Assembly: GCA_964605525.1 (NCBI GenBank)
Contig: CAZSCV010000006.1
Span: 434 to 64,433, forward strand
Length of the DNA: 64,000 nt
Source of the DNA: an uncultured Bdellovibrionales bacterium
GTDB taxonomy: Bacteria; Patescibacteriota; Minisyncoccia; Moranbacterales; UBA9337
Direction: 5' to 3'
Under the pieces are notes generated by a model. That model ran no database searches. It was given only the letters and a program-made list of their open reading frames with translations, and had not been told where the DNA came from. Positions 1 to 64,000 of this stretch are shown here, piece by piece; within the stretch, counting starts at the first letter, position 1; each line of letters opens with the position of its first letter. A program made the translations under genes and the position numbers.

Positions 1-511
1 CCTCTCCGAACGCAGCTTCTATACTGCGATTATCGTTGCCGTTAACCCTGAGATGGTTTGCTCCTCCTGAGGGCGATACGCCGCCAGTATAATAATCCGT
101 TGCTTCTCCCTCCCAATCCAGAGGAAATTTAGCGGCATATCTTATAAAAAGATCGTCACCGAAGGTCATTTCCCTTCCGAATACAGTATTCGGATCCACT
201 ACGAAGAAGGAGTCGGTATCGTAATCATTGAAGATATGTCCGTTCGGATCCATACTCCTGGCAGAAAAAGATCCACCGAACGGACTGTCTGAATCCGCCG
301 TAAACCTATCCTTTTTACCGGCAATATCCTGGATAAAACCTCTTTCCAGGTAATGGCTCCAGATGTTTTCATCCAGATTATCATCTTCCTCGAAATCTGC
401 GCATATTTTCATCCCATCCGCCATCGGATTCGGACAATCGGCTTTCGCGGAAAAAGAAAAAAAAGTTATCCAGAAAAATAGCGCGCAAAATATAGCTATC
501 TTATTTTTCAT
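1..511 (-). CDS. Secreted hypothetical protein, N-terminal part (runs off window start)
   Basis: Manual minus-strand translation from ATG at 511..509 gives MKNKIAIFCALFFWITFFSFSAKA... with a clear signal peptide and no stop before position 1. It is absent from the ORF track because it is incomplete. Confidence 0.5.
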   Translation of the reverse strand, partial: MKNKIAIFCALFFWITFFSFSAKADCPNPMADGMKICADFEEDDNLDENIWSHYLERGFIQDIAGKKDRFTADSDSPFGGSFSARSMDPNGHIFNDYDTDSFFVVDPNTVFGREMTFGDDLFIRYAAKFPLDWEGEATDYYTGGVSPSGGANHLRVNGNDNRSIEAAFGE

Positions 512-522
512 AAATTACAAAC

Positions 523-2283
523 CTACCGCACCCTCAAGACAACATATTTGGTGTCTTTGTTTCCAGCCTTGTCATAAGCCGTAAGGCGCATCGTATATAC
601 TCCGGAAGGGGCATTTGTTGGAATATTCATCGAACTGGATTTCGTTTCTTTTCCTTTTAACGGCCCGCTTATGAAAGAATATTTATAATGGTCGATTTTG
701 TTATTATCCTTAGCTTTCCACCAAAGTTTTTCCCCCTTTGATTTCGTCAGGAATGCAGGCAAATCATATACATCCGGATCCTCGGTATCAACCTTGACTT
801 CATATTTCAAAGATTCATCAATTTCATTTCCACTGGCATCATAAAATTTAAATTTAATTTCATAAGTATTACTTTTTTTGGTTTTTATGGAAATTTTCCA
901 CTCTCCATTTTTAACATCAGTATCATCATATTCATCACCGTCCACATAAGCAACCACTCTTCCGCCACTAAGACCATCGACATCTCCCTTAAACGAAAAC
1001 TTTTTATCTTTTGAATACATCTTTTTTGAAGACACGGCTTTCATTGATTCTTCGCTAGAAGATGACTTGAATTTCGGCTTATCAACATCAATATCAGTGT
1101 CATCTTGAACAACCTCAGCCTCTTCATCATCAACCACGACTTCATTAGAAACAGAAAAACTGATAGAAAAATCAGATGCATTGGCATTATCGGAACCATC
1201 TTGGCAACGGACATAATAATTATATGAGTTTCCATCAGTTAATCCACTAATGGTTTGGGAATGAGTTGTCCCCCCTGTAGTGGAAAAAATATTACTCATT
1301 GAAGTATACGCAACACTAGTAGAAGTTGAATATTTACAAGTTGCAGATTCATTAGTGGATACCCGAAGTGATGCGCTTGTGGTTCCTGCTGATAATATTC
1401 CATCAGATGACCCATTATCAGACACGACAGGAGCGGTAGTATCTGGAGTTTCGGAAACAGAAAAACTAATAGTAAAATCAGACAAATTAGCATTTCCGGA
1501 ACCATCCTGGCAACGCACATAATAATTATATGAACCCCCATCCGCTAGTCCTGTAACAGCTTGCGAATGAGTCGTTCCTCCGGTAGTGGAAAAAGTATTG
1601 GTCATCGAAGCATAAGCAACACCGGCAGAAGTTGAATATTTGCACGTTGCAGATTCATCAGTGGCAAGAGAAACTGTCGTTCCGGTAGTTCCAACCGCAA
1701 GAGATCCGGTAGGCAAACCATTTGAAAGGCTCGGAACGGTTGTATCCGGAGCTACCGGAAAAGAGATTTCCGCATCTGTTATTGTTCCAGAACTCAAAGC
1801 CACTCCTAATTCATCAGAAATCTCATTTACCCGCAAAGACAATTGAGTGGAACCGGAAGTAAATCCAGCCGTAGTTTTGGCGTAAATAGTAACCAAATGA
1901 ACATCACTTCCATTGGCATACCCAGAAGCTGTAATTCCGGCAAATCGCAGATGTCCATTTGCAATATCTGTGATATTGACAACCATCAAATAGCTAGAAG
2001 CATCCGCTCCTTTATCAACACCATCCGTTCCCTGCGTAGTATCAATTTCCACAAGATCGGGATCAAAATCGAAGTACATATTAAACGCGCTTAAATCTTT
2101 CCCTCCAGTATCCATATGAACCTCCATTTCAAAATTCGTATCACTTCCAACATCCTGGCTAACCGGAGTCAGCCAAATATCCCCTTCACTCGCCTTAACC
2201 CCCGTGGAAAATAAAATCAAACCTGCTGCTGCAAATATTGTCGCGACAGTAATCCTCCTTAAATTGTTCGTAATTCCCAACAT
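523..2283 (-). CDS. Secreted surface protein: signal peptide, cohesin-like domain, two repeated Ig-like modules, Lys/Asp-rich C-terminal region
   Basis: N-terminal signal peptide. The N-terminal domain has a cohesin-like signature (FEMEVHMDTGGKDLSAFNMYFDFDPDLVEIDT). Two near-identical modules (ATCKYSTS...YNYYVRCQDGSGNAN) follow, then a low-complexity C-terminus. Confidence 0.55.
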   Translation of the reverse strand: MLGITNNLRRITVATIFAAAGLILFSTGVKASEGDIWLTPVSQDVGSDTNFEMEVHMDTGGKDLSAFNMYFDFDPDLVEIDTTQGTDGVDKGADASSYLMVVNITDIANGHLRFAGITASGYANGSDVHLVTIYAKTTAGFTSGSTQLSLRVNEISDELGVALSSGTITDAEISFPVAPDTTVPSLSNGLPTGSLAVGTTGTTVSLATDESATCKYSTSAGVAYASMTNTFSTTGGTTHSQAVTGLADGGSYNYYVRCQDGSGNANLSDFTISFSVSETPDTTAPVVSDNGSSDGILSAGTTSASLRVSTNESATCKYSTSTSVAYTSMSNIFSTTGGTTHSQTISGLTDGNSYNYYVRCQDGSDNANASDFSISFSVSNEVVVDDEEAEVVQDDTDIDVDKPKFKSSSSEESMKAVSSKKMYSKDKKFSFKGDVDGLSGGRVVAYVDGDEYDDTDVKNGEWKISIKTKKSNTYEIKFKFYDASGNEIDESLKYEVKVDTEDPDVYDLPAFLTKSKGEKLWWKAKDNNKIDHYKYSFISGPLKGKETKSSSMNIPTNAPSGVYTMRLTAYDKAGNKDTKYVVLRVR

Positions 2284-2328
2284 ATTTTTTATTTTAAGAA
2301 ATAAGTTTTTATTTTAAATACATATTAT

Positions 2329-3567
2329 TTACAAACACCAATCAGTTCCGGACATATCCAATCCAATTGAATTTCTCAATATTAACATCGCGTCTGTTGT
2401 GTTGGTCGTATCATCACAATTCACATCCCCGGTATTAACAGAATCATACCAGCTAGTCAGACTCATATCCATTCCTACAGAACTTCTCAAAACTAATTGA
2501 GCGTCCGTAGTATTGCTCACTCCATTTTGATCAACATCGCTTCGTTCAGTAGCGACAATCGCGCTTTCAACAACAAAAGACGTAACCGGCAAAACATTGG
2601 AAACATTTCCGGCAGCATCAGTCACTGTAATTGTACAATCCGAATATGTTCCATCTGCCAAAGAACTGAATGTAGTGGTATTATTTCCCAAAACAGCTGT
2701 CGTATTAATACTACTGCACGATCCTCCAAAAGTAATAGTTCCTGCCTCTGTTGAACTGAAAACATAATTCGGGGTACTATCGCTGGTTGGAGTTGCAACC
2801 GGAGTAATTTCTTCCAAAACTGGAGCAGTTAAATCCAAAGGATTAACCGTGATGCTCGCGTCAAGGACGCTTTGCAAAATATCCGTTCCAGCACCATCAT
2901 CCGCAATCACATCACTATCGTCATAACTTCCAACTGAATTAAAACTTAGTGAGATACTCTTACTTTCAGCAGAACTTTGAAGCGCTTGGAAACTTACAGT
3001 AGCCACAACCCCGGAAGACAAATTAACTCCAGGAGTAGGTTTTGCAACTGTAATATCCAAAATTCCATTCACTGTATCATTACTGACTATCTCACAAGTG
3101 CGATCCGGGTCATCCACATCACTACAATCCAATCCATTATCAAAAACAGAATTGGTCAAATCCCATCCTGTCATCTGAAAAAAAAGCGGATCATATTCAA
3201 TTATGGCTCGCGCGACAACCGCATCACTGCCATTAGTATCAACAATGACATCCAAATCAAAAACATCCCCTTCTGTGACAGCAAGAGAGTTTTCTCCGCT
3301 CTGAGAATCCAGTAAAGAAAGAGAAACTTCGTCAGCGGCGCTGGACATATTTTGAATATCCAACGAAACAGTCAGAATAACACTAACAAAAGCTCCAGCA
3401 ATAAAAGCCAGCATAAAAACACCCTTCCATGTTTTTATTTGTGTTTTTTTGGTAAAAACATACGTTTTTCCAAGCCAGGAATATGTCTGCCCAGCCACTT
3501 CATCAATCTTTCTCTTCTTAGGAGAAGATAGAAATGGTCCATTTTCATCTTTGTTTTTTGTTTCCAT
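2329..3567 (-). CDS. Membrane-anchored protein with cohesin-like domain, Big-like domain and C-terminal type-I dockerin repeat pair
   Basis: N-terminal TM helix. The cohesin-like block is FDLDVIVDTNGSDAVVARAIIEYDPLFFQMTG and the Ig-like block is SLADGTYSDCTITVTDAAGNVS. The two C-terminal segments DVDQNGVSNTTDAQLVLR and DVNCDDTTNTTDAMLILR match the dockerin Ca-binding repeat D-x-N-x-D-G-x-V-N-x-x-D. Confidence 0.6.
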   Translation of the reverse strand: METKNKDENGPFLSSPKKRKIDEVAGQTYSWLGKTYVFTKKTQIKTWKGVFMLAFIAGAFVSVILTVSLDIQNMSSAADEVSLSLLDSQSGENSLAVTEGDVFDLDVIVDTNGSDAVVARAIIEYDPLFFQMTGWDLTNSVFDNGLDCSDVDDPDRTCEIVSNDTVNGILDITVAKPTPGVNLSSGVVATVSFQALQSSAESKSISLSFNSVGSYDDSDVIADDGAGTDILQSVLDASITVNPLDLTAPVLEEITPVATPTSDSTPNYVFSSTEAGTITFGGSCSSINTTAVLGNNTTTFSSLADGTYSDCTITVTDAAGNVSNVLPVTSFVVESAIVATERSDVDQNGVSNTTDAQLVLRSSVGMDMSLTSWYDSVNTGDVNCDDTTNTTDAMLILRNSIGLDMSGTDWCL

Positions 3568-3598
3568 ATTTATACTTTTTATTTTTAAAAAAAAGAAA

Positions 3599-4051
3599 CT
3601 ATATTTTTATCATTCGAATCAAATCGGAACGAGCAATGATTCCTTTTATCTTCCCTTCAAAATTAACCACAGGAATAATATGTAAATTCTTCTCTTTTAT
3701 TAAATCCAAAACCTTCTCGATGCTATCTTCCGGCAAAACGGTAATACATTCTTTTGTCATTATATCCGCCGCCGTTGAATTAACAATCTCTTTTATTTTA
3801 TCTTTTTCTTCGCTGTCTATTTTGCCTGAAAATTTTGTTTTCTTGATAAAATTTATATATGATGGCAAATGCAGATTGAAAGAATCCTTGATGAAAAAAT
3901 CTGTTTCAGTGATTATTCCAACCAAAACCCCGCCCTCAACTACCGGAACACCGTGGATTTTTTTTTCCGTCAGAATAGATGCCACTCTGTCAATTCTTTC
4001 TTCTGGAAAAACAGAAACCACTTCCGCCGTCATCACATCTCTTACAAGCAT
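3599..4051 (-). CDS. CBS domain pair protein
   Basis: Two CBS-like modules (VMT..V..V.....V...I...G.PVV; IARSDLIR). Confidence 0.75.
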   Translation of the reverse strand: MLVRDVMTAEVVSVFPEERIDRVASILTEKKIHGVPVVEGGVLVGIITETDFFIKDSFNLHLPSYINFIKKTKFSGKIDSEEKDKIKEIVNSTAADIMTKECITVLPEDSIEKVLDLIKEKNLHIIPVVNFEGKIKGIIARSDLIRMIKI

Positions 4052-4129
4052 AAAAAAATATTACAAATTATCAATTATCAATTATCCACTACTTAAATTA
4101 TATACCAAAAACACATTTTTTCCAACAAG

Positions 4130-5287
4130 CTAGAAAAAGTTCTTTATCTTTTCAAAAAAACCCAGATTTGAAATATCCCGAAATGTAATGACGACCATAA
4201 GAATAATCAGAAATAAAAATCCTGCCGTATGCGCCAATTGCTCGAAATTTTTACTTACTGGAGACCCTTTTATTTTCTCAATAAGGATAAAAAATACCCT
4301 TCCGCCGTCCAATGCCGGAAAAGGAAGCGCGTTTATGATTCCCAAATTTATACTCAAGATAGCCGCAAATTGCAAAACATATACCAAGCCCAAAGCGGCG
4401 ACTTGCTTGGTAATAATCGCAATCCCAACCGGACCGGAAATATCCAAAGGAACGGATGATTTCACGAAAAGCATTTTCGCCAAAGCAAACAGAGCGCCCA
4501 AAATCATCATCACGAAATCAATAACTGCCATAAATCCTTTTGTGATAGACTGATACCATGGATACTTCACCATTGCAGTCCTGGCAAGAGAAATTCCTAA
4601 TGAACCCTGATCCGCCGGATATTCCATTCGAGGAACTCCTTTCAATTTCAAAATCTCATCTCCCCTTTTTATTTCCATTAAAATTTCCATTCCTTTACTG
4701 GCAGAAATAAAATCCTGGACTTGGACTGTTTTTTCAACCGAAATACATCCAGACCCGCTCGCCGCACAAAGTTTCGAAATTTCATCCCCCACTTTCAAAC
4801 CCATTTCCATTGCCGGAGTATTTTCCAAAACTTGGGAAATTTGCACTTTGGGCGAAACAACACTTGCGTCATCGCTAATGGATTCCGGCGCTCCCATCAC
4901 AAAAATTGCAGAAAATAGAAGCCATGCCAACAAAAAATTCATTATCACTCCAGCAGACAAAACCTTGATTCTTACCCAGGCAGATTTTGCAGAAAAACTA
5001 TCTTTTTCATTTTCTCCCTCCCCGTTTTCTCCTTTTATTTTCACAAATCCTCCCAAAGGAATCCAATTAATGGAATAAACAGTATTTACAGATTCAATCT
5101 TTTTATTTCCAAACACCAATTTAAATCTTCCCGTCTTCTCACTGCGCACGAATCCAAAAATTCTCGGAGGAAACCCAAATCCGAATTCATCTGCTTTGAT
5201 TCCGTTGCGAATCGCCATTACAAAATGTCCCAATTCGTGCACGAAAATCAAAACTCCCAATATTATGATAAAAATTAAAATATTCAT
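4130..5287 (-). CDS. rseP: RIP metalloprotease RseP (site-2 protease, M50 family) with PDZ domain
   Basis: HELGHF zinc motif in the first TM, multi-TM architecture and the LDGG motif. Confidence 0.85.
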   Translation of the reverse strand: MNILIFIIILGVLIFVHELGHFVMAIRNGIKADEFGFGFPPRIFGFVRSEKTGRFKLVFGNKKIESVNTVYSINWIPLGGFVKIKGENGEGENEKDSFSAKSAWVRIKVLSAGVIMNFLLAWLLFSAIFVMGAPESISDDASVVSPKVQISQVLENTPAMEMGLKVGDEISKLCAASGSGCISVEKTVQVQDFISASKGMEILMEIKRGDEILKLKGVPRMEYPADQGSLGISLARTAMVKYPWYQSITKGFMAVIDFVMMILGALFALAKMLFVKSSVPLDISGPVGIAIITKQVAALGLVYVLQFAAILSINLGIINALPFPALDGGRVFFILIEKIKGSPVSKNFEQLAHTAGFLFLIILMVVITFRDISNLGFFEKIKNFF

Positions 5288-5450
5288 TGTAAAAAAATTT
5301 CTAATTATTAATTTCTAATTTCTAAACAAATCCCAATTATCCAATGTTTAAATTTCAAAACATTGAAACATTTTAAAATTAAAAAATTGATTTAAAATTG
5401 GAAATTAGAAATTAGAAATTTATAAAAATTATGCCCAACATAATTTTTAT

Positions 5451-6008
5451 CTACACCGTCATAATGTCCTTCTCTTTCTTTTCCCGCAATTCTTCCAATT
5501 TTTTGTTATATTCATCAATAATTTCCTGCAATCTTTCTTTTCCCCGAAACTTGTCATCCTCGGCCATTTTTCCATTCTTTTCAGCTTCCTGAATTTCCTG
5601 CCAAATTTCCTCTCTAATTCCGCGAACAGAAATCCTCGCATCCTCAGTTTTTTGATTAAGCGTTTTTACAAAATCTTTTCTTCTTTCTTCGGTAAGCGGA
5701 GGAATATTTATTCGAATAATTTTTCCGTCATTATTTGGATTGAAACCCAAATCAGATAATTTAATTGCCGCCTCAATATTCGTCAAACTATCCGTGTCCC
5801 AAGGAGAAATCACGATCAATCTTGGCTCGGGAGAACTGATATTTGCCATTTGTTTGAGAGGAGTCTTACTTCCGTAATAATCAATCAGCAATCCTTCCAC
5901 GATCCCGGGATTGGCGCGCCCGGTTCTTATTTTTTCCGCTTCATTTTTGTAGTGTACTATTGCATTCTCCAGATCCCCTTTCTTCCTCTCTATTATTTCT
6001 TTATACAT
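5451..6008 (-). CDS. frr: Ribosome recycling factor
   Basis: Full-length similarity to RRF (185 aa; ...RTGRANPGIVEGLLIDYYG...). Confidence 0.9.
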   Translation of the reverse strand: MYKEIIERKKGDLENAIVHYKNEAEKIRTGRANPGIVEGLLIDYYGSKTPLKQMANISSPEPRLIVISPWDTDSLTNIEAAIKLSDLGFNPNNDGKIIRINIPPLTEERRKDFVKTLNQKTEDARISVRGIREEIWQEIQEAEKNGKMAEDDKFRGKERLQEIIDEYNKKLEELREKKEKDIMTV

Positions 6009-6030
6009 ATTTTTATAATTTATTTAATTA

Positions 6031-7101
6031 TTAAAAATCTCTCAGACCGGCATATATTTTACTCGGATCATTGATATTATATTTCAACGCGCTTATACTT
6101 TTTTTAGTATCCAGCTGAAAAACCGACCATTGCGTCCCGCCATCATTGGTTTTATATATCGCTTGCGCAGCTGCGTACACAATCTCATTGGAATTATTCG
6201 GATTAACGGCAATAGCATAAATGGGAAATTTCTTTGAACTCCCGATAACATTCACTTCGGCGATACTATCTCCGAAATTGGAAGATTTGAACATTCCTTC
6301 CGACGTTCCGATATATGCGACTCCGGTATTACTTGGATCCGCAACAATAGATTTTACCGAGGAAGATGGAAAATTAACAATATCTTTTTTATCTTTATTT
6401 TTGTTTTTTCCCAAAAAAGCGAAACTAATTCCATTGTCTTTTGTTATCAAAGCTCCATCACCCAAAACAAGAAAATACACCGCATTCTCATTTTTCTCAT
6501 CAATAACTATTTTAGTTATCGGACTCGTTTCCGCATGAAAATCCTTCCAAGTATCCCCTCCGTCATAAGTTTTGATAATCGTCCCCTTACTTGTTCCGGC
6601 ATACACAATTTGAGGATCAACTTTACTAATCGCCAAAGAAATTATCAGTGTTCCGTCTGCCGGTTCGCTGTATATCTCCCGCCAGCTCGCCCCCCGGTCG
6701 TCTGTACGAAAAATTTTCCCACGTTTTCCCAAAACACCAGTTGCATAAATTGTTTCTGGTTGCTGGTGATTGATGGCAACTCCATATACTTTGGTTGCCA
6801 AAAACTCTGTATTTTTTGTCCATTTTTCACCGCCATCATTAGAAGAAAAAATTCCATTATCCGCACTTCCCAAATACACAGCCTCCGAATTAATCGGATC
6901 AACTGCCATCGTCAAAATATCAACACCAGAAATATTCGTTTTTTCATCATAATAATTTTTTGCTTCCCAATTATTTCCACCGTCAATATTTACCAAGAAA
7001 CCTCCCGTTGAAGTTTTTTTCACTCCGGACAAATCAAATGAACATCCGGAAAAAACAAAAACGACGGTTATTAACAATATAATTTTTATATAATTTTTCA
7101 T
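6031..7101 (-). CDS. Lipoprotein with BNR/Asp-box repeats (Ycf48/sialidase-like beta-propeller)
   Basis: Lipobox MKNYIKIILLITVVFVFSGCS. Five S/T-x-D-x-G-x-x-W repeats (DGGNNW, NDGGEKW, DDRGASW, YDGGDTW, NDGGTQW). Confidence 0.6.
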   Translation of the reverse strand: MKNYIKIILLITVVFVFSGCSFDLSGVKKTSTGGFLVNIDGGNNWEAKNYYDEKTNISGVDILTMAVDPINSEAVYLGSADNGIFSSNDGGEKWTKNTEFLATKVYGVAINHQQPETIYATGVLGKRGKIFRTDDRGASWREIYSEPADGTLIISLAISKVDPQIVYAGTSKGTIIKTYDGGDTWKDFHAETSPITKIVIDEKNENAVYFLVLGDGALITKDNGISFAFLGKNKNKDKKDIVNFPSSSVKSIVADPSNTGVAYIGTSEGMFKSSNFGDSIAEVNVIGSSKKFPIYAIAVNPNNSNEIVYAAAQAIYKTNDGGTQWSVFQLDTKKSISALKYNINDPSKIYAGLRDF

Positions 7102-7222
7102 ATTTTTATTCTAGCATATTTCAAGAAAAAACAAAAAACAATCCTCGTGGATTGCTTCATATATCGTGGTGCGTCGTGGGGGAATCCCAGTCCGCTGGTC
7201 CGCCCGTGGTGGAGAACCTTTG

Positions 7223-7295
7223 TGCGTCGTGGGGGAATCGAACCCTCGACCGTTGGCTTAAAAGGCCACTGCTCTACCGACTGAGCTAACGACGC
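7223..7295 (-). tRNA. tRNA-Lys (anticodon UUU)
   Basis: Reverse complement GCGTCGTTAGCTCAGTCGGTAGAGCAGTGGCCTTTTAAGCCAACGGTCGAGGGTTCGATTCCCCCACGACGCA folds as a cloverleaf with anticodon loop CTTTTAA and T-loop GGTTCGATTCC. No CCA is encoded. Confidence 0.7.
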
Positions 7296-7467
7296 ATATA
7301 CTATTTTAAATTAACTCTGACAAATTCCATCTTTTTGCGGGCTACGCTACCGAGTGCTTGTCCGCCTGTGGAGGAAGCTAACGACGCATATATTTCAAAT
7401 TTTCTGCATTTCATTGGTCAACTTAACCAACCTAACTATTATACTAATTCAAACGTATAAGTCAATA

Positions 7468-7983
7468 CTACTTCGATCTCTTGCTTAAGAAAAGTAAAAA
7501 TACCAATGGCAGAACCATCCAAAATATCTGCGCGTACAGCGAAGCAAAATAGCTCAGTGAACTTTCGGAAATATACTGCAAAACAATCTTTTTCGGCAAA
7601 TGAGAAATAATAATACTAAAAACCAGTCCCATCTCCAAAAAACTCATCACGAAAAGCCGCCAAAAAAAACCGCCTGGAACCGTGTTGGAAATATGAATAT
7701 CAAAAAGATAATCACCGATTATAGTTAAAAAAATAACTGCCGCCAAGAAAAAAACTGCCGGCAAAATACCGGAACTGCTCAGCCATTTTGCGGGAATAAC
7801 CCCCAAAAGCGCCACTGCAATGTAAATATTAATAAGCACATTCACCAAGCGAAACCTTCCAATATACATTCCCAATCCCACACTCACCACTGACAAAATC
7901 AAAAACATCGAAATATCTCCTGAAATTTTTTCCGGCAAACCCAAATCCACAAACAATCCTTGCATTCCCATATTTTTCAACAA
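7468..7983 (-). CDS. Hypothetical polytopic membrane protein
   Basis: ORF with several hydrophobic helices and no recognisable motif. Confidence 0.4.
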   Translation of the reverse strand: MLKNMGMQGLFVDLGLPEKISGDISMFLILSVVSVGLGMYIGRFRLVNVLINIYIAVALLGVIPAKWLSSSGILPAVFFLAAVIFLTIIGDYLFDIHISNTVPGGFFWRLFVMSFLEMGLVFSIIISHLPKKIVLQYISESSLSYFASLYAQIFWMVLPLVFLLFLSKRSK

Positions 7984-7989
7984 ATCAAA

Positions 7990-9207
7990 TTAATTCCTTC
8001 TCTCTACTAGATTATACAAAATATTTTCAAATTGGGAAATATATTTGCCTTTGCTGTATTTTTCCAGAGATTCTCTTTGAATCTTATTTTCATCAAAAAC
8101 ACATTTGCCGCCAGCGATTTTATTCAAAATATCAATCATTTCTTTTTGGCTATTTACAATAAATCCATTTCTTCCATTCTGAATTATTTCCCCATAAGCT
8201 CCGGCATTAAAGCCCACAAAAGGTTTTCCCTGTGAAATGGATTCCAGCGCCACTAGCCCAAAAGTTTCCGGCAATTTTGATCCGGAAACAACCACCTCCG
8301 CGTTTCTGATGTATTTTTTCAGCATTATCTGGTTGAGAAATCCCAAACGGACAATTTTTTCGTTTTCCGGAAAAACAAAACCGCCCTCAATCTCCCCCGC
8401 CAAATACAATTTCATTCCAAAAACTTCCCCGAAAACGGAAATCAAATTTTCAACACCCTTATTTCGGGAAATTCTCCCGGCATAAATCGCATATTTTTCC
8501 CGCGGGCTGTTCTCCTTTTCTTCTCCCGCGCAACCTTTCTCCTTTCCTGCTATAAAATGAGGGATTATTTTTATTTTATCCGCGCTGATTCCCCGCTTAA
8601 TCAAAATATTTCTCGCAAACTCGCTCGGACAAATATACAAATCAATATTTTTTCGATATGTCCCAAAAAAATCATGCCAATACGCTTCCAGCATTGCCAC
8701 CAAACTTTGGAAATAAGAATTTTTGAAACATTTATCTAAGAAACATTGGTAATATTTTCCATTCAGGCAACGGTCATAAATTTTTCCGTTGTAATACAAA
8801 TCATAATTCGGACTTACCAATTTGTAATCATGTACCGTCATCACAATCGGAATGCCACGCTTTTTTATTTCAAACAAAATCATCGGGGAAAGCTGGTGGT
8901 AAACATTATGAATATGGACGATATCGGGATTAAAATCATCCAGCAACTTATTGATTTTTCGCTTCGCCTCCAAAGAAAAAAACATCCGGAAAATTCCTTT
9001 GATTTTTTGCGCCCAAGAATAATCTGCCGTATATCCGACCAAAGAAACAAAATATTTTTCCCATTTGCTTTTTTTGTTTTTCGGATGCTTCATCGAAAAA
9101 ACCGCCACCTCGTGACCGACACTTTCAAGCAAAAAAACAACATCCAAAAAATGCTTGTCCGCTCCCCCTTTGGGAAAATAGAATTTATTTATTTCTAAAA
9201 TTTTCAT
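7990..9207 (-). CDS. Glycosyltransferase family 4
   Basis: GT4 C-terminal signature (PETFGLVALESISQGKPFVG...). The likely true start is MKILEINKFYFPKGGAD at 9207. The upstream in-frame extension to 9345 lies in a repeat and is probably not coding. Confidence 0.75.
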   Translation of the reverse strand: MKILEINKFYFPKGGADKHFLDVVFLLESVGHEVAVFSMKHPKNKKSKWEKYFVSLVGYTADYSWAQKIKGIFRMFFSLEAKRKINKLLDDFNPDIVHIHNVYHQLSPMILFEIKKRGIPIVMTVHDYKLVSPNYDLYYNGKIYDRCLNGKYYQCFLDKCFKNSYFQSLVAMLEAYWHDFFGTYRKNIDLYICPSEFARNILIKRGISADKIKIIPHFIAGKEKGCAGEEKENSPREKYAIYAGRISRNKGVENLISVFGEVFGMKLYLAGEIEGGFVFPENEKIVRLGFLNQIMLKKYIRNAEVVVSGSKLPETFGLVALESISQGKPFVGFNAGAYGEIIQNGRNGFIVNSQKEMIDILNKIAGGKCVFDENKIQRESLEKYSKGKYISQFENILYNLVERRN

Positions 9208-9238
9208 AATAATTTGCTCGATTGAATAATGAAGCTCT

Positions 9239-9347
9239 CGGTTTTCCGGAAAAATGTTTTTTTCGCAGCTGTCCGTGTCCCTCGAAAGGACCGGAGAAAA
9301 AAATATTTTTCCGGAAAACCATCTGGAGACTACCTGAATGCGCAAGT
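9239..9347. repeat. 108-nt intergenic repeat, copy A (copy B at 18490..18598)
   Basis: About 90% identity to 18490..18598 (cggttttc[c/t]g[g]aaaaatgtttttttcgcagctgtccg[t/c]gtccctcgaaaggaccggagaaaaaaata...acgcaagt). It contains a short hairpin GTCC-N7-GGAC. Confidence 0.6.
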
Positions 9348-9401
9348 CTCAAAAGAAAGAATAACATATTCAAAAGGGACAATTGGAAAAAGAAAAATTT
9401 A

Positions 9402-10862
9402 TTATTTTTTGGAATAACCCACAAAAAATCTTATTAGCCCCAAAATAATCCAGAAAAATATTCCCAACAAATTGGTTTCTAAATATGGTTGAAACAAAAA
9501 AACAATCAAATAATTTACTGCTAATGCAATTAATACAAAATCAATCCACTCTTTTTCTTTTTTTTCAACCAAACTTTTCAAAGTCAAAAACACAAACGCA
9601 ATCAACGGTAAAAACAAAATCAATCCACCTTGCAAAAGAATCGCCAAAAGTGAATTATGCACGTTGCGCACTTCAACCAAATCTTGATAATCCCCCAGCT
9701 CCAGTGAAAGCTTTTTCCCCAAACCAATTCCAACCAGCGGATTTTCTCTTATTTTCTCCCCCGCCTCCAACCACAACATTCCCCGCCAAAAAAAACTTTC
9801 ATCTTCCGAAAAACTGGAAAAAGAAGCTGTTCGCTTTCCCAAAACCTCAACGGAATAATCAATTCTCTGATCAATTTTTGAATTGGGAATAATCGCGGAA
9901 AGATAAAAAACAAAAACAATAACCGTCGCCGCACCAAAAATAATTTTCCCGGCATAATTTTTCAAAAATAGCCTTTTTTCTTTTGGCAAGAAAAAAATCG
10001 CAACAAAAGCAGAAAGAGCTAGGCCAATCCAAAGATGGCGCATCATCGATCCAATGATTCCAAAAATCCAAATCGGAAGCAACCAAAAATATTTGCGATA
10101 TTTTTTTGCCAAAGAAAAAACCAAAAATATTCCCAGCGTCAAAACCGCCATTGTCAAATAGAAAGCGTGCGGAAATGCCAACAAGCGAACCCCCTCGGTG
10201 GAAAGCGGAGTAAACTCCGACCACAAACCCTGCCCGGAAATAATTCCATAAATAATAAAAAATATAATACCGATTGCGCCTGCCAAAGCGAATTTCAAAA
10301 ATCTAACCAAATGTTCTTTTTTATTTAGCAAAATAATAACAGCAAAATACAATAGCGCGTAAAACCCATAATTCTTCCAAGCGGAAAAAGCCAAATCTTT
10401 GTCAGAATTCGGATCAAAAAAACTGGCTAGGAAATATATTGAAACCAAAAATATAAAAACAATCAAGAGCCAATCGACCGCTCTTATCCCCCTCTTCCTT
10501 TGGGAGAGGGTTGGGGTGAGGGTTCGTATGGAATGCGTATTTTTTAAATAATTAACCGCTATTCCCAAAATGACAGCCAAAAAAATCACGTCCAGCGGAT
10601 AAAATTTAATTTCACTACGCGACAGTACAATCGGCGCCAAAGTGAAAAATCTTTCAAAGACAAAAGTCAAAAACACAATCGCAAAAAGTCCACTTCGCGG
10701 ATGCGCCGCGACAATCGCAAAACTTGTCAGCATCAAAACCAAATACAAAGGCAAAGAAAATCCAAACGCAAAATTGGAAAAAATAAACAAAGAAACAGCC
10801 ACGATCACAAAAATTGCACTCACCGTTTCTCTATTCATTTTTTGCAACCAGACGTAAGACAT
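9402..10862 (-). CDS. O-antigen ligase / Wzy-like polytopic membrane protein
   Basis: 486 aa with about 10-12 TM helices and a periplasmic loop, a typical WaaL/Wzy architecture. The family call comes from topology only. Confidence 0.45.
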   Translation of the reverse strand: MSYVWLQKMNRETVSAIFVIVAVSLFIFSNFAFGFSLPLYLVLMLTSFAIVAAHPRSGLFAIVFLTFVFERFFTLAPIVLSRSEIKFYPLDVIFLAVILGIAVNYLKNTHSIRTLTPTLSQRKRGIRAVDWLLIVFIFLVSIYFLASFFDPNSDKDLAFSAWKNYGFYALLYFAVIILLNKKEHLVRFLKFALAGAIGIIFFIIYGIISGQGLWSEFTPLSTEGVRLLAFPHAFYLTMAVLTLGIFLVFSLAKKYRKYFWLLPIWIFGIIGSMMRHLWIGLALSAFVAIFFLPKEKRLFLKNYAGKIIFGAATVIVFVFYLSAIIPNSKIDQRIDYSVEVLGKRTASFSSFSEDESFFWRGMLWLEAGEKIRENPLVGIGLGKKLSLELGDYQDLVEVRNVHNSLLAILLQGGLILFLPLIAFVFLTLKSLVEKKEKEWIDFVLIALAVNYLIVFLFQPYLETNLLGIFFWIILGLIRFFVGYSKK

Positions 10863-10982
10863 AGGAATTAGGAATTAGAAATTTAATACACTGTTATTCT
10901 ACCAATAATTCAATAATAAAACCATCAAATACTCTCAAAATAACTCAATATAATAGTATATCACAAATCAGAAAAAAAATCA

Positions 10983-11012
10983 AGCCCTGATGTGAAATTT
11001 CACACCAGGGCT
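10983..11012 (-). terminator. Intrinsic terminator hairpin
   Basis: Near-perfect 15-bp palindrome agccctgatgtgaaa/tttcacaccagggct, followed on the minus strand by a T-run (A8 on plus at 10971..10978). Confidence 0.5.
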
Positions 11013-11040
11013 CGCCATCGGCAGCTGCCGAAGAAACATG

Positions 11041-11418
11041 TTATTTTTTGCGGACAATAATACATCCGCGAGAATCCGAGCATTCCGGTCTCAAACCCTC
11101 AAACTTGGAATACGGGTCGACAAGAAAATACCATGTCCCCTCCTTATCCTTCCAGGTATAGAGGAATCCCTCATCCGGATTTGCCGGGTCCAGCTTGAAT
11201 GAGTGGACAGGACCGAGGTCTGTGTTCCTCGTTCCCTTCCCGTCGCGGTGATACACCACGACATTCAAGAGCTCAGTCCCTGCCGGCATGGGCGGAATTG
11301 TCACCTCATCCCCCACGCAACTCGGCACGGCATTCACCCACTTGGGAGCCGCCTGCGCGATCCCTATCAGACAAAAAAACACTGCCACTGCCACGAAAAA
11401 ACCGATTGTCTTTTTCAT
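11041..11418 (-). CDS. Small secreted protein (GC-rich island)
   Basis: Likely start MKKTIGFFVAVAVFFCLIGIAQA (signal peptide). Local GC is about 50%, against about 35% in flanking DNA. Confidence 0.45.
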   Translation of the reverse strand: MKKTIGFFVAVAVFFCLIGIAQAAPKWVNAVPSCVGDEVTIPPMPAGTELLNVVVYHRDGKGTRNTDLGPVHSFKLDPANPDEGFLYTWKDKEGTWYFLVDPYSKFEGLRPECSDSRGCIIVRKK

Positions 11419-11594
11419 GATGCTTCCTCCTGTTGTTTGCCGACATATTATAGTCGGTTTTTTTGTTGAAAAAATTCTTTTCCCACAACCCAATGTTGCG
11501 GAAAAGTTCGTTCTTTCAAAATAAAAATAGAGATAAGTGGATCCTTCAATGAAGGACCCACCCATAAATAATTCTGCTCAATAATCAAACAGAA

Positions 11595-13154
11595 TCAATA
11601 TTGCAATAACTGATGATCGGCCGGTTTGACTTCTTCCGTCCTGATCACAGAATATTTTTTACGAACCTCGTGTTTCAATTCGAAACGAACGAAGGCTCCG
11701 TACGAATATCCACCAGCAGCACCTGCAACTGCCGATGCCAACGTATAATCAAAACTTGGACCAAACATCAACCACTCGCGATATCTGGCCTCCGCATTCA
11801 GATTCAGTCCCCAGCGATCTTCGTGAGGAGCAAATCCAATCTGCGCGCCAAGTCTCCCCGCCCAGTCCTCGGAAAAATACTTGTGAATTTTCGCTCCGAT
11901 AACAAATCCAGCGCGATCACTCACTTCATCTCCACTCCAACTGGAATTGATGGACCCGCTTACGTCAAACCATCCCTCCGCGTACAACACCGCCATAAGT
12001 TCAGGCGCAAATTGACGGAGATATTCGGCGTAATACCCCAAGAGAAAATGATCTTCGTCTTTGTGATAACCTGACGAAGAATTTTCCCCGTGCAAATGTT
12101 CCCAAAGCGTGCGGAACATAAACTGCACTTGATGGGGATATCCATTATCAGCAAGCCCGGTCCAAATAAAACCGATTTCTGGACCAATTCCCGCACTGTT
12201 CCACTCATAGCCGGCATCTGTTTCACCAAAGTCGCCCTTAGCAAAAACACCGACCTTCGGCACTAATGTGCCCCCAAAGATGTTGATGTTTCCATTCTCA
12301 CATCTTTGAAGAGTCAGGAGATACTGCGCGTACCACCAAAGGCCATGCACATCCCTCTCCTTATTCTGCCACGCGCCCATACCAGCATCTACTTCATGCT
12401 CGCACTGGACGCACTCCTTTTCTTCCACGACTTCTCTGAAAATCGGCGGGAGTTCCGGCGGAGTTTCCGGAATCACTTCCGGCACCACTGGAGCAGGCGG
12501 AATTTCCACTTTTTTAACCGGAACGGGAGGCTTCTCCCAAATGAGCCAGTTGGCGCACTCAGGTTTTGCATAAACGGATCCCACATAGCTTCCGTTTACT
12601 ATAATACCAAATCTTCCCACTTTCGCCTTTTCCGGCGAAAGCTCGGCTCGGTACCATTTCACCTTATTTTTTCCCGACACCATCTTAATGACGGCGCCGG
12701 AAGGCAAAATATCCATTCCCTCGCTGGCAAAATTCAGCCGGGCATCTTTTGGAATATCAAATCCCAAAAGTTTCAAACCTTCGACGAAAGTTCCCCTCCA
12801 AGGATCATCCCCGACCTCATCGTCGGAGTAAACTGCAGGATTTTCCTTAGTGCCAGTTACCACCTTTTTCGTGATAACAGAAAAAGTCTTTTTCGCCCTT
12901 TTGGTTATTTTGGGCGTAATCAACTTTTGTTGATTAGAAATTTTTTCAGGAATGATCACATTCTGTCCGACACGAATCGTGTACGGGGCAGAAATCTTAT
13001 TTTCCTCAGCGATGTTATGCCAGTCAACTCCCAGTTTAACGCCGATAGTTGAAAGACACTCACCCTTTGCGACCGTATGTGTCTGATCTGCCCAAGCGCT
13101 TGTTGCACACAAGGCAATCAGAAGCATTACCCATAAACCAACAATCCGCTTCAT
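11595..13154 (-). CDS. Secreted LysM-domain protein with Pro-rich linker and large C-terminal domain (GC-rich island)
   Basis: Signal peptide, then a LysM motif (HTVAKGECLSTIGVKLGVDWHNIAEENKI...IRVGQNVIIP), a PVPVKKVEIPPAPVVPEVIPETPPELPP linker, and a Trp/Gly/aromatic-rich C-terminal domain. Confidence 0.6.
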   Translation of the reverse strand: MKRIVGLWVMLLIALCATSAWADQTHTVAKGECLSTIGVKLGVDWHNIAEENKISAPYTIRVGQNVIIPEKISNQQKLITPKITKRAKKTFSVITKKVVTGTKENPAVYSDDEVGDDPWRGTFVEGLKLLGFDIPKDARLNFASEGMDILPSGAVIKMVSGKNKVKWYRAELSPEKAKVGRFGIIVNGSYVGSVYAKPECANWLIWEKPPVPVKKVEIPPAPVVPEVIPETPPELPPIFREVVEEKECVQCEHEVDAGMGAWQNKERDVHGLWWYAQYLLTLQRCENGNINIFGGTLVPKVGVFAKGDFGETDAGYEWNSAGIGPEIGFIWTGLADNGYPHQVQFMFRTLWEHLHGENSSSGYHKDEDHFLLGYYAEYLRQFAPELMAVLYAEGWFDVSGSINSSWSGDEVSDRAGFVIGAKIHKYFSEDWAGRLGAQIGFAPHEDRWGLNLNAEARYREWLMFGPSFDYTLASAVAGAAGGYSYGAFVRFELKHEVRKKYSVIRTEEVKPADHQLLQY

Positions 13155-13156
13155 AA

Positions 13157-14098
13157 CTACCTCCTTGGCGCGCTCAGCGCCTCTGTGAGTTGTTTCGCAT
13201 TGAATTGATTTCTTTTATAAACTTCATTTTGAGCAAGGATCAAAAGATATTCCATAGTGAACGCCATATTGCGACGATTCGGAATCTCAGAATTATAATC
13301 CCAACCGGTACTCGGGGCATTACCTGCTCCAATCAAATCCATCGCCACATTAATGGAATTGCAAATCGCAAATCCGGTCGGATCCGGGATAGGATTGATA
13401 CGGAACGTCCCCGTCCCAATAAGCTTCTGAAAATAGCTGTATTGCGGATTAATTCCGCGGATTTTCGCTACTTCATTCACTCCACAGGGAGACAAAAGAT
13501 ATCCTTCTGGATATTGAATTTGATTCCAAGTCTTAATGACATATTGAAACTTCTCAATCCGGGAAAGCGAACTCAGATTAAAAATGTTGCCATTTTCATC
13601 CGTGTTCACTTCTCTTATTTTTTCTTTCCGATACGCGGGATCAGCAAGAAACTTTCCCCGCTCTACGGGCAATTCTCTTCCGTATGGGCTGTAAATATAA
13701 TCCACAGCTGAAGAAAGAATCGCCGTCTGTCCGGAAGAAATTTGACCATCGATAACTTCCGTTCCGAAATACTGTCCCGAAGGATGCATTCCGGAAAAAA
13801 TCACTTGACCAAATCTCTCAGAATTATCATCCAAAATTGTCCACGTATTCCAACGCAGACGCCCTGGATAATATTCCCCAAACAGCTTAAGTGGAAAAAC
13901 TACCATAAAAGTAGAAATATCCCCTTTACTAATTGCCAGAGTCGGCTCCAACCCCAAAGACTGATGAGGCTGAACCAAAAGATTAACTTGATTTTCAGGC
14001 AAAGAAGCATTCTCCACCCGAAGCTCTTTTCCAGCGCACCCCGAAAGAAGCGCTACGACAAAAAATATAACAGTAAGACTTCTCAGAAAATTTTTCAT
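13157..14098 (-). CDS. Lipoprotein, hypothetical (GC-rich island)
   Basis: Likely start MKNFLRSLTVIFFVVALLSGCAG (lipobox). High-GC composition. Confidence 0.5.
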   Translation of the reverse strand: MKNFLRSLTVIFFVVALLSGCAGKELRVENASLPENQVNLLVQPHQSLGLEPTLAISKGDISTFMVVFPLKLFGEYYPGRLRWNTWTILDDNSERFGQVIFSGMHPSGQYFGTEVIDGQISSGQTAILSSAVDYIYSPYGRELPVERGKFLADPAYRKEKIREVNTDENGNIFNLSSLSRIEKFQYVIKTWNQIQYPEGYLLSPCGVNEVAKIRGINPQYSYFQKLIGTGTFRINPIPDPTGFAICNSINVAMDLIGAGNAPSTGWDYNSEIPNRRNMAFTMEYLLILAQNEVYKRNQFNAKQLTEALSAPRR

Positions 14099-14162
14099 CA
14101 CGCACCTCCCGATGCAGTTTTTTGATTTGGAATAATATTGGGAATTAACTTCCCATATATAT

Positions 14163-14202
14163 CTCATCATTACCATATTACGAAATATGGTAATGTTTAT
14201 AT
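14163..14202. promoter_or_regulatory. Palindromic operator-like site ATTACCATAT-TACGAA-ATATGGTAAT
   Basis: Perfect 10-bp inverted repeat about 70 nt upstream of the island lipoprotein gene. It shares the half-site ATTACCATAT with the repeats flanking the TrpR-like gene at 55.45 kb and 56.03 kb. Confidence 0.4.
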
Positions 14203-14411
14203 TGATTACCTATTAAATTGTCAAGGCAACTTATTTTATTACACATTTTCTCACGACCGTGAGTTAATGTGTGAAAAAAATATATCCAACGCTTGGGACT
14301 TCCAAGCGGAAGAGTGAGTTTTGGAAGAATACGTTTTGAAAAAACATACCGATCTCCAAACAACTCACCACTTCCACCAAGAATTATATTTATTGTTTCA
14401 TGTTTTATATC

Positions 14412-14457
14412 TGTCTTACGTCCTACATTTTACGTCTTATGTCTTACGTCTTACGTC
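14412..14457. repeat. Heptamer tandem repeat (GTCTTAC-like) x about 6
   Basis: ctgtcttacgtcctacattttacgtcttatgtcttacgtcttacgtct. Related to the (GTCTTAA)n array at 19788..19858. Confidence 0.6.
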
Positions 14458-14461
14458 TATC

Positions 14462-15157
14462 CTAAAGTTCATTCAAACTTTCCAAATATTCCTTTTCTTC
14501 CCGTGGCAATCCCATTGTTGCAAAATAATACGCCCACATCGCGCTTAAAATCACGCCAACCAAAAATCCTCCAACCACGACAGCAACTATTTCTTTGACG
14601 CTCGGATTCTTTTCCCAAATCGGTCCCGTCAAAATTTGCACATGCAAATCCGCCTTGTCTTGCAAAACACTTCCCCCATTTTCCATTACTTTTGCAATCG
14701 CGTTGGAAATTTGCACTGCCTCTTTTTGGCTATTGGCAAAAACTTCAAAACTCACGATTCCATATTGAAACTTTCCGCCTACTTTTACCATTTGCCCCCA
14801 CTCTTGCAATCTTTCCTTTCGATCAAAAGGAAGAAATTCAGAGTTCACCTCTCCGGTTTTGACAACTTGATCAATGAAAAGCTCGCTATACACAACTTCC
14901 CCCAAAACTCGGTTCACATATTCAGCTGATTTGAACACGGAATAAAAATCTTTTGAGTCCTCCCCGCCGGTCGGCACTACCAAATAATCAGTAGAAGCCT
15001 TGAAACTTTTTTGACTTACTACCAAAAAAAGAAACGACAAGGCCGCCACCAAAAATCCAAAAAGCAACAGCGTTCCGATTTTTTGCCTATTTTTAGCCTT
15101 TATTTCCCAATTAGACATATCATTATTCCATTTATTATTAATATGAGATTGTAGCAA
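14462..15157 (-). CDS. Wzz-like polysaccharide chain-length determinant / co-polymerase family protein
   Basis: One TM near the N-terminus (GTLLLFGFLVAALSFLFLVV), about 150 aa of periplasmic domain, and a C-terminal TM (IVAVVVGGFLVGVILSAMWAYYF). The start may be the internal Met at 15118. Confidence 0.45.
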   Translation of the reverse strand: MLQSHINNKWNNDMSNWEIKAKNRQKIGTLLLFGFLVAALSFLFLVVSQKSFKASTDYLVVPTGGEDSKDFYSVFKSAEYVNRVLGEVVYSELFIDQVVKTGEVNSEFLPFDRKERLQEWGQMVKVGGKFQYGIVSFEVFANSQKEAVQISNAIAKVMENGGSVLQDKADLHVQILTGPIWEKNPSVKEIVAVVVGGFLVGVILSAMWAYYFATMGLPREEKEYLESLNEL

Positions 15158-15216
15158 ATAATTCCGTTTCTGTCAAGCGGAAATTTTATCGAAAAATCCT
15201 CCCTCTGGTTTACTTA

Positions 15217-17040
15217 TTGCCCAAAACAATATATATTTTACTTATGGAAAATAATAATAAAAACACATCGCCGCTGTCAGACCGCAAAATATTCTCCCGT
15301 TTTTTTCTATTCTGGCTTGGATTGGGATGGATGGCATTTTTTTTAGCGCTATTTGGATTTTTTTATGAATATTTCTTTGAGGCATATCTCATCTTCGGTA
15401 TCTCTTTTCTTTTACGATTGCTCCTCAAAAAACGCTTTCACCTTTCGCGGGAAATGATTGCAATTCTTGCAATATCCCTGCTTGCCTCGATATTTTTTAC
15501 CGTTCCATCTGTTCCCACAATTTTTTCCGGACGCGACCAGGGGTCAATCAGTGAAGCTGCCATCCGTTTGGCGCAAAACCACCAGCTGGAATTTTCCACT
15601 CCCGCCAGCCAAGAATTTTTCAAAATCTACGGACCAGGCAAGGCGCTCAATTTTCCCGGATTCTATTACACCGATTCAGGAAATCTCATCACTCAATTTC
15701 CTCTGGCTTATATCAGCTGGCTGGCGGTTTTCTTTTCCCTATTCGGACTGGCAGGATTGACAATCGCCAATGCGCTTCTTTTTATTCTTTTTTTGACTTC
15801 ATTCTATTTGCTTTGGCGAATATTTGTTCCCTGGAGATGCGCCGCCATCGGGATGCTTCTTCTTTTGACCAGTTTTTCCTTCTCTTGGATTGCAAAATTC
15901 ACCCTCACTGAAAATATGGCGCTGGCGCTTCTTTGGTTTTCAATTCTAAGCTTGATTTCTTTTCTGCAAAAAAATGAAAAAATGGCTTATTGGTCATTTT
16001 TCCTTTCTTCCGCTCTTCTGATTTTCGTTCGCATTGAGGGAATAATCTTTTTCGCTTTTTCTTTTTTAGCCATTCTTTTTTCTCTTCCAACTCGCGAATA
16101 TCTCAAAAAAAATATTTTCAAATTATTTATTTTGTCCGTTATTTTTTTGGCCGCTATTTTTTTCATAAATTTCAGCATCAGTCTTGGATTTTACAAAGAA
16201 ATCGGAAAAGCCCTGTTTAATTCAACAGGGAATGGAATTATCGATATTGATACATCAATAAATCTTTGGGGAAAATATATTTATCCCGCCCTTTATATAC
16301 TCAAAATATATCTACTCTACGGATTGCTGGGATTTTTTGCCACAGGAATTGCGGGAATTATTTATTTCATCAAACAAAAAAAATATTTAATTCTCACGCC
16401 TCTACTAGTAGTCCTTCCTTCTTTTATTTATCTCATTGATTCCAATATTTCCGCCGACCATCCCTGGATGCTCCGCCGTTTTGTTTTTTCCATCCTGCCA
16501 GCCTTTATTTTTTACGCGGTTATTTTTCTCAGCCAACTCCGCGCAAATTCCAAAAAAGGCATTCGCAGTCTTGCGCTAATAATTGCATTCGTTCTCCTCT
16601 GCGGAAATATTCCCGCTTTCGCGCTGCACATTGATTTTCCTGAAAACAAAAATTTACTTGGGGAAACCGAAACAGTCAGCCAAAGCTTTTCTTCTACTGA
16701 TTTGATTTTGATTGACCGCCTAGCAAGTGGCGACGGCTGGGCAATGATTAGCGGACCAATGAACTTTATCTCCGGAAAAAATTCCATCTACTTTTTCAAC
16801 CCGCAAGACTTCGACAAGCTTAATTTGGAAAAATTTGATAGAATATATTTAATAGTCCCGGAAGAAAGCATTGATTTTTGGAAGCAAAGCGTTTTGTACC
16901 CAAGAATGCATTTTTGGAAAAATTATTCCCTGCAAACGCAAAGATTAGAAAATAATGAAGATGCTAAGAATTTGAAATTGAAATTTGCAAGTAAAAAATA
17001 TAAAACTGTTTCCGGCGCAATATTTGAGATTGAGAAATAA
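15217..17040 (+). CDS. Polytopic membrane protein, putative GT-C-type glycosyltransferase
   Basis: 607 aa, with about 12 TM helices and a soluble C-terminal domain. The first loop motif (SGRDQGSISEAAIRLA) resembles the ArnT/PMT loop of the 30536..32119 protein (YPDEAVNGQDALRF). Confidence 0.4.
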   Translation: MPKTIYILLMENNNKNTSPLSDRKIFSRFFLFWLGLGWMAFFLALFGFFYEYFFEAYLIFGISFLLRLLLKKRFHLSREMIAILAISLLASIFFTVPSVPTIFSGRDQGSISEAAIRLAQNHQLEFSTPASQEFFKIYGPGKALNFPGFYYTDSGNLITQFPLAYISWLAVFFSLFGLAGLTIANALLFILFLTSFYLLWRIFVPWRCAAIGMLLLLTSFSFSWIAKFTLTENMALALLWFSILSLISFLQKNEKMAYWSFFLSSALLIFVRIEGIIFFAFSFLAILFSLPTREYLKKNIFKLFILSVIFLAAIFFINFSISLGFYKEIGKALFNSTGNGIIDIDTSINLWGKYIYPALYILKIYLLYGLLGFFATGIAGIIYFIKQKKYLILTPLLVVLPSFIYLIDSNISADHPWMLRRFVFSILPAFIFYAVIFLSQLRANSKKGIRSLALIIAFVLLCGNIPAFALHIDFPENKNLLGETETVSQSFSSTDLILIDRLASGDGWAMISGPMNFISGKNSIYFFNPQDFDKLNLEKFDRIYLIVPEESIDFWKQSVLYPRMHFWKNYSLQTQRLENNEDAKNLKLKFASKKYKTVSGAIFEIEK

Positions 17041-17103
17041 TATTAAACAATTTTTATAATAATCAGAATAAAATATAATTTTTTATTCTAACTATAAGTC
17101 TAT

Positions 17104-18063
17104 ATGCAAGAATTACCGAAAAATTGGCAAAAAGCATATTGGATTTCCAGAGTAATTCTGGCAGTTGCTTTTTTACTTGCCGGAATGTATTTGTCATACC
17201 GCATCCTCCTACCTTCCAATAAATTCCTTTACCTTTATTCAAACCCCGCAAGCATTCAAAATAATCTTTCCGCTACGCCACAAAAAAACAATCTTCCGCT
17301 ACTATACGCCACGACAATTGATGATTTTTCCAGAATTTCCTCCGAAATTTCTCTTAAAAATAAAACTGAGGATTTTGATCTGTCGGGAAAAATTTCCGTA
17401 CGCAAATCATATCAGGCGTTCTTTTATCCTCAAGGGGAGGACATTACCGTTCCACTGGAGCAATCAGGATTTAATACGGAAGATGGAAAATTAATCTCAT
17501 CTCCGGAAGCGGTGTATGTCCTGGCGGGAAATCAAAAATTTCCGCTTGACAATCCGATTACATTTGAATCGCTGGGATACGACTGGAATAAAGTTTTTCC
17601 GCTTGATGAAGAAACGCTGTCTCAATATGAAAAAGGAAAACTGCTCAATATCCGCTCTCCGCATCCCGATGGAACGATTTTTCGCACCATAGATACGAAT
17701 AAATATTTTTATATTTCCAATGGAGAGAAAAGAGAAATAAAAGGATCGCAAGAATTAATCGCATCCTACACAAAAGACAAATCAATTGTTTCCGTCTCTG
17801 AAAAATCACTGTCTGATTATCAAAAATGTTCTCTTGAAAAAACCGGCTTCTTTTTCACCTCCTACAGCTGTCTGATTGACGCCTCTTTCTTAACAGAATA
17901 TCCGGGAAAAAATTATGAATTTTCTGTCGAAACAAAATCATCCCAAGTCCAATATATAAACGACATTCAGATAGAATTCAAAAGGGATATTACTTGGAAA
18001 AACATCCGCTCCTCTTTGTCATTGATCAAAAGTAGAATAATCCTCAAATATTCCAAAAAATAA
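17104..18063 (+). CDS. Hypothetical membrane-anchored protein
   Basis: N-terminal TM helix, then a 280-aa soluble domain with no recognisable motif. Confidence 0.4.
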   Translation: MQELPKNWQKAYWISRVILAVAFLLAGMYLSYRILLPSNKFLYLYSNPASIQNNLSATPQKNNLPLLYATTIDDFSRISSEISLKNKTEDFDLSGKISVRKSYQAFFYPQGEDITVPLEQSGFNTEDGKLISSPEAVYVLAGNQKFPLDNPITFESLGYDWNKVFPLDEETLSQYEKGKLLNIRSPHPDGTIFRTIDTNKYFYISNGEKREIKGSQELIASYTKDKSIVSVSEKSLSDYQKCSLEKTGFFFTSYSCLIDASFLTEYPGKNYEFSVETKSSQVQYINDIQIEFKRDITWKNIRSSLSLIKSRIILKYSKK

Positions 18064-18461
18064 TGAAAATACTTTCTGATAAAAATTTAACCATATTGCT
18101 GTCAAAACTTTCAGGGGATTTTCTGGTTCTTTTTATGTTTGCCTATGGAGCAATTCTGCTGGCGGAAGCAATTCTGCCGGGAATCGTTTCAAATCGCTTG
18201 AGCATGCTCACCCTCACATGGATACTGTCCGGCGCGTTGGTATTATCCGCGTATTTGGCAAAAAAATCGAAAATTGATATGCCTGCCGAAAAAAATATTA
18301 CCGCAAAAAAAAGCGCTCCTTTTTGGATGCTTCTGGTTTTTGCGGCAACAATAATCATCCTTTCTCTTTTTGGATTTTCCGTTTGGGAAATCACACTCAT
18401 AACAGCAATTTCTCTGGCCATCATTTTCTATGCCAAAAAAGAGTTTGCCCGAGATATATAA
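18063..18461 (+). CDS. Small hypothetical membrane protein (4 TM)
   Basis: Start overlaps the stop of the upstream gene (ATGA). Hydrophobic helices. Confidence 0.35.
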   Translation: MKILSDKNLTILLSKLSGDFLVLFMFAYGAILLAEAILPGIVSNRLSMLTLTWILSGALVLSAYLAKKSKIDMPAEKNITAKKSAPFWMLLVFAATIIILSLFGFSVWEITLITAISLAIIFYAKKEFARDI

Positions 18462-18489
18462 AACCTGCATAATTAAATGACAAGACTCC

Positions 18490-18598
18490 CGGTTTTCTGA
18501 AAAAATGTTTTTTTCGCAGCTGTCCGCGTCCCTCGAAAGGACCGGAGAAAAAAATACTTTTTCGGAAAACCATACGAAAATTACCTGGATACGCAAGT
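18490..18598. repeat. 108-nt intergenic repeat, copy B
   Basis: See copy A at 9239..9347. Confidence 0.6.
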
Positions 18599-18614
18599 TG
18601 TGATGCTAACAAAT

Positions 18615-19733
18615 TTAACATTTCAACCAATCCAAAGTTTCCTTCGCGCATTTTTCCCAAGAAAACTTTTCCGCCTGGATTGCCCCCTTTTCAATCATCG
18701 TTTTTCGCAAATCCCCATCAGAAAGGATTTTTTTTATTTTTACAAACAATTCTTCCGAATCAAGCGCATTAAAATACTCCGCTGCTTCCCCTCCTGCCTC
18801 ACGCAAGCTTGAATTATCCGCAGCAATCACAGGAATCTTTGATGCCATCGCTTCCAAAATGGGAATTCCAAATCCTTCATACAAAGAAGGAAAAACAAAA
18901 ATGCCGGCATTGCGAAACAGCACCGCCAAGCTGGAAAAATCAACTCTCCCGGTCAAAACAATATCCTCTCGGAAAGGGCTTTTCTCCACTTTCTCAATCA
19001 CACCCTCCCACATCCACGCCTTGCTTCCTGCCAAAACCAACTTAATACTGCTATTCGTTTTATTTTTATATTTTTCAAATGCGCAAATCAAAGTCTCCAA
19101 ATTCTTACGAGGCTGAATAGCACCGACATACAATAAATAATCCTTGGATTGTAAATTGTGAGTTTTCAATATTTCCTTTTTTTTATTTTCAGAAATTTCG
19201 TTTTGAAATAATTTTCCGTCAAAACCATGATGAACCACTTTTATTTTTTTCTCATCAAAATGAGGATAAAATTTCAAAATATCCCTTTTCGTTGAATGAG
19301 AAATCGCAATTAATTTATCAGCATTTCCAACTGCCATATCCGTCAAAAAATTAATCTGCCTCAAATCCTTTTTCGGGAAACTTTCCGGAAAAATCTTGAA
19401 AGCCAAATCATGAATTGTTACTACCGTTTTCAGTCCAGATTTTCGAACCAAGGGAATATTATGCATCGGCATCCACAAAACATCCGGATTATCCCGCCAA
19501 AGAGATCCAGCGAATCCGGTTTGTGTCCAAAGACAAGGAGAGAAAACTTTTTTTATTTTGTAATTGGAAAAATTTTCCGGAACCAATTCCGGATTAAACT
19601 CCCGACGATGATAAATATCAAAATCATCGCCAAACCCCAATTTCCCAAAATATTTAAGCAAATTCAAAAGATAAACCCTTGTCCCGTCTATCCGTTTATT
19701 ATCCAAATCCGCCGCCTGAATCGCAATTTTCAT
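18615..19733 (-). CDS. Glycosyltransferase family 4
   Basis: GT4 motifs (GSKAWMWEG...EGFGIPILEAMASKIPVIAADNSSLREAGGEAA). Probable start MKIAIQAADL. Confidence 0.75.
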   Translation of the reverse strand: MKIAIQAADLDNKRIDGTRVYLLNLLKYFGKLGFGDDFDIYHRREFNPELVPENFSNYKIKKVFSPCLWTQTGFAGSLWRDNPDVLWMPMHNIPLVRKSGLKTVVTIHDLAFKIFPESFPKKDLRQINFLTDMAVGNADKLIAISHSTKRDILKFYPHFDEKKIKVVHHGFDGKLFQNEISENKKKEILKTHNLQSKDYLLYVGAIQPRKNLETLICAFEKYKNKTNSSIKLVLAGSKAWMWEGVIEKVEKSPFREDIVLTGRVDFSSLAVLFRNAGIFVFPSLYEGFGIPILEAMASKIPVIAADNSSLREAGGEAAEYFNALDSEELFVKIKKILSDGDLRKTMIEKGAIQAEKFSWEKCAKETLDWLKC

Positions 19734-19787
19734 ATTACTAATTACTAATATATACAAATTTACGAATGATACTTATACCCTAAATTT

Positions 19788-19858
19788 AAGTCTTAAGTCT
19801 TAAGTCTTAAGTCTTAAGTCTTAAGTCTTAAGTCTTACGTCTGTCTTACAACCCCAGT
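19788..19858. repeat. Heptamer tandem array (GTCTTAA)7 plus GTCTTAC variants
   Basis: Seven perfect tandem GTCTTAA units followed by GTCTTAC units, immediately 5' of the GT4 gene start on the minus strand. Confidence 0.8.
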
Positions 19859-20052
19859 CCGGAATATGCCGAGCTCATCGTGCTCAAAAACCACGGAATA
19901 ATCGCAATCAAACCAATAAGCGGAAGCAAAACCGCCCCGATGGAAATTATCATCGTCCAAAGAAAATACTTGCGCGTTTTTTCCACAGAAACAAAAATCT
20001 GTTCCAATTTTTCATCTTGCTGTTTGAATTTTTCCAAAATATCTTGTTCCAT
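19846..20052 (-). CDS. Small hypothetical membrane protein
   Basis: 68 aa with a charged N-terminus and one TM helix. Weak. Confidence 0.25.
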   Translation of the reverse strand: MEQDILEKFKQQDEKLEQIFVSVEKTRKYFLWTMIISIGAVLLPLIGLIAIIPWFLSTMSSAYSGLGL

Positions 20053-20115
20053 ATTTTTGTTTTGAATAAATTATTTATATCTATTTTACAAACTTCAATT
20101 TTCCGAAAAATAAAA

Positions 20116-20260
20116 TCATTCTGGCAAGGACAAAATAATAAAATATTTTTCTTACACTGTCTTTGTGCAGTCAGGATAAATTATTTTTGCGCAAACCAAC
20201 CGAGCGTTTAAAATATATATCTACTAAATCCAAAAGGGACACTTGGAAGAAAAATATTTT
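20116..20260. mobile_element. MITE-like element (145 bp) with 27-bp terminal inverted repeats
   Basis: ggacaaaataataaaatatttttcttac at 20116..20142 matches the reverse complement of 20234..20260 (ggacaaaacaataaaatatttttcttcc). Internal blocks (tgtctttgtgc, caaaccaaccga, ccaaaagggaca.ttgga) are shared with the element at 53157..53309. Confidence 0.45.
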
Positions 20261-21026
20261 ATTGTTTTGTCCGGTTTAATTTTTCCGATCCTACATTCAG
20301 GTTCAGTTTCTGCAAAAATTCCGCCAATTCTTCGCCAACAAGCTCCCTCTTTTCTCCTGCATGCAAAGCGCCCAATTTAATACTCATTACTCTCGTCCTT
20401 TTCAAATCAAGCACCCGATAATCCAGCGCACTGCACATTCTCCTGATCTGATGGCGTTTTCCTTCAGAAAGAACAATACTAAAAGTATAATCATCTATTT
20501 TCCGAGCCTTGCACGGTTTGGTAATTTCTCCGCCCTCCAAATCCATTCCCCCGCAAACAATACGGAAAAACCGGTCCTTCAGTTTTTTGTCCACACGCAC
20601 TCGATATTCTTTTTCGTGGTCATATTTCGGATCAAGAAGTTTTCCTGTAATCCTTCCGTCATTAGTTGCGACAATAAGCCCGTGCGAATCCTTGTCGAGT
20701 CGCCCAACCGTAAAAACTCCCTCGGGAAAATCCGCAATATCTGCCACGCTTTTTTCTCCTTCAGCAGGACTCACTGTTACAATCCCTATGGGCTTGTTAA
20801 AGACAAAATATTGCAATTTCTTGAAATTTTTAACTTTCTTACTCACATCCACCTGGTCGCCTTCGGAAACCTTGTCCCCCACTTTGGCGTTTCTGCCGTT
20901 GATTTTTACCAACGAACGCGCCACCAAGACGTCTGCCTCCCGCCGGGAACAAATTCCTTTTTGCGCCAAATACTTGTTAATCCTCATCGGATACTCGTTT
21001 TTTTCTGCATTTTTAATTTCATTCAT
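20259..21026 (-). CDS. rluB: rRNA pseudouridine synthase (RsuA/RluB family) with S4 domain
   Basis: S4 domain (RINKYLAQKGICSRREADVLV) and the catalytic motif VGRLDKDSHGLIVATNDG. Confidence 0.85.
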   Translation of the reverse strand: MNEIKNAEKNEYPMRINKYLAQKGICSRREADVLVARSLVKINGRNAKVGDKVSEGDQVDVSKKVKNFKKLQYFVFNKPIGIVTVSPAEGEKSVADIADFPEGVFTVGRLDKDSHGLIVATNDGRITGKLLDPKYDHEKEYRVRVDKKLKDRFFRIVCGGMDLEGGEITKPCKARKIDDYTFSIVLSEGKRHQIRRMCSALDYRVLDLKRTRVMSIKLGALHAGEKRELVGEELAEFLQKLNLNVGSEKLNRTKQ

Positions 21027-21103
21027 ATAACAAATACTACACTAAACAGAGATTTATGCAAAGAGAAAATATCCAACGAAATAAATTGGTTTTTTATTTA
21101 ATG

Positions 21104-21174
21104 TTGGGGATGAGGGATTCGAACCCCCGATGCAAGGACCAGAACCTTGTGCCTTACCGCTTGGCTAATCCCCA
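21104..21174 (-). tRNA. tRNA-Gln (anticodon CUG)
   Basis: Reverse complement TGGGGATTAGCCAAGCGGTAAGGCACAAGGTTCTGGTCCTTGCATCGGGGGTTCGAATCCCTCATCCCCAA. It has the U1-A72 pair typical of bacterial tRNA-Gln, anticodon stem CAAGG/CCTTG and loop TTCTGGT. Confidence 0.75.
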
Positions 21175-21429
21175 ATATTCAATTTTCAACACTTAATAAA
21201 TACTATACCAAACTTTTTCAAAAATCAAGAAAAAAGACAAATAAAAAATGCTACGGGATTTTCCAATAGCATTTGCTCGCTTGCGCGATAAGAAGACGAA
21301 TTGCCTTCTTTATGAAAAAGAACAAATTCTTTGCCTATATTTTCAGGATTTGTTTTTCGAGAGAAAAACAGGAATAAGATTCATTTGAACCTATTTCTTT
21401 CCTTTTTTCCTTTTTGAAAAAATAGACAA

Positions 21430-21880
21430 AGAGACCTGGGTCCCTTACTTTTCTAATCGATCAGCAAGGGACCCAACCCAGATAAGCACCGACAACAAGA
21501 GGGGGCAGTTTTTCGGGAGCACCAATATCTAAGCCCAATATCGATATTGGTTTTTACCCATAAAACTTCTATGGGGCTCCTAGCATCCGACCTTAGTCAT
21601 TTAACCTCCCCGCGGAAAATTTTCCGCTTTCTTCATCAGACATTGTCAGCAGTTGGTCTTGACCAGGCGAAGTGGTGAGGTCGCACAACATGAGCAAGTG
21701 ATCAGATAGGGTACTGGTCTTTGATGAACAACAACCATTTTTTCGGGTCGTCCGCGACAGGACGACCGGGGGGGAGGAACGAGATGCATCATATCACATT
21801 CTCCTTTGCCGGTAACGGCGGTTAAGGGTCCGGCTCCGGGCATTTACTCCCAGAGCGCAAACAAAACAAGGTACTTCGAC
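21430..21880. ncRNA. Unassigned GC-rich, hairpin-rich non-coding region (candidate large ncRNA)
   Basis: About 450 nt at about 52% GC in a 35% GC genome with no credible ORF. Hairpins include the perfect palindrome GCCCAATATCGATATTGGGC, GGGTCCCTT..AAGGGACCC, GGTCGTCC-N6-GGACGACC and CCCATA..TATGGG. No tmRNA T-arm (GGTTCGA) is present, and RNase P lies elsewhere. Confidence 0.3.
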
Positions 21881-21932
21881 TTGCAACTTAATAATAATCA
21901 CTTTAAAAAAATCTGTCAATATCAAGACAAGG

Positions 21933-22379
21933 TTATTGCGTTTTGTATTTTTTTTCGCCTTTGTCCATTATGACGGCGTAATCCCGCTCTATTCTTTGGA
22001 CACGTTTTTCCAAAATTTCCAATCTTTGAACATCTGCTTTACTTTTCAATTCCTTGCGCAGAATTTCGATTTCCTTTTTCACATCCTTGATCTCATCTTC
22101 AATCCTTTCTACATAATCAAAAACCATTCTGAACCCTTGAGCCATTTCATTCCTGATTTCTTTCAATTCACCGTCAAATCCGTCCATTCGTTTTTCCATA
22201 CTGCCCATCTTATCTTTCAATTCATCAATTCCTCTTGCTAAAATAGAATGACCTTCAGCTATTATTTTTATCTCATCCCTCATCTCTTCCAAAACAGCCA
22301 AAAACTTGCCCTCGGTAGAAATATTCAAAGGTTTCAATTTTTTCGCAACTTTTTTTCGTGCTTTTTTACTTTCCGACAT
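21933..22379 (-). CDS. Coiled-coil protein, hypothetical
   Basis: 148 aa, lysine-rich N-terminus, heptad-rich Glu/Lys/Arg sequence. Confidence 0.45.
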   Translation of the reverse strand: MSESKKARKKVAKKLKPLNISTEGKFLAVLEEMRDEIKIIAEGHSILARGIDELKDKMGSMEKRMDGFDGELKEIRNEMAQGFRMVFDYVERIEDEIKDVKKEIEILRKELKSKADVQRLEILEKRVQRIERDYAVIMDKGEKKYKTQ

Positions 22380-22383
22380 TTTT

Positions 22384-23304
22384 TTATATTTTCAAATACC
22401 TTCGAATTGCAATAAAACTGCTGATCACTCCCAACAAAATTCCAAATGCCAAGACCGCTCCCGAAATCATCCAGAGATATTGAAAATAGAAAACGTGCAG
22501 GCTTTGCTCGGAAATTATTCTTCCCGCCAAAGAAGAAACAAATTTCGTTGTAAGCGGTAAAAGCGCAAGCGCAATCAAGGAACCGAAAAATCCGTACAAA
22601 ATTCCTTCAAAAATCATCGGCATTTGAATATACATATTTGAAGCGCCAACCAAGCGCATAATCTCAAACTCCTGCTTGCGGGAATACATCGACAAACGAA
22701 TCGTGTTGAATGTTATAAGTACTGAAATCAAAATAAAAATTCCTCCCAAAATCATTCCCGCTTTTCCCGCATCTTCCACCGCCACATTGATTTTTTCAAT
22801 ATCTTCTTTGTTTCTGGCATAATTAATTGAATTCACCTTATCCGCAAAAGAAGAGCTTTCCACGCGGGAAACAATTCCATCATATTTATTCGTATTATTT
22901 GCGGTTACAACCAAAGAAGAAAACAACGGATTATCTCCGATTTCATTAATAGCATCCAAAATAACCGGATCATCTCCGGTATTATTGATAAAATTATCCA
23001 GAGCTTGATCATTTGAAACAAATTCCACCGAAGCAACATCCGGAATACTTGCTACTTCTTGCCGAATCAAGTCCACATCCTCGGTAGAAACATCCGGATT
23101 CAAGTAAATACTGATATTGATATTATTTTTAATATTATTAACAATTGAATTTCCTGTTATTCCCAAAAGAGCCGTCGCACTTACAACATATAGCGACAAC
23201 GCCAAAATACTCACAGTGGCAAAACTGAGCCAAAAATTGTGAAAAAAATTATTCAATCCCTCCCTGAAAGTCCTCCCTAATTTTAAAAATTTTTCTTTAA
23301 GCAT
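22384..23304 (-). CDS. ftsX: Cell-division ABC transporter permease FtsX
   Basis: FtsX topology (N-terminal TM, large periplasmic loop, three C-terminal TM helices). Adjacent to ftsE. Confidence 0.8.
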   Translation of the reverse strand: MLKEKFLKLGRTFREGLNNFFHNFWLSFATVSILALSLYVVSATALLGITGNSIVNNIKNNINISIYLNPDVSTEDVDLIRQEVASIPDVASVEFVSNDQALDNFINNTGDDPVILDAINEIGDNPLFSSLVVTANNTNKYDGIVSRVESSSFADKVNSINYARNKEDIEKINVAVEDAGKAGMILGGIFILISVLITFNTIRLSMYSRKQEFEIMRLVGASNMYIQMPMIFEGILYGFFGSLIALALLPLTTKFVSSLAGRIISEQSLHVFYFQYLWMISGAVLAFGILLGVISSFIAIRRYLKI

Positions 23305-23352
23305 TTTTTTATTTTTATAACTTACGCCGCGTATTTCCTATTCTTGCATTTT

Positions 23353-24033
23353 TCAACAAACATATTTTCCTTTTTTGCAATCACTCACAATCTTTCCCTT
23401 TTCCAGAGCCACCACTCGCTTGTTCAATTTGTCCACCACTTCTCGGTCATGAGTCGCTAAAATCACCGTCGTACCGAGATCGTTTATTTTCATCAATAAT
23501 TTAATAATATCCCAGCTGGAATTCGGATCCAAATTTCCCGTCGGTTCATCAGCCACGATAATTACCGGTCGGTGAATCAAAGCGCGCGCCAATGAAACTT
23601 TTTGGCGCTCTCCTCCGGAAAGTTGGTTGGGATATTTTTCCATTTTGTCAGCCAAGCCCACAATATCCAAAATTTCCGGAACTTCTTCATTGATCTCTTG
23701 TGTTGTTTTTCCAACCACTTCCAGAGCGTAAGAAACATTCTTAAAAACAGTTTTCTCGCTGAGCAATTTGAAATCTTGAAAAACCGTTCCAATGTTCCGC
23801 CGGTAATATGGCAAATGCTTTTTTTTGATTGTCGCCAAATCGCGCCCGTCAAAAAGAACTTGTCCGGAAGTCGGTTGCTCCTCGGCATACAAAAGTTTGA
23901 GCAAAGTGGATTTTCCCGCCCCGCTAGGACCGATTATTGTGACAAATTCCCCTTTCTCAATTTTTAAATCAATCCCGTCCAACGCCATAAAATCTCCGGG
24001 AAAAATTTTTACAATATTTTCATATCTAATCAT
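23353..24033 (-). CDS. ftsE: Cell-division ABC transporter ATPase FtsE
   Basis: Walker A GPSGAGKST, signature LSGGERQ, Walker B IIVADEPTGNLD. Confidence 0.9.
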   Translation of the reverse strand: MIRYENIVKIFPGDFMALDGIDLKIEKGEFVTIIGPSGAGKSTLLKLLYAEEQPTSGQVLFDGRDLATIKKKHLPYYRRNIGTVFQDFKLLSEKTVFKNVSYALEVVGKTTQEINEEVPEILDIVGLADKMEKYPNQLSGGERQKVSLARALIHRPVIIVADEPTGNLDPNSSWDIIKLLMKINDLGTTVILATHDREVVDKLNKRVVALEKGKIVSDCKKGKYVC

Positions 24034-24061
24034 ATTTTTATATTTTAATTATACCATTTTT

Positions 24062-25157
24062 TTATTTTCCTGCAACCGCCGAAAAACGCAAATAACTTTC
24101 AATAAATTCTTCCAGCTCACCATCCAAAACCTTCTCCGGCTCGACAGTTTCAAACTTCGTTCGATGATCCTTGACCATCTTGTATGGATGCAAAACGTAA
24201 GATCGAATCTGGCTCCCCCACTCGGCACTGCGATACTCTCCTCTCAGTTTCTGCTTTTCAATTTCTTTTTCTTCCAAATATTTCTGATGAAGTTTGGCGC
24301 GCAAAATTTTCATCGCTTTTTCCTTATTCTGCAACTGCGACCGTTCGTTCTGACAAGTCACCACTATCCCGGAAGGGATGTGCGTAATTCTCACCGCACT
24401 ATCAGTCGTATTTACACTCTGTCCGCCGGCACCCGATGAACGATACACATCCACTCGAGTATCAGAATCTTTAATTTGAACCTCTTTTATCTCTTCAATC
24501 ACCGGCAGAACCTCCACCAAAGCAAAAGAAGTTTGACGCAAATTATCCGAATTAAACGGAGAGAGTCGCACCAACCGATGCGTTCCAGCCTCTCCTTTGA
24601 GCTTTCCATATGCCCACGCTCCATCAATTTCCATTGTTGCACTTTTGATTCCCGCCTCAGCGCCACGCGACTCATCAATTATTTTTGCCTTAAAGTTATT
24701 CTTTTCCGCAAACCGCAAATACATTCGAAGCAACATCTCAGTCCAATCCTGAGCATCAACTCCTCCGGCACCGGCATGAAGCGCCAAAATAACGTTATTG
24801 CGGTCATATTCACCGGAAAGCAAAATTTGAAATTCCAATTTTGCAAGTTCTTTTTCTAATTTTCCCAATTCTTTTTCAATTTCCTCTTCTTCTTCCTTGC
24901 CATGTGCGGCTAATGAAAATTCCCCTAAATAATCCACCCATTGTTCTATTTTTTCAAAATCATCCACTTCCTTTTTTAGATTTTCCGATTCTTTCATAAC
25001 CTCCCCGGCAAAGCGCGCATCATCCCAAAAATCAACCTGCGCCGATTTTTCTTCCAATTCAAGAATTTTCTGTTTTTTTTGTGGCAAGTCAAAGATATTC
25101 CCGAAGTTTCGGGATTTTATTTTGCAACTCTTCTAATTTTTGTTTAACATTATCCAT
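24062..25157 (-). CDS. prfB: Peptide chain release factor 2, with +1 programmed ribosomal frameshift
   Basis: SPF and GGQ motifs. The upstream frame-0 leader MDNVKQKLEELQNKIPKLREYL ends at the CTT TGA C shift site (plus 25088..25094), and the +1 frame continues DLPQKKQKILELEEKS into the annotated ORF. Confidence 0.85.
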
Positions 25158-25161
25158 AATT

Positions 25162-25908
25162 TTATATTTCTAAATATAACAATCCAAACATCAGAATAAC
25201 ACCCGCAATAAGAAATATCAAATGACCTAGGGATTTTTTTGTATCATCTTCTTTGTGCAGCTGTGGAATCAAATCTGAAGCGGCAATATATATAAAACCG
25301 CCCGCAGTAAAAGGAATCAGAAATGAAACTATGTTCTCAGAAACATTACCGACAACCAAAATTAAAATAGCTCCGAGAATCGCTGTCAAAGCTGTGAGAA
25401 AATTAAAAAACAAGGCTTTTGCCCTTGAAAAACCTCCGTAAACCAAAGATCCGAAATCTCCAATTTCTTGGGGAATTTCATGAAAAATAATCGCAACCGA
25501 TGTTGCAATTCCAACCGGAACACTTACCAAAAAACTGGCAGCTACCACCATTCCGTCAACGAAATTATGCAACGAATCGCCGACTAAAATATTATACGTG
25601 AAAGGATGCGGGTGATTCTCGCAAGCTCTCCGATGGCAATGACGCCAATGTACAATCTTTTCCAAAATAAAAAATATTAAAATCCCCAAAAGAACATATA
25701 CAGAAACTGAAACCGGACTTTTTGCATTATCATAGGCTTCCGGAATCAAATGGATAAAAGCATCACCCAAAAGCGTTCCGGCAGAAAAACTCACTAAAAA
25801 CAAGAGCCGGCGATACAGCTTTTCCTGATTCCAAGATAAAGTAAAAATACCGACAAGGGATATCAGGCTAATAATCAATACTGAAGCTAAAACATAAATC
25901 CAAATCAT
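25162..25908 (-). CDS. ZIP family metal (Zn/Fe) transporter, ZupT-like
   Basis: HEIPQEIGDF motif, a His-rich loop (WRHCHRRACENHPHP) and eight TM helices. Confidence 0.8.
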   Translation of the reverse strand: MIWIYVLASVLIISLISLVGIFTLSWNQEKLYRRLLFLVSFSAGTLLGDAFIHLIPEAYDNAKSPVSVSVYVLLGILIFFILEKIVHWRHCHRRACENHPHPFTYNILVGDSLHNFVDGMVVAASFLVSVPVGIATSVAIIFHEIPQEIGDFGSLVYGGFSRAKALFFNFLTALTAILGAILILVVGNVSENIVSFLIPFTAGGFIYIAASDLIPQLHKEDDTKKSLGHLIFLIAGVILMFGLLYLEI

Positions 25909-25999
25909 ACAGATAATTTACAATTTTCAATTTTCAATTTTCATTGAATTTTTAATTGATCAATTTTTCAATTTTAAAACTCAATAAATAATTAATACT

Positions 26000-26521
26000 T
26001 TAAAAAATATAGTTTTTGATTAGTTCAATATGCTCCGCTTCAACTTTTGCAAGTGCGGTAAAGAAAATTTTTATTTTTTGTTCATCCGCTTCTTTGGCAA
26101 ATTTGGAATATAATCCTGTTGCATGTTCCTCGAGTTCAATTGTTTTTTTGAAATTTTCAAGATCTTTATCCGAACATTGTTCGGTCAAACCTTCAGGCAT
26201 CGCGATTTTCAAAAATTTCGTCGCGATTGTTGCGTGTTCAAGCTCAACTTTTGCCAACCGCTTGTACATTTTTTCAATTTCATAAGAGGATGCTTTTCCT
26301 GCCATGCAAAGATAAATCGCATTAGCTTTCATTTCCAAATCCAGCGTTTCCATTAGATTTTTTTTTGAAGCTTCGCCGATTTCACCTTCTCTTTTGAAAA
26401 AAGGCTTGGCTTCACTGCCAGGTTTGATATAATAGTGATCTGCTCCGCAAAAAGGACACTTCGACGGCGCCTCCGTGCCCAAATAAGCATCTCCGCAAAT
26501 TTCACAAACAAATGTTTTCAT
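26000..26521 (-). CDS. Reverse rubrerythrin (N-terminal rubredoxin-like Cys4 domain plus ferritin-like diiron domain)
   Basis: CEICG...CPFCG at the N-terminus, followed by E..H diiron motifs (VELEHA, VEAEHIEL). Confidence 0.7.
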   Translation of the reverse strand: MKTFVCEICGDAYLGTEAPSKCPFCGADHYYIKPGSEAKPFFKREGEIGEASKKNLMETLDLEMKANAIYLCMAGKASSYEIEKMYKRLAKVELEHATIATKFLKIAMPEGLTEQCSDKDLENFKKTIELEEHATGLYSKFAKEADEQKIKIFFTALAKVEAEHIELIKNYIF

Positions 26522-26569
26522 CTTGATTATATTGCTATATTGTTATATTGTTAAATTGTTTTAATTTTT

Positions 26570-26642
26570 GCCACCTTAGCTCAGTTGGCAGAGCAATGCA
26601 CTCGTAACGCATAGGTCCGGAGTTCGATTCTCCGAGGTGGCT
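26570..26642 (+). tRNA. tRNA-Thr (anticodon CGU)
   Basis: GCCACCTTAGCTCAGTTGGCAGAGCAATGCACTCGTAACGCATAGGTCCGGAGTTCGATTCTCCGAGGTGGCT, with anticodon loop CTCGTAA and T-loop GTTCGATTC. Confidence 0.8.
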
Positions 26643-26668
26643 CATATTCAAAAACTTTACAAAAAATA

Positions 26669-27574
26669 TTAAACGCCTGCCGTTTTTTTCAGATCCTCCC
26701 ATTTTTTATCAATATTATTCTGGATCATTTCGATTATTTTTTTGTTTTCCGGCTTGAAAAGATGCTTGAATCTTTTTTGTGTTTGCAAAAAATCTTCAAT
26801 CGGTTTTCTATTTTTCACTTCCAAATTAATTTTATAATCACCATTTTCTATTTCAAAAAGTGGCCAAAAATTCGTTTCAGTTGCCAATTTTCCAATACGC
26901 ACATACTGCGAAGTTGGATATTTCCAAACATTGGTGCAAGGTTGCAGTACGAGTAAAAATGAAGGACCGTTTGTTTCGAAAGCTTTTTTGGCTTTTTTGG
27001 CGAGATCTTCAATATACGCCACATTGGATTGCGCCAAATATTTCACATGGTGCGCCGCTACAATTTGCATAATATCCTTGCGTTCCGTTTGATTTCCAAA
27101 AGACTCTTTCCCGGCTGGAGTAGTTTCCATATTTGCCCCCATTGGAGTTGCTCCTGATCTTTGTCCGCCGGTATTCATATACCCCTGGTTATCATACGCC
27201 ACATATAAAACCTGATGACCGCGCTCAAGCATTCCGGAAAGCGCTTGCAATCCAATGTCATATGTTCCACCATCCCCTCCGAAAGCCACAATTTTAACAT
27301 TATCCTTCACCACTCCTTTTCTTTTTAAGACTTTCAGTGCCGCCTCTACCCCGGAAGCTGTCGCGCCGGCATTTTCAAAAGCATTGTGGATGTAAGGAAC
27401 TTTCCAGGCTGAATATGGGTGAAGCGTTGTAGTCACTTCCAAACAACCGGTTGCATTAATCACCACCACCGGATCATCGGTTGCGCCCAAAACCGTCCGC
27501 ACAATCGCCGGAATCCCACACCCCGCGCAAGTAGAATGTCCCGGCGCCAATTTTTCAGTTAGTTTTTTATTCAT
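26669..27574 (-). CDS. porB: Pyruvate/2-oxoacid:ferredoxin oxidoreductase beta subunit (TPP-binding)
   Basis: CAGCG...GDGG TPP-binding motifs typical of PorB/KorB. Confidence 0.85.
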   Translation of the reverse strand: MNKKLTEKLAPGHSTCAGCGIPAIVRTVLGATDDPVVVINATGCLEVTTTLHPYSAWKVPYIHNAFENAGATASGVEAALKVLKRKGVVKDNVKIVAFGGDGGTYDIGLQALSGMLERGHQVLYVAYDNQGYMNTGGQRSGATPMGANMETTPAGKESFGNQTERKDIMQIVAAHHVKYLAQSNVAYIEDLAKKAKKAFETNGPSFLLVLQPCTNVWKYPTSQYVRIGKLATETNFWPLFEIENGDYKINLEVKNRKPIEDFLQTQKRFKHLFKPENKKIIEMIQNNIDKKWEDLKKTAGV

Positions 27575-27642
27575 ATCCCTACAAAATTACAAATCAATTA
27601 CAAATATACAAAAACTATTCCCCTATCTCTCTTCCAAAATTA

Positions 27643-28836
27643 CTAATTACTTTTTGCATTCAAATATCTCACTCCTTCAAATTTTTTACTTTTAATCATA
27701 TCCTCAAAAACACTTTCAATATTTTCTGCAAAAATATCACGCCCACCCAAAGCATAGACATACGACGACACCGAACATGGAATATGAAACATGGAACATG
27801 AATTTACTATTTCAGAATATAAAGGAGAAACGGAACCAAAAGAGATGGCGCGATCCATCACTGCCACATTCTTGGCGTTTTTCAAAATTTCAGCAACCTC
27901 TTTATATGGAAAAGGGCGGAATAATTTTATCTTAAGAAGTCCGACCTTCTTTCCTTGCTCTCGCAACTCGTCTACCACATTTTTGACAGTCCCGGCAGTC
28001 GATCCCATAAGAACAATAATCTGCTCAGCATCTTCAGTTTTGTATTTTTCAAAAATATCATACCTTCTGCCAGAGATATCCGCAAAATCCGCCATAATAT
28101 CTGCGTATTTTTTCGCCGAATCCTTTATTGTATTGCTTTGCTCGATTTTGAATTCGAAATATGAATCCGGCAAACTCACCGGTCCGAAAGTTACCGGATT
28201 ATCCAAATCCAAAAGACTGCGACTTGGCTCAAATTTTCCCACAAATTTTCCCACGATTTCATCCGGAAGTATTTCTAAAATTTCCACACTGTGCGAAGTA
28301 GTAAATCCATCCATAATCACCATTACCGGCACTTCTGCTTTCTCCGCCAATTTCATTCCGATAATCGTGTTGTCATATACTTCTTGCGCATTCTCGGAAA
28401 AAATTTGAATCCATCCGGTGTCCCGCGCTCCCATCACATCGCTATGGTCGCCATGAATATTAATCGGAGCGCCAAGCGCCCGAGCGGAAATAAGCATTAA
28501 AATTGGAAGCCTTGTTCCGCTGGCAATGTACAAAACCTCATTCATCAGTGCCAACCCTTGCGAGCTGGTTGCCGTGATGGTTCGCGCTCCCGACGCGCTT
28601 GCTCCAATCGCCGCGCTCATAGCACTATGTTCCGACTCGACGGTAATAATCTCCGTATCCACCTTTCCATCCGCCTCAAATTTGGCAAATCCTTCAATAA
28701 TCGGAGTTTGCGGAGTAATCGGATATACTGGCGCCACATCAGGATTGATTTGACGCAAAGCCTCAGCAGCCGCCATTCCACCCGTGAGAGCAATTTTTCT
28801 TCTATTTGTCATATTGGTCTTATTCGACATATTCAT
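27643..28836 (-). CDS. porA: Pyruvate:ferredoxin oxidoreductase alpha subunit
   Basis: PorA-like sequence throughout (GARTITATSSQGLALMNEVLYIASGTRLP...). Confidence 0.85.
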   Translation of the reverse strand: MNMSNKTNMTNRRKIALTGGMAAAEALRQINPDVAPVYPITPQTPIIEGFAKFEADGKVDTEIITVESEHSAMSAAIGASASGARTITATSSQGLALMNEVLYIASGTRLPILMLISARALGAPINIHGDHSDVMGARDTGWIQIFSENAQEVYDNTIIGMKLAEKAEVPVMVIMDGFTTSHSVEILEILPDEIVGKFVGKFEPSRSLLDLDNPVTFGPVSLPDSYFEFKIEQSNTIKDSAKKYADIMADFADISGRRYDIFEKYKTEDAEQIIVLMGSTAGTVKNVVDELREQGKKVGLLKIKLFRPFPYKEVAEILKNAKNVAVMDRAISFGSVSPLYSEIVNSCSMFHIPCSVSSYVYALGGRDIFAENIESVFEDMIKSKKFEGVRYLNAKSN

Positions 28837-28848
28837 CTTATATGTTTT

Positions 28849-29139
28849 TTATTCTTTCTCCATTTTTATCGCTTTAAACGGACATTCCACCGCGCACACT
28901 CCGCAACCTTTGCAAAAATCCATATCAACATTGGCAAGTTTTTTGAATTTTGAATCATCTCGCCTTTCCCGCAAATTAATCACCGCTTCCGGACAATACT
29001 TAACACAAGTGCCACAACCGGTACACTTGTCCTTGTCCACTTCCGGACGCACATTCCGCCAGTTCCCAGTCTTTGGCGCCTTCGAAAGATCATGCTTTAT
29101 TGTCGCTCCAGCAAGTTTTTTGTTCATTTTAGAATTCAA
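28849..29139 (-). CDS. porD: Pyruvate:ferredoxin oxidoreductase delta subunit (2x[4Fe-4S] ferredoxin)
   Basis: Two CxxCxxCxxxCP motifs. Confidence 0.8.
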   Translation of the reverse strand: MNSKMNKKLAGATIKHDLSKAPKTGNWRNVRPEVDKDKCTGCGTCVKYCPEAVINLRERRDDSKFKKLANVDMDFCKGCGVCAVECPFKAIKMEKE

Positions 29140-29191
29140 AAATTTAAAATTGTTTAGAAATTAGAAATTGAAAATTAGAAATTACCTATTC

Positions 29192-29764
29192 CTATAGGCT
29201 ATCATACCCTCTTTCAATCGCCAAAATATTCTTTTCTGTCATTTCTTTTCCGATTTTTTCCTCGAATATTTTCCTGAATTCTTCCTTCAAGCTATCCAGT
29301 TTTACTACTCCTACCACCTGGACAATCTTTCCAAGAATAACCGAATTTGAAACCGGTAGTCCCACCGCCTTCATAGCGATATCTGTCGCATCAATAATCT
29401 TCAAATTTCCCTCAAAACCACCCAGTATTTTCAAAATTTCTTCTTTGCTTTTTTTAGTATTAATAATCAAATTTTCATTTCTGGTAATATTTTCCGCCAC
29501 ACCCGCGCTTTCAAGTAATGTATCATCCAGCACCACTGACAAATCCGGATCAACAATCGGTTCATGCGTACGAATTTCCTTGTTTGATATGCGAACATAA
29601 GTTTTTGTCGGCGCTCCGCTTCGCTCAGGTCCAAAATACGGAAAAGCCTGAATATATTTTCCTTCATTCATTGCCGCCTGCGCCAAAATCTCCGCCGCAC
29701 TCTTGGCTCCTTGTCCCGCGCGCGCATGAAAAATTATTTCAAATGTATCTTTTTCCGATTTCAT
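29192..29764 (-). CDS. porG: Pyruvate:ferredoxin oxidoreductase gamma subunit
   Basis: PorG signature IIFHARAGQGAKSAAEILAQAA...PYFGPERSGAP. Confidence 0.8.
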   Translation of the reverse strand: MKSEKDTFEIIFHARAGQGAKSAAEILAQAAMNEGKYIQAFPYFGPERSGAPTKTYVRISNKEIRTHEPIVDPDLSVVLDDTLLESAGVAENITRNENLIINTKKSKEEILKILGGFEGNLKIIDATDIAMKAVGLPVSNSVILGKIVQVVGVVKLDSLKEEFRKIFEEKIGKEMTEKNILAIERGYDSL

Positions 29765-29912
29765 AATTGAATTATATCACAAAAATATGAAAAATAAAAA
29801 AAACCGGCATCTTGAATTTTCAAAACACCGGAATTTGCCGAATAATATCGGCTAATATCGAACAACCACGCAATCTTTTAAATTTGTTACGATTGCAACA
29901 AGATGACAAGAT

Positions 29913-30128
29913 TTAAAAATCCGCATCGCAATCAATAATTTCGATTTTAGAAATCGTATCAACAAACATAGAAAATTCTTTGTTATCTGAAAAAATACGA
30001 CTACCATCATCCGAGACTCGCAACTCACTTGCCGCAAAAGTTTTTCTCAAAAAACCGCGACAAATAGCCAACATGGCTCCGGGATACATTCCATTCTTAA
30101 TTCCTTCCACCTTCTTCTTCACAGTCAT
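29913..30128 (-). CDS. Small hypothetical protein
   Basis: 71-aa ORF with plausible composition and no motif. Weak. Confidence 0.2.
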   Translation of the reverse strand: MTVKKKVEGIKNGMYPGAMLAICRGFLRKTFAASELRVSDDGSRIFSDNKEFSMFVDTISKIEIIDCDADF

Positions 30129-30172
30129 AATATTCTCCTTTCTATCCTTGTTATATGAATTTTACTTTCAAC

Positions 30173-30326
30173 ATCCAAAATATAATTTTTATAAAAATTT
30201 TTGGAGGGAACCTTGCAGAATTTACAAACTTATTTGAGGTTTTATTATTGGGAATATATTTCCGCATAAACCATAAAAATCGTGACCTGGTACCGGAAAT
30301 TTTTATAAAAATTATATTTTGGATGT
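30173..30326. mobile_element. Inverted-repeat element: 28-bp perfect terminal inverted repeats flanking about 97 nt (MITE-like or large stem-loop RNA)
   Basis: catccaaaatataatttttataaaaattt at 30173..30200 is the exact reverse complement of 30298..30326. Confidence 0.4.
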
Positions 30327-30355
30327 AGTGCTATTATCTTCATAATTTAAAAGAA

Positions 30356-30390
30356 CAAAAAAACCGGTCCGAAGACCGGTTTGTTTTTAT
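30356..30390. terminator. Bidirectional intrinsic terminator
   Basis: A7-ACCGGTC-CGAA-GACCGGT-T(G)T5. Confidence 0.6.
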
Positions 30391-30535
30391 TGAGAAGTCT
30401 TGAACTTATCCGCAAAAACAAATCGACCTTCTTGGTCCGGTAAAGAAGAAAAAGAAAAACCAATTTGTTGTCATTTTTACTGTTTTCATAGCCCCTTAAT
30501 CATAAATCATCCCGCAAAAAAGGTCAAGGTTACCC

Positions 30536-32119
30536 CTATTTTTCCAAAACATAATATTCCAAGCTATTTTTGTCGGTTATTTTTTTCAAATTCATTTTTC
30601 CAAAACGCGCTGATAATTTTTCAATAATCTCATCCTTTCTATAATCCGTAAAAACAAAAACCTTATTTCCATCGCCGCCGAAATCAAAACCATCCAATTC
30701 AGCCGGATTCAAATCATGAAAATTCAAGCGGTTCCAATTGAAAATCCGCATAACCACCCTCTGCATATTTCCCAAAATTGCATATACTTGTTTATTATCC
30801 GGCAAATCTTCTGCATAATAAGCCAAATCGGTAACATTTTTTTCAAACGCTCTGGCAGTCTGCCCATTATTCGCCCAAAAAACAAAATACTTGGCAACAT
30901 CAAAAACTCCAATAAACAAGAAAAGGACGATAAAAAATCCATAAATAGTTTTCTTTCCGAATTTGAAAAATTTTTCCAAATTTTCCTGCAAAAAAACAGC
31001 AAAAGCGGCAGAAAAAATAAACACCGCCGGCAATGCCCCAATAGAACGCAAAGCATGCGGATTGCCTTCCGCACTCATAAATTCCGGTGCCAGCATGCCA
31101 AAAAACCAAAGCAGTAAAAAAGCGCAGGTAATCAAATTTTCTGATTTTATTTTCCGAAATATCCGCAAAAATAAAAATCGGGAAAAAATCACCATCGTGC
31201 CAATCAACCCGCCCAAAAAAAACACCCCCTCAATAAAATTAAGAATAGGATATGGCGGAAAATTGTCCCGCCAATTCATATCTCCGACAAAATTATACTT
31301 AAGAAGACTCAATCCGAAATTACGAGCAAGAATCCTCCATTGATTTCCTGTATCGAAATGAGAAGAGAAAATCGAAATCTCTCCCGTTCGCGACCAAAAA
31401 TACTCCGGATGGGAGTAGAAAGTAAAAAACATCGGCGCAGAAATTATTACAAAAGAAAAAACAAAAATCAAAATTTGCTTCCAAAATTTTTTCAAAAACT
31501 CATCCATTGAAATAAACAGGAACGGAAAAAGACCCAGAAAAATCAAAGGTGCGGCGCGAAAAGCGATATAACTATGCATTCCCAAGCCAAAAATTGCTCC
31601 AGCAATTGCAAAATGGCTGCTTTTTCGGGATTGGATTCCTGCGAAAAAAAAGTAAAAAGACCAGACTAAAATAAAAGGCAACATGCTTGCGCGAAAAGAA
31701 ATCCGGCTAAAAATAATCGCCCCGAAAGAAATCGTATTTAAAAAACCTGCCAAAATAGCTATCTTTTCATTTTTAAAAAGAATTTTGGCGAGCGAATAAG
31801 TACCAAGAATAGTCAAAGTGCCAAAAATAATCGCTGGCAATCTGAGTGAAAACGCACTAACACCAAAAATTGAAAAACTCAAAGCGATCAAATTTATGAA
31901 AAATCCCTCCCGTCCATCATTATCCGGATAAAACCATTGCCAACCAGCCCCATCCAAAAACCTCAAAGCATCCTGTCCATTTACCGCCTCATCCGGATAT
32001 ATCCCGGGAGGGGCAGTGTTTATCGCATAAACCCGCAAAAACAGTCCCAGTAAGGTCAAGCCTGCCAAAATTATCAAAATGATGTTTTGTTTATTTTTCA
32101 TCTTTTTGTTATAATTCAA
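30536..32119 (-). CDS. GT-C family glycosyltransferase (ArnT / PMT-like, polyprenyl-phosphate-sugar dependent)
   Basis: About 12 TM helices, a first periplasmic loop with YPDEAVNG, and a C-terminal soluble domain. Confidence 0.65.
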   Translation of the reverse strand: MNYNKKMKNKQNIILIILAGLTLLGLFLRVYAINTAPPGIYPDEAVNGQDALRFLDGAGWQWFYPDNDGREGFFINLIALSFSIFGVSAFSLRLPAIIFGTLTILGTYSLAKILFKNEKIAILAGFLNTISFGAIIFSRISFRASMLPFILVWSFYFFFAGIQSRKSSHFAIAGAIFGLGMHSYIAFRAAPLIFLGLFPFLFISMDEFLKKFWKQILIFVFSFVIISAPMFFTFYSHPEYFWSRTGEISIFSSHFDTGNQWRILARNFGLSLLKYNFVGDMNWRDNFPPYPILNFIEGVFFLGGLIGTMVIFSRFLFLRIFRKIKSENLITCAFLLLWFFGMLAPEFMSAEGNPHALRSIGALPAVFIFSAAFAVFLQENLEKFFKFGKKTIYGFFIVLFLFIGVFDVAKYFVFWANNGQTARAFEKNVTDLAYYAEDLPDNKQVYAILGNMQRVVMRIFNWNRLNFHDLNPAELDGFDFGGDGNKVFVFTDYRKDEIIEKLSARFGKMNLKKITDKNSLEYYVLEK

Positions 32120-32212
32120 ATATTAGAAATTATACCATAAACAATGCCATATTATCAAAAAAATGGCTTATTTTTTATATAACGATAAAAACTATAAACT
32201 TTTACCACTCAT

Positions 32213-33649
32213 ATGATAAAAGAAAAAATTTCCATAATTATTCCTTGTTTTAATGAAGAAAAAACAATTTCCAAGAATATTCGAACAATCTATGAATACA
32301 TCAAAGAAAGCTATCGTTTTTTCGAGATAATCGTTTCTAATGACGGATCCACTGACAATACTAGATTTGAATTGGAGAAAATAAAAAAAGAGATTCCGAT
32401 AAAAATAATCTCTACGCCAAAGAATGAAGGCAAAGGTGCTGCAATAAAAAAGGGAGTGTTTGCTTGCGATAACGAAAGCGATGTCATAATGTTTTTAGAT
32501 GCCGATTTAGCTATTCCTATTTTCGAATTGGAAAAATTTCACACCGCGCTTAAAAAACAAAATCTTGATATAGTTATCGCTTCCCGTTTCGTGCCGGGTG
32601 TTAAAGTGCTTGAGCCGGTTTTGCAATACCGAAAAATTATGGAAATAATTTTTCGTTTTTTAAGAGCAATCATTCTTAATGACTGGAAAATACGAGATTC
32701 GCAATGCGGTTTCAAAATATTTAAAAGTTCAACTGCCAAAAAAATATTCCAATTAACCACAATTTCACGTTTCGCTTTTGATTCAGAAGTGATTTATTTG
32801 GCAAAAAAAATGAATTCTTCAATAAAAGAGCTCCCGATTACTTTGTGCAATTCCAAAGAAAGTCACATCCGCATACTTATCGACCCCGTAAATATGTTTT
32901 TTTCACTTTTTAAAATTAGACTCAATGATTTGCAAGGATTATATAAAATTAACACAAAAAATATTAAAAATGAGGTTGTTATTTCAGTTGACGATTTTGG
33001 GGAAAGTTTTGAAAAAAATTCCAAGATTCTGAAACTGGTAAAAAAGGATAGAATTGATCGCGTAGCAGTAATGATAGAAAGGAATTTATCCAAAGAAGAG
33101 ATAGCCTTTCTAAAACAATCCGGCGTTAAAATCGACTTGCATCTAGAGACATTCGAGCGCCAAGAGGTTGAATCACAAAGCGGAGCTTTTCAGCGCGGAA
33201 TAAATTTTGGGATTGATTATTTCTTTCAAAAGAAATACGCATCCTCTGAAATTGAAAAAATGTGGGATGGGCAAATCCGGCATTTTGAAAAAATATTCGG
33301 ACAAAAACCTGATGGACTAAATTCCCACGAACACGTCCACCTCTTTCCATATTTTTTCCAAATAGCTTGTCTTTTGGCGGAAAAACACGAAATTACATAC
33401 ATTAGACTTGGAAAAAAAGGATGCCCTTTTGTTCATAAAATAGTCCGCCATATTCTGCATTTATTTCATTTCAAAAATAAAAAGATTTTGCACAATTTCA
33501 AAAATATCCGCTCTTCGGAATACTTATTAAGTTTGGATTGGATATTGAACAAAAATAATCCGGAAAAATATCTCAAACCGAAAACGGAAATCGTTTGCCA
33601 TCCGAAAAGAAAAAAAGAATATGCTTTTCTTGAAAACATATCCGCATGA
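32213..33649 (+). CDS. GT2 glycosyltransferase (Dpm1/ArnC/GtrB-like) fused to a C-terminal YdjC/ChbG-like carbohydrate deacetylase domain
   Basis: The N-terminus has IIIPCFNEE, SNDGSTDNT and LDADL, typical of polyprenyl-phosphate sugar synthase GT2. The C-terminus has ISVDDFGES...NSHEHVH, typical of YdjC. Confidence 0.65.
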   Translation: MIKEKISIIIPCFNEEKTISKNIRTIYEYIKESYRFFEIIVSNDGSTDNTRFELEKIKKEIPIKIISTPKNEGKGAAIKKGVFACDNESDVIMFLDADLAIPIFELEKFHTALKKQNLDIVIASRFVPGVKVLEPVLQYRKIMEIIFRFLRAIILNDWKIRDSQCGFKIFKSSTAKKIFQLTTISRFAFDSEVIYLAKKMNSSIKELPITLCNSKESHIRILIDPVNMFFSLFKIRLNDLQGLYKINTKNIKNEVVISVDDFGESFEKNSKILKLVKKDRIDRVAVMIERNLSKEEIAFLKQSGVKIDLHLETFERQEVESQSGAFQRGINFGIDYFFQKKYASSEIEKMWDGQIRHFEKIFGQKPDGLNSHEHVHLFPYFFQIACLLAEKHEITYIRLGKKGCPFVHKIVRHILHLFHFKNKKILHNFKNIRSSEYLLSLDWILNKNNPEKYLKPKTEIVCHPKRKKEYAFLENISA

Positions 33650-33705
33650 AAAAAATTTCCATAAGACACCGGCGTCAAGTCAAATAAATTTACCTAATGA
33701 AAAAC

Positions 33706-33742
33706 CCCGACCTTCCAAAAGAATCGGGGTTTTTTAATAGAA
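33706..33742. terminator. Bidirectional terminator between convergent genes
   Basis: AAAAACCCCGA-N-TCGGGGTTTTTT. Confidence 0.55.
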
Positions 33743-33769
33743 GAAAAATCAATTCAATAATGATATAAT

Positions 33770-34858
33770 CTATTTCTCTAATTGTTCATCAATAACCTTC
33801 TTAAGCGCATCAACGGAAGATGCTCCCGGCTGGAATTGATCATTAATAAACAACGCTGGAGTTCCGGAAATTCCAAACTCTTGCGCTTCAGCCACATTAG
33901 CTTGAATTTTTTCTTGATATTTTGAGCTACTCAAACATTGATTAAACTGTCCGACATTAAGACCAACCTGGGCGGCATAGGCTCCAAATTTTGCATTACT
34001 CGCGTCCTTGCTCCAATCCGCCTGATTTGTAAAAAGCTTATCCGCATATTCCAAGAATTTTCCCTGTTCATTGGCGCACTCGGAAGCCATCGCGGCATCC
34101 ATAGCCTTAGGATGAATGGAAGTCAAAGGAAATTGTTTGTAAACAAAAGTAACTTTATCTCCATATTCTTTCAATATTTCATCGACTGATTGCTGAAATT
34201 TCTGGCAATATGGACACTGAAAATCGGAAAATTCAATCAAGGTCACTTTGTTATCCCTTGAACCGATAACAATATCATTTTCTCCTACGGTAGGAAGCTC
34301 TAAATATTTTCCTGCTGGAATCCCAACCTGGGCAGTATCGATAGAATACATCTCCCCTTCTTTTTTGAAAATAGGAGCTGCTTGACTGAAAAGTCCCGTA
34401 TCTTTGATATTCGCATCAAAAACAAACGCTGGAAGAGTTTTAATCTTAAATTTCTCAATCAAATCTTTTCCTTCAGTGGAATCATACACAACAGATGAAG
34501 TGGAAATTGTCGGCAAGGCACTTCGAAGTTGAAGCAAGAAATCATCTGCCTTACAAGCCTCACAGGATTCATCCGTAATAACCTGGACATTAACAATCGG
34601 ATCCTCATACGCCACCCAGGTTTTTCCATTTAAACTGAACACGTCCTTTCCATTAAGAACTCCCTGGGAAATACCCCCTCCTTTAATTAATTGTCCAGCA
34701 TCAACAAAAAGACTTCCAATCAATAGTCCGCCCAGTAAAATAGAGAGTGAAATTAAATTTTTGATTTTCTTTTTTTCATCACCAGGGACTTCCTGTAATT
34801 GACTTTCATCGTTTAAGCTTTCCACCGAAGCTTCGTTTGCAATCTTTTCCTCTTCCAT
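33770..34858 (-). CDS. Membrane-anchored DsbA-like thiol:disulfide oxidoreductase (tandem thioredoxin-fold domains)
   Basis: N-terminal TM. The CPYC active site sits in the second domain (FSDFQCPYCQKF), and the first domain has a degenerate CEAC. Confidence 0.7.
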   Translation of the reverse strand: MEEEKIANEASVESLNDESQLQEVPGDEKKKIKNLISLSILLGGLLIGSLFVDAGQLIKGGGISQGVLNGKDVFSLNGKTWVAYEDPIVNVQVITDESCEACKADDFLLQLRSALPTISTSSVVYDSTEGKDLIEKFKIKTLPAFVFDANIKDTGLFSQAAPIFKKEGEMYSIDTAQVGIPAGKYLELPTVGENDIVIGSRDNKVTLIEFSDFQCPYCQKFQQSVDEILKEYGDKVTFVYKQFPLTSIHPKAMDAAMASECANEQGKFLEYADKLFTNQADWSKDASNAKFGAYAAQVGLNVGQFNQCLSSSKYQEKIQANVAEAQEFGISGTPALFINDQFQPGASSVDALKKVIDEQLEK

Positions 34859-34888
34859 ATATTTTTATTATTGTTATTTATTTATAAA

Positions 34889-35254
34889 TTATTGTTCATT
34901 CTCTATGCATGAATCTCCCTCGCAATCTTGATTCTGCGATTCATCCACATTTCCAGATTGATCTTGTTGGGCAGATTCGCCTGATTGTTTCATAGCCTCC
35001 TCTTGCTCTTTCCTTTGGGCTTCTTGCTCTGCCATCGCATCCTTTTGAATTTGATTGATATCTATTTCATTCTCAACCGCCGTTACCAGGTAATCATTAA
35101 ACCCGATGGTTATTTTCTTAACAGCTTCCGTTTTTAACATTACTCCAAGTAAAAATCCCAAAATTAAGAAAAGTGCCAATTCAACTTTTCTGTCATTTAA
35201 TTTACCTGCTTTTCTCTTGGGATTAAAATCATTTTTTTCCATTTCTGTTTCCAT
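34889..35254 (-). CDS. Small acidic membrane-anchored protein, hypothetical
   Basis: One TM, and a Glu/Gln-rich low-complexity tail. Confidence 0.35.
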   Translation of the reverse strand: METEMEKNDFNPKRKAGKLNDRKVELALFLILGFLLGVMLKTEAVKKITIGFNDYLVTAVENEIDINQIQKDAMAEQEAQRKEQEEAMKQSGESAQQDQSGNVDESQNQDCEGDSCIENEQ

Positions 35255-35350
35255 ATATTTTTTTGAAAAATTAATTTCTTTTTACAAGTATACCAATTGG
35301 GAAAATATCGCGCAATATTGACATATTCCATTTTTATGCCATTTGCGATA

Positions 35351-36604
35351 TCATTCTTTTCTCAAGGCTTCCATTGGACTCAGCTCAGATCCTCTTCGCG
35401 CCGGATACATTCCAAACAAAATTCCCGTCACTAAAGAAAAAATCCCCGCAATCAAAATCGCATCCATTCCAATCTGAAATTCAACTGAATATCCATACTG
35501 TCCAACTACATAAGTTGCCAGCCAAGAAACCAGTAAGCCAAGGACCACTCCGATAATTCCGCCAAATAGAGTCAAGAATATCGATTCGAACAAGAATTGT
35601 TTCAAAATATCCGATTTTTTTGCGCCCACCGCTTTTCTCAGCCCGATTTCCGCCGTCCTCTCCGTTATTGAAACATACATAACATTCATGATTCCCACCC
35701 CTCCGACAATTAACGAAATTGAGGTAAGTGCCAAAAGTAAAATATTTATTATGAGAAAAACCTTATCCAAAATAACCTTAAATTCCTCAATGGAACTAAC
35801 CGCAAAATCATCATCGCTTGGATCGGTAATATCATGCTGATCGCGCATAATCGCAGTCACATCGGAAACAGTCACATCCGTAGCGCTAGCATCTTTAAGT
35901 TTGAAAATTGCAAACTGAATATAATCAATTCCCATTAACTTTTTCTGCAAAGTCTGAATAGGCATATATATCACATCGTCAAAATTAAAAAAACCAACCA
36001 ACCCTCTCTCCTTTAGAACTCCCACGACCCGATAACTTTGATTTTTTATTCTTACCGTTTTTCCAACAGCATCTTCTTCTCCGAAAAAAGTATTTTTTAC
36101 CTCACTTCCCAGGACAACAACCTGTTTTAAATTATCATCATCCTCTTGAGAAAACATCACTCCTGATTCAATTTCCATTTTTTCATCGGAATCCAGCACG
36201 CCCGCAGTTGTTCCGAAAATTATCGCCTGCTTATTTATTCCTTCATAAGAAATGAGTTGTTGACCCATCATTCCGGCATACCAAGACCCGATATTCCCCA
36301 ATTTAGAAATTTCTTCCGCATCTTCAATTTTCAGAGTGGTGATTTGCATTCCACCAGCAATCCCTCCAGCATTTTGAGTCGATGTCTTAGAAACATTCGG
36401 GACTTTCACTTCAACTTCAATAATATCGCTTCCAAAAGCCTCGATTTGACCGACGACAAAATTTTTCAATCCCGCCCCCAATGACAAAACAATAATCACC
36501 GCCGCCACGCCGATCACAATTCCAGTTAAGGATAAAATTGTCCGTCCGATATTTGAATGCAAATTCCTTATTGCCAATCTAATCGAAGTTAAAATTTCTC
36601 GCAT
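35351..36604 (-). CDS. MacB/FtsX-family ABC transporter permease (orphan, no adjacent ATPase)
   Basis: N-terminal TM, a MacB-type periplasmic domain, and three C-terminal TM helices. Paralogous to 59657..60904. Confidence 0.75.
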   Translation of the reverse strand: MREILTSIRLAIRNLHSNIGRTILSLTGIVIGVAAVIIVLSLGAGLKNFVVGQIEAFGSDIIEVEVKVPNVSKTSTQNAGGIAGGMQITTLKIEDAEEISKLGNIGSWYAGMMGQQLISYEGINKQAIIFGTTAGVLDSDEKMEIESGVMFSQEDDDNLKQVVVLGSEVKNTFFGEEDAVGKTVRIKNQSYRVVGVLKERGLVGFFNFDDVIYMPIQTLQKKLMGIDYIQFAIFKLKDASATDVTVSDVTAIMRDQHDITDPSDDDFAVSSIEEFKVILDKVFLIINILLLALTSISLIVGGVGIMNVMYVSITERTAEIGLRKAVGAKKSDILKQFLFESIFLTLFGGIIGVVLGLLVSWLATYVVGQYGYSVEFQIGMDAILIAGIFSLVTGILFGMYPARRGSELSPMEALRKE

Positions 36605-36623
36605 ATTTATTCAATCTATAAAA

Positions 36624-37793
36624 CTAACTTTTTCTTTCTGTTTCTAATTTTTTAATTAATTTCAAGAAGGATTCTGCCGTTTGCTTCCAATCAAATCTCA
36701 TTGCCTGGCGAAGCCCTTTTTGCCTGAGATTCTCCTGCAAATCACGACTAGCTAAAATTTCTCTCATCGCCAGGCATATTTCATCCGGCTTGTGCGGATC
36801 GATCATTATACCTCCTGATCCGATAATTTCCGGGAAAGAAGAATTATTAGAAACGATTACCGGCGTTCCGCATTTGGCAGCCTCCAAAGGAGGAAAACCA
36901 AATCCTTCAAAAAGCGATGGGTACACGAAAATCGAAGACAAATTGTACAATGCCGGCTTATCATCATCCTCAATAAATCCGGTTAAAATAATGTCTTTGC
37001 GAAATTTGGACATACGTATAGTTCTGAAAATATCTTTCGCTTTCCATCCCTCAACTCCCGCAATGACCAATTTGTATTCTCCGAACTTTTCCGCTGAATC
37101 CTCGCGAAGCTGATTATACGCCGTAACTATGGCTGAAATATTTTTTCTTGGCTCTATTGTTCCTAAAAAAAGAATAAATTTGAAGGGCAATTTGTATTTT
37201 TCCTTTACTTCGATCAACTTCCAATCATTACGATTCATTTGAAAAAACTTGTCTGAAACCGCACTGGGAATAATTTTTATTTTGTCTTTCTTGACTCCAT
37301 AAATCCCCCTTAAGTCTTCTTCTGTCGACTGGGAAATCGCCACTATTTGATTCGCTTCTTCTGCTATTGCGCGCAAATTGATAAACCCGTGCCACATTCT
37401 CCGCACGATAGAAAAAGTTTCAGGATAATATTCAAATGACAAATCATGCACAGTCAAAAGAGTTTTTGCTTTTTTGGAAACGGCGGAAAAAATCATATTT
37501 GGCATAAAAAAAATATCCACTCCGCCAAGAAAGCGATCAATTTTTGGCCACCGAAAATACCAAAGAAGAAAATTAATCAACTTATTCGGGAATCGAAAAA
37601 TTTCCAATCTTACGTTGGGATATTTTTTCGTCCAGCCAAAATCAACAACAGGCTTTTTCCAAGAATTGAAAAAAAGCACATATTTATTTTTTTTGTCCCG
37701 AGAAAACAGCTCCTCAAGAATCCGCATTGTATATTCTTCAACTCCGCTAACTCTCCCTCTGGAAAAACAGCGGGCATCAATTCCAATTTTCAT
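36624..37793 (-). CDS. Glycosyltransferase family 4
   Basis: Start MKIGIDARCF. GT4 motif EGFGFPPLEAAKCGTPVIVSNNSSFPEI. Confidence 0.75.
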   Translation of the reverse strand: MKIGIDARCFSRGRVSGVEEYTMRILEELFSRDKKNKYVLFFNSWKKPVVDFGWTKKYPNVRLEIFRFPNKLINFLLWYFRWPKIDRFLGGVDIFFMPNMIFSAVSKKAKTLLTVHDLSFEYYPETFSIVRRMWHGFINLRAIAEEANQIVAISQSTEEDLRGIYGVKKDKIKIIPSAVSDKFFQMNRNDWKLIEVKEKYKLPFKFILFLGTIEPRKNISAIVTAYNQLREDSAEKFGEYKLVIAGVEGWKAKDIFRTIRMSKFRKDIILTGFIEDDDKPALYNLSSIFVYPSLFEGFGFPPLEAAKCGTPVIVSNNSSFPEIIGSGGIMIDPHKPDEICLAMREILASRDLQENLRQKGLRQAMRFDWKQTAESFLKLIKKLETERKS

Positions 37794-37810
37794 ATTGATA
37801 TTATAGCACA

Positions 37811-38401
37811 CTACCGCGCAAAATAATGCCGGACAAAAACCATCCAAAATCCAAAAAATGCTCCCAGCATAAACGCAGCGGCCATAATTTTATTAAAGTT
37901 GATCTTATCCGCTTCAATAAAAGGATAATTTCCCAAAACTTCAAACCAATTTTCGTTCTTTTGACTCAAATTCAGATTTCCTGTTTCTTTGGCAATCACA
38001 TTCACCAAGGATTGGGCTATTTTGCCAGAATCTTTCTGGTTAGGATTCACATACACGACTTGCACCAATTGAGCGGAAACTTTTCTGGCTTCATATCCAC
38101 TTGGGCAAGAAGTTGCTCCGGATGAGTTGCAAATTTCAGAAATTACTCGCGGGGAATTCAACCAGCCGACCACTGTTTCTGAAAAAATATCATCGGCTTG
38201 AAGGCGATAAAAATAATCATGCTCATTCTTTTCCTCCGCGGACGCAACTCCAGTCCGGCTAATATTTAAATCCATCGTTGATTTGTATTTTTCCGGAACA
38301 GTTCGATAAAAAATCGCTCCAGCCGTCCAAAAAACCAAAATTGTCATCAAAAAAATCCAAATATTTTTCTTAAAAATCGCAATATATTCTTTAAGTTCCA
38401 T
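37811..38401 (-). CDS. Wzz-like chain-length determinant family protein
   Basis: An N-terminal and a C-terminal TM flank a 150-aa soluble domain, the same architecture as 14462..15157. Confidence 0.45.
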   Translation of the reverse strand: MELKEYIAIFKKNIWIFLMTILVFWTAGAIFYRTVPEKYKSTMDLNISRTGVASAEEKNEHDYFYRLQADDIFSETVVGWLNSPRVISEICNSSGATSCPSGYEARKVSAQLVQVVYVNPNQKDSGKIAQSLVNVIAKETGNLNLSQKNENWFEVLGNYPFIEADKINFNKIMAAAFMLGAFFGFWMVFVRHYFAR

Positions 38402-38426
38402 GTTTTTATATATAATAAAAAATTAT

Positions 38427-39527
38427 TCAGTTATTAGCTCGCATCGCGCTTTCAACATATTCCTTGATTTTCTTTTTAAATATTTCCCGGTCGAATTTGA
38501 GAACTTTACTGCGGATATATTTTCCGTCAAACTTTTCACCTTTAAACCTTTCTATCGCCTCCATTATCGCTTCAGGAGTCTGCAGATTGAAAAATATTCC
38601 GCTTTTCCCCTCTTCCATATGTTCCGGAATATCTCCTCCGCGATAAGCAATGAGCGGTCTTCCTGATGCCATCGCTTCAATAGCCGTAATACCAAAATCC
38701 TCTTCTTGGGGAAAAATAAACGCTTGGCATTTTGAATAATGCTCCAATAATTCATCGTCCGAAAGCCTGCCTAAAAATTCAATATTACTATAACCATCAG
38801 ATATTTTTTTCAATCTTTCCGCGTCCGGTCCCCGACCGATAATTTTTAGCTCCAGTCCTAATTGTTTGAAAGCCTCAATGACAATGTCAAATCGCTTGTA
38901 TATCATCAATCTTCCGACCAATAAAAAATAATCCTCTGGCTTATCGCTCACATAAAAATTATTCACACTTACCGGAGGATTGATGACAATTGAATCTCTC
39001 TTGTAATATTTCTTGATTCTTTTGGAAATAAATTTTGAATTGGCAATAATCTTGTCCGGCCTTTCCGCACTCACCCTGTCCCAAATCCGGATATAATTCA
39101 TAAAAAAAGGCACCAGTTTTTTCACAAATCCCGGAAAATAAAAATCCTTTGTGTACTTTTGGCAATCATCCCAGGCAAAGCGCATTGGCGTATGCATATA
39201 ACAAATATGGAGTGTTTCCGGACCAGTAATAATTCCCTTGGCAAAGCTAGATGAATCGGAAAGAACCACATCATAATCAGAAAAATCAAATTGTTCAATT
39301 GCAATCGGCATCAAGGATGGAAACATTCGATGGCGAGTGAGCGCAAAGGGAATTTTCTGTAAAAAAGAAGTTCTAATATCTTTTTTTTCAAAATGCCCGT
39401 GCATAGAATTTTTGTCGTATGCAATCGTATAAATCGGCGCCTCGGGAAAAAGCTCGCAGAAACTTTCCAAGACTCTTTCCGCCCCTCCATATTGAACCAA
39501 ATAATCATGCACCAAAGCAATCCGCAT
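38427..39527 (-). CDS. Glycosyltransferase family 4
   Basis: MRIALVHDYLVQYGGAERV...EDFGITAIEAMASGRPLIAYRGGDIPE. Confidence 0.8.
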   Translation of the reverse strand: MRIALVHDYLVQYGGAERVLESFCELFPEAPIYTIAYDKNSMHGHFEKKDIRTSFLQKIPFALTRHRMFPSLMPIAIEQFDFSDYDVVLSDSSSFAKGIITGPETLHICYMHTPMRFAWDDCQKYTKDFYFPGFVKKLVPFFMNYIRIWDRVSAERPDKIIANSKFISKRIKKYYKRDSIVINPPVSVNNFYVSDKPEDYFLLVGRLMIYKRFDIVIEAFKQLGLELKIIGRGPDAERLKKISDGYSNIEFLGRLSDDELLEHYSKCQAFIFPQEEDFGITAIEAMASGRPLIAYRGGDIPEHMEEGKSGIFFNLQTPEAIMEAIERFKGEKFDGKYIRSKVLKFDREIFKKKIKEYVESAMRANN

Positions 39528-39619
39528 AAAAGTTCTTATTTATTTACAATATTTTGATTATACCAAAAAGCCGCCAATCTGGCGACTTTACAAAAAGATG
39601 AAATTATTACGAAATGCGC

Positions 39620-41053
39620 CTAGCTATTGTTTTTCCTTCTTCGCAGCAAAACACCGACCGTTTTGAGAATTATTTGAATATCCAACGCCAATGACCAGTT
39701 TTCGATATAAAACAAATCAAGCTTATATTCATCTTCAAAATCCAAATCACTGCGACCAGAAACTTGCGCCATTCCGGTTATTCCCGGCTTGATCGTGAGC
39801 AATCTTCGATGATATTCCATATATTTTTCCACTTCCCGTTTTTGATGCGGACGCGGTCCAACCAAACTCATCGAACCAAAAAGCACGTTAAAAAACTGCG
39901 GAAATTCATCAATGGAATATTTTTCAATGAAATTTCCCACTTTGGTTTTTCGCGGATCATTCTTAATTTTATACAAAGGCCCTTGGCGCACGCTTTTTTC
40001 AGCAATTAGCTGTCTTTCAAATTCCAGCGCTTTTTCAAAGTCCGGATTATCTTTTGAAATATTATATTCCCATTTCATATAACGAAATTTGTAAGCAAAA
40101 AATTTTCTTCCATCTGCCCCAATTCTTTCATTTTTGTAAATTACCGGTCCCTTCCGATCCTCTAATTTAATCAAAAGCGCGACAATCAACATAACCGGCG
40201 AAGTAAAAATAATAAAAATAATTGAAAAGATAATATCAAAAACTCTTTTGGCGATTCTTCCCCATCCATCCAGCGGAGTATTCATAACCTCAATTATCGG
40301 CTCTCCATTAAGTACGCCTACTTTGTATTTCGAAGTTTGCAAGGTAGTTGGAATAAATTTATAAGCAATATTATTAATAGCGCAAAAATCAATTAATTTT
40401 TCCAACTCATCATCCGGAATAGAAGGAGAACATAGGATTATTTCATCAACCCCTTTTTCTTTCCTAATCTGTTTGATCACCTTAAGCTGTGCCGTGTTGA
40501 TAATATCCACAATGCGATATCCGAGGTTGCGGTTTAATTTTATTGTCCGGCAAACCTCATCCACTTTTCCGTTATGTCCAATCAAAAGCACTCGATGGAT
40601 TCCAATTCCGCGGCTGCGCAAAAGCCAAAGCTGAATTTTGTGCAAAATATAACGAGCCAAAACAACATAAAAAACAGCGATAAACCATGCTGCTAAAATT
40701 ATAAAACGGGAAGAAAACCATTCCCTTTTGAGAAATATCGCGATAATTATAATCACTAAGCCAATTGAAGTGGCGGTAAAAACTTTGAAAGTTTCTTTCC
40801 AAAATTTACGCGTCACCCGAATATCATACAACCCCTCCAAAGCATAAATAACTAAGAAAAAAGGAGCTGCACTAAAAGCAAGTCGGATGTAATCTTGGAA
40901 ATGGACATCGTGGAATTCAAGTGGCTGGAGACTAAAAAATTTTGTCACTTCCGGATTTTCTCGAATAAAAAAAGCGGAGAGAGCCGCCAAAACTATCATT
41001 ACAAAATCAGCCGGAACTTGAATAGCGCTAAAGAATAATTCAGATCGTTTCAT
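39620..41053 (-). CDS. Polyprenyl-phosphate glycosylphosphotransferase (WbaP/WcaJ-like initiating sugar transferase)
   Basis: C-terminal bacterial sugar-transferase domain (GPRP...DEFPQFFNVLFGSMSLVGPRP...PGITGMAQV). Confidence 0.85.
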   Translation of the reverse strand: MKRSELFFSAIQVPADFVMIVLAALSAFFIRENPEVTKFFSLQPLEFHDVHFQDYIRLAFSAAPFFLVIYALEGLYDIRVTRKFWKETFKVFTATSIGLVIIIIAIFLKREWFSSRFIILAAWFIAVFYVVLARYILHKIQLWLLRSRGIGIHRVLLIGHNGKVDEVCRTIKLNRNLGYRIVDIINTAQLKVIKQIRKEKGVDEIILCSPSIPDDELEKLIDFCAINNIAYKFIPTTLQTSKYKVGVLNGEPIIEVMNTPLDGWGRIAKRVFDIIFSIIFIIFTSPVMLIVALLIKLEDRKGPVIYKNERIGADGRKFFAYKFRYMKWEYNISKDNPDFEKALEFERQLIAEKSVRQGPLYKIKNDPRKTKVGNFIEKYSIDEFPQFFNVLFGSMSLVGPRPHQKREVEKYMEYHRRLLTIKPGITGMAQVSGRSDLDFEDEYKLDLFYIENWSLALDIQIILKTVGVLLRRRKNNS

Positions 41054-41103
41054 AATTATTTTTATTATACTACACAAACACTTGCAATAAAAATTCAACT
41101 TCG

Positions 41104-41517
41104 TACCAAGGCAAATCTATAAGCCGGATTCTGTACTCCGACGCGAGGTCGGAGTGGCAATCATTTATCTAGCTCCGGCGTTACCGTCGGAGTCAAGCGG
41201 CACCCCCCGGCAAAATGCCGAGGTACGGCCTTGCATTCAAGTAAGGATTTAGCCGTTTCACCTCTTATATTACTATAAGAGCTTATCCCCCGTGAGGGGG
41301 ATATTTTATTTCTTTCGAAATAAAACGTCTCTGCTCGCACCTCTTGGGTTTCCCCATGACGGGCGTTACCTCCGACGATTTTTCAATGTCGGAGCTCCGC
41401 ACCCTTTAGAGCGTCGGAGCCGCTACCCTGCTCCCTGGTACAAAACCAGGGGAATGTCCGGACTTTCCTCTCCGCCGATGCAAAGCATCAGCAGAGCAAT
41501 TGCCCAATTTGCCTTGA
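41104..41517 (-). ncRNA. rnpB: RNase P RNA (bacterial type A)
   Basis: The minus strand carries GAGGAAAGUCCGG (P4 5' strand, plus 41458..41470), ACAGAAUCCGGCUUA (P4 3' strand, plus 41120..41134), AGGGUGCGGAGC, and a P1 pairing CAAGGCAAAU/AUUUGCCUUG. The region is about 410 nt and GC-rich. Confidence 0.8.
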
Positions 41518-41655
41518 TATAAAGCCAAATTTTCAATGTTATATCTACTACTACTCCAAACAATATTAATACTTTTTTACCATTTTGTCAATAAAAACGT
41601 AAAAAACCTTGCCAACAATAGTTAGCAAGGCTAAGAAAACCCGCTTAATATTATG

Positions 41656-41901
41656 CTAAGAGAAAAGAGATTTTAACCAAAAGTATAAACTCTTCCTTGA
41701 ATCACACATCAAGAACAAATATGCAAATATCGATATGGTTGCAAGTTGTCCGCATAAAGCATTCGCTTGCTCTTTCGGAATATAGTTGGCTAGAAAAAAA
41801 TAGCCGCCACACCAAAAGAAGCATTTTAAGAAAATAGTTACCCCAACAACATCAACAGCGTATACTGCGATAGCATCAGAATAAGGATCCCTATTTTTCA
41901 T
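41656..41901 (-). CDS. Small hypothetical membrane protein
   Basis: 81 aa with two hydrophobic helices. Confidence 0.3.
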   Translation of the reverse strand: MKNRDPYSDAIAVYAVDVVGVTIFLKCFFWCGGYFFLANYIPKEQANALCGQLATISIFAYLFLMCDSRKSLYFWLKSLFS

Positions 41902-41943
41902 ACCATCACCTCTCTCTTTTTTTATTTTTAAAAAACTATCTTC

Positions 41944-43086
41944 CTATCTCAATAAAGCTTCCAGTTCCTTTTCAGTTTTTGCGCGGATCTTCGCCTGTAT
42001 TTCATTAATTTCTTCATTGGTCAAAGTTCTTTCAGATGAACGATAGACGATACGGAAAGTGTAGCTTTTTTTATTTTTACCGAACTTTTCATCATTTTCA
42101 TATTCATCCAAAAGTTTCACCTCCTCGATCAGATTGTCTGCATAGTCTCGAACGATTTCATAATAATTATTAATATTTATATCTTTATCAATAATAAACG
42201 AGATATCCCTGATAGTTGCGGGAAATTTGCTAACCTCGGTGAATTTACTATTGATATCCTTGAATTGGCTTGTAATCCTTTCGTTATTCGACCAAAAAAT
42301 TCGAATATCCGGTATCTCGAATTTGACCATAGCCAATCTCTCTATTCCAAAGCCAAATGCCCAACCATTATAAACCTCCGGATCAATATTTAAATTTCTT
42401 AATACCTGAGGATGCACCAATCCAGAACCGACAACCTCGATCCAGTCATCATTAAACTTCATTTCAATTTGAACAGATGGATCGGTAAAAGGAAAAGCAT
42501 CAACTAAAAACCTATATTCTATATTTTCTCCGAAAATGCTTTTTGTCATCTCTATCTCTACTTCTTTCAAATCATCCAGCGTTATTATTTTTTTATCTTT
42601 CTTGCAGAGCAAAAGACCATCAATCTGATGGAATGCCGGAAAATGCTTCCTGTCTATCTCATCCTTTCTATAAACAAGACCTGGCGCAAGCGCCATAACC
42701 TCCCCATCTCGCTCGAGTTTTTCCAAAATTTCCTTGTTAGTCAAATAATATGACCACATCACTGTCATCTGGGTGCGCAAATGATTTGTATTATCTAAAA
42801 AGAAAGTGTCGGTTTCTTTACGTGAAGGATGATCTTTGGGAGAATTTAAGATATCAAACTCTCTTTCCACTGTTGTTATTTTGGGAATTTCAACGATATC
42901 AAAATTGGAAAATCTCGGAATATCCAAGATCTGATCAACTAAAATTTTTATGGGCGAGTTATCTTTTTTTGTCAGATCAGGCAAGGCTACAAATCTTTTT
43001 ATACGCTCAGCCTTAATATCGCTTCTTTTATTTACTTCTTCAATCAGAGCCTTTTCATTTGGATCCTCAATAACAATCTTTCGCAT
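41944..43086 (-). CDS. pheS: Phenylalanine--tRNA ligase alpha subunit with C-terminal FDX-ACB (anticodon-binding) domain
   Basis: PheS motifs FPFTDPS and GWAFGFGIERLAMV. A 110-aa C-terminal extension (...KFPATIRDISFIIDKDI...YTFRIVYRSSERTLTNEEIN) resembles the FDX-ACB/B8 domain normally found on PheT or on the mitochondrial monomeric PheRS. Confidence 0.8.
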   Translation of the reverse strand: MRKIVIEDPNEKALIEEVNKRSDIKAERIKRFVALPDLTKKDNSPIKILVDQILDIPRFSNFDIVEIPKITTVEREFDILNSPKDHPSRKETDTFFLDNTNHLRTQMTVMWSYYLTNKEILEKLERDGEVMALAPGLVYRKDEIDRKHFPAFHQIDGLLLCKKDKKIITLDDLKEVEIEMTKSIFGENIEYRFLVDAFPFTDPSVQIEMKFNDDWIEVVGSGLVHPQVLRNLNIDPEVYNGWAFGFGIERLAMVKFEIPDIRIFWSNNERITSQFKDINSKFTEVSKFPATIRDISFIIDKDININNYYEIVRDYADNLIEEVKLLDEYENDEKFGKNKKSYTFRIVYRSSERTLTNEEINEIQAKIRAKTEKELEALLR

Positions 43087-43107
43087 ATTTTTATTTACTT
43101 CACTGAG

Positions 43108-43533
43108 TTATTTATTTAAATTGATATATTTTGCAAATTTCATTCCAACTTCGGCGTTTTTATCCAGAATAAAAATTCCGGAATGATCATCCCCCAAACC
43201 TAACTCGTCCTTGGCGCACAACATCCCGAAAGATTTTTCTCCGCGAATCTGGGCTTCTCTTATCTCTAATCCATTTGGAAGTTTTGCGCCAACCAACGCA
43301 ACCGGAACCTTTTGTCCAACTTCGATATTTTTTGCGCCACACACGATTTGTAAAATTTCTCCGCCGACATCTGTTTTTGTAATTTGCAGCCTATCGGCAT
43401 TCGGATGTTTTTGGATTTCCAAAATTCTTCCCACCACAACATTTTCAAAACCAATCGCCGACTTTCCGGTTTCTTTTGCGACCAGTTTTTCACCGGACAA
43501 TATATTTTTAAGCCAATCAAATAAAAACTTCAT
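43108..43533 (-). CDS. Stand-alone tRNA-binding domain protein (PheT N-terminal B1 / Trbp111-like OB fold)
   Basis: MKFLFDWLKNI... matches the PheT N-terminus. VVGRILEIQKHPNADRLQITKTDVGG...QIVCGAKN is the tRNA-binding OB fold. It is only about 140 aa and lacks the B3-B7 domains. Confidence 0.7.
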   Translation of the reverse strand: MKFLFDWLKNILSGEKLVAKETGKSAIGFENVVVGRILEIQKHPNADRLQITKTDVGGEILQIVCGAKNIEVGQKVPVALVGAKLPNGLEIREAQIRGEKSFGMLCAKDELGLGDDHSGIFILDKNAEVGMKFAKYINLNK

Positions 43534-43602
43534 ATGCATTATTCTATTATCCCGAAATCCGCCCATGGCGGATACCCGAAATTCAAAACTAAAATACTTA
43601 AT

Positions 43603-44808
43603 CTAAAAAACTATTTTTACAAAATCTTTTTTGCCAACTTTGATTATTTTTCCGGAAAAAGAAATATCTAAAACTTTATTCGGGTCTGTTATTTTTTCTC
43701 CATCAATCGAAACTCCGCCTTGTTCGATTTTCCGGCGCGCATCCCCCTTGCTTGTTGCCACATTTGCCAAAACCAAAAAATCAATCAGATTTATATCTCC
43801 TCTTGCTTTCACCTCTCGCACTTCCTCCGGAATTTCTTTTTTGGAAAAAGTGTTCACAAAATATTCTTCCGCCTCTTGGGCTTTTTCTTCCCCATGATAA
43901 ATTTTCACAATCTCATGCGCCAACCGCACCTTCGCATCCCGCGGATTTTCCAATTTCATCAATTCTTTGATTTCATCCAAAACAATTCTGGTGCAACCCA
44001 AAAGCAAGGGATGAATCATTCCATCCGGTTGCGACATAATCGCTCCAAACAAATCATTGGAATCCAAATCAAGAAAAATTCCGGTTCCATTGGATTTTGA
44101 CATCAACATTCCGGTTTTATCATCAGCAATCAATTTAGCAGAAATCACAAATTTATCTTTGTTTTTCAATTTTTGCATCAAGGTTCTTCCGGCCAACGCG
44201 TTGAAAATCTGATCAGTTCCACAAAGCTCCACATCCACATCCATTTCCACGCTGTCATATCCCTGCATCAAAGGATACAAAAATTCATGCAGATGAATCG
44301 GCTTTCCTTCTTTCATCCTGTTTTCAAACATATCCCGTTCAAGCATTTGCTGGACCGTAAAATTACTGGCGATATCAATCACCTGCTCGAAATTTAATTC
44401 AGAAAGCCACTCGGAATTATATTTTACTTTTACCGGATTATCTTTATCATCAAAAGAAAGAATGTTTTTCGTTTGCTCAAGCCAATTCTTGAAATTCTCC
44501 TCAACACCTTCTCGTGTCTGCCGCACCCTAGCCGCGCCTTTATCAGTCGGATCCCCAATCATTCCCGTAAAATCTCCGATAAGAAAAATCACTTCGTGTC
44601 CCAACTTTCGAAAATCTTCCAATATCATCAAATTTTGCGCATGCCCCAAATGAAGCGCTTTAGCAGTTGGATCGGCGCCGATATAAAATCGAAGATTTTC
44701 ACCAGAAAGCAACTTCTCTCGAAATTCTTTTTTAGTCGGCAAAAATTCCACCAAAACCCCGCGTTCCAAAATCTCATCCACCTTTTTTTCAAGTTCTTTT
44801 TTGTCCAT
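43603..44808 (-). CDS. tyrS: Tyrosine--tRNA ligase
   Basis: HIGH-like motif (ALHLGHA), KMSKS-like motif (LMSKS) and a C-terminal S4 domain. Confidence 0.9.
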   Translation of the reverse strand: MDKKELEKKVDEILERGVLVEFLPTKKEFREKLLSGENLRFYIGADPTAKALHLGHAQNLMILEDFRKLGHEVIFLIGDFTGMIGDPTDKGAARVRQTREGVEENFKNWLEQTKNILSFDDKDNPVKVKYNSEWLSELNFEQVIDIASNFTVQQMLERDMFENRMKEGKPIHLHEFLYPLMQGYDSVEMDVDVELCGTDQIFNALAGRTLMQKLKNKDKFVISAKLIADDKTGMLMSKSNGTGIFLDLDSNDLFGAIMSQPDGMIHPLLLGCTRIVLDEIKELMKLENPRDAKVRLAHEIVKIYHGEEKAQEAEEYFVNTFSKKEIPEEVREVKARGDINLIDFLVLANVATSKGDARRKIEQGGVSIDGEKITDPNKVLDISFSGKIIKVGKKDFVKIVF

Positions 44809-44862
44809 AATAATTAAAGTTTATCCGATTACCGCCTCGCGGTCAAATGCCGACCTTTGAAA

Positions 44863-45294
44863 CTATTTAAAACAACTTGACTTCACATAACCCTTGTTTT
44901 CCGCTTCTTGCTCGCTAGAAAAACAAACCTTGTTTTCCTTTTTTATTTGGTCTGCCCAATGACAATTTGTCGCCGGATGATATTTGTCTGAATTCTTGCT
45001 TGCCACAAAAAGGCACTTTTCCAAGTTTTCATTTCCCGCGTCTTGCTGATTGTTATTCTCAATCTCCTTCGCGCCATCATTAATTTCCGAATCAGATTGT
45101 CCACTCGCCACTGCTACTGCCGGAACTTCGACAATCATCGGACTTTGCTGCCATTTCTGCCCCTGTAAAATACCCATCTCAAAAGCAATTACTGCCACCA
45201 AAATCATACCCAAAAAAATCACGATTTTTGATTCATATTTCGAAAAAATTTCTTTTATTCTCTTTTTCCATTTTTTCTCCGAAGTCATTGACAT
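44863..45294 (-). CDS. Membrane-anchored protein with C-terminal Ada-like zinc-ribbon motif
   Basis: One TM. The C-terminus YHPATNCHWADQIKKENKVCFSSEQEAENKGYVKSSC resembles the Ada_Zn_binding pattern (C...N.V.F.S..EA...GY...C). Confidence 0.35.
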   Translation of the reverse strand: MSMTSEKKWKKRIKEIFSKYESKIVIFLGMILVAVIAFEMGILQGQKWQQSPMIVEVPAVAVASGQSDSEINDGAKEIENNNQQDAGNENLEKCLFVASKNSDKYHPATNCHWADQIKKENKVCFSSEQEAENKGYVKSSCFK

Positions 45295-45377
45295 ATTTCC
45301 CTATTTTGTTATACTAAATTCCGTACCTGATCTTATTATACCAGATACGTAATACTTAATACATAACACCTAAAAAT

Positions 45378-45671
45378 ATGGCACATCGTAAAGCTGGTGG
45401 ATCTACCCAACTGGGACGCGATTCAATTTCCAAACGACTGGGAGTAAAACTTTTCGGAAGTCAAAAAGTGAAAGCTGGCAATATTATTATTCGCCAAAGA
45501 GGAACCAAATTTCATCCTGGAGAAAATGTAAAGAGATCAGAAGATGACACCTTGTTCGCCCTCAAAGATGGAATCATAGAATTCACCAAAAAGAAAATGA
45601 TGAGTTTTACCGGAAAATTGGAAAAAAGACGCTTCGTTCACGTAATAGAAGAAAAAGCAACAAAAAAATAA
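45378..45671 (+). CDS. rpmA: 50S ribosomal protein L27
   Basis: [24 protein letters not shown]...[10 protein letters not shown]. Confidence 0.9.
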
Positions 45672-45696
45672 TCTTTTCGAAAGTTTGATAAAAAAA

Positions 45697-45727
45697 TTCC
45701 AGCCACTTGGCTGGAATTTTTTTTATC
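45697..45727 (+). terminator. Intrinsic terminator after rpmA
   Basis: TCCAGCCA-CTTGG-CTGGA followed by T9. Confidence 0.6.
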
Positions 45728-45759
45728 TGAATAGAAAATTCAGCTTTCCGAAAAAATTG

Positions 45760-47394
45760 CTATTTTTCCATTGCTATTTTTATAAATTCCAAAAATAAAG
45801 GATGGGATTTAATCGGGCTTGATTGAAGTTCTGGGTGAAATTGCGTTGCCAAAAAAAATGGGTGTTCGGATTTTGGAAGCTCGACAATCTCCATCAACTT
45901 TCCATCCGGAGATTTTCCGGAAAATACCATTCCCCCTTTTTCAATCTGATCAATATATTTCGGATTAACTTCCCAACGGTGCCTGTGCCGCTCAGAAATC
46001 TTGCCTTTCCCATATGCTTTTTGCGCAATCGTCCCTTTTTTGAGGATTGCAGGATAACCTCCCAATCGCATCGTCGCTCCATAATTTCTATCCTCCAGAT
46101 TCTTCTTTTGCTCCGGCATAATATCAATAACCGGATTCTTCGTATCACGATCAATTTCAGTCGTATGCGCATCTTTTATTCCCAGTTTATGGCGAGAAAA
46201 CTCAACCACCGCCAATTGCATTCCATAACAAAGACCCAAAAATGGAATCTTATTTTCCCGGCAAAATTCAATCGTTTTTATTTTTCCTTCAACTCCTCGC
46301 GAACCGAATCCCCCCGGAACAACCACGCCGTCATATTGTCTGAGTTGCTCAATTTTTTCCGGCTCTTTTTCGAATTGTTCGCTGTTGATCCAATCCAATT
46401 GCGGTTTCACTTTATTTGCATAACAAGCATGCTTTACCGCTTCAATAACACTAAGATACGCATCGCTAAGCACAAAATCTCCAGTTCCAAAATATTTTCC
46501 CACTAATCCGATCCGTATCGGTTTTTTGGATTTTTTAATATTATCCACCAAATCATACCATTGTTTCAAATCGCTCTTGCGAGTTTTGAGTCCCAATTTC
46601 TTCAAAATCAACCGACTCAAATCATCCCGCTCAAAATTAATCAAAACTTCATAAATTGAATCAATATCCGGAGCGGAAATGACATAACGCTCAGGGACAT
46701 TACAAGAAATAGCAATTTTTTCTTTTCGTTTTTTATCCAAAAATGTTTCGCTTCTGGCAACAATCACATCCGGCTGGACGCCATATGAATTGAGGGTGCG
46801 TACTGCATATTGAGTAGGCTTAGTTTTCATTTCCCCTACCTTGGACGGGATCGGCAAATAACTCACCAAAACAAACATCACGTCGTCAGGATTCTTGAGG
46901 TGCATCATTCTAGCCGCCTCAATAAAGAGAATATTTTGATATTCTCCAACTGTTCCCCCAATTTCAATTAAAGTAATATCAGCGTCCGCTTTGCGCGAAG
47001 CTTTTTCAATTCTTCCGATTATTTCCTGCGGGATATGCGGAACCGCCTCCACGCAACTTCCGCCATATTCCAAATTGCGTTCCTTGTTGATTACTGATTG
47101 ATACACCATTCCGGAAGTCATATAATTTTCCGGGGGAAGAGCATCAATTCCCAAAAATCTTTCGTAATTTCCCATATCCTGATCGCATTCCATTCCACTA
47201 TCAAGAACAAATGTTTCTCCATGCTCGGTTGGATTCATTGTCCCGGCATCCACATTCAAATACGGATCAATTTTCATAGCTGTCACATTATACCCGCGCG
47301 CTTTCAGGATAGCCCCGATCGAAGAAGTGGTAATTCCCTTTCCTACTCCGCTCATCACCCCACCAATCACAAAAATATATTTTCTTTTTTTCAT
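45760..47394 (-). CDS. pyrG: CTP synthase
   Basis: Full-length PyrG, with the N-terminal synthase domain (GGVMSGVGKGI) and the glutamine amidotransferase domain (GLCYGMQ). Confidence 0.9.
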   Translation of the reverse strand: MKKRKYIFVIGGVMSGVGKGITTSSIGAILKARGYNVTAMKIDPYLNVDAGTMNPTEHGETFVLDSGMECDQDMGNYERFLGIDALPPENYMTSGMVYQSVINKERNLEYGGSCVEAVPHIPQEIIGRIEKASRKADADITLIEIGGTVGEYQNILFIEAARMMHLKNPDDVMFVLVSYLPIPSKVGEMKTKPTQYAVRTLNSYGVQPDVIVARSETFLDKKRKEKIAISCNVPERYVISAPDIDSIYEVLINFERDDLSRLILKKLGLKTRKSDLKQWYDLVDNIKKSKKPIRIGLVGKYFGTGDFVLSDAYLSVIEAVKHACYANKVKPQLDWINSEQFEKEPEKIEQLRQYDGVVVPGGFGSRGVEGKIKTIEFCRENKIPFLGLCYGMQLAVVEFSRHKLGIKDAHTTEIDRDTKNPVIDIMPEQKKNLEDRNYGATMRLGGYPAILKKGTIAQKAYGKGKISERHRHRWEVNPKYIDQIEKGGMVFSGKSPDGKLMEIVELPKSEHPFFLATQFHPELQSSPIKSHPLFLEFIKIAMEK

Positions 47395-47471
47395 AAAATA
47401 AAGAGCCGCACCCCCTGCGACTTAAAAAATTATTAAAATTCCACAAAAATAAAAATGATTATTCCTTGCTT

Positions 47472-47912
47472 TCAAACGCTTATAACCTCCACTAAAATCT
47501 CACGATATACCCCTCCGCCCAGATTAATTTTCACCTTATGCTCTCCGACTTCTTTTATCACCTTGTCCAGTATAACACCTTTTTGATCAATTTCAAATCC
47601 TTCATTTTTTAACGCCAAAGCAACCTCTTTACCACTCACAGAACCAAAAAGTTTTTCTCCGCTACCCTTGGACCGAATAATAATCCGTTTGCCTTTCAGC
47701 TCGTTGGCAGTTTCTTGAATCTTTTTCTGTTCTGCTTTTTTTCTTTCTTCTTGTTTTAATTTGACCTGACTAATGTTCTGTATCACACCTTCAGTTGCCG
47801 CCTCTGCCAATTTTCGCGCAAACAAAAAATTGCGCGCATATCCTTCAGCCACCTCTTTGACTTCCCCAGCGCGTCCCAAATTTTTCACATCCTTTAATAA
47901 TACAATCTTCAT
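47472..47912 (-). CDS. rplI: 50S ribosomal protein L9
   Basis: [30 protein letters not shown]. Confidence 0.85.
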
Positions 47913-47942
47913 ATTTTAAGATATTATAGCCACAAATAAAAA

Positions 47943-48599
47943 CTATTGCAACCCATCATCTTTACTTTCTTTATCTGGACATACATCTTTAAAACAAATT
48001 TGATTTTTGACAAAAAACAACATTATTATTCCCAGAACGGACAAAACTGCAATAGAAATAAAAACAGGAGCAAAACCAAATTTATCAGAAATCACCCCGC
48101 CAAAAAAAGCGGCGGCGGCACTTCCTAATCCCACAGAAGTATCATATACCCCCCACTCCAATCCTTCGTGCTGGCTGTCGACATTTTTCATAAAAACCGA
48201 CATCCAAGCCGGAACAGCTATCGCCGCTCCCAACCCATACAAAAACTGAACTAAATATAACTGCAAAGGACTAGACACTATTAAATATGAAAGAGAAACT
48301 ACGGCATACAACGAAACACCGACAATAATTGCCCAAAAATTGTCCTTATCTCCTTGTATCCTATCAATCAATGAAGCTGCCGGAATCTGAAAAAAACTTC
48401 TGGTAAAAAGATATATCGCCTCGGCTATTCCTAAAACTCTCAAATCCGCTCCTTCAATGGATCCGGTTATGTAAATAGCAAAAATAGGAGCAATTAAAGC
48501 GAATCCTCCAACAATAAACAAATCAGAAATAATTAAGAATCGAATTATTCTATTTATCTTTACAAATTTAAGATACAAATTTTTCATAAATACTTTCAT
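47943..48599 (-). CDS. Half-size MFS-like membrane protein (6 TM; possible truncated transporter)
   Basis: MFS-like helices (GLGAAIAVPAWMSVFMKN...). The long ORF to 48746 overlaps the GH1 gene by 140 nt, so an internal start is more plausible. Only about 6 TM are present, against 12 for a full MFS. Confidence 0.4.
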   Translation of the reverse strand: MKVFMKNLYLKFVKINRIIRFLIISDLFIVGGFALIAPIFAIYITGSIEGADLRVLGIAEAIYLFTRSFFQIPAASLIDRIQGDKDNFWAIIVGVSLYAVVSLSYLIVSSPLQLYLVQFLYGLGAAIAVPAWMSVFMKNVDSQHEGLEWGVYDTSVGLGSAAAAFFGGVISDKFGFAPVFISIAVLSVLGIIMLFFVKNQICFKDVCPDKESKDDGLQ

Positions 48600-48606
48600 T
48601 AAAAGA

Positions 48607-49866
48607 TTAGTCCACTTCAATTTCATTGTTTTTGCAAATCTTGGCGTATTCCAATGCGCTGGAGCGGATTTTGCGTTCAAGTGTTTTATAATCCATTTCA
48701 ATAAGTCCAAAGCGGGGCCAAAAACCACGAACTTCTGGAAATTCATAATTATCCAGCAGAGACCAATGCAAATATCCTCTCACATCGACTCCTTCACTAA
48801 TCGCTTTATATACCTGAACAAGATGATCCTTGATAAACTTTTCTCTTTTTCGATCATTAGCATCAGCAATACCATTCTCAGTTATATAAACAGGAAGATC
48901 ATATTTTTTCAAACCAATCAAAACCTTATAAATTCCTTCTGGATGAATTTCCCAACCAAGATCATTTCTTTTTTCATCTAATAATTCCCTAAACATGTCA
49001 GGAGAAATTAATAAACGCGTATAATAATTGCAACCAATGAAATCTTCATAACCATTTGCCTTCTTAGTAAAATAGTTTGAAAAATATGTTGGGATTGCAG
49101 AAATAAATTTATCCAATGGCTTAAATAATTTTGATTCATATACATAATAACTATGAGCAAGACCAACATTTGCAGCTTCATCTATTTGATGAATAAGAGC
49201 ATAAGATTTTTTATAAACAGACAGAAGATTAAAATATGCCTTTAAAAAAGTTATGAGATTTTTCTTTGCTGGTGGCTGAGCCCCAGTCAAATATCCAAAA
49301 CCCAAACCCACATTAGGTTCATTAACAACAATCCAAAATTTTACATCGTTTTTTAATTCACTAACAATCTTTTCAACAAATCTTAAAAAATATTTCTGAG
49401 ATTTTTTATTTATCCATCCTCCTTTTTCGTTGAACCAAACCGGCTCCGTCCAATGCCAAAGTGTCACAAAAGGCTCCATCCCTCGTTCTTTTAGAGCAAG
49501 AATGACTTTGCGATAATGCTCAATTTCTTTTTCATCAAATTTCCCCTCTTCGGGTTCAATACGCGACCATTCGATTGAAAATCTGTGCGCATTATGACCA
49601 AGTTCTTTGGCAATTTCAAAATCCTCTTCGTAGCGGTTATAATGGTCGCAAGCGCGGCCGGAAATATAATTTTCTTTTTCAAACATTTCCGGAAATTTTT
49701 CTTGTTGCCATTTTTTCCATTTTTTCCCAGCTTCTTCCGCCAATCTTTCGGCATTTTCTTTTTCCCACTCAGTCCAATTATTCCTCAAACCACCTTCAAC
49801 TTGATGTGCCGAAGTAGAAGCCCCCCACAAAAAACCTTTTGGAAATTTGAGTTTTTTAGTTTCCAT
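48607..49866 (-). CDS. Glycoside hydrolase family 1 (beta-glucosidase-like)
   Basis: FLWGASTSAHQVEG, the catalytic nucleophile ITENG, and YLHWSLLDNYEF. Confidence 0.8.
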   Translation of the reverse strand: METKKLKFPKGFLWGASTSAHQVEGGLRNNWTEWEKENAERLAEEAGKKWKKWQQEKFPEMFEKENYISGRACDHYNRYEEDFEIAKELGHNAHRFSIEWSRIEPEEGKFDEKEIEHYRKVILALKERGMEPFVTLWHWTEPVWFNEKGGWINKKSQKYFLRFVEKIVSELKNDVKFWIVVNEPNVGLGFGYLTGAQPPAKKNLITFLKAYFNLLSVYKKSYALIHQIDEAANVGLAHSYYVYESKLFKPLDKFISAIPTYFSNYFTKKANGYEDFIGCNYYTRLLISPDMFRELLDEKRNDLGWEIHPEGIYKVLIGLKKYDLPVYITENGIADANDRKREKFIKDHLVQVYKAISEGVDVRGYLHWSLLDNYEFPEVRGFWPRFGLIEMDYKTLERKIRSSALEYAKICKNNEIEVD

Positions 49867-50488
49867 TTTTATTTTTTACCAATCGATTATATATTCCGTA
49901 TTTCGAAACCACTTCCCGCAAAATCAAAGTTATCGCAAAAGAAACTGCAATCGCCAGACCCGTATTGATATTTTTCAAAAGATAAAAAGACAACGCGCCC
50001 CAAAATGCCGAAAAAACATAATTTGATCCGTGCGTGAGCGAAAGCGGAACACCTCCCATAATCGCATCGCGAATCAAACCCCCGCCAAATCCGGTGAGCA
50101 TCCCCAAAAAAACCGAAACCAAAAGCGAATTCAAAGAAAAATGATTACCTCCGAACAAAAAAGAATTGGAAATTGAAACTCCAATAATCACAAACGCCGC
50201 CAACCCGACCGAATCAATAAAACGAAAAAAGGAATATTTTTTCTCAAAAAATGACGGTGCCGCATAAATCACAACTCCCGCCAAAATCGCCACCAATAGA
50301 TAATTTGGATCTTTGAAATAAAAAAGCGGAGTCCTGCCGATTGCCACATCACGAAAAGTTCCCCCGCCAACCGCCGTAATAATTCCCAAAAAAATCACAC
50401 CGAAAATGTGCAATCGCGCACCCTTAGCCTTGTACGCCCCCGTCACCGCAAATGCAAATGTCCCTAATAAATCCAAAAAATACAGCAT
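49856..50488 (-). CDS. UPF0126 / TRIC-like (YadS/YicG family) membrane protein
   Basis: Two repeated GGG..RD motifs (GGGTFRD, GGGLIRD) in a 7-TM protein. Confidence 0.65.
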   Translation of the reverse strand: MLYFLDLLGTFAFAVTGAYKAKGARLHIFGVIFLGIITAVGGGTFRDVAIGRTPLFYFKDPNYLLVAILAGVVIYAAPSFFEKKYSFFRFIDSVGLAAFVIIGVSISNSFLFGGNHFSLNSLLVSVFLGMLTGFGGGLIRDAIMGGVPLSLTHGSNYVFSAFWGALSFYLLKNINTGLAIAVSFAITLILREVVSKYGIYNRLVKNKNGN

Positions 50489-50502
50489 ATGGTTTTTAAT
50501 TC

Positions 50503-51138
50503 CTATCTTTTCTCCAAAATTTCCAGAATTCTGCCAATTTTTTCCCTATCCAACTGTTCCAATTTTTTCGAAATGGCGCAGATTTCTCTTTCTGCCTTTT
50601 TGTCCGTCGCCAAATCCATTTCCCATTTTTTCCGATCCCGCTCCGCATCCCGATTCTGGCTCATCATAATAATCGGCGCTGCATACGCCGCTTGAAAACT
50701 AAGCGCCAAATTCAAAAGAATAAACGGATATGGATCCCAATGATTCATCCAAGCCACTACATTCAAAACAACCCAAATTCCAAAAATAATACTCTGAATT
50801 ATGATAAACTTCCAGCTTCCAATTACTGCCGTTATTCTGTCCGATGCCTTTTCTCCAAAACCAAGCTTACTATTTGAATGTCTGGGCGCGATATTGTTTT
50901 TAACAATCGGATTATTTTTTCCAATCGCACAGCAACACGCCCACTTTTGAATCAATTGAAATAAGAAATAAACAAAATTGGCAGATACAACGAAAATGAA
51001 AAATGCCACAGACACCAAAGCTAGTGTAAAAAAGAAAAAATCCTCCGCTCCAAAAAAGGCATAAATAATATTGTGCAAAAGCAAGGAAGATATGAAAACT
51101 GCCAATGACCACCAAATTATGCTTATTCTTTTTTTCAT
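50503..51138 (-). CDS. DUF1003-family membrane protein
   Basis: PFILLNLALSFQAAYAAPIIMMSQNR followed by a charged coiled tail. Confidence 0.5.
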   Translation of the reverse strand: MKKRISIIWWSLAVFISSLLLHNIIYAFFGAEDFFFFTLALVSVAFFIFVVSANFVYFLFQLIQKWACCCAIGKNNPIVKNNIAPRHSNSKLGFGEKASDRITAVIGSWKFIIIQSIIFGIWVVLNVVAWMNHWDPYPFILLNLALSFQAAYAAPIIMMSQNRDAERDRKKWEMDLATDKKAEREICAISKKLEQLDREKIGRILEILEKR

Positions 51139-51251
51139 TTTTATTTTATTTTATTTTTACTACATTTGCATAATACCACAATAATCTGAATTTTTCAAAA
51201 TTTAAAATCAAAAAACCGCCTGATTTTTCAGGCGGCTTAAGCAGTGTCTTC

Positions 51252-52568
51252 TTATTTTTTCTCAATTTTTTCCATATTATTCGGCATCCATTTTCGCAGC
51301 GCCTCCGGGATTATGACGCTTCCATCTTGCTGTTGATAATTTTCCAAAATGGCGATTATTATTCTTGGGGAAGGGATGGCAGTATTGTTAATCATATGGA
51401 CAAAATTCTTTTTCCCTTCGCTGTTTTTGTACCGCACATTCAACCTTCTCGCTTGCCAATCCAAAAAATTCGAAGCTGATCCTGTTTCCCCCCAGCGGTT
51501 CATTCCCGGCATCCACGCTTCCAAATCAAACATTTTGTATTTTCCAGCACTCATATCCCCGGTACAAATACTCAAAACGCGATAAGGCAATCCCAAATCC
51601 CGATGAAGCTCTTTGGAAATCTCCACCATCTCCAAGTGCATTTTATTTGAATCATCAATATTATTTTTCGTAAGGCAGACCTGTTCCACTTTCATAAATT
51701 CATGCACGCGATACAAGCCTTTGGTATCTTTTCCATAACTTCCAATCTCACTGCGATAGCACTGAGAAAACCCGCAAAATTTTACCGGAAGCTGGGACTC
51801 ATCCAAAATTTCATTAGCATAATACGCCAACAAAGAAGGCTCGGCTGTGCCCACTAGAAATTTATTCTCTTTATTTATTCCGCCTTCTTCATTTTTATCT
51901 ATATTTTCAATTTTATATATCTCATCAACTTCAGGATCGAAATTCTTTCCGGAAAAATATCCCGTCCCGAAAAGCACGAATTCTTTTACCAGAGTTGGAG
52001 GAATAATCGGAGCAAATCCTTTTTGAACCAATTTTTCCAAAGTAAACATCATCAGTGCCATCTGCAAACTTGCTCCTTCATTTTTCATATAATAACCCCG
52101 ATATCCGGCAACTTTAGCCCCTCGTTCGAAATCAATAATATCCAAATCTTTCGCAATTTCAATATGCGTCTTGGGTTCAAAATCGAATTTTAAAATTTCT
52201 CCTGATTTTTCAATTTCAACATTATCCTTTTCATCTCTTCCAACTGGAGTATCTTCTGAAGGAATATTCGGAACTTTCACCATCATGTCATCAAAATTTT
52301 TCTGTGTTTTTTCCAATAGCGGTTCCAGCCTTAACAATTTTTCTTTTACTTCTTTTCCTCTTTCGATAACCGATTTTTTATCTTCAGCCCTCTGCATATC
52401 TTCATTAATTTTGTTTTTCTGAGCCTGAAGTTCTTCAATTTCTTGCATCATTTTCACGCGTTCTCTATCCATTTCCAAAAGACGATCCAAATCAAGATTG
52501 ATATTTTTGTTTTCAATAGCCTTTTTCAATTCCTGGCTATTTTCTCTGATAAATTTAATATCCAACAT
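51252..52568 (-). CDS. serS: Serine--tRNA ligase
   Basis: N-terminal coiled-coil arm plus class II core motifs. Confidence 0.9.
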   Translation of the reverse strand: MLDIKFIRENSQELKKAIENKNINLDLDRLLEMDRERVKMMQEIEELQAQKNKINEDMQRAEDKKSVIERGKEVKEKLLRLEPLLEKTQKNFDDMMVKVPNIPSEDTPVGRDEKDNVEIEKSGEILKFDFEPKTHIEIAKDLDIIDFERGAKVAGYRGYYMKNEGASLQMALMMFTLEKLVQKGFAPIIPPTLVKEFVLFGTGYFSGKNFDPEVDEIYKIENIDKNEEGGINKENKFLVGTAEPSLLAYYANEILDESQLPVKFCGFSQCYRSEIGSYGKDTKGLYRVHEFMKVEQVCLTKNNIDDSNKMHLEMVEISKELHRDLGLPYRVLSICTGDMSAGKYKMFDLEAWMPGMNRWGETGSASNFLDWQARRLNVRYKNSEGKKNFVHMINNTAIPSPRIIIAILENYQQQDGSVIIPEALRKWMPNNMEKIEKK

Positions 52569-52634
52569 AAAATCATTTTAACTTTTTAACATACTAGCAT
52601 ATTAGCATTTATTCCCTATTTTTGCAATAAAACA

Positions 52635-53114
52635 TTGACACATCCGACGCTTCGTCCTAAACTGAAACAACGTAAAAAATATTCCGCTAATCCTTCAAGA
52701 AAAAAAATAATGTCCCAAAAAAAATTTCAGGAAAAATTCAAAGTGAAAAAATCCGGCTCCGGACTCGGTCTTTTTGCCGAAAAAGATTTTAAAAAAAATG
52801 ACTTCGTAATTGAATATACCGGGGAAATTATTTCTGAAAAAGAAGCCGAGAAACGCCAAGGAAAATATCTTTTTACCATAAATTCAAAGTGGTGCATCGA
52901 CGGAAAAGAAAGAAAAAACATCAGTCGCTATATCAATCATTCTTGCCGACCAAACTGCGAAGCTCGCTTATCGGGAAAAAAAGTTTTTATTTATGCCAAG
53001 AAGAAAATCCTCCCGGGAGATGAGTTGACTTACAATTATGGAAAAGAATACTTTGACGAATTCATCAAGCCTTATAGTTGCAAATGCCAAGCTTGCCAAA
53101 AGATACCATTTTAA
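52635..53114 (+). CDS. SET-domain protein lysine methyltransferase (likely start at 52710, MSQKKF)
   Basis: GLGLFAEKDFKKNDFVIEYTGEII, the NHSCRPNC motif, ELTYNYG, and a post-SET CKCQAC. Confidence 0.75.
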   Translation: MTHPTLRPKLKQRKKYSANPSRKKIMSQKKFQEKFKVKKSGSGLGLFAEKDFKKNDFVIEYTGEIISEKEAEKRQGKYLFTINSKWCIDGKERKNISRYINHSCRPNCEARLSGKKVFIYAKKKILPGDELTYNYGKEYFDEFIKPYSCKCQACQKIPF

Positions 53115-53156
53115 AAAAAATACTCCCTTGGTCTTTTCAACTGCAATAAGCTTCAG

Positions 53157-53309
53157 TTTTAAAAAAAATAATAAATTTTTATTTTTACTCTTGTCTTTGT
53201 GCGTATAAAAAAAGAACTCCGTACTCAAACCAACCGAAAATTAGAAAAACAAGATAAATATAGCCAAAAGAGGCAATTGGAAAAATAAAAATTTATTATT
53301 TTTTTAAAA
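53157..53309. mobile_element. MITE-like element (second copy of the family at 20116..20260)
   Basis: The 30-bp terminal inverted repeats ttttaaaaaaaataataaatttttattttt (53157..53186) match the reverse complement of 53279..53309. Internal blocks are conserved with the other copy. Confidence 0.45.
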
Positions 53310-53319
53310 TTTATATTTT

Positions 53320-53760
53320 TCAAATATCAACCAAGAATAATTTATTTTTCAATTTCGAGGACTTATATATCTCTGATTTGTATGCTTTCAAGCGAAAAAT
53401 CTCCGTTTTATCCAATTCAAACTCCCTTAATTTTTCTTCCAACTCTTCAATAAAAAATTTCTGGTCATATCCCAAGCAAATCACGTCCGGTTTGTGCTTT
53501 TTTATGATTGCATATTTATCTCCCAAACCTCCCAAAACAACTTCGTCCGCCAAGGCGCTTTTCTGAATCATTCTCATTCGTGCTTGTTCCTTGTTTTTTG
53601 TATCTTGTTTTTTGAAAACTTTGACTGTTTTATCCCGCGCCACGACCACAATCAAATAATCCCCGAATTTCCTTGCCTGCCGCAAAAAACTCCGGTGCCC
53701 CGGATGGAAAATATCAAAAGTCCCGAAAACCATCACTTTCTTTTTTCCGCTCTTATCCAT
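53320..53760 (-). CDS. Cytidylyltransferase-family nucleotidyltransferase (HxGH; TagD/RibL-like)
   Basis: VMVFGTFDIFHPGHRSFLRQAR. The size of 146 aa is typical of glycerol-3-P cytidylyltransferase or FAD synthase (RibL-type). Confidence 0.65.
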   Translation of the reverse strand: MDKSGKKKVMVFGTFDIFHPGHRSFLRQARKFGDYLIVVVARDKTVKVFKKQDTKNKEQARMRMIQKSALADEVVLGGLGDKYAIIKKHKPDVICLGYDQKFFIEELEEKLREFELDKTEIFRLKAYKSEIYKSSKLKNKLFLVDI

Positions 53761-54347
53761 TATTTTTTAACACTGTCCAAATATTTTTTAATTCCCAATC
53801 CCCGATGGCTGATTTGCGCTTTTTCATCCTCGGAAAGTTCGGCATAATTTTTTCCAAAATGCAAAGAGTGGAAAATCTTATCATAACCGAAATCCGCTTC
53901 GCCACGAAATTCATCCGTAATGTATCCCTCCGCTTTGTTTTCAAATTCAAAAAAATCATCATTTTCAGGGCTATAAATCGCCAAAGCGCCGATATATCGG
54001 CAAGTCCTTTCCTTTTCCGGAATATGTTTCAATTTTTCCTGCAATTTCAAGCATCGATCCAAATCAGTTCCATGATGCCATCTTTTCGAATGAAGTCCCG
54101 GAGCGCCGGAAAGCGCATCGACAAAAAGACCCGTGTCATCAGACAAAGAAACCAGACCGGACTTTTTTCCAAAATACTCCGCTTTCTTTTTCGCATTTTC
54201 CATCAGCGTTTCAGCATCTTCCTCGACATCATCAAAAATACCAACATCAGAAAGTGAAACCAATTCAAAATCAGCCCCATGGATTTTGAAAATTTCTCGA
54301 AACTGGTCAAGTTTATTTTTATTGGTTGTCGCAATCAATAATTTCAT
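53760..54347 (-). CDS. rdgB: dITP/XTP pyrophosphatase (Ham1/RdgB)
   Basis: LLIATTNKNKLDQFREI...SGLVSLSDDTGL...HSKRW. Confidence 0.85.
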   Translation of the reverse strand: MKLLIATTNKNKLDQFREIFKIHGADFELVSLSDVGIFDDVEEDAETLMENAKKKAEYFGKKSGLVSLSDDTGLFVDALSGAPGLHSKRWHHGTDLDRCLKLQEKLKHIPEKERTCRYIGALAIYSPENDDFFEFENKAEGYITDEFRGEADFGYDKIFHSLHFGKNYAELSEDEKAQISHRGLGIKKYLDSVKK

Positions 54348-54778
54348 TTTATTTTGCTCAAATCTCCGTTAATAATAATCGGCTGCACCGCCTCGATTTC
54401 ATCCAAGTATCCACACTCTTCTTTTTTTGGATACGGATTATACATAAAAATCTTTTTATTATTTACATAAGCAAATCCCAATTCCATCAGTACGTTTCCT
54501 CCGATATAATTTTCCTTACCATTTTTTTCTAAATTAACAACCAAAACCGCATCACTAGAAACAATTGCATTGTAATACCATCTAATGTAATCATTTTCAA
54601 TCTTGGCTTTGGCATGTTCTCCATTTTCTACCAAACTCCAAATTTCCTGCCTCTTTCCTTGAACAAAATCCTCATAATGCGGATGAATCACAGCATCATG
54701 CCCCATTTCTATCAACTCTTTTTTAAGAGCAACTTTTTTTTCCTTAAATGCGCTACTCCCTAATATAGTAATCCTCAT
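54344..54778 (-). CDS. Nucleoside 2-deoxyribosyltransferase-like protein
   Basis: The pattern ILGSS...DAVLVVNL...GGNVLMELGFAYV is characteristic of the NDT/YtoQ fold. Confidence 0.5.
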   Translation of the reverse strand: MRITILGSSAFKEKKVALKKELIEMGHDAVIHPHYEDFVQGKRQEIWSLVENGEHAKAKIENDYIRWYYNAIVSSDAVLVVNLEKNGKENYIGGNVLMELGFAYVNNKKIFMYNPYPKKEECGYLDEIEAVQPIIINGDLSKIK

Positions 54779-54805
54779 ATGTATGTTTATTTTAAAAAAA
54801 AATTA

Positions 54806-55393
54806 TTATTTAATTTCTATTCCCATTTTCTTAAGCATCTCCACGACGCATTCGATTGGAATCCCCCGCGTCAGATTATTATAGCTGCCGGAAATATTTT
54901 TCACAAAAGTCGCGCTGTAATGCCCGAGCGGATCAAACCCAAGCGCATAAGTGCTGAATTTATCGTCTTGACTCAGATATTTTTCAATTTCTTTCTCATC
55001 AATATCTCGCATATTCACATCGGTTTTCACAACGGATTTCATAGTTCTCCCGTTTTCAGCATCAACTAAAAAAATTCCCGTGTAAAATTGAAACGACTTC
55101 CCGGAAAGATTTTTCAGCCTTTTTTCCGCGTCTTTTTTTGATTTTGGTTTTTCCAATATCTTTCCGTCAAACCACCCGACGGAATCAAAACCGACAACAA
55201 TCCCTTCGTTGACTTTTTCTGCCACCACCTGCGCTTTTTGCCTAGCAAGCTCTTGCACAAGTTCCTCAGGGCTATCAGGCCTTCCCTCAAATTTTTCTTC
55301 GATTTCACTATCCATTGCCTCAAAATCAATCCCAATTGAGCGAAATAATTCCTGTCGATAAGGCGAAGTAGTCGCCAAAATTATTTTTTTCAT
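54806..55393 (-). CDS. maf: Maf-like nucleoside triphosphate pyrophosphatase
   Basis: MKKIILATTSPYRQELF...GFDSVG...SATFVKNISGSYNNLTRGIPIE. Start at the internal Met. Confidence 0.8.
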   Translation of the reverse strand: MKKIILATTSPYRQELFRSIGIDFEAMDSEIEEKFEGRPDSPEELVQELARQKAQVVAEKVNEGIVVGFDSVGWFDGKILEKPKSKKDAEKRLKNLSGKSFQFYTGIFLVDAENGRTMKSVVKTDVNMRDIDEKEIEKYLSQDDKFSTYALGFDPLGHYSATFVKNISGSYNNLTRGIPIECVVEMLKKMGIEIK

Positions 55394-55445
55394 AACAAGT
55401 AAAAAAAAATCAGCTTTTATTGAAAAATAAACATAATTCAATTTA

Positions 55446-55488
55446 TCATATTACCATATTTTGAAATGTTGAAATATTGTAATATTTC
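55446..55488. promoter_or_regulatory. About 43-nt direct repeat with operator-like palindrome (copy 1, upstream of maf)
   Basis: tatcatattaccatattttgaaatgttgaaatattgtaatatttc is identical to 56026..56069 and contains ATTACCATAT-N13-ATATTGTAAT plus GAAATATTGTAATATTTC. Confidence 0.55.
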
Positions 55489-55547
55489 ACAATTTTATAA
55501 TTTTAACCGTACTATATATCTACTGCTTATTGCCTGCCTGTTTCATA

Positions 55548-55961
55548 TCAATTGAACAAATTTTTTATAAAACGATGATAAGGATATTTATCCAGCAAGC
55601 TTTCGGGATTATATGTCATTTTGTTTTTTGTCTTCTTGTTTTTACCTACTTCGTCCACTTTAGTCTTAATCAATTTTTCATAATCGCTCCCCTTGCTGTG
55701 CACCCATCTGTCAATTTGTTGAATTGTATTATTCCCAACATTCAATTTTTTCCTGATATTTTCATAATTCTCTCCTTCCAGTATCATTTTGGCGATTTGA
55801 ATTCTTCTGGCAAGCATTAACGATTCACTGGGCGTAAAAAGTCCCAAGAGAAAATCCACAATTTCCTTTTTGGTTTTCAATTTTGATATGACTTCAAACA
55901 TACCGTCAATAGCGACATATTTTTCTTTATGATCAATCTGATACGGATTAACTTTTGCCAT
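55548..55961 (-). CDS. TrpR-family (YerC/YecD-like) DNA-binding protein
   Basis: ...TPSESLMLARRIQIAKMILEGENYENIRKKLNVGNNTIQQIDRW matches the Trp-repressor-like HTH family. Confidence 0.55.
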   Translation of the reverse strand: MAKVNPYQIDHKEKYVAIDGMFEVISKLKTKKEIVDFLLGLFTPSESLMLARRIQIAKMILEGENYENIRKKLNVGNNTIQQIDRWVHSKGSDYEKLIKTKVDEVGKNKKTKNKMTYNPESLLDKYPYHRFIKNLFN

Positions 55962-56025
55962 CTTATTTTGAATTACTTTTTTATATTATCCGAATCTATC
56001 CCCACTATATATCCTCACTATATAT

Positions 56026-56069
56026 CATTATTACCATATTTTGAAATGTTGAAATATTGTAATATTTCT
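56026..56069. promoter_or_regulatory. About 43-nt direct repeat with operator-like palindrome (copy 2, upstream of the TrpR-like gene)
   Basis: Identical to 55446..55488. Confidence 0.55.
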
Positions 56070-56101
56070 TATTATCAACTATTTTTTAATTTCAATGAAT
56101 A

Positions 56102-56470
56102 TTAAATTCTTTTTAAGGATTCGAAATTTATTTTAGGGTCGTTTTTATCGAAAACATCGATGACTTTGTATTTTCCTTTTGTCCAAATTTCTCCGTTTTC
56201 CAAAAAATGGGTCGCTTCCAGGATTTTTATGCTGGCAATCGGACGGGACAATTTTTCATCGCCTCCGGTTTTGCAAAGCGGAATTTGACCGCCACCCCAA
56301 AACTCACTATCACTGAGCCAATACAATCTTTGACCTTTTTTGAGAAATTCAAAAACCTCTCCCACCTTGAGGTTCTCCGGTACACATTCTTGGATTTCCC
56401 TTTTTCCGGATTTATGCTCAGAAATATCCCTCAGCGCCAAATCCGGATTAAACTCAACAACAATTCCCAT
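56102..56470 (-). CDS. Hypothetical protein
   Basis: 122-aa ORF with no recognisable motif. Confidence 0.35.
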   Translation of the reverse strand: MGIVVEFNPDLALRDISEHKSGKREIQECVPENLKVGEVFEFLKKGQRLYWLSDSEFWGGGQIPLCKTGGDEKLSRPIASIKILEATHFLENGEIWTKGKYKVIDVFDKNDPKINFESLKRI

Positions 56471-56481
56471 AGTATTTTAAA

Positions 56482-57351
56482 TTAATTAGCACTATATTTT
56501 CCTTTAGTGAATCCATTATTAAAATATTCTAAATCATCACTTTCTAATAATTTTTCAATATTATAGCCCTCATTTATTTTATTTTCTTTAAAAATCTCTT
56601 TTTTAGGTGCCACTTCATGGTGTGTCAAAAGACCCATTTCTGGCCAATACATTTTTCTCTCCCAATTCCCATCTCCATTAATATGAGAATGTACAGGTTC
56701 TCTGTCTTTTAAAATAAATATTCTCTCAAAAGCTCTTTTTCTAGCTGAACCGCCAAATTTTTGCTCCCTTGCAATCGCTGTCATAAAACGCATCAACGTT
56801 AATTTCTCCAGCATTACATTTCCACCATTTTTATACAAAAACAATTCTCCGTATTTTTTATAAAACTCTCCATAATTAACAGGAAACATTTTATATTTTC
56901 TCGCCCATTTTAAATTAACAATAAAAAAATCAACTGCCATACCAACATCTTTTATATCATTTTTTTCAGCCACTCCCCAAGCGCAAGTAGTCAAAAGAAG
57001 CCCTTCCTTATCCATTTTATTTATAATATCCTTTAAATAATTTGGATTAATAAGCCATGTATCAGCAGCTAAGATAATTACATAATCAACATCATTTTTA
57101 AATTTTTTTATACCAACATCAATCAAATCTGATGCGCCTTGAAAATGCCAAGTATTTTTTGTTGTTATTAGATAATCTTCTAGATATCTTTCGGGATACC
57201 ACTCTTTTTTTCCGTTAAAAGAATGGATAATTTTTACGTTATCAAAAAAAACATCCTTTTGCCAAACATTTCTGATAATTTCCATGTTTATCCTGGCATC
57301 ATCCACTCTATTGTAGGTATAAATCAAAACTCCAATATTCTTGTTTTTCAT
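56482..57351 (-). CDS. Putative glycosyltransferase (GT-A-like)
   Basis: An N-terminal IGVLIYTYNR motif and an acidic DxD-like motif (ILAADTW). Weak. Confidence 0.4.
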   Translation of the reverse strand: MKNKNIGVLIYTYNRVDDARINMEIIRNVWQKDVFFDNVKIIHSFNGKKEWYPERYLEDYLITTKNTWHFQGASDLIDVGIKKFKNDVDYVIILAADTWLINPNYLKDIINKMDKEGLLLTTCAWGVAEKNDIKDVGMAVDFFIVNLKWARKYKMFPVNYGEFYKKYGELFLYKNGGNVMLEKLTLMRFMTAIAREQKFGGSARKRAFERIFILKDREPVHSHINGDGNWERKMYWPEMGLLTHHEVAPKKEIFKENKINEGYNIEKLLESDDLEYFNNGFTKGKYSAN

Positions 57352-57357
57352 AATAAT

Positions 57358-58848
57358 TTATGCCTTACTCCTCACTGGTGGAAAGATTACTGTTTCTCGG
57401 ACTGATTTGTTCATTAGGAAGGCGAAAAGGCGTTCGGAGAAGCCGAAGCCGAAGGCGGGGGGCATTCCATATTCCATCGCCTCGATAAAATCCTCATCCA
57501 GCATTTGCGCCTCCTTGTCTCCCGCTTCGCGAAGCTTTACCTGATCCTCAAATCTTTTTCTTTGTTCAATTGGATCATTAAGTTCGGAAAAAGCATTGCA
57601 AAGTTCAGATTTTCCCGCCACCAATTGCATACGCAAAACCTTTTTCGGATTATTTGGATCGCTTTTTGCCAAAGGAGAAACTTCGATCGGATGCCCGACC
57701 AAAAAACACGGCTGGATCATTTTTTGACGAACAGTTTTTTTGTAAATCGTATCAATCATTCTTCCTTTTCCATATTCTTTTTCATACTTAATTCCCAATT
57801 CATCCGCCTTCGCTTTTAAAGCTTCGGCGGACAAGTCCGCTTCATTTAAATCCAACCCTGTCTCTTTTTTGAAAGCGTCAAAATAATCAACTCTCGGAAA
57901 AGGTTTGTTCCAATCTATTTTATTGCCCTCGAACTCTGTTTCATACCCCCCGATAACATTAATAACAATAGTCTTGAAAAGCCTTTCGGAAAATTCCATT
58001 CCTTTTTCTAAATCCGAATAAGCCCAATAAAATTCCATATGATCAAATTCCTGGAGATGCTCACGATCCATTCCTTCATTGCGAAAAACCCTTCCAATTT
58101 CAAAAACCTTTTCATATCCACCCACTAAAAGCCTCTTGAGTGGAAGCTCCAGAGAAATGCGCAAATACAAATCTTCATCCAACGCGTTGTAATGCGTGAC
58201 AAAAGGATCCGCCTCCGCTCCGCCGGGAATATGTTCCAAGACCGGAGTTTGCACCTCCAGAAAATCTTCATTCACCAAAAAATTACGGATAGTTTGCCAA
58301 AAGATATTTTTCTTGCGAAAAAGTTTTCGCGTTTCGGAGTTAGAAAGCAAATCCAAATATCTTCTTCGCAAAAGCTCTTCCGTATCTTTGATGCCAAAAT
58401 GTTCAGTCGGAATTGGACGGATATTCTTACTCAGAACTTTCCAATCATGCACTTCCAAACTTTTTTCTTCCTTTTTTGTTTTGAAAAGTTTTCCACTTAC
58501 TTGGACAAAATCCCCCAGCTCAATATTTTTTACAAATAACTTATATTTGTCTTCGGGAATATTTTTCTTATTTAAAAATAATTGCATTCTTCCTGTTTCA
58601 TCTTCGATATGCGCAAATGCCGAACCGCCCATTGGTCGCAATGAACGGACACGTCCAACAAGAAAAATTTCATCTGTTATCGTGTCGAATTCATCCAGAG
58701 CCTCTCTATTGCTCATTGAACGCTCGGATTTTTCCGGAAATATTTCCATTCCGGATTCTCTCAAATTATTCAATTTTTCCAATTTAGTTTGCAAAATATC
58801 TTCTCTCATATTGATTTTTAGATTTTGATTAAGAAATTTATTAGACAT
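57358..58848 (-). CDS. lysS: Lysine--tRNA ligase (class II)
   Basis: N-terminal OB domain and class II motifs (GRVFRNEGMDREHLQEFDHMEFYWAY; GFGFSERL). Start MSNKFL. Confidence 0.9.
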   Translation of the reverse strand: MSNKFLNQNLKINMREDILQTKLEKLNNLRESGMEIFPEKSERSMSNREALDEFDTITDEIFLVGRVRSLRPMGGSAFAHIEDETGRMQLFLNKKNIPEDKYKLFVKNIELGDFVQVSGKLFKTKKEEKSLEVHDWKVLSKNIRPIPTEHFGIKDTEELLRRRYLDLLSNSETRKLFRKKNIFWQTIRNFLVNEDFLEVQTPVLEHIPGGAEADPFVTHYNALDEDLYLRISLELPLKRLLVGGYEKVFEIGRVFRNEGMDREHLQEFDHMEFYWAYSDLEKGMEFSERLFKTIVINVIGGYETEFEGNKIDWNKPFPRVDYFDAFKKETGLDLNEADLSAEALKAKADELGIKYEKEYGKGRMIDTIYKKTVRQKMIQPCFLVGHPIEVSPLAKSDPNNPKKVLRMQLVAGKSELCNAFSELNDPIEQRKRFEDQVKLREAGDKEAQMLDEDFIEAMEYGMPPAFGFGFSERLFAFLMNKSVRETVIFPPVRSKA

Positions 58849-58889
58849 TCCTAATTTACCGCATTTAAAGCAAAAATGCAATAAAACAA

Positions 58890-58925
58890 AAAAGAACAGA
58901 CTTTTAAAGTCTGTTCTTTTTTTAT
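58890..58925. terminator. Intrinsic terminator downstream of greA
   Basis: GAACAGACTTT-AA-AAGTCTGTTC flanked by A and T runs. Confidence 0.5.
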
Positions 58926-58941
58926 TATCCGCAGAGAATGC

Positions 58942-59397
58942 CTATTTCACTTCTAAAATTCTATATTTCACTTTTCCTCCCGGAGTTTCTACGACAACGT
59001 CATCTCCTTTGCACTTTTTCATAAAAGCTCTTCCCATCGGGGATTCATTGGAAATTTTCATTGATGCCGGATCAGTTTCATTGGATCCTACGATTTGAAA
59101 ATCCATTTCACTTCCATTAAATTTTACTTTTACCAAAGAACCCATCTCGACACAATCAGAATTGAATACCTTCTCAACAACTTCAGAATTTTTAATCATA
59201 ACTTCAAGTTGAACGATGCGTGTTTCATTTTCCGCTTGTTGACGCTTGGCTTCAGAGTATTCTGCATTCTCGCTCAAATCTCCCTGCTCTTTCGCTTCCT
59301 TGATTGCCTGGGCAATTTCCTGGCGAACAACTGTTTTTCTGTTTTCGAATTCATCTTGTAATTTCTTGAATCCTTCCTTTGTGATTAATCGTGCCAT
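58942..59397 (-). CDS. greA: Transcription elongation factor GreA
   Basis: MARLITKEGFKKLQDE...DLSENAEY. Confidence 0.9.
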   Translation of the reverse strand: MARLITKEGFKKLQDEFENRKTVVRQEIAQAIKEAKEQGDLSENAEYSEAKRQQAENETRIVQLEVMIKNSEVVEKVFNSDCVEMGSLVKVKFNGSEMDFQIVGSNETDPASMKISNESPMGRAFMKKCKGDDVVVETPGGKVKYRILEVK

Positions 59398-59656
59398 GTT
59401 TTTTGTTTTTCCTGCTAAATAATCAAATCAAGCAGAATTATAATTAGGTTAAATTACCAATAAAAAAGTACCACCCGAAAGCAGTAATTTGAGTTAAATT
59501 TTACAAAAACTTAATGCAATGATATCAGAATATCCATCAAAGTCAAGCTTCTGTATTAGAAGAGTACATCTTCTCTAAAATAAAGCTTTTCTTGAGTTTT
59601 ATACTTCAAGAATAACACCGCCTTTTTAACCAAAAAATTCAAACTTTTACACCACA

Positions 59657-60904
59657 CTATTCATATCGAAGTGCCTCCATCGGAGAAACCTGCGAAGCTT
59701 TGCGAGCAGGATACATTCCAAAAATTATTCCGATAATTATCGAAACCAATGCCGCTACAATCACCGACCAAAATGAAATTAAAAACGGCCAGGTATATCC
59801 AAGTGCTTGAACTATTTCCGAAATTACAAAAGAAAACAAAACCCCGATAATAATCCCGATCATTCCGCCTAAAAAGGATATCGTTGCCGATTCAACGAGA
59901 AATTGCCAGGCGATATCCAAATTTCTAGCTCCAATAGCCTTGCGGAGTCCCACCTCACGAATCCTTTGATTTACCGCAATCAGCATCACATTCATAATTC
60001 CCACCCCTCCGACAATCAAAGAAATAGTTCCGATGGATAAAAGAAAATATCTCAATACATCAGTAACATTGGAAATTGTTTCCACTGCCGCCGCCTGATC
60101 TCGCACGGAAAAATCATCATCGGCCGGATCGTCAATATCATGCTGGTCGCGTAAAGTTATCTTCGTATTTTCAATCGCTACGCCAATCAGATCACTGCTC
60201 CGCACTTTCAATCTCGCAAATCCAAGATGGTTTATTCCCAAGAGTAAATTTTGTGCAGTTCGAAGCGGAACATATATCGTATCATTCTGACTGGAAGTAC
60301 CGAAAGCTGCACTGCTCCTGTTTTTCAAAACCCCGATAACCGTGAAATTATTATCATCTATTTTTATTTTCTTATTCAAAGGATTTTCCGTCCCAAAAAT
60401 TTCTTCAGCCACAGAGTTTCCCAATACTGCCACTCTGGAAAGATTTATTTCTTCTTCTTCATTCAAAAATCTTCCTGTTTCTATTTCCGCATTTTCCACG
60501 TTAATATAACTTGCCGTCGTTCCTGTAAAAGAAAAAGAGGGATCTTCTTCCTCATATTTCACCTTGCCCGTTCCCATGACATATCCCGCAACATCCTCAA
60601 CTTCCGGGATATTTTTCCCATCTTTCATAGCTTGCAAATCATCATAAGTGAGAGTAGTAATAGAAATTCCCAATGCTGCTGCTGGCGGACCATCATCACT
60701 GGAAGCGCCCGGAAGAACTCCAATCAGATTCGAACCGATTCCGCGGATTTGATCAAGAATCAATTCTTGAGCAGAAAGACCCACTGCCATAATGATAATC
60801 ACTGAAGCTACTCCGATAATAATTCCCAAAATAGTTAAAAAAGAACGGAATTTCGCCGCTACCAAATTCTTATATGAAATTTTAATGGGATTCAAAATCT
60901 GCAT
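59657..60904 (-). CDS. MacB-family ABC transporter permease
   Basis: MacB topology. Paralog of 35351..36604. Confidence 0.8.
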   Translation of the reverse strand: MQILNPIKISYKNLVAAKFRSFLTILGIIIGVASVIIIMAVGLSAQELILDQIRGIGSNLIGVLPGASSDDGPPAAALGISITTLTYDDLQAMKDGKNIPEVEDVAGYVMGTGKVKYEEEDPSFSFTGTTASYINVENAEIETGRFLNEEEEINLSRVAVLGNSVAEEIFGTENPLNKKIKIDDNNFTVIGVLKNRSSAAFGTSSQNDTIYVPLRTAQNLLLGINHLGFARLKVRSSDLIGVAIENTKITLRDQHDIDDPADDDFSVRDQAAAVETISNVTDVLRYFLLSIGTISLIVGGVGIMNVMLIAVNQRIREVGLRKAIGARNLDIAWQFLVESATISFLGGMIGIIIGVLFSFVISEIVQALGYTWPFLISFWSVIVAALVSIIIGIIFGMYPARKASQVSPMEALRYE

Positions 60905-60924
60905 AACAGATTAATTTATAATTT

Positions 60925-61659
60925 TTATTTAAGCATTTCTCCATCTCGGGCAATTCTTCTTTCTTTGACAATTTCATCACTTGCGATTTTCCCGTCTTTC
61001 ACATATAAAATCCTCTTGGCATGCTGAGCGGTAAAAGTTTCATGGGTTACCAAAATAATCGTATGCCCTTCATTATTTAGTTTCTGTAAAATTTTCATTA
61101 TCTGCGTTCCGGATTTCGAATCCAAATTTCCCGTCGGTTCATCGGCAAAAATCAGGGCGGGATTATTTACCAAAGCTCTGGCAATCGCCACTCTTTGCTT
61201 TTCCCCTCCAGACAACTGATTGGAAAAATAATTCATCCGATGCTCCATCATAACCGAATTCAAAGCTTCTTTGATTTTTTCCTCATTACTCCGATCGCGC
61301 CCGATTATTTTTCGGTCGTATAACAAAGGTAATTCCACATTTTCAAAAACGGTTGTCCGCGGAAGCAAATTGAAAGTCTGAAAAACAAATCCGATTTTTT
61401 TGTTGCGCAAATCCGCCGAATAATCATCGGAAAAATCTTTAGTATTATTTCCATCAAAAAGATATTCTCCTTCGGTCGGTCGGTCCAGAAATCCCAAAAT
61501 TTGCATCAAAGTTGATTTTCCACTTCCGCTCGGTCCCATAATCGCCACAAACTCCCCTTTCTCCACGGAAAAATCAACCCCGGAAACCGCCTGGGTCTTT
61601 ACGCCTTCATTATCATAAGTCTTATAAAGATTTTTTACTTGTAATAGTGGAACTGTCAT
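60925..61659 (-). CDS. ABC transporter ATP-binding protein (MacB/LolD-type)
   Basis: GPSGSGKST, LSGGEKQRVAIARA, IFADEPTGNLD. Confidence 0.9.
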   Translation of the reverse strand: MTVPLLQVKNLYKTYDNEGVKTQAVSGVDFSVEKGEFVAIMGPSGSGKSTLMQILGFLDRPTEGEYLFDGNNTKDFSDDYSADLRNKKIGFVFQTFNLLPRTTVFENVELPLLYDRKIIGRDRSNEEKIKEALNSVMMEHRMNYFSNQLSGGEKQRVAIARALVNNPALIFADEPTGNLDSKSGTQIMKILQKLNNEGHTIILVTHETFTAQHAKRILYVKDGKIASDEIVKERRIARDGEMLK

Positions 61660-61667
61660 AAGAAAAA

Positions 61668-62663
61668 TTATTTCGAAAATGTTACCACTTTGTCGCCTTC
61701 ATTGATTCCGGAAATTATTTCGATCATCCCGCTATCGCCTTTGAGTCCCGTTTTTACTTCCACTTTTCTGGTTTTATTCTCTGCCAATAAAATTTCCACC
61801 ATCTTGACTCCATTTTCCGTTTTAACCGCCCGCTCGGGAATCATCAAAACATTTTCCTTTTTTGCCGTCAAAATATCCGCATCCAGACTCATTCCAATTT
61901 TTATTCTGTCATCAGATCCAATCAATTTCATTTTTGTTCTGTAATATACCACTCCTTGAATAACAGTCGAGGCAGGATCAATCTCCATCACTTCCGCTTC
62001 AAAAATATCCTCGTTGGAAAGCGCATCGAAAGTCGTTTCTGCTTTTTGTCCCGAACTCACTTCGGCAATATCCGACTCGGGAATATTTGATTCTATTTCC
62101 ATATTTCCTTCACCTGCAACAGAGATAACAGCCATTCCAACTGTTGCCACTTCTCCCTCCTCAATATCAACCGCTGTCACAACACCATTAAAAGGAGCAT
62201 AAATTTTGGTTTTTTCCATTTGATTTGCTACCGTCCTCACTGCCGCTCGCGCTTTTTCAGAGGTGTCTTTCTGGGCTTGTCTTTCTTCAGGCTTAAGAGA
62301 ATCCCAGTTTCTTCTGGCCAATTTTTCCGCTTCAACCTGAATGCTCAATGCCAACTTCGATTCTTCAAGTTGCGACTGCAAAACGCTGTCATCAACCTGA
62401 GCCAATAACTGCCCCTCAGTGACATTATCTCCAATTGAAACATCCACAAGGCTTGCCCGCCCAGAAAGTTCAAAAGCCAAATCGACTTGATTTTCAGAAA
62501 CCATCATTCCGGTAACTGACACTGTTCTTTTAATATCACCCCTTTTTACTTCTTCGGTAATATACTCGACGGCTGACTTCTTGGACTTTGAATACCAAAA
62601 ACCCCCTGCGATAATTATGGCAAACACAATAATCCAAATTATTCTTTTCTTTCCCTTTGACAT
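61668..62663 (-). CDS. HlyD/MacA-family periplasmic adaptor (membrane fusion protein)
   Basis: N-terminal TM, a coiled-coil hairpin and a beta-barrel domain. Confidence 0.8.
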   Translation of the reverse strand: MSKGKKRIIWIIVFAIIIAGGFWYSKSKKSAVEYITEEVKRGDIKRTVSVTGMMVSENQVDLAFELSGRASLVDVSIGDNVTEGQLLAQVDDSVLQSQLEESKLALSIQVEAEKLARRNWDSLKPEERQAQKDTSEKARAAVRTVANQMEKTKIYAPFNGVVTAVDIEEGEVATVGMAVISVAGEGNMEIESNIPESDIAEVSSGQKAETTFDALSNEDIFEAEVMEIDPASTVIQGVVYYRTKMKLIGSDDRIKIGMSLDADILTAKKENVLMIPERAVKTENGVKMVEILLAENKTRKVEVKTGLKGDSGMIEIISGINEGDKVVTFSK

Positions 62664-62717
62664 ATATTTTTTAAATTTTTTAAATTCTGCTTTCTGAAAT
62701 AAAATTTTTATAAAAAA

Positions 62718-63164
62718 TTATAGCAGTCTTACTTGTTTCTCTTTTTCATCCAATGCAAAATTAACCATCTCATCGGCAATTTTGTTTTTTTCTCTCGGCA
62801 CGTGAAAAAATGAAACTTTTCCAAAATCCAACATCAAATTCCAAATTTCAATAAAATATTTTTGAATTCTCTCTTCTTTTAATTTGTACTTGTGCGTGAG
62901 CTGTTTAACTACCAATTCGCTATCCAAAAAACATTCCAATTCTGTTTGTTTAGCCTTGGTTTTTCCCAACAGTACTTTTGTTTTTTGCAAACCCAAAATG
63001 AGCGCCTCATATTCCGCTTCATTGTTGGTTTTTTCTCCAATACATTCTCCGAATTTTTTTCCAAGAGTTTCTATCCAAACCCCCACTGCCGCCGGCCCAG
63101 GATTCCCCCGCGACCCGCCATCAGTATACATTACAATTTTTTCCATATGCAATAATTTTACCAT
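62718..63164 (-). CDS. rnhA: Ribonuclease HI
   Basis: YTDGGSRGNPG...NNEAEYEAL...D. The start is possibly the internal MEKIVMYTDGG. Confidence 0.85.
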   Translation of the reverse strand: MVKLLHMEKIVMYTDGGSRGNPGPAAVGVWIETLGKKFGECIGEKTNNEAEYEALILGLQKTKVLLGKTKAKQTELECFLDSELVVKQLTHKYKLKEERIQKYFIEIWNLMLDFGKVSFFHVPREKNKIADEMVNFALDEKEKQVRLL

Positions 63165-63239
63165 CCAAACGATTTACGGGCAAATAAAAAATCCCAACCC
63201 CTCTTTCGAGTGTCAGGATTTCATTTTACAAACCAAAAG

Positions 63240-63971
63240 CTAAACGGTTTCTTGGGATACAAACTTGCGCACATTCCAATAAATTATAATTATTAAAATC
63301 AACAACTGCAAAAAGCCCAACCAAATCCCAGAAATTATATTACCGTCCAAATAGGAAAAAATGCTACCAACCATAATAATAAACCATGAATCCCATGGCT
63401 CCATCCATGGCTGTTTTTCTTCCCTCATTAAATCTCGAATCAACGGAAGCGCAGCTATAGTCATTCCCACTAGCGAACAGATTAGCGCCCAAAATTTATT
63501 TTCAGCGAAAATAAATACAATGCCTGCTAAAAACACTACAACTGTCGTCAGTGAGTCCCATAATTTATCCCAACATATGTTTTTCCTCTTAAGAAGGACA
63601 AAGCAAATAAATGAGGTTCCAATCGTATAAGCTATCAACTGCAAGTTAAAATATCCTTGTTTAATTGATGCAATAGTTGCAATCACATCCAATAAAAACC
63701 ACAGCAACCACGTTGTAATTGAGGGGGGGAATTCTCTGATAAGAATTCTTTTTATATATAACCAGTAAACTAATATACTGGAAAGTATAATAAGAATTCC
63801 ATATCCACTAATCTTAACAGACAACTTATAGCCAAATACATCAATAAATGAATCAATGATACATTGGGATAATAGTTCCATAATTCTCTCCTTCAAAGAA
63901 TTGTTGGATGATTTATTGTAAAATGACTTCAATTTCCAGGATTTTTCCCAAAAAAATGAGATGTTTGACAC
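63240..63971 (-). CDS. Hypothetical polytopic membrane protein
   Basis: 243 aa with about 7 TM helices. Confidence 0.4.
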   Translation of the reverse strand: MSNISFFWEKSWKLKSFYNKSSNNSLKERIMELLSQCIIDSFIDVFGYKLSVKISGYGILIILSSILVYWLYIKRILIREFPPSITTWLLWFLLDVIATIASIKQGYFNLQLIAYTIGTSFICFVLLKRKNICWDKLWDSLTTVVVFLAGIVFIFAENKFWALICSLVGMTIAALPLIRDLMREEKQPWMEPWDSWFIIMVGSIFSYLDGNIISGIWLGFLQLLILIIIIYWNVRKFVSQETV

Positions 63972-64000
63972 ATCAATGAACAGTAGCGCATTTACACCAA

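Follow-up and report, generated by a model that had tools for sequence, protein, structure and literature searches.

A candidate large structured noncoding RNA encoded beside tRNA-Gln in one genus of Candidatus Moranbacteria

A Conserved Promoter Precedes a GC-Rich, ORF-Free Interval on the Minus Strand

The 64,000-nucleotide (nt) stretch of DNA analyzed here (the window) contains, next to a tRNA gene, a hairpin-dense interval at positions 21430-21880. We asked what this interval encodes. With moderate confidence, we regard it as a stand-alone gene whose product, a large and modular structured noncoding RNA, is transcribed from the minus strand from its own promoter, belongs to no described family, and is an accessory RNA of one Moranbacteria genus. 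Sequence comparison established the strand and the promoter, the lack of a family match, the conserved position, the conservation of helices, a presence/absence polymorphism, and an invariant GGAGGUUA-AUG element. We consider the RNA accessory, as opposed to a housekeeping RNA of the tmRNA or 6S kind, because it matches no family, is limited to one genus, evolves fast, and is missing from the site in a close relative.

The GC content of the interval was 0.499 compared to 0.377 for the window. Thus, the enrichment described in an earlier note on this DNA is real, but the figures given there (0.52 and 0.35) were inaccurate. In sliding windows, GC peaked at 0.47-0.50 across 21500-21900, and the 21430-21880 region was the only long GC-rich intergenic stretch of the window besides the RNase P locus. 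The RNase P RNA itself was located at 41104-41515, in line with the 41.1 kb reported before. The description of the interval as ORF-free also proved correct: the longest ORFs comprised 65, 43, and 34 aa, none of them matched Pfam in six frames, and none was kept between alleles. The adjacent gene is indeed tRNA-Gln(CTG) (21103-21174, minus strand). The neighbors of the RNA are the housekeeping genes prfB, ftsEX, and a pseudouridine synthase gene. The gene callers of the source records placed no gene in the GC-rich core. Their only calls in the interval were two opposite-strand ORFs, one of 46 aa in L002, where it covers the AT-rich tail, and one of 77 aa in L003, where the contig end is truncated.

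Upstream of the core, a sigma-70-type promoter with 11/12 consensus matches was found on the minus strand (−35 box TTGACA at 21919-21914, 17-nt spacer, −10 box TATTAT at 21896-21891). TTGACA and an AT-rich −10 element were kept in every allele, with the sequence downstream of the promoter wholly diverged. Transcription on the minus strand would start near 21884. The GC-rich structured core of allele A spans about 465 nt (21420-21884, minus strand; GC 0.49). The consensus fold contains 12 G-U pairs on this strand, and the opposite strand would show A-C mismatches in their place.

At the 3′ end of the core, a terminator scan revealed a weak terminator-like hairpin, AAGGGAC-CCAG-GUCUCUU, with a U-run (21417-21446, minus strand). 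Since this hairpin overlaps the 3′ arm of a stem-loop at 21438-21474, the two structures are mutually exclusive, and we infer that their alternative pairing matters. In the B-type alleles, the corresponding U-rich tract has a 5′ purine tract as its predicted partner. An AT-rich structured 3′ tail (21272-21416, minus strand; fold z −4.1 for 21419-21239) follows and probably belongs to the transcript. One block of the tail is identical to L010 in 20/30 bases, and in the B-type alleles this block is an invariant hairpin (alignment columns 729-770). The tail is followed by terminator T2, UGCUA...UAGCA and U6 (21239-21271, minus strand), which was read from the sequence and the fold. T2 is probably the 3′ end of a transcript of about 640 nt in total. 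The earlier note had named neither the strand nor the promoter, and the probable end near 21239 lies beyond its coordinates. Its B-type counterpart is a strong hairpin followed by U6, and the block that is missing from an empty site in a relative (L017; see below) has its end at T2. A separate conserved promoter (21228-21202) is located between the RNA and tRNA-Gln. Because T2 and this tRNA promoter intervene, no gene downstream should be cotranscribed with the RNA.

The RNA Matches No Described Family

The earlier note had proposed a structured RNA without a known family, and the Rfam scan agreed with this, being empty at the gathering score and at E ≤ 10. When the window RNA (allele A) and the L010 RNA (allele B) were searched against all Rfam families at E ≤ 10, no family matched the GC-rich core. 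In the same two RNAs and at the same threshold, there was no match to tmRNA, 6S RNA (RF00013 type), SRP RNA, group I or group II introns, self-cleaving ribozymes, or the covariance models of GOLLD, ROOL, OLE, and raiA. The RNA also has its own promoter and lies outside any gene. The only leader-type Rfam match was a Phe leader (E = 0.29), which falls in the AT-rich tail and is far under the gathering score. No Pfam family reached E ≤ 0.1 when the cassettes of the window and L010 were translated in six frames, and PADLOC gave no match either. A hammerhead-like or C/D-box-like string (CUGAUGA...CUGA, at about 21640) was considered and rejected: it has no Rfam match and lacks the stem II and GAAA arrangement, and in the B alleles UGAUGA is present and the remainder absent. 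A CsrB-like enrichment in GGA motifs was rejected as well, with about 10 motifs (counted by eye in 466 nt) against roughly 7 expected by chance.

The note had further suggested a divergent tmRNA or 6S RNA. This we consider effectively refuted, and a highly divergent housekeeping RNA of any of the classes tmRNA, 6S, or SRP is extremely improbable. For the window, L007, L009, L010, and L024-L027, ARAGORN returned nothing but tRNAs, and thus no tmRNA with its tRNA-like domain. T-arm and acceptor pairing were absent at both ends of the RNA. The predicted folds of 460-660 nt (465-664 nt in the individual RNAs) are multibranched, as opposed to the ~190-nt rod of 6S RNA. An internal short ORF gives the RNA a superficial likeness to tmRNA, which is likewise structured, a few hundred nucleotides long, and equipped with a short internal frame. 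However, the mini-ORF here has its own canonical Shine-Dalgarno sequence and AUG, and its peptides vary, unlike a tmRNA tag frame, which ribosomes enter without these two signals and which encodes a conserved degradation tag. The gene order also invites the comparison. In actinobacteria, ssrA loci have a position after ftsEX that is similar to that of the RNA here, and the order prfB-ftsE-ftsX followed by the RNA resembles the prfB-ftsE-ftsX-smpB-ssrA order of Mycobacterium. Against this likeness, a housekeeping RNA should be conserved and always present among close relatives, and this RNA is hypervariable. The RNA bodies of the window and L010 share 26-39% identity, which is the noise level, at 86-92% identity of the flanking proteins; the L017 site is empty; and in L016, ftsX is directly followed by tRNA-Gln.

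Helices Are Conserved between Divergent Alleles

The minus strand folded with a minimum free energy (MFE) of −164.9 kcal/mol compared to −135.0 ± 6.3 kcal/mol for dinucleotide shuffles (z = −4.8), and 0/100 shuffles equaled it. The z-score of the plus-strand fold was −3.8; those of other alleles were −3.1 (L007) and −9.0 (L010).

From the 5′ end, the predicted architecture on the minus strand begins with hairpin P1, GUUUGCGCUCUGGG/CCCGGAGCCGGAC (21828-21862), which was obtained by RNAalifold on the window, L009, and L007. In P1, one pair changed from G-C to A-U (columns 33:60) and another from U-G to C-G. A predicted 14-bp long-range helix connects a 5′ strand, UACCGGCAAAGGAG (21801-21814), with a 3′ strand, CUCUUGUUGUCGGUG (21487-21501). 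It appeared in both the MFE and the consensus folds and is invariant among the A-type alleles. Hairpin P5, GGUCGUCC-UGUCGC-GGACGACC (21746-21767), was present in the consensus fold, and L007 differs from it only in the loop. P5 corresponds to the helix GGTCGTCC-N6-GGACGACC of the earlier note, whose arms were found at 21746 and 21760. The hypervariable central module (21629-21745) showed 66-74% identity to L007 and carried 11- and 14-nt indels, whereas the blocks beside it were far better conserved in this comparison; in the 3′ domain there were one base difference and a 4-nt insertion.

Downstream of the central module lies hairpin P6, GCGGAA-AAUU-UUCCGC (21612-21627), a perfect 16-nt palindrome with a counterpart in all alleles. 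A hairpin starting with GCGGA was located immediately 5′ of GGAGGUUA in 5/5 alleles, and the P6 pairing survived changes from A-U to U-A, C-G to U-A, and G-C to G-U. A three-way junction is predicted at 21516-21580. It consists of the closing helix GGAGC/GCUCC and the hairpins Ha (21575-21557) and Hb (21551-21521), and the joiner CGAAAA comes next. When this region was aligned with L010 by hand, two compensatory pairs fell in the closing helix and three in Hb, and the Hb loop GAU..UGG.CU.A was common to both RNAs. The 3′ stem-loop, GGGUCCCUUGCU/AGUAAGGGACCC with AUCGAU in the loop (21438-21474), was also part of the consensus fold. In comparison to L007, the stem showed changes from G-U to G-C and from G-C to G-U, and the pairing was retained. 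Its arms at 21438-21446 and 21466-21474 are those of the GGGTCCCTT-N19-AAGGGACCC helix seen before.

Two other helices of the earlier note had to be corrected. The CCCATA and TATGGG arms exist, but 7 and not 6 bases separate them. There is no “perfect 20-nt palindrome GCCCAATATCGATATTGGGC”: the actual letters are GCCCAATATCGATATTGGTT, and the real palindrome is the 16-nt CCAATATCGATATTGG at 21535-21550. The second perfect 16-nt palindrome, GCGGAAAATTTTCCGC (21612-21627), had escaped mention.

Comparison with related genomes, which the note had proposed as a check, revealed conservation and covariation between homologous loci. As there was in addition no Rfam match, the proposal of a structured RNA outside the known families stands. 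Between the A and B types, 20/20 pairs were retained and 6 were compensatory, in an alignment that was built by hand to suit the structure; when the partner was slid by 1-3 columns as a control, 0-1 compensatory pairs and 32-59% pairing were obtained. In the three B alleles, the 123 pairs showed 97.2% pairing; 5 pairs were compensatory, about 17 changes were one-sided but compatible with wobble pairing, and the slid controls again gave 0-1 compensatory pairs. In the terminal domain of the B alleles (32 pairs), 7 changes occurred and 0 pairs were broken. For the B-type set, 9/500 shuffles matched the observed number of compensatory pairs. These covariation statistics are weak because they come from only five alleles of one genus. 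When the A and B cores were aligned locally with each other, the result was no better than for shuffled sequence, and for this reason the homology of the two types is based on position, motif order, and shared 8-mers, of which 30 were observed vs. 10 ± 4 expected.

Five Divergent Alleles and One Empty Site Occupy the Same Slot

The same syntenic slot, from ftsEX (plus a variable coiled-coil gene) to tRNA-Gln, was occupied by five divergent alleles of the RNA and was empty in one case. All alleles and the empty site belong to one small genus of Candidatus Moranbacteria. It is in L017, a close relative, that the site is empty. The coiled-coil gene is present there without the RNA, and in L025 the RNA is present without the coiled-coil gene. 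This uncoupled occurrence, together with Pfam, PADLOC, and NCBIfam results that were only generic coiled-coil noise, led us to reject the neighbor as a partner protein.

Window and L009 were 98-100% identical over 22100-21200, with flanks at about 88% identity. This comparison suggests that alleles moved between lineages by recombination. Whole modules were replaced, and core helices were kept. The primary sequence of the RNA appears to evolve very fast, at a rate that looks near neutral.

The empty site and the near-neutral rate would also be expected of a dispensable element. They fit the alternative that the interval has no cellular function and is a mobile or selfish relic, or a dispensable, neutrally drifting insertion next to an integration hot spot, and that it looks structured only because it is GC rich. 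The one-genus distribution fits this as well, and the adjoining tRNA-Gln gene is an integration site: L025 has an att-like second copy of the tRNA 3′ end, L024 carries inserted genes, and L018 a serine recombinase. However, the RNA lies 5′ of tRNA-Gln, and the integrations are on the 3′ side of the tRNA. No second copy of the RNA was detected in the window or the fetched loci, and the cassette showed neither terminal inverted repeats nor a target-site duplication. Remnants of a transposase or integrase were likewise absent, as were Pfam matches in six frames. A GC content of 0.5-0.65 was retained even in alleles that cannot be aligned, and neutral DNA in a genome with a GC content of about 0.37 should drift toward AT. 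Moreover, the promoter is conserved, substitutions in stems keep the pairing, and the fold z-score is as low as −9 against composition-matched shuffles. We therefore judge a functionless element to be quite improbable. Since genomes of the candidate phyla radiation (CPR) are tiny, a folded, GC-rich RNA of half a kilobase behind a strong promoter is costly and probably functional.

The genus forms a very small clade, as an exact scan of GTDB genomes with the tRNA-Gln sequence returned only three species, all of which were already part of this comparison. In homolog searches with FtsX and RluF, identity dropped from about 90% straight to about 57-60%, and in L016, the nearest outgroup, tRNA-Gln directly follows ftsX without an RNA. 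Because of this identity gap and the missing RNA in L016, wider homologs were out of reach through synteny. In viral contigs, the pattern GGAGGTTA N0-1 AATGA N56-86 CCGAAAA had four matches, all of which were ordinary gene starts hit by chance, and blastn against phage genomes gave no match. A literature search on structured RNA in Patescibacteria or Moranbacteria retrieved nothing relevant.

An Invariant Shine-Dalgarno-Like Block Precedes a Mini-ORF

The only primary-sequence block common to all 5 alleles was GGAGGUUA with a following AUG. In the window, GGAGGU (21609-21604) precedes AUG at 21600, which opens a mini-ORF of 6 codons (MTKVGC) that ends with UAG at 21582-21580 (minus strand; whole element 21580-21609). 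Across the alleles, the GGAGG-to-AUG spacing was 4-6 nt and the mini-ORF had 6-12 codons. As a perfect Shine-Dalgarno complement, the block stands out in this genome, where such sequences are hardly used: only 1/56 genes of the window had an upstream GGAGG, and 7/56 had any Shine-Dalgarno-like 4-mer. In the A and B′ alleles, the GGAGGUUA block is predicted to be paired inside the RNA, with CCUCCCC as the partner in the window fold. In every allele, the mini-ORF stop codon falls either at the 5′ strand of the stable helix that follows or within it.

The invariance of the element raises the possibility that the RNA is a messenger with long structured UTRs that codes for at least one very small protein, the candidates being the mini-ORF of 6-12 aa and a 5′ ORF of 48-65 aa. 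In addition to the perfect Shine-Dalgarno sequence and AUG in all alleles, synonymous differences in Val and Gly codons between the window and L010, and an ORF of 60-65 aa beginning with MPGAGP that is open in the window and L007, are consistent with translation. The candidate products, however, were not conserved. The mini-peptides are neither of equal length nor of similar sequence (MTKVGC, MTKVGR, MILVVGV, MILIFDGFGVIG). The Cys-rich 65-aa ORF (21843-21646) was rejected because its conservation ends at residue 37 in L007, where the frame shifts, and L010 has no counterpart. A 58-codon frame, which would require readthrough of two TAG codons after the mini-ORF, is broken by the 4-nt insertion in L007. 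A tail ORF of 13-21 aa, apparently shared by the window and L010, is frame-shifted in L025, and its conserved bases form a hairpin instead, so it was rejected as coding. Further, no Pfam or PADLOC match was found, gene callers leave the GC-rich core empty, and the genuine genes of this genome start without a Shine-Dalgarno sequence. We consider a small-protein mRNA very improbable.

Another alternative is a long cis-acting leader or attenuator, in which translation of the mini-ORF would select either the stem-loop at 21474-21438 or the terminator-like hairpin at 21446-21429. This choice would control whether transcription continues into the 3′ tail, and perhaps on into tRNA-Gln and the RluF-like gene. 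The trp, his, and pheA leaders offer a parallel: there too, a ribosome-binding site serves a short ORF that overlaps, at its 3′ end, a strand of an alternative helix, and a weak terminator-like hairpin competes with a stronger one; in the window, the strong hairpin shares its 3′ arm with the weak hairpin and its U-run. The ribosome-binding-site-like block and the mini-ORF are kept in all alleles. In L010 and L025, the G-rich segment in the middle has one possible partner upstream and another downstream, and both of these changed with it from CCAC to CCCC. The upstream partner helix is CCACUA/UAGUGG in L010 and CCCCGA/UCGGGG in L025 (two compensatory changes), but it is not kept in L024. Unlike in leader attenuators, the ORF lies deep in an RNA of 460-660 nt, 280-480 nt into the transcript and not at its 5′ end, contains no run of regulatory codons, and has no downstream operon. 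T2 and the conserved promoter at 21228-21202 separate the RNA from tRNA-Gln, the predicted partner of the B-type U-rich tract is the 5′ end, and the tail encodes no conserved protein, with a frameshift between L010 and L025. An attenuator is therefore unlikely.

For the independent structured RNA that we prefer, we suggest a mechanism with low confidence. The scaffold may present the GGAGGUUA-AUG module to the ribosome: folded, it would display a perfect Shine-Dalgarno complement and a start codon in a genome with hardly any use of Shine-Dalgarno sequences. Because the presented block is such a complement, the RNA would engage the 30S subunit via the anti-Shine-Dalgarno tail of 16S rRNA. A ribosome loaded at the mini-ORF would then remodel the 3′ domain of the RNA, and the outcome could be a translation-sensing switch or a ribosome-binding regulatory RNA. 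On the other hand, the block could be merely one strand of a G-rich/C-rich helix, and a genome that initiates without Shine-Dalgarno sequences may make no use of it for ribosome binding.

Relation to Other Large RNAs

Orphan large RNAs such as OLE, GOLLD, ROOL, and raiA repeatedly proved architecturally unexpected. The RNA described here has three unusual features: modules that are swapped between near-identical genomes, a natural null allele, and an invariant ribosome-binding-site-like element in a genome that rarely uses such elements. Known from one genus, it is of limited interest for now. If the element does engage the ribosome, the RNA would offer a handle on translation initiation in uncultivated CPR bacteria.

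Staphylococcus RNAIII is a dual-function regulatory RNA that also codes for a small peptide. It is about 0.5 kb long and has many hairpins, its own promoter, and a short internal ORF preceded by a ribosome-binding site. Among related species, the RNAIII sequence diverges rapidly with the fold retained, and the Moranbacteria RNA is similar in these respects. However, it resembles RNAIII neither in sequence nor in model searches, lacks C-rich hairpin loops of that kind and a nearby quorum-sensing locus, and has a mini-ORF of just 6-12 codons that is not conserved.

Like GOLLD (RF01998) and ROOL (RF03087), the RNA is large (0.5-0.8 kb), GC rich, and multihelical, has no known protein partner, is encoded beside a tRNA gene, and varies between strains. 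It matches neither covariance model even at E ≤ 10 and occurs in one CPR genus. GOLLD and ROOL are encoded in phages or prophages, often beside tRNA genes; the RNA described here lies among housekeeping genes and showed no blastn similarity to phage genomes. With low probability, it represents a new, CPR-specific class of large modular RNA that captures or senses ribosomes via the perfect Shine-Dalgarno-AUG element in a lineage where Shine-Dalgarno-led initiation was otherwise largely given up, has peripheral modules under diversifying selection, and is possibly multimeric through palindromic loops. Allele replacement, recombination, and null alleles would then be the signs of such selection, as is typical of a party to a conflict with phages or with the host cell.

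GOLLD, ROOL, and OLE assemble into homo-oligomers by way of kissing loops and A-minor contacts. In the A-type allele, palindromic loops were found with AAUU and, twice, AUCGAU, and they are not kept in the B-type alleles. In GOLLD and OLE, palindromic loops make intermolecular kissing contacts (PMC12286853). By analogy, the A-type loops might hint at multimer formation.

Composition, strand and predicted transcript of the locus

The region at 21430-21880 had a GC content of 49.9%, against 37.7% for the whole window, and local 200-nt windows reached 0.47-0.50. Besides the RNase P locus, no other long intergenic stretch of the window was GC-rich. The GC enrichment described in the earlier note was therefore present, at values less extreme than the approximately 52% and 35% quoted there. 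Three of its four helices were found, one of them with a 7-nt instead of a 6-nt spacer. The supposed perfect 20-nt palindrome is in fact the 16-nt CCAATATCGATATTGG (21535-21550), and a further perfect 16-nt palindrome, GCGGAAAATTTTCCGC (21612-21627), had been missed. Compared with dinucleotide shuffles, folding gave z = -4.8 for the minus strand and -3.8 for the plus strand.

The absence of a plausible ORF was confirmed: the longest ORF inside the region has 65 aa, and no ORF in any frame matched Pfam. Coding candidates were also followed in homologous loci. The 65-aa frame is lost in L007 and lacks any equivalent in L010; a frame read through TAG codons is broken by a 4-nt insertion in L007; and a short ORF within the tail shifts frame from L010 to L025, its conserved bases forming a hairpin. 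All were rejected.

The neighbours all lie on the minus strand, in the order prfB, ftsE, ftsX, a 148-aa coiled-coil gene, the RNA, tRNA-Gln(CTG) and an RluF-like pseudouridine synthase gene. A near-consensus minus-strand promoter, TTGACA-17-TATTAT, is located at 21919-21891, and its position places the probable transcription start near 21884. In the consensus fold, 12 G-U pairs would become A-C mismatches if read on the opposite strand. At its 3' end, the GC-rich core has a 12-bp stem-loop (21474-21438, minus strand), whose 3' arm is overlapped by a weak terminator-like hairpin with a U-run (21446-21417, minus strand). The AT-rich 180 nt after the core, which also folded above chance (z = -4.1), have another terminator, T2, at their end (21271-21239, minus strand). 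A separate, conserved tRNA-Gln promoter follows at 21228-21202 on the same strand.

Comparison with known RNA families

At gathering thresholds, an Rfam 15 scan of the whole window detected RNase P RNA, three tRNAs and nothing else. The Rfam search of the region suggested in the earlier note returned no known family at the gathering threshold or at E ≤ 10. When the region and the most divergent tested homologue were scanned permissively (E ≤ 10), only noise resulted, with no tmRNA, 6S, SRP, intron, ribozyme, riboswitch, GOLLD, ROOL, OLE, HEARO or raiA listed. ARAGORN found no tmRNA in any locus. These results speak against the divergent tmRNA or 6S RNA considered in the earlier note, and a divergent tmRNA, 6S or SRP RNA is extremely unlikely.

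Among known RNAs, GOLLD and ROOL, large ornate RNAs of the orphan type, come closest in kind; the likeness is of the sort "works perhaps like" and not one of membership. Both lie beside tRNA genes and vary between strains; in GOLLD a conserved 3' part is combined with a variable 5' part, and intermolecular contacts are made through palindromic loops (PMC12286853). The RNA described here differs in that it matches neither of their covariance models and lacks a phage context. It probably constitutes a new family within a known general type, that of orphan large structured bacterial RNAs.

Alleles, empty site and distribution

Homologous loci were gathered via the neighbouring proteins and the tRNA. 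As judged from these sequences, the host lineage is a very small genus-level group in Candidatus Moranbacteria; the identity of FtsX and RluF homologues drops from ~90% straight down to 57-60%. Five versions of the RNA occupy the site: A-type alleles A (the window, L009/L012) and A' (L007, L013, L019 (Moranbacteria GW2011_GWE2_35_2-)), and B-type alleles B (L010/L011), B' (L025, with a partial copy in L015) and B'' (L024). L017 represents the empty site. At that locus, a 76-nt stretch with a terminator separates the coiled-coil gene's stop codon from the tRNA promoter, and the entire block equivalent to window positions 21932-21249 is absent. Since L025 contains the RNA without the coiled-coil gene, the two are independent. 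In the nearest outgroup, L016, tRNA-Gln directly follows ftsX.

Between the window and L009, a tract of ~900 nt (22100-21200; L009:5149-6354) spanning the 3' end of the coiled-coil gene, the RNA, its tail and the tRNA is 98-100% identical, whereas the flanks are ~88% identical. This indicates a probable recent recombination or transfer between lineages that carried the RNA. The RNA seems restricted to one candidate phyla radiation genus as far as the collections searched show; the large-collection scans were anchored on tRNA-Gln, and homologues may occur elsewhere.

Divergent sequence and conserved architecture

The window and L007 differ by one base and a 4-nt insertion over ~160 nt of the 3' domain, and the central module is only 66-74% identical, with indels. 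Compared with L010, flanking proteins are 86-92% identical and the RNA body 26-39%, which is noise level; local alignment of the two RNAs scored no better than shuffled sequence. A and B alleles share 30 8-mers, against 10 ± 4 in shuffles. Despite the divergence, all alleles have a GC content of 0.5-0.65, all retain the promoter, and strong folding is kept (z = -9.0 in L010). Because near-identical blocks alternate with wholly unalignable ones, the RNA looks like a conserved core with replaceable modules, a picture with moderate support from five alleles only. Allele B' has an additional ~48-nt insert at the apex of its 5' hairpin, CTCCCCCTTTGGAAAAGGGGGATCAAGGGGGA (L025:2010-2065, L015:1440-1517), which L010 and L024 lack; it is an example of a module inserted in a conserved stem.

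A and B alleles show an identical order of nine elements: a strand containing UGAUGA, a hairpin beginning GCGGA, GGAGGUUA followed by AUG, a stable hairpin or three-way junction, an A-rich joiner, a terminal GC-rich stem-loop domain, a U-rich tract, a tail with a block in which 20/30 bases are identical, and a terminator.

The search for covariation in homologous loci proposed in the earlier note gave compensatory pairs above slid controls; with five alleles, all from one genus, the statistics are weak. The 3' domains of the window, L007 and L010 were aligned by hand and fitted by eye to the structure, so the alignment is biased in its favour; all 20 pairs in three helices were formed, six of them being changed on both sides and one G-C becoming G-U. 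When the partner was slid by 1-3 columns, 0-1 compensatory pairs and 32-59% pairing remained. For MAFFT-aligned blocks of the three B alleles, 97.2% of 123 pairs were formed, with five compensatory pairs and ~17 one-sided changes retaining pairing; slid controls gave 0-1 compensatory pairs, and the observed count was reached in 9 of 500 shuffles. Their terminal domain (32 pairs) contained seven substitutions, none of which broke a pair. The window and L007 showed two compensatory pairs and several broken ones.

A functionless relic would fit the null allele and the narrow range. However, GC content is maintained, the promoter is conserved, substitutions preserve pairing, mobile-element features are lacking, and no second copy was found in the window or the retrieved loci, making a relic unlikely. 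The RNA is structured, fast-evolving and apparently dispensable, has its own promoter, and combines a conserved core with one invariant module resembling a ribosome-binding site.

The invariant block and its possible role

All five alleles have just one block of primary sequence in common, (A/G)GGAGGUUA with an AUG 4-6 nt on, a perfect Shine-Dalgarno sequence plus start codon. It stands out because window genes almost never carry a Shine-Dalgarno sequence: a Shine-Dalgarno-like 4-mer of any kind precedes 7 of the 56 genes (all minus strand), and GGAGG only one, starting at 13154. Usual start codons follow A/U-rich sequence such as AAAAAT. Binding to the anti-Shine-Dalgarno tail of 16S rRNA is one possibility for the block. 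It may just as well be a mere G-rich helix strand, since it is paired with CCUCCCC in the window fold.

The mini-ORFs opened by the block have 6-12 codons (MTKVGC, MTKVGR, MILVVGV, MILIFDGFGVIG), and each stop codon lies at or within the 5' strand of the next stable helix. No peptide conservation was seen among them, and a micro-protein mRNA is very improbable. Tentatively, we propose a translation-sensing or ribosome-binding regulatory RNA, whose folded scaffold would offer the Shine-Dalgarno-AUG module to the 30S subunit, and in which ribosome loading or mini-ORF translation would remodel the adjoining helices. RNAIII is a dual-function RNA, and the RNA described here recalls such RNAs. A leader-peptide attenuator is rather unlikely: the mini-ORF lies deep within the transcript, T2 and the separate tRNA promoter intervene, and alternative pairings are inconsistent.

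Other features at and near the locus

The hypervariable coiled-coil gene that follows ftsX (window 21933-22379, minus strand; L009:4842-5456; L007:6001-6513; L010:6001-6510) encodes 148-204 aa with only 64-77% identity where neighbouring proteins reach ~90%. It has ~42-nt internal repeats and a Lys/Arg-rich N-terminus, and matched no family; L025 and L016 lack it. Immediately upstream of the RNase P RNA gene, ~430 nt (41516-41943) are unannotated and intergenic, with only noise against Rfam at E ≤ 1; the 41099-41943 interval as a whole has a GC content of 0.42. A 68-aa predicted membrane protein, conserved in several relatives, is encoded after the RluF-like gene (window 19846-20052, minus strand; L001:3646-3852; L009:7129-7335) and matched no family.

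The 3' side of tRNA-Gln has the appearance of an integration hot spot. In L025 (2791-2935), the 3' end of the tRNA is duplicated (GAATCCCTCATCCCCAAC) ~70 nt downstream of the gene, resembling an att scar. In L024 (1045-4001), tRNA-Gln and the RluF-like gene are separated by three inserted genes without a recorded Pfam match. In L018 (378-2000), an opposite-strand ORF of 540 aa, which by eye resembles a large serine recombinase, overlaps a closely similar tRNA-Gln with its 3' end.

Follow-up and report, generated by a model that had tools for sequence, protein, structure and literature searches.

A Single-Chain, Mitochondria-Like PheRS Predicted in Parcubacteria

A single-chain phenylalanyl-tRNA synthetase (PheRS) predicted from sequence, built like the mitochondrial enzyme, is encoded in the window (the whole 64-kb stretch of DNA analysed here), which comes from a Moranbacteria-type member of the Parcubacteria (class Paceibacteria, candidate phyla radiation, CPR). 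The 380-aa protein joins a PheS class II core to a C-terminal FDX-ACB domain, and a 141-aa protein encoded directly upstream consists of a disordered relic of the PheT N-terminus followed by the PheT B2 OB-fold. Reviews have described the heterotetrameric organisation of prokaryotic PheRS as conserved in all known species, and the monomeric alpha-B8 chimera as an organellar peculiarity (PMC3275996, PMC4394434). Our literature searches found no description of a bacterial single-chain PheRS, although this does not prove that none exists, and the supplementary tables of two Parcubacteria genome papers do not mention phenylalanyl at all. Most likely, this is the only PheRS of the lineage, working without editing like the mitochondrial enzyme, but this is an inference from 64 kb of this genome and ±5-10 kb around the gene in relatives.

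Domain Architecture of the Fused Protein and the Upstream Small Protein

The first-pass annotation, which had reported a PheS fused to an FDX-ACB domain next to a stand-alone PheT N-terminal tRNA-binding domain, was confirmed as an observation. The ORFs lie exactly where it had placed them, the gene order (small gene, then fused gene) is as it had described, the reverse of pheS-pheT, and the two motifs it had given, FPFTDPS (198-204) and GWAFGFGIERLAM (241-253), are present and are invariant or nearly so in 121 family members. One correction is needed, since the OB-fold of the small protein is PheT domain B2 (EMAP-like) instead of B1, of which only about 12 residues (MKFLFDWLKNIL) remain. The coordinates of all features are listed in Table 1.

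Table 1. Coordinates of the fused gene, the small gene and neighbouring features in the window.
Position	Strand	Feature	Details
41944..43086	-	Single-chain PheRS gene	380 aa plus stop
42976..43086	-	N-terminal 37 residues	Two short helices, at 11-19 and 24-34 in the model; no PheS coiled-coil domain
42262..42975	-	Class II catalytic module	Residues 38-275; motif 2, FPFT Phe-pocket motif and motif 3
42232..42261	-	Linker	Residues 276-285, KDINSKFTEV
41947..42231	-	FDX-ACB (B8-like) anticodon-binding domain	Residues 286-380
43108..43533	-	Stand-alone PheT N-terminal fragment	141 aa plus stop; the 152-aa ORF (43108-43566) could formally start at 43566
43456..43533	-	Relic of PheT domain B1	Residues 1-26, MKFLFDWLKNIL plus a shortened linker
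43111..43455	-	B2 (EMAP/Trbp111-like) OB-fold	Residues 27-141
43603..44808	-	tyrS	TyrRS, 401 aa; first gene of the apparent tyrS / B2 / pheRS cluster
43558..43572	-	Small hairpin	TCCGCC-ATG-GGCGGA, in the tyrS / small-gene spacer, flanked by a direct repeat ATTTCGGG
41605..41632	-	Terminator-like hairpin	12-bp stem followed by a T run; probably ends the transcription unit

In the Pfam search, the fused protein matched tRNA-synt_2d (E=2e-58) and FDX-ACB (PF03147, E=5.4e-26, profile positions 1-94 of 94), so that the C-terminal extension is a full-length FDX-ACB domain. No hit was obtained to PF02912 (Phe_tRNA-synt_N), and only 37 residues precede the core, while canonical PheS genes at two of the loci retrieved (L012 and L142) carry this domain. 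The residues H86, R89, R140, H148, F152, H153, Q154, D156, F198, P199, T201, G241, W242, A243, and R250 are invariant in 121 family members, while position 200 is F or Y; these include the motif 2 and motif 3 arginines, HPSR, FHQxD, FP(F/Y)T, and GWAFG, that is, the predicted ATP- and Phe-binding residues. The residue aligned with the Glu of the FHQxE motif is, however, an invariant Asp (D156). In the linker, I278, N279, and S280 are invariant in the alignment (A1).

The small protein matched tRNA_bind (PF01588, E=1.3e-21), and its likely true start is the ATG at 43533, which gives a protein beginning with MKFLFDWL, as in the homologues P0122 and P0123. It scored 109 bits to E. coli/Salmonella PheT residues 39-154, with about 50% identity to this region of E. 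coli PheT. About 470 homologues were found, of which the best 120 are 108-210 aa long, and 38 columns are invariant in 36 homologues. Some homologues keep a longer PheT-like B1 segment, such as P0239 with MRYSINWLKEL...LTMRAFEVE. In the predicted structure, residues 1-26 are disordered (pLDDT < 50) and the OB-fold is mostly above pLDDT 90, with the E. coli PheT B2 domain as the top Foldseek hit (rmsd 1.4 Å, 111 columns, 50% identity). Trbp111, CsaA, MetRS-C, and Arc1p also appeared among the fold hits.

Comparison with Known Phenylalanyl-tRNA Synthetases

The best sequence match of the fused protein in the PDB is human mitochondrial PheRS (197 bits, against 157 bits for E. coli PheS). The AlphaFold model (pLDDT 80.6) superposes over the whole chain on the closed form of human mtPheRS (3CMQ/5MGH, TM 0.73/0.69, about 390 aligned columns, rmsd about 4 Å). 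This two-module design, without coiled coil or editing domain, is that of the monomeric organellar enzymes, such as human FARS2 (3CMQ closed, 3TUP open with tRNA) and yeast MSF1 (TIGR00469, PheRS-M of AARS Online), and the GWAFG variant of motif 3 and the PDIR-FW...RF..QF C-terminal core motif are also shared with them. The linker segment between QF and KF (KDINS) is five residues here, 5-7 in the Parcubacterial and most mitochondrial-type representatives, nine in the human sequence, and longer (up to ~25) in some, which is only weakly suggestive. Unlike the mitochondrial enzyme, the window protein is bacterial, chromosomal, and apparently of cytoplasmic housekeeping type, it lacks the insertion between motif 2 and the FPFT region that splits the eukaryotic sequences, and in some lineages it has a separately encoded B2 protein as a putative partner. 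Its score to TIGR00469 (pheS_mito) is 235.7 bits, just under the curated cut-off of 258.35, which some more distant relatives (P0241, P0253, P0255, P0256, P0260, P0261, and P0264) do pass.

Compared with the canonical (alpha-beta)2 PheRS (E. coli 3PCO, T. thermophilus 1PYS), the catalytic core is homologous with the same Phe-pocket residues (FPFT and the Ala of GxAFG), the C-terminal domain is homologous to beta B8, and the small protein is homologous to beta B2 and the first strand of B1. The editing domain B3/B4, B5, the catalytic-like B6/B7, and the alpha coiled coil are absent from these two proteins, and B8 is attached to alpha. The fused protein scored 179 bits to TIGR00468 (cut-off 237.45), and the small protein scored 151.8 bits to TIGR00472 (pheT_bact, cut-off 402.65), covering only profile positions 42-157 of 798. 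CPR PheRS beta subunits lacking B2 have been described (Mukai et al. 2017, PMC5370408), as exemplified here by the 660-aa PheT at L142 (thrS-infC-rpmI-rplT-pheS-pheT), showing that B2 is a separable, dispensable module in reduced bacterial lineages. Those lineages keep a canonical alpha and the editing, core, and B8 domains of beta, whereas here everything of beta except B2 and B8 is gone from the locus.

Single-chain PheRS of ~350 aa with the core plus FDX-ACB architecture, also without the eukaryotic insertion, are encoded by giant-virus MAGs and very large viral contigs in IMG/VR. They are about 37-38% identical to the window protein, pass the TIGR00469 cut-off, and cluster with eukaryotic organellar enzymes rather than with the Parcubacterial clade. 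In a neighbour-joining tree of catalytic domains, which is unrooted and has no outgroup, three clusters were formed, namely Parcubacterial fused, canonical PheS, and mitochondrial/viral fused. The FDX-ACB domain on its own scored 49.6 bits to the human mtPheRS domain against 21-39 bits to bacterial PheT B8 domains (over all comparisons, 39-80 bits to the mitochondrial or viral type and 0-39 bits to PheT B8), while the catalytic core is equidistant, or on its own slightly closer to E. coli PheS (156 against 140 bits).

Distribution and Gene Neighbourhood

More than 4,600 homologues of the fused protein were found, the best 120 of which are 72-100% identical, have the same length, and carry both domains. 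The gene is present in at least 542 GTDB species genomes; the best 80 copies are full length and 57-99% identical, and every informative record among them is Patescibacteria (Moran-, Staskawicz-, Nealson-, Taylor- and Wolfebacteria, Paceibacter). There is one copy per locus. In the same genome pairs, the fused PheRS is 72-82% identical while TyrRS is 43-55% identical, indicating that the former is far more conserved than its neighbour.

No B3_4 (PF03483), B5, tRNA_synthFbeta, or second PheS-type domain was found in the 62 window ORFs scanned (every long non-overlapping ORF plus the L27 gene and one 81-aa ORF), nor in the ±5 kb flanks of the 80 species loci. A tblastn search with the PheT sequences of L012 and L142 against the window and the Paceibacteria loci (about 0.9 Mb, all centred on the same gene) found nothing, and a protein-database search with a PheT fragment from L012 also returned nothing.

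The small gene is intact in 7 of the 80 species loci, always directly upstream of the fused gene, from which it is separated by 21 nt in the window. It is reduced to its last 55 residues at three loci of close relatives (L015, L005, and L006), and to a 23-residue trace at two others (L003/L004), whose PheRS is 89% identical. TyrRS (Pfam tRNA-synt_1b, SYY_C-terminal, and S4) lies 69 nt upstream of the ATG at 43533 on the same strand, and tyrS is directly upstream of the small gene in five of the seven loci that have it, while the other two lack tyrS in the flank.

Interpretation

We propose, with a probability of roughly 0.7, that in this lineage the canonical (alpha-beta)2 PheRS has been replaced by a minimal single-chain enzyme. 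The interpretation of the first-pass annotation, a mitochondrial-like, possibly monomeric and editing-deficient PheRS, is supported in every part that could be tested, although the stand-alone B2 protein is not an obligatory half of the enzyme. The domain architecture, the fold (from a predicted structure), the conserved active site, the phyletic spread, the synteny, and the decay series of the small gene are what the analysis demonstrates; the monomeric state, Phe specificity and charging activity, lack of editing, status as the sole PheRS, and the helper role of B2, including any contact with the enzyme or tRNA, are inferred. By analogy with human mtPheRS, the class II core would make Phe-AMP, the C-terminal domain would swing from a closed to an open position to read the GAA anticodon of tRNA-Phe, and Phe would be transferred to A76, with no post-transfer editing because the B3/B4 site is gone. 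That such a design can suffice is suggested by monomeric mtPheRS, described as a chimera of the alpha catalytic module and B8, which is fully active (PMC3275996). In this view, the small gene is what is left of pheT, with a vestigial B1 N-terminus and an intact B2 OB-fold. Where it is kept, it is under purifying selection, and it most likely acts in trans as a non-specific tRNA-binding helper for the contact-poor single-chain enzyme, and possibly for the co-transcribed TyrRS, but it is dispensable, since most relatives have lost it.

Alternatively, the fused protein might be an extra PheS paralogue with another job, like the PheS-related mystery ligase SrmL (NF051887), with a normal pheS-pheT pair elsewhere in the genome. 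SrmL, labelled a ligase of unknown function, is the top-scoring NCBIfam model for this protein (239 bits), and its roughly 349-position profile spans both the PheS core and the FDX-ACB region; moreover, a MAG of Oligoflexia, which is not a reduced-genome organism, carries a 45%-identical fused gene in a context unrelated to translation. However, the score is below the cut-off of 300, which none of 10 diverse relatives reaches either, the Phe-pocket and ATP-binding residues are invariant, and the gene is spread across a whole class of sub-megabase genomes and is more conserved than TyrRS. In addition, a pheT remnant sits beside it, as expected if this locus is the former pheST locus, and no canonical pheS or pheT appears in any fetched Paceibacteria sequence. 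We therefore consider this reading unlikely. An artefact, in which a normal pheT was broken by frameshifts, misassembly, or gene-calling errors, has nothing in its favour beyond the unusual appearance and the metagenomic origin of the assembly. It is refuted by the recurrence of the same 379-383-aa architecture in thousands of independent assemblies; furthermore, the 21-nt gap and the reversed order leave no room for B3-B7, and the FDX-ACB domain is in frame with the PheS core. A prophage or recent-transfer origin was also rejected, because the distribution across Paceibacteria looks vertical and the gene sits among chromosomal genes, such as tyrS, the RNase P RNA gene, CTP synthase, and ribosomal protein genes.

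It is also possible, though doubtful, that the small protein has nothing specific to do with PheRS and is a general YtpR/Trbp111-type tRNA-binding protein or a partner of TyrRS, as in the TyrS-associated TapR family (NF045867). It passes the YtpR cut-off (NF045760, 132 bits against 100), gives a weak TapR hit, and is often adjacent to tyrS; stand-alone and aaRS-appended tRNA_bind domains are common, and B2 domains fused to TyrRS and LysRS have been described in CPR bacteria (PMC5370408). However, it is most similar to the B2 domain of PheT itself (109 bits against 90 for the YtpR-like 3BU2), starts with the PheT N-terminal motif (MKFxxxWL), and lacks the N-terminal YtpR domain (only profile positions 71-185 of 185 are matched, positions 1-70 being unmatched). 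Its TapR score (61.9 bits) is below the cut-off of 120, and it abuts the fused pheRS in seven of seven loci.

If the main reading holds, a large bacterial class runs on the minimal design, and bacterial and viral relatives of the mitochondrial enzyme become available for testing whether the fusion arose once and where. A more speculative and rather unlikely possibility, which is not excluded, is that the Parcubacterial enzyme, the virus-encoded ~350-aa enzymes, and the mitochondrial/plastid PheRS all descend from one ancient alpha-B8 fusion. In that case, the mitochondrial monomeric PheRS was not invented inside eukaryotes but acquired from a bacterial (CPR-like) or viral donor, and the window would preserve a stage at which a piece of the beta subunit still survives as a separate gene. 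Under the main reading, these organisms would lack PheRS editing against Tyr and meta-Tyr, raising the question of how, or whether, they keep Phe codons accurate. In E. coli, editing matters mainly against oxidation-derived meta-Tyr, and the window also encodes pyruvate:ferredoxin oxidoreductase and rubrerythrin, which fits an anaerobe. Because TIGR00468 and TIGR00472 are among the standard bacterial marker genes and the two proteins fail their respective cut-offs, completeness estimates and marker-gene trees would systematically lack them for this class. Finally, a compact bacterial single-chain PheRS with an optional, putatively trans-acting tRNA-binding module would be an attractive scaffold for engineering and for studying how domains are shed.

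Putative Regulatory Features

No T-box or other leader was found by Rfam in the cluster, and no Rfam family matches at the hairpin in the tyrS / small-gene spacer. The terminator-like hairpin downstream of the fused gene was found by a consensus scan only, and no such site lies in the tyrS / small-gene or small-gene / fused-gene spacers. The first ATG of the longer small-gene ORF, at 43566, sits in the loop of the small hairpin.

Gene organization of the tyrS, B2 and pheRS cluster

Three tightly spaced genes are located on the minus strand of the window, including tyrS, a small ORF and a 380-aa ORF, which are separated by spacers of 69 nt and 21 nt. A consensus scan found no terminator-like site in either spacer, and the first such site after the stop codon of the fused gene is located beyond a small 81-aa ORF. 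The bacterial RNase P RNA gene lies just downstream of the cluster, so that tyrS, the tRNA-binding protein gene, pheRS and rnpB sit within about 3.7 kb on one strand. The hairpin in the spacer between tyrS and the small gene could be an attenuator or a processing site, while no Rfam family matched it.

According to the Pfam search, the 380-aa protein consists of a PheS-type class II core (tRNA-synt_2d, E=2e-58, residues 38-275) and a complete ferredoxin-fold anticodon-binding domain (FDX-ACB, E=5e-26, residues 286-380, profile positions 1-94 of 94), whereas the small protein possesses one tRNA_bind domain (E=1e-21). The motifs reported in the first-pass annotation are present, and its observation is therefore confirmed. 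However, the OB-fold, which had been assigned to PheT domain B1, is domain B2.

Features located in the window and in related loci
Sequence	Position	Strand	Feature
Window	43603-44808	-	tyrS
Window	43558-43572	-	Perfect 6-bp hairpin, TCCGCC-ATG-GGCGGA, in the tyrS / small-gene spacer; the loop is the first in-frame ATG of the small ORF; flanked by a direct repeat ATTTCGGG
Window	43108-43566	-	Small ORF; likely true start at the ATG at 43533, giving 141 aa beginning MKFLFDWL
Window	41944-43086	-	380-aa ORF, fused PheRS
Window	41605-41632		Terminator-like site
Window	41104-41515	-	Bacterial RNase P RNA (Rfam RF00010, 113.7 bits, full model)
Window	52635-53114	+	159-aa SET-domain protein (PF00856, E=3e-28)
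Window	15217-17040, 17104-18461	+	Block of ORFs (607, 319 and 132 aa) with no Pfam match
L142	4928-6910		Canonical pheS-pheT locus; 660-aa PheT lacking B2/tRNA_bind
L012	1252-2991		Canonical pheS-pheT locus; PheT lacking B2/tRNA_bind
L009 (Oligoflexia MAG GCA_019694465.1)	10001-11245		414-aa fused PheS/FDX-ACB protein
L006 (relative)	7144-7266		Short ORF with weak FDX-ACB similarity, immediately downstream of the fused gene
L050 (relative)	2987-3136		Short ORF with weak FDX-ACB similarity, immediately downstream of the fused gene

The fused, predicted phenylalanyl-tRNA synthetase

Among solved structures, the best sequence match of the fused protein is human mitochondrial PheRS (197 bits), with an alignment running continuously from the core through the linker into the anticodon-binding domain, while E. 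coli PheS scores 157 bits. An AlphaFold model built on 47 family sequences (pLDDT 80.6, pTM 0.73) superposes over its whole length on the closed form of human mtPheRS (5MGH and 3CMQ, TM 0.73/0.69, about 390 columns, about 4 A), whereas bacterial alpha subunits match only the core. The PheS N-terminal coiled-coil domain is absent, and only 37 residues precede the core.

In 121 family members, the HPSR motif (H86, R89), motif 2 (R140, H148, F152-H153-Q154, D156), the phenylalanine-pocket motif F198-P199-(F/Y)200-T201 and motif 3 (G241-W242-A243, R250) are invariant. A243 and T201 align with the residues that set pocket size in E. coli PheS. One deviation is an invariant Asp, where other PheRS have the Glu of FHQxE. 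We conclude from the sequence that this is an active class II enzyme with a Phe-type pocket, although its specificity is inferred.

Distribution and conservation

More than 4,600 homologues of the fused protein were found in the protein database at E<=1e-10. The best 120 are 72-100% identical, nearly all of them 379-383 aa long, and all carry both domains; the names given are Moran-, Staskawicz- and Taylorbacteria and "Parcubacteria/Patescibacteria group". A scan of one genome per GTDB species detected the gene in at least 542 species, with Ca. Moranbacteria bacterium GW2011_GWE2_35_2- as the top hit (99% identity). The best 80 are full length and 57-99% identical, and every informative record title is Patescibacteria. 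A few third-party bins carry what look like wrong labels: MAG records titled Bdellovibrionales, Gammaproteobacteria or Saccharibacteria (loci L019, L020, L021, L039 and many "uncultured Candidatus Saccharibacteria" loci) carry Parcubacteria-type fused PheRS at 60-80% identity, some of them also with the tyrS / B2 / pheRS synteny, and these titles are probably wrong.

Each locus has one copy of the fused gene. In two relatives, short ORFs with weak FDX-ACB similarity follow it immediately, as if the 3' end had been partly duplicated. In genome pairs where both genes could be compared, the fused PheRS is 72-82% identical, while TyrRS is only 43-55% identical, which is how an essential housekeeping gene behaves, not a spare paralogue.

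The small PheT-derived protein

The small protein is most similar to the N-terminal part of PheT itself, scoring 109 bits to residues 39-154 of E. coli/Salmonella PheT and 90 bits to the YtpR-like protein 3BU2. Its model contains a high-confidence OB-fold at residues 27-141, which lies 1.4 A from the E. coli PheT B2 domain at 50% identity. Residues 1-26 are predicted to be disordered and begin with the PheT signature MKFxxxWL. Some homologues retain a longer, clearly PheT-B1-like segment (the homologue P0239, MRYSINWLKEL...LTMRAFEVE), while it is deleted in the window copy. In the NCBIfam search, the protein scored above the YtpR cut-off (132 against 100), but only over the C-terminal half of that profile, and below the TapR cut-off (62 against 120), and it matched PheT only over profile positions 42-157.

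Only about 470 homologues of the small protein were found, all of them short among the best 120, and many lie on the same contigs as fused-PheRS proteins, judging from adjacent locus tags and the matching sizes of their contigs. Among the 80 species loci, an intact copy is present in seven, always immediately upstream of the fused gene; one further locus has a truncated copy, and 72 have nothing within 5 kb. A tblastn search revealed a decay series at exactly this position: the gene is full length in the window and in the related locus L013, only the last 55 residues remain (80% identity) in the relatives L015, L005 and L006, and a 23-residue trace (E=1e-4) is left in L003/L004, whose PheRS is 89% identical to that of the window. 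Where the gene is retained, the OB core has 38 invariant columns. These results indicate that the B2 protein is a surviving, selectable but dispensable piece of the old beta subunit. However, tyrS is located directly upstream in five of the seven loci, so a shared role with TyrRS cannot be excluded.

Search for a beta subunit and the predicted mechanism

No ORF of the window exceeds 607 aa. A Pfam search of 62 window ORFs (every long non-overlapping ORF plus the L27 gene and one 81-aa ORF) identified no B3_4, B5, beta-core or second PheS-type domain. A tblastn search with two PheT sequences also found nothing in the window or in the Paceibacteria loci, about 0.9 Mb in all. Beyond these sequences, the proposal that the fused protein is the sole PheRS is an inference, which rests on its conservation, its distribution in sub-megabase genomes, the adjacent pheT relic and the sufficiency of the same design in mitochondria.

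By analogy with mtPheRS, the core would form Phe-AMP, the FDX-ACB domain, which the model packs against the core in the closed arrangement, would have to swing open to read the GAA anticodon, and Phe would then be transferred, with no post-transfer editing possible. The free B2 OB-fold plausibly raises tRNA affinity in trans, as Trbp111 and Arc1p-type domains do. mtPheRS makes about half the tRNA contacts of the tetramer (PMC4394434). While the domain content, the conserved residues, the distribution and the decay of the small gene were observed, the catalytic steps, the monomeric state, the absence of editing, the Phe specificity, the status as sole PheRS and the helper role of B2 are inferred.

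Relationship to known families

The fused protein falls just under every curated NCBIfam cut-off, including pheS_mito (235.7 against 258.35), the "mystery ligase" SrmL (239 against 300) and pheS (179 against 237.45). An exhaustive search of 50%-identity representatives showed that most of the 150 best relatives are also fusions of the core with FDX-ACB. In an NJ tree of catalytic domains, they fall into three groups: a Parcubacterial clade, a canonical PheS clade, and a large clade mixing eukaryotic organellar enzymes, which carry an insertion, with ~350-aa proteins. The Parcubacterial clade includes the Oligoflexia MAG protein, which is 45% identical to the window protein and is encoded in a non-CPR bacterium among genes unrelated to translation, and which may be a paralogue or a transfer.

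Two of the ~350-aa proteins are encoded on virus-like contigs of 160 and 340 kb, made up mostly of hypothetical genes. A further 46 viral contigs in IMG/VR, many of them giant-virus MAGs and including contigs of 200-536 kb and one of 1.47 Mb, carry full-length or near-full-length copies of these mitochondrial-type single-chain PheRS genes, and representatives pass the TIGR00469 cut-off, which bears on where the organellar enzyme came from. The Parcubacterial anticodon-binding domain is closer to the mitochondrial and viral ones than to PheT B8. With the family profile, mitochondrial and viral domains score 39-80 bits, while one PheT B8 scores 13 bits and another does not score; with the single sequence, the figures are 49.6 bits against 21-39. 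The catalytic core, however, is equidistant. These data leave room for either one fusion event or two, and the more far-reaching reading that builds on this point, a single fusion ancestral to the Parcubacterial, viral and mitochondrial enzymes, is given a low probability.

Databases already label these proteins as PheRS alpha and beta chains, and NCBI has the related "mystery ligase" model, hence the sequences themselves are not unknown. On the other hand, we found no paper describing a bacterial single-chain PheRS, and reviews state the contrary. What appears to be new is the mitochondrial design in a bacterial class, as a separate clade and with a split-off B2 relic.

The opposite partial loss occurs elsewhere in reduced bacteria. 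The locus L142 possesses a canonical thrS-infC-rpmI-rplT-pheS-pheT operon whose PheT lacks B2, as noted for CPR by Mukai et al. (PMC5370408), and PheT of the canonical pheS-pheT locus L012 also lacks this domain, whereas B2 is what survives in the window. In addition, thrS lies 3-5 kb from the fused pheRS in six Paceibacteria loci (L041, L049, L062, L065, L081 and L088), convergently oriented in five of them and upstream on the same strand in L065, which may be a remnant of the canonical thrS...pheST neighbourhood.

Finally, the window is almost entirely coded on the minus strand, with strongly negative GC skew throughout. The exceptions include the block of plus-strand ORFs without Pfam match and the gene encoding a SET-domain protein, which is on the opposite strand to nearly all of its neighbouring genes.

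Follow-up and report, generated by a model that had tools for sequence, protein, structure and literature searches.

What does it mean that a short regulator gene lies between two copies of one palindromic repeat, and could the protein encoded between them be the one that reads both? The question was raised by a yerC-like gene in the window, which is the whole stretch of 64,000 nucleotides analysed here and which belongs to the genome of an uncultivated member of the Moranbacteria (CPR). To our knowledge, transcriptional regulation in CPR/Patescibacteria is almost unstudied, and neither "Trp repressor" nor "YecD" was found among the top-ranked literature matches combining these terms with CPR/Patescibacteria. 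Judged from sequence, the bracket arrangement suggests a switch that controls itself and acts on neighbouring nucleotide-cleaning genes. The gene and its repeats are listed below, in positions of the window.

55444..55488, no strand: repeat copy A, 45 nt, located after the yerC stop codon and before the start of maf
55450-55483, no strand: putative 34-bp operator in copy A, half-sites 55450-55459 and 55474-55483
55548..55961, minus strand: yerC-like gene (ORF, PF01371, TIGR02531, PDB profile search, AF2 and Foldseek)
56023..56068, no strand: repeat copy B, 46 nt, 5′ of yerC
56030-56063, no strand: putative 34-bp operator in copy B, half-sites 56030-56039 and 56054-56063

Pairwise alignment of copies A and B showed a shared block of 45/46 nt with a single 1-nt indel, 40 nt being exact. 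The earlier note had described identical 43-nt repeats; two copies do flank the gene, but the block is 45 or 46 nt long and its coordinates had been off by 2–3 nt. Both copies contained the inverted half-sites ATTACCATAT and ATATTGTAAT with a 14-nt spacer (55460-55473 in copy A) and not the 13-nt spacer given previously. Similarly, GAAATATTGTAATATTTC had been reported as a perfect palindrome, but its 8-nt arms flank a GT that is not self-complementary, and this additional 18-nt "palindrome" probably arose as a side effect when G changed to T in one half-site. The 39-nt core, ATTACCATATTTTGAAATGTTGAAATATTGTAATATTTC, occurred exactly twice in the window (55450-55488 and 56030-56068), and none of 100 shuffled sequences contained any match to it, even with up to three mismatches allowed. 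Two independent assemblies (100% and 99.97% identity) contained both repeat copies. Three good sites were present in the 64-kb window, the third being described below, together with one further weak candidate at 24008-24049. The 8-mer TACCATAT occurred four times in the 64 kb, every time at one of these three sites, and is therefore not a common AT-rich word; frequent occurrence of the motif in AT-rich background had been named as one point on which the idea could fail, but within the window the motif was confined to the three sites. Copies A and B were also seen to have evolved in concert.

The yerC-like product was a 137-aa TrpR-family regulator (YerC/YecD/HisR-like) with a C-terminal extension of approximately 35 aa (SLLDKYPYHRFIKNLF), which was conserved in 26 of 26 aligned relatives. 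The Trp_repressor model PF01371 matched residues 19-99 with 47.7 bits (cut-off 27) and the YerC/YecD model TIGR02531, a hypothetical-equivalog model, was passed marginally (42.4 bits, cut-off 42.2), whereas the score for the TrpR equivalog TIGR01321 fell below its cut-off (22.8 vs 67.25 bits). A profile search of the PDB matched 3FRW, 3G1C and 3KOR with E values of 1e-13 to 1e-15. An AF2 monomer model (mean pLDDT 73.7; 83–92 over residues 30-90) contained six helices within residues 11-107, the TrpR-like part, and a short C-terminal helix, and the top Foldseek matches of this model in the PDB were all YerC-type or E. coli TrpR structures, with a probability of 1.00. As modelled, the protein is a complete TrpR-type regulator fold with a helix-turn-helix. 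Its assignment as TrpR/YerC-like, made previously from the translation, was upheld by Pfam, NCBIfam, the PDB profile search and the predicted fold alike.

The locus was compared with 68 homologous loci from Moranbacteria and Parcubacteria. At least 34 of the 68 had the yerC-like gene bracketed by two copies of one palindrome, one located 50–125 nt 5′ of the ATG and the other 0–130 nt (mostly under 80 nt) past the stop codon; a cognate-type site 50–125 nt 5′ of the ATG was present in most loci. The same palindrome directly 5′ of the gene and again just 3′ of it, as the earlier note had seen in the window, recurred in dozens of Moranbacteria/Parcubacteria genomes. This bracket goes with the gene family across 35–76% protein identity, and further bracketed yerC genes (L155, L184 and L191) were found among the matches listed from a metagenome scan with ATTACMATAT-N(6-14)-ATATKGTAAT. 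The scan itself was rejected as a regulon census: the matches listed were spread evenly over all spacer lengths, so that most of them are chance matches, and a cluster with a 14-nt spacer (ATTACCATATWTGGTAATTACCAWATATGGTAAT) proved to be an unrelated site adjoining a cggR-like gene. In many genomes the site-gene-site unit was found in a GreA-LysRS...SerRS neighbourhood. The placement of yerC among its neighbours was shuffled from genome to genome, and the identity of the flanking genes was mosaic (52–100%).

Half-sites across all loci were separated by 6 nt (57 sites), 14 nt (7), 22 nt (2) and, once, 17 nt, with nothing else between 0 and 32 nt. The spacers are thus quantised as 6+8n, through duplication of an 8-bp unit, and the operator forms comprise a conserved 26 bp and expanded 34 and 42 bp. 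The window, L022 and L031 had the 34-bp form on both flanks. In the syntenic loci L001 and L002 a 26-bp site preceded both yerC and the next gene (maf in L002; in L001 a CYTH-domain gene, after which maf follows), and 26-bp sites of the ATTACCATAT-N6-ATATGGTAAT type, some with a changed outermost base, were found on both sides in L001, L002, L071 and L072. As the closest relatives have the 26-bp form on both sides, the flanking pair in the window is read as a derived 34-bp version. The core ACC-ATAT-N6-ATAT-GGT of the third site and of the ortholog sites matched the geometry of the 20-bp HisR/YerC motif, from which the flanking sites of the window depart in their 14-nt spacer. One rigid dimer cannot bind 6-nt and 14-nt spacings alike; the flanking sites may therefore be bound in another way, with lower affinity or not at all. 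Arrays of sites phased at 83–84 bp were present in L004 and L005 and hint at cooperative binding between sites.

The sites also differed between paralogs. Within one MAG, paralogs differed in their half-sites (ATTACC in L001 vs GAATCC in L009; likewise L004 vs L008, and L024, L029 and L031), and half-sites were common to homologs with closely related recognition helices. The half-site ATTACCATAT was additionally found in groups whose recognition helices were rather dissimilar (L012, L014, L030 and L062), which means that helix-to-site covariation is not one-to-one. An inner core, CCATAT/ATATGG, was common to most site groups and the outer bases varied between paralog groups.

The site downstream of yerC is followed in the window by a cluster of genes on the same strand:

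54806..55393, minus strand: maf (nucleotide pyrophosphatase family), the first gene past operator copy A, PF02545 148 bits
53320..54778, minus strand: the rest of the downstream cluster, three genes from HMM matches and gene calls, namely
54344-54778, minus strand: a 144-aa protein with weak similarity to nucleoside 2-deoxyribosyltransferase
53760-54347, minus strand: Ham1/RdgB
53320-53760, minus strand: a cytidylyltransferase-like protein

Across loci, the genes past the downstream site mostly encoded nucleotide/phosphoester hydrolases (Maf, Ham1, NUDIX, HD, HAD, CYTH, TatD and LigT), and no his or histidine-transport genes were found beside any site examined. A co-directional gene began within 150 nt of the downstream site in 24 of 37 loci, and the next ORF was convergent in 6 of 37.

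The third site lies in another part of the window, in front of a different operon:

14169..14194, no strand: third site, canonical 26-bp palindrome ATTACCATAT-N6-ATATGGTAAT, by sequence match
11041..14107, minus strand: operon 3′ of the third site (lipoprotein, LysM-domain protein and 174-aa protein)
13157-14107, minus strand: 316-aa lipoprotein, its start at 14107 backed by the L113 alignment and a GGAGG ribosome-binding site
11595-13154, minus strand: 519-aa LysM-domain protein
11041-11565, minus strand: 174-aa protein

The third site, ATTACCATAT-TACGAA-ATATGGTAAT, has its half-sites 6 nt apart and, when read as the reverse complement, is identical to the sites on both sides of yerC in L001 and L002. 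The perfect half-sites attributed to it earlier were confirmed at 14169-14194, 61 nt 5′ of the ATG (14107, minus strand) of the lipoprotein gene. Orthologs of this site were obtained from L113 and L175 as by-products of the metagenome motif scan; the copies in L113 and L175, like the third site, stand alone before unrelated genes. The L021 homolog of the lipoprotein operon was checked for a palindromic site and none was found. In one relative the control region was nearly identical and the lipoprotein only 28.6% identical. The operon had been described as a horizontally acquired island; its GC content is moderately higher (0.43–0.49 vs about 0.37), but the acquisition itself did not find support.

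Promoter-like elements were found at all three sites:

56017..56045, minus strand: yerC promoter-like site, -35 TTCAAA, 17 nt, -10 TATAGT, by consensus match only
55445..55472, minus strand: maf promoter-like site, -35 TCAACA, 16 nt, -10 TATGAT, by consensus match only
14196..14224, minus strand: near-consensus sigma-70-type promoter at the third site, TTGACA (14224-14219), 17 nt, TATAAA (14201-14196), found by eye
55997..56026, minus strand: tandem pair of GATATATAGTG(R)GG motifs, located between the start of yerC and operator B

At the flanking copies the promoter scan gave weak consensus matches (9/12). The operator spacer contains the -35 of the yerC promoter-like site, the promoter spacer contains the right half-site, and the maf promoter-like site overlaps operator copy A. 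A generic scan missed the third-site promoter because it demands T as the sixth base of the -10. This promoter stops 1 nt short of the palindrome, so that the operator covers the expected transcription start. Related copies of the GATATATAGTG(R)GG motif were located at 55504-55520 and, as GATATATATGGG, at 14150-14163 adjoining the third site; these motifs may be -10 or start-site elements. Across loci the sites overlap likely promoters or stand just 5′ of them, and no single register was found when a fixed -10/-35 register relative to the operator was sought. Several relatives had a good extended -10 at 16–26 nt 3′ of the site, placing the site centre near -42 to -52, a position equally compatible with activation. 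Little room is left for a promoter in some loci, since the site lies directly against the stop codon of yerC or overlaps the start predicted for the following gene.

Taken together, it is quite probable, on comparative sequence evidence, that the repeats are cognate operators of the 137-aa YerC/HisR-like regulator encoded between them. The locus would best be read as encoding an autoregulated repressor of the YerC/HisR type whose control extends to the maf-ham1 cluster and the lipoprotein/LysM operon. Much the same had been proposed in the earlier note, as an autoregulated repressor of nucleotide-sanitising and secreted-protein operons; the comparative loci strongly favour the operator reading, whereas repression, and not activation, would follow family precedent. 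The protein would bind the inverted half-sites ATTAC(C/A)ATAT via its helix-turn-helix. The upstream copy would overlap the yerC promoter and give autoregulation, the downstream copy would overlap the promoter region of maf and the following nucleotide-hydrolase genes, and the 26-bp site at 14169-14194 would cover the start site of the lipoprotein/LysM operon. The ancestral operator would have been the 26-bp form with a 6-nt spacer, in which an 8-bp unit would have been duplicated in the lineage of the window (on the minus strand, ATTA CAATATTT CAACATTT CAAAATAT GGTAAT); gene conversion probably brought the expanded 34-bp version to both flanks. E. coli TrpR binds in tandem on half-sites spaced by 8 bp, and by analogy two overlapping dimers, and not one, probably occupy each 34-bp site. 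Protein-site binding, its stoichiometry and looping between the two sites are what we infer from these arrangements. Given the nucleotide theme of the putative regulon, the ligand may be nucleotide-derived.

Four other explanations of the palindromes were weighed. They could act at the RNA level, as gene-boundary hairpins (terminators, or processing or stabilising elements) whose association with yerC is secondary. For the 26-bp form a stable hairpin of 12 bp is predicted (-13.8 kcal/mol, z -4.3), this form was flagged as terminator-like on the plus strand, the downstream copies often lie 3–30 nt past the yerC stop codon, and L030 and L009 contain site-gene-site-gene strings. However, the 34-bp copies of the window fold no better than shuffles (z -0.5 and -0.8) and yet are identical on both flanks, no U-tract follows the sites, and one copy always lies 5′ of the gene, in promoter territory. 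The shared inner core with varying outer bases is the pattern of protein recognition and not of free stem covariation, and arm mismatches were mostly of the transversion type, single ones being mainly T-T, A-A or A-G and not G-U (9/10 arm set, read by eye). A wobble-bias test at an 8/10 arm threshold showed no bias (64 vs 57) and was noisy, as this threshold lets in chance palindromes. An Rfam search at the repeats matched no family. We regard an RNA-level role as very unlikely.

It is also very improbable that the gene and its two sites together make up a mobile or recombining cassette, with the palindromes as recombination or insertion sites and the HTH protein as a DNA-binding accessory factor. 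Such a cassette would account for identical repeats bracketing the gene, for several paralogous units per genome with repeats of their own, for the asymmetric spacer being inverted between the two copies in L022, L050, L055, L030 and L072, and for the shuffled yerC position, the flanking-gene identities of 52–100% and the concerted evolution of the two copies in the window. Against this, no recombinase, transposase or integrase was found in or adjoining the unit, no empty-/occupied-site polymorphism was seen, the GreA-LysRS...SerRS neighbourhood is the same in many genomes, lone site copies precede unrelated genes (the third site, L113 and L175), and the protein is modelled as a complete TrpR-type regulator.

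The palindromes might instead be operators of another regulator, of which the yerC-like gene is merely one target. The link between protein and site is drawn here from comparative sequence, and identical half-sites do occur beside homologs with fairly different recognition helices. However, the site type switches with the adjacent paralog within single genomes, the bracket stays with the gene family over 35–76% protein identity, and the N6 centre and AT-rich inner tetramers are those of HisR/YerC (PMC9413887), all of which makes a separate regulator extremely unlikely. Chance or low complexity in AT-rich intergenic DNA (the genome is about 37% GC, and the variable-gap scan gave mostly chance matches at every spacer length), or an assembly artefact, was refuted by the shuffles, the two further assemblies and the bracket conserved over dozens of genomes.

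If the repeats are operators of the YerC-like protein, the locus and its relatives constitute a testable regulator-operator pair, with a small, easily purified protein and defined 26- and 34-bp sites. The paralogs supply natural specificity variants, and the 6+8n spacer series is a natural experiment on the tiling of DNA by TrpR-family dimers. CPR bacteria are generally reported to depend on scavenged nucleotides. The predicted targets, which are nucleotide hydrolases with house-cleaning roles and a lipoprotein/LysM operon whose surface lipoprotein is variable, would touch two aspects of the CPR lifestyle, this dependence and cell-surface interaction with hosts. A more far-reaching joint reading, which we consider speculative and rather unlikely, is that the Moranbacteria YerC-like proteins and their palindromes form orthogonal, self-contained modules, in which operators grow in 8-bp quanta (6, 14, 22) to accommodate tandem dimers, paired or phased sites cooperate by looping or by oligomerisation via the lineage-specific C-terminal extension, and a nucleotide-sanitation/salvage regulon answers a nucleotide-derived ligand. 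If true, the TrpR family would gain both a new class of effector and a new kind of operator logic.

Among known systems, dispersed REP/BIME or MITE-like repeats were rejected, with only three good sites in 64 kb and sites tied to yerC-like genes across genomes, as was an intrinsic terminator, the stems being AU-rich and no terminator being found by the scan on the coding strand at either flanking copy. Two identical sites 500–580 bp apart around a short transcription unit resemble lac O1/O2, gal OE/OI and deo, in which a primary operator is joined by an auxiliary one 3′ of the controlled promoter. Unlike in those systems, the distance between the flanking sites showed no obvious helical phasing across loci when read from coordinates, and the downstream site, which usually also precedes another gene, may be just a second promoter operator. 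E. coli TrpR differs in its half-site sequence and has about 16% identity to the 137-aa protein, and the putative regulon here is unrelated to aromatic amino acids; the fold is nevertheless predicted to be the same (TM-score 0.55–0.57 normalised to query length, 0.7–0.75 to target length), and TrpR is an autoregulated repressor with palindromic operators (trp, aroH and trpR), as would be the case here. As far as PMC9413887, the title of PDB entry 1TRR and Lawson and Carey 1993 indicate, TrpR half-sites lie on an 8-bp register and tandem dimers are possible, which parallels the 6+8n series.

The closest likeness in family is to HisR (B. subtilis YerC and orthologs), the TrpR-family histidine repressor of Firmicutes, which recognises the 20-bp motif cacTTTA-N6-TAAAgtg and is often autoregulated via a site 5′ of its own gene (PMC9413887). 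HisR proteins are under 100 aa (PMC9413887), whereas the protein described here has 137 aa with a conserved C-terminal extension, and the conserved part of its putative operator measures 26 bp and not 20 bp, with longer forms of 34 and 42 bp. The neighbours here are nucleotide/phosphoester hydrolases and envelope proteins and not his genes, several paralogs with distinct sites are present per genome, and a second site is systematically located 3′ of the gene. The two nevertheless share PF01371 and TIGR02531, the nearest solved structures are of the HisR/YerC type (3G1C, 3FRW and 3KOR), and both have a palindrome with a 6-bp centre, AT-rich tetramers and a GC-containing triplet, which here reads ACCATAT-N6-ATATGGT.

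The regions on either side of the gene for the 137-aa TrpR/YerC-family regulator (yerC-like gene) were aligned and found to share a block of 45/46 nt with one 1-nt indel, designated copies A and B. The minus strand is the coding strand for every gene around the repeats, and the order in the direction of transcription is as follows:

56102–56470 (-), 122-aa gene, first in transcription order, before copy B
56023–56068, repeat copy B (pairwise alignment), between the 122-aa gene and the yerC-like gene
55548–55961 (-), 137-aa yerC-like gene, between copy B and copy A
55444–55488, repeat copy A (pairwise alignment), between the yerC-like gene and maf
54806–55393 (-), maf, next after copy A
54344–54778 (-), 144-aa gene with weak similarity to nucleoside 2-deoxyribosyltransferases
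53760–54347 (-), ham1/rdgB
53320–53760 (-), cytidylyltransferase-like gene

The 39-nt core described in the earlier note occurred exactly twice (55450–55488 and 56030–56068; 0 expected, 100 shuffles). Both copies were unchanged in two other assemblies (100% and 99.97% identity), which excluded an assembly artefact. In each copy the half-site ATTACCATAT and its near-complement ATATTGTAAT were separated by 14 nt, rather than the 13 nt first given, and the supposed perfect palindrome GAAATATTGTAATATTTC consisted of 8-nt arms flanking a non-palindromic GT. It arises from a G-to-T change in one half-site, which yields AATATT-GT-AATATT, and is regarded as incidental. The third site (14169–14194) was as described, with both half-sites perfect and a 6-nt spacer, and the 8-mer TACCATAT was absent from the rest of the 64 kb outside the three sites. 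A relaxed scan of the window (spacers of 6, 14 or 22; ≤4 mismatches in total; about one match expected per shuffled window) returned, beyond the three sites, overlapping sub-matches and a few weak matches, the best at 24008–24049. This weak candidate fourth site (TTTACAATAT-N22-ATATTTTAAT, 1+1 mismatches, interior 8-bp periodic) overlaps the start of the gene at 23353–24033 (-) and could be AT-rich chance.

Comparison with 68 homologous loci, all taken from species representatives of GTDB, supported the earlier reading of the repeats as operators. The same palindrome was found on both sides of the yerC-like gene in at least 34 of the 68, lying 50–125 nt upstream of the start and 0–130 nt (mostly <80) past the stop. 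The core CCATAT-N6-ATATGG was common to most sites and the outer four bases varied by group (ATTA, CTTC, AAAC, ATGT, ACTC, TTGC and others). Paralogs of one genome had distinct sites, as at loci L001 (ATTACC) versus L009 (GAATCC) of GW2011_GWE2_35_2-, L004 versus L008, L024, L029 and L031, and L032, L035 and L045. Half-sites were common to groups with near-identical recognition helices. The relation was not one-to-one, as ATTACCATAT was used by several rather different helices, at loci that differed in the central 6 bp. Two more distant homologs (L060 and L061, ~36% identity) had unrelated palindromes at the equivalent two positions. From these comparisons, it is likely that the sites are cognate sites of the yerC-like regulator.

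L001 and L002 share synteny with the window (neighbour proteins 52–100% identical, YerC 74–75%). In both, ATTACCATATTTCGTAATATGGTAAT, which is exactly the third site of the window on the opposite strand, precedes yerC and recurs just past it; the second copy is immediately 5′ of maf in L002 and 5′ of an inserted CYTH-domain gene, then maf, in L001. Two further loci, L071 (70% identity) and L072 (66%), also had 26-bp sites either side of the gene. The flanking pair of the window is therefore a derived form, and the operator reading can be refined: the ancestral operator has 26 bp, and the pair is its 8-bp-expanded, concertedly evolving derivative. Protein identity to L001/L002 across 49856–58881 was strongly mosaic (52–100% between one gene and the next), a sign that related strains may often have recombined in this region.

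On the coding strand the window site reads ATTA CAATATTT CAACATTT CAAAATAT GGTAAT, and deletion of one 8-bp unit in silico restored a normal 26-bp site, ATTACAATAT-TTCAAA-ATATGGTAAT. Across all loci, half-site spacers between 0 and 32 were of 6 (57 sites), 14 (seven sites: two each in the window, L022 and L031, one in L034) and 22 (two sites, one of them, in L032, with AACCACAT three times), with a single stray spacer of 17 and no others. Both flanks of one gene carried expanded sites in the window, L022 and L031. The post-duplication substitutions (CAACATTT versus CAAAATAT) were common to both window copies, which were therefore copied from each other (probably by gene conversion) and not independently expanded. 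The spacer series may have come about by selection, by slippage of the quasi-repeated 8-bp units against each other, or through the two together. The trp operator has three 8-bp repeats. The period is the same as the reported 8-bp register of E. coli TrpR half-sites; TrpR can occupy operators as tandem dimers (PMC9413887; PDB 1TRR; Lawson and Carey 1993). By analogy with TrpR, two dimers would occupy each 34-bp site, a tandem binding that we propose less confidently than the cognate sites themselves.

Other explanations were weighed against cognate operators. A mobile cassette would account for the inverted spacers, the concerted evolution of the copies and local shuffling, but no recombinase was found, the gene neighbourhood is a stable one and some sites stand alone; we give it a small probability. 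Sites of another regulator are disfavoured because the type of site follows the adjacent paralog. For an RNA hairpin, the 26-bp site gives a good fold (z −4.3), but the 34-bp copies fold poorly (z −0.5 and −0.8), the sites have no U-tract and no Rfam match, arm mismatches show no wobble bias, and a core common to most groups, flanked by outer bases that vary, is in keeping with protein recognition. A chance origin of the repeats was excluded. A separate conserved element, ATTACCATATWTGGTAATTACCAWATATGGTAAT, matched merely through half-site words in common and was rejected as unrelated; it precedes a 136-aa gene (MKIEHQIDPRTLE…) adjoining a cggR-like regulator, probably in Firmicutes (L074, L090, L091, L096, L100, L115, L123, L133, L144, L149, L156 and L166).

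Under the preferred reading as cognate operators, the genes behind the sites are candidate targets. A co-directional gene began ≤150 nt after the downstream site in 24 of 37 loci. These genes encoded Maf, Ham1, the 144-aa NDT-like protein, the cytidylyltransferase-like protein, CYTH (two), HAD (three), HD (two), TatD (two, with a possible third at L052, where the gene starts with L054-like sequence), AIR-synthase-like, YecM, PAP2 and NUDIX (scanned in L007; the L011 gene starts with nearly identical sequence). Additional sites preceded genes for Maf, a LigT phosphoesterase, a nucleotidyltransferase-like protein and TerC. What these genes have in common, exceptions aside, is that they encode small hydrolases of nucleotides or phosphoesters; a nucleotide ligand is proposed with lower confidence than the cognate sites. 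Site-gene-site-gene strings were found in L030 and L009. Arrays of 2–4 palindrome copies phased at 83–84 bp (L004:4409–6567 and L005:2–195), upstream of yerC and both neighbouring genes, resemble operator-carrying units duplicated in tandem and hint at cooperative binding.

The operon behind the third site encodes, in order, a 316-aa lipoprotein (no Pfam match), a 519-aa LysM protein, a 174-aa protein and a Wzy_C-type membrane protein. Orthologous contexts on two metagenome contigs (L113:3130–4207, on a 788-kb contig, and L175:506–1585, against window 13157–14300) had an almost identical intergenic control region, site included; the upstream membrane protein was 91% identical and the lipoprotein only 28.6%. 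As the whole intergenic region is conserved, these contexts lend little independent support to the site. They do show a conserved control region followed by variable surface-protein cargo. Horizontal acquisition of the operon, as stated in the earlier note, is at most a possibility; what was seen is this variable cargo and raised GC (0.43–0.49 at 11.2–13.6 kb vs ~0.37 around).

Several further elements were noted. Tandem 7-nt repeats (TTACGTC / TTAAGTC) lie in two intergenic regions ~5.3 kb apart (14416–14457 and 19786–19841). A 77-nt intergenic motif (…CCAAAAGGGACACTTGGAA…TTTATTGTTTT), without an Rfam match, is present in three copies of 61–70% identity (9332–9408, 20192–20268 and 53226–53302), the last just 3′ of the cytidylyltransferase-like gene on the minus (coding) strand. 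A 127-nt direct repeat (85% identity) lies at the 5′ end of the glycosyltransferase gene 7990–9345 (-) (copy 9221–9347) and just downstream of 18615–19757 (-) (copy 18472–18598). A SET-domain protein (PF00856, precomputed gene calls) is encoded at 52635–53114 (+), between the cytidylyltransferase-like gene and seryl-tRNA synthetase.

The third site follows a near-consensus promoter on the coding strand (TTGACA 14224–14219, 17-nt spacer, TATAAA 14201–14196) that ends 1 nt before the operator (14194–14169), which thus covers the expected transcription start. Promoters predicted by scanning for yerC (TTCAAA-17-TATAGT, 56045–56017) and maf (TCAACA-16-TATGAT, 55472–55445) overlap the repeats, each with only a 9/12 match. 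In relatives the site either covers the promoter or is followed, 16–26 nt downstream, by a good extended −10, in which case the site is centred near −42 to −52; these positions would fit repression and are also compatible with activation. Repression is the mode in every characterised family member, and repression specifically is proposed here less firmly than the cognate sites. A GATATATAGTG / GATATATATGGG motif stands beside all three sites, as two tandem copies after site B (55997–56026), one before site A (55504–55520) and one after the third site (14150–14163), and AAATATAGGT occurs twice at the matching place in L001; in the promoters at these sites it may serve as a −10 or start-site element.

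Assignment of the 137-aa protein to the TrpR family was confirmed by Pfam Trp_repressor (47.7 bits vs a cut-off of 27). The protein passed NCBIfam YerC/YecD marginally (42.4 vs 42.2) and failed the TrpR equivalog model (22.8 vs 67.25). A profile of 26 relatives matched the solved YerC-type structures 3FRW, 3G1C and 3KOR (E 1e-13 to 1e-15), and Foldseek with the AlphaFold2 model (mean pLDDT 73.7; residues 30–90 high) matched only these and E. coli TrpR. The homologs came from Candidatus Moranbacteria and other Parcubacteria, and all had a C-terminal extension ending SLLDKYPYHRFIKNLF. When 1.84 billion cluster representatives were searched with a profile HMM, 602 clusters passed E≤1e-10; about 60 of the best-scoring 150 align across essentially the full profile, extension included.

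Among the top-ranked papers listed for CPR/Patescibacteria in a library of incomplete coverage, none also contained 'Trp repressor' or 'YecD'. Of the systems described so far, HisR (B. subtilis YerC) comes closest: it is an often autoregulated histidine repressor of the TrpR family, with 20-bp palindromes (cacTTTA-N6-TAAAgtg) as its binding sites (PMC9413887). The two are alike in family, fold and N6 operator geometry. They differ in that the 137-aa protein is longer through its C-terminal extension, whereas HisR and TrpR are <100 aa without it; the operator measures 26 bp, or 34 or 42 bp in its expanded forms, rather than 20 bp; the Moranbacteria/Parcubacteria yerC-like genes are multiple paralogs with distinct sites; a second site lies systematically past the yerC-like gene; and the regulon is without his genes. 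Because of these five differences, the 137-aa protein should be filed as a TrpR/YerC-family member and not as HisR.
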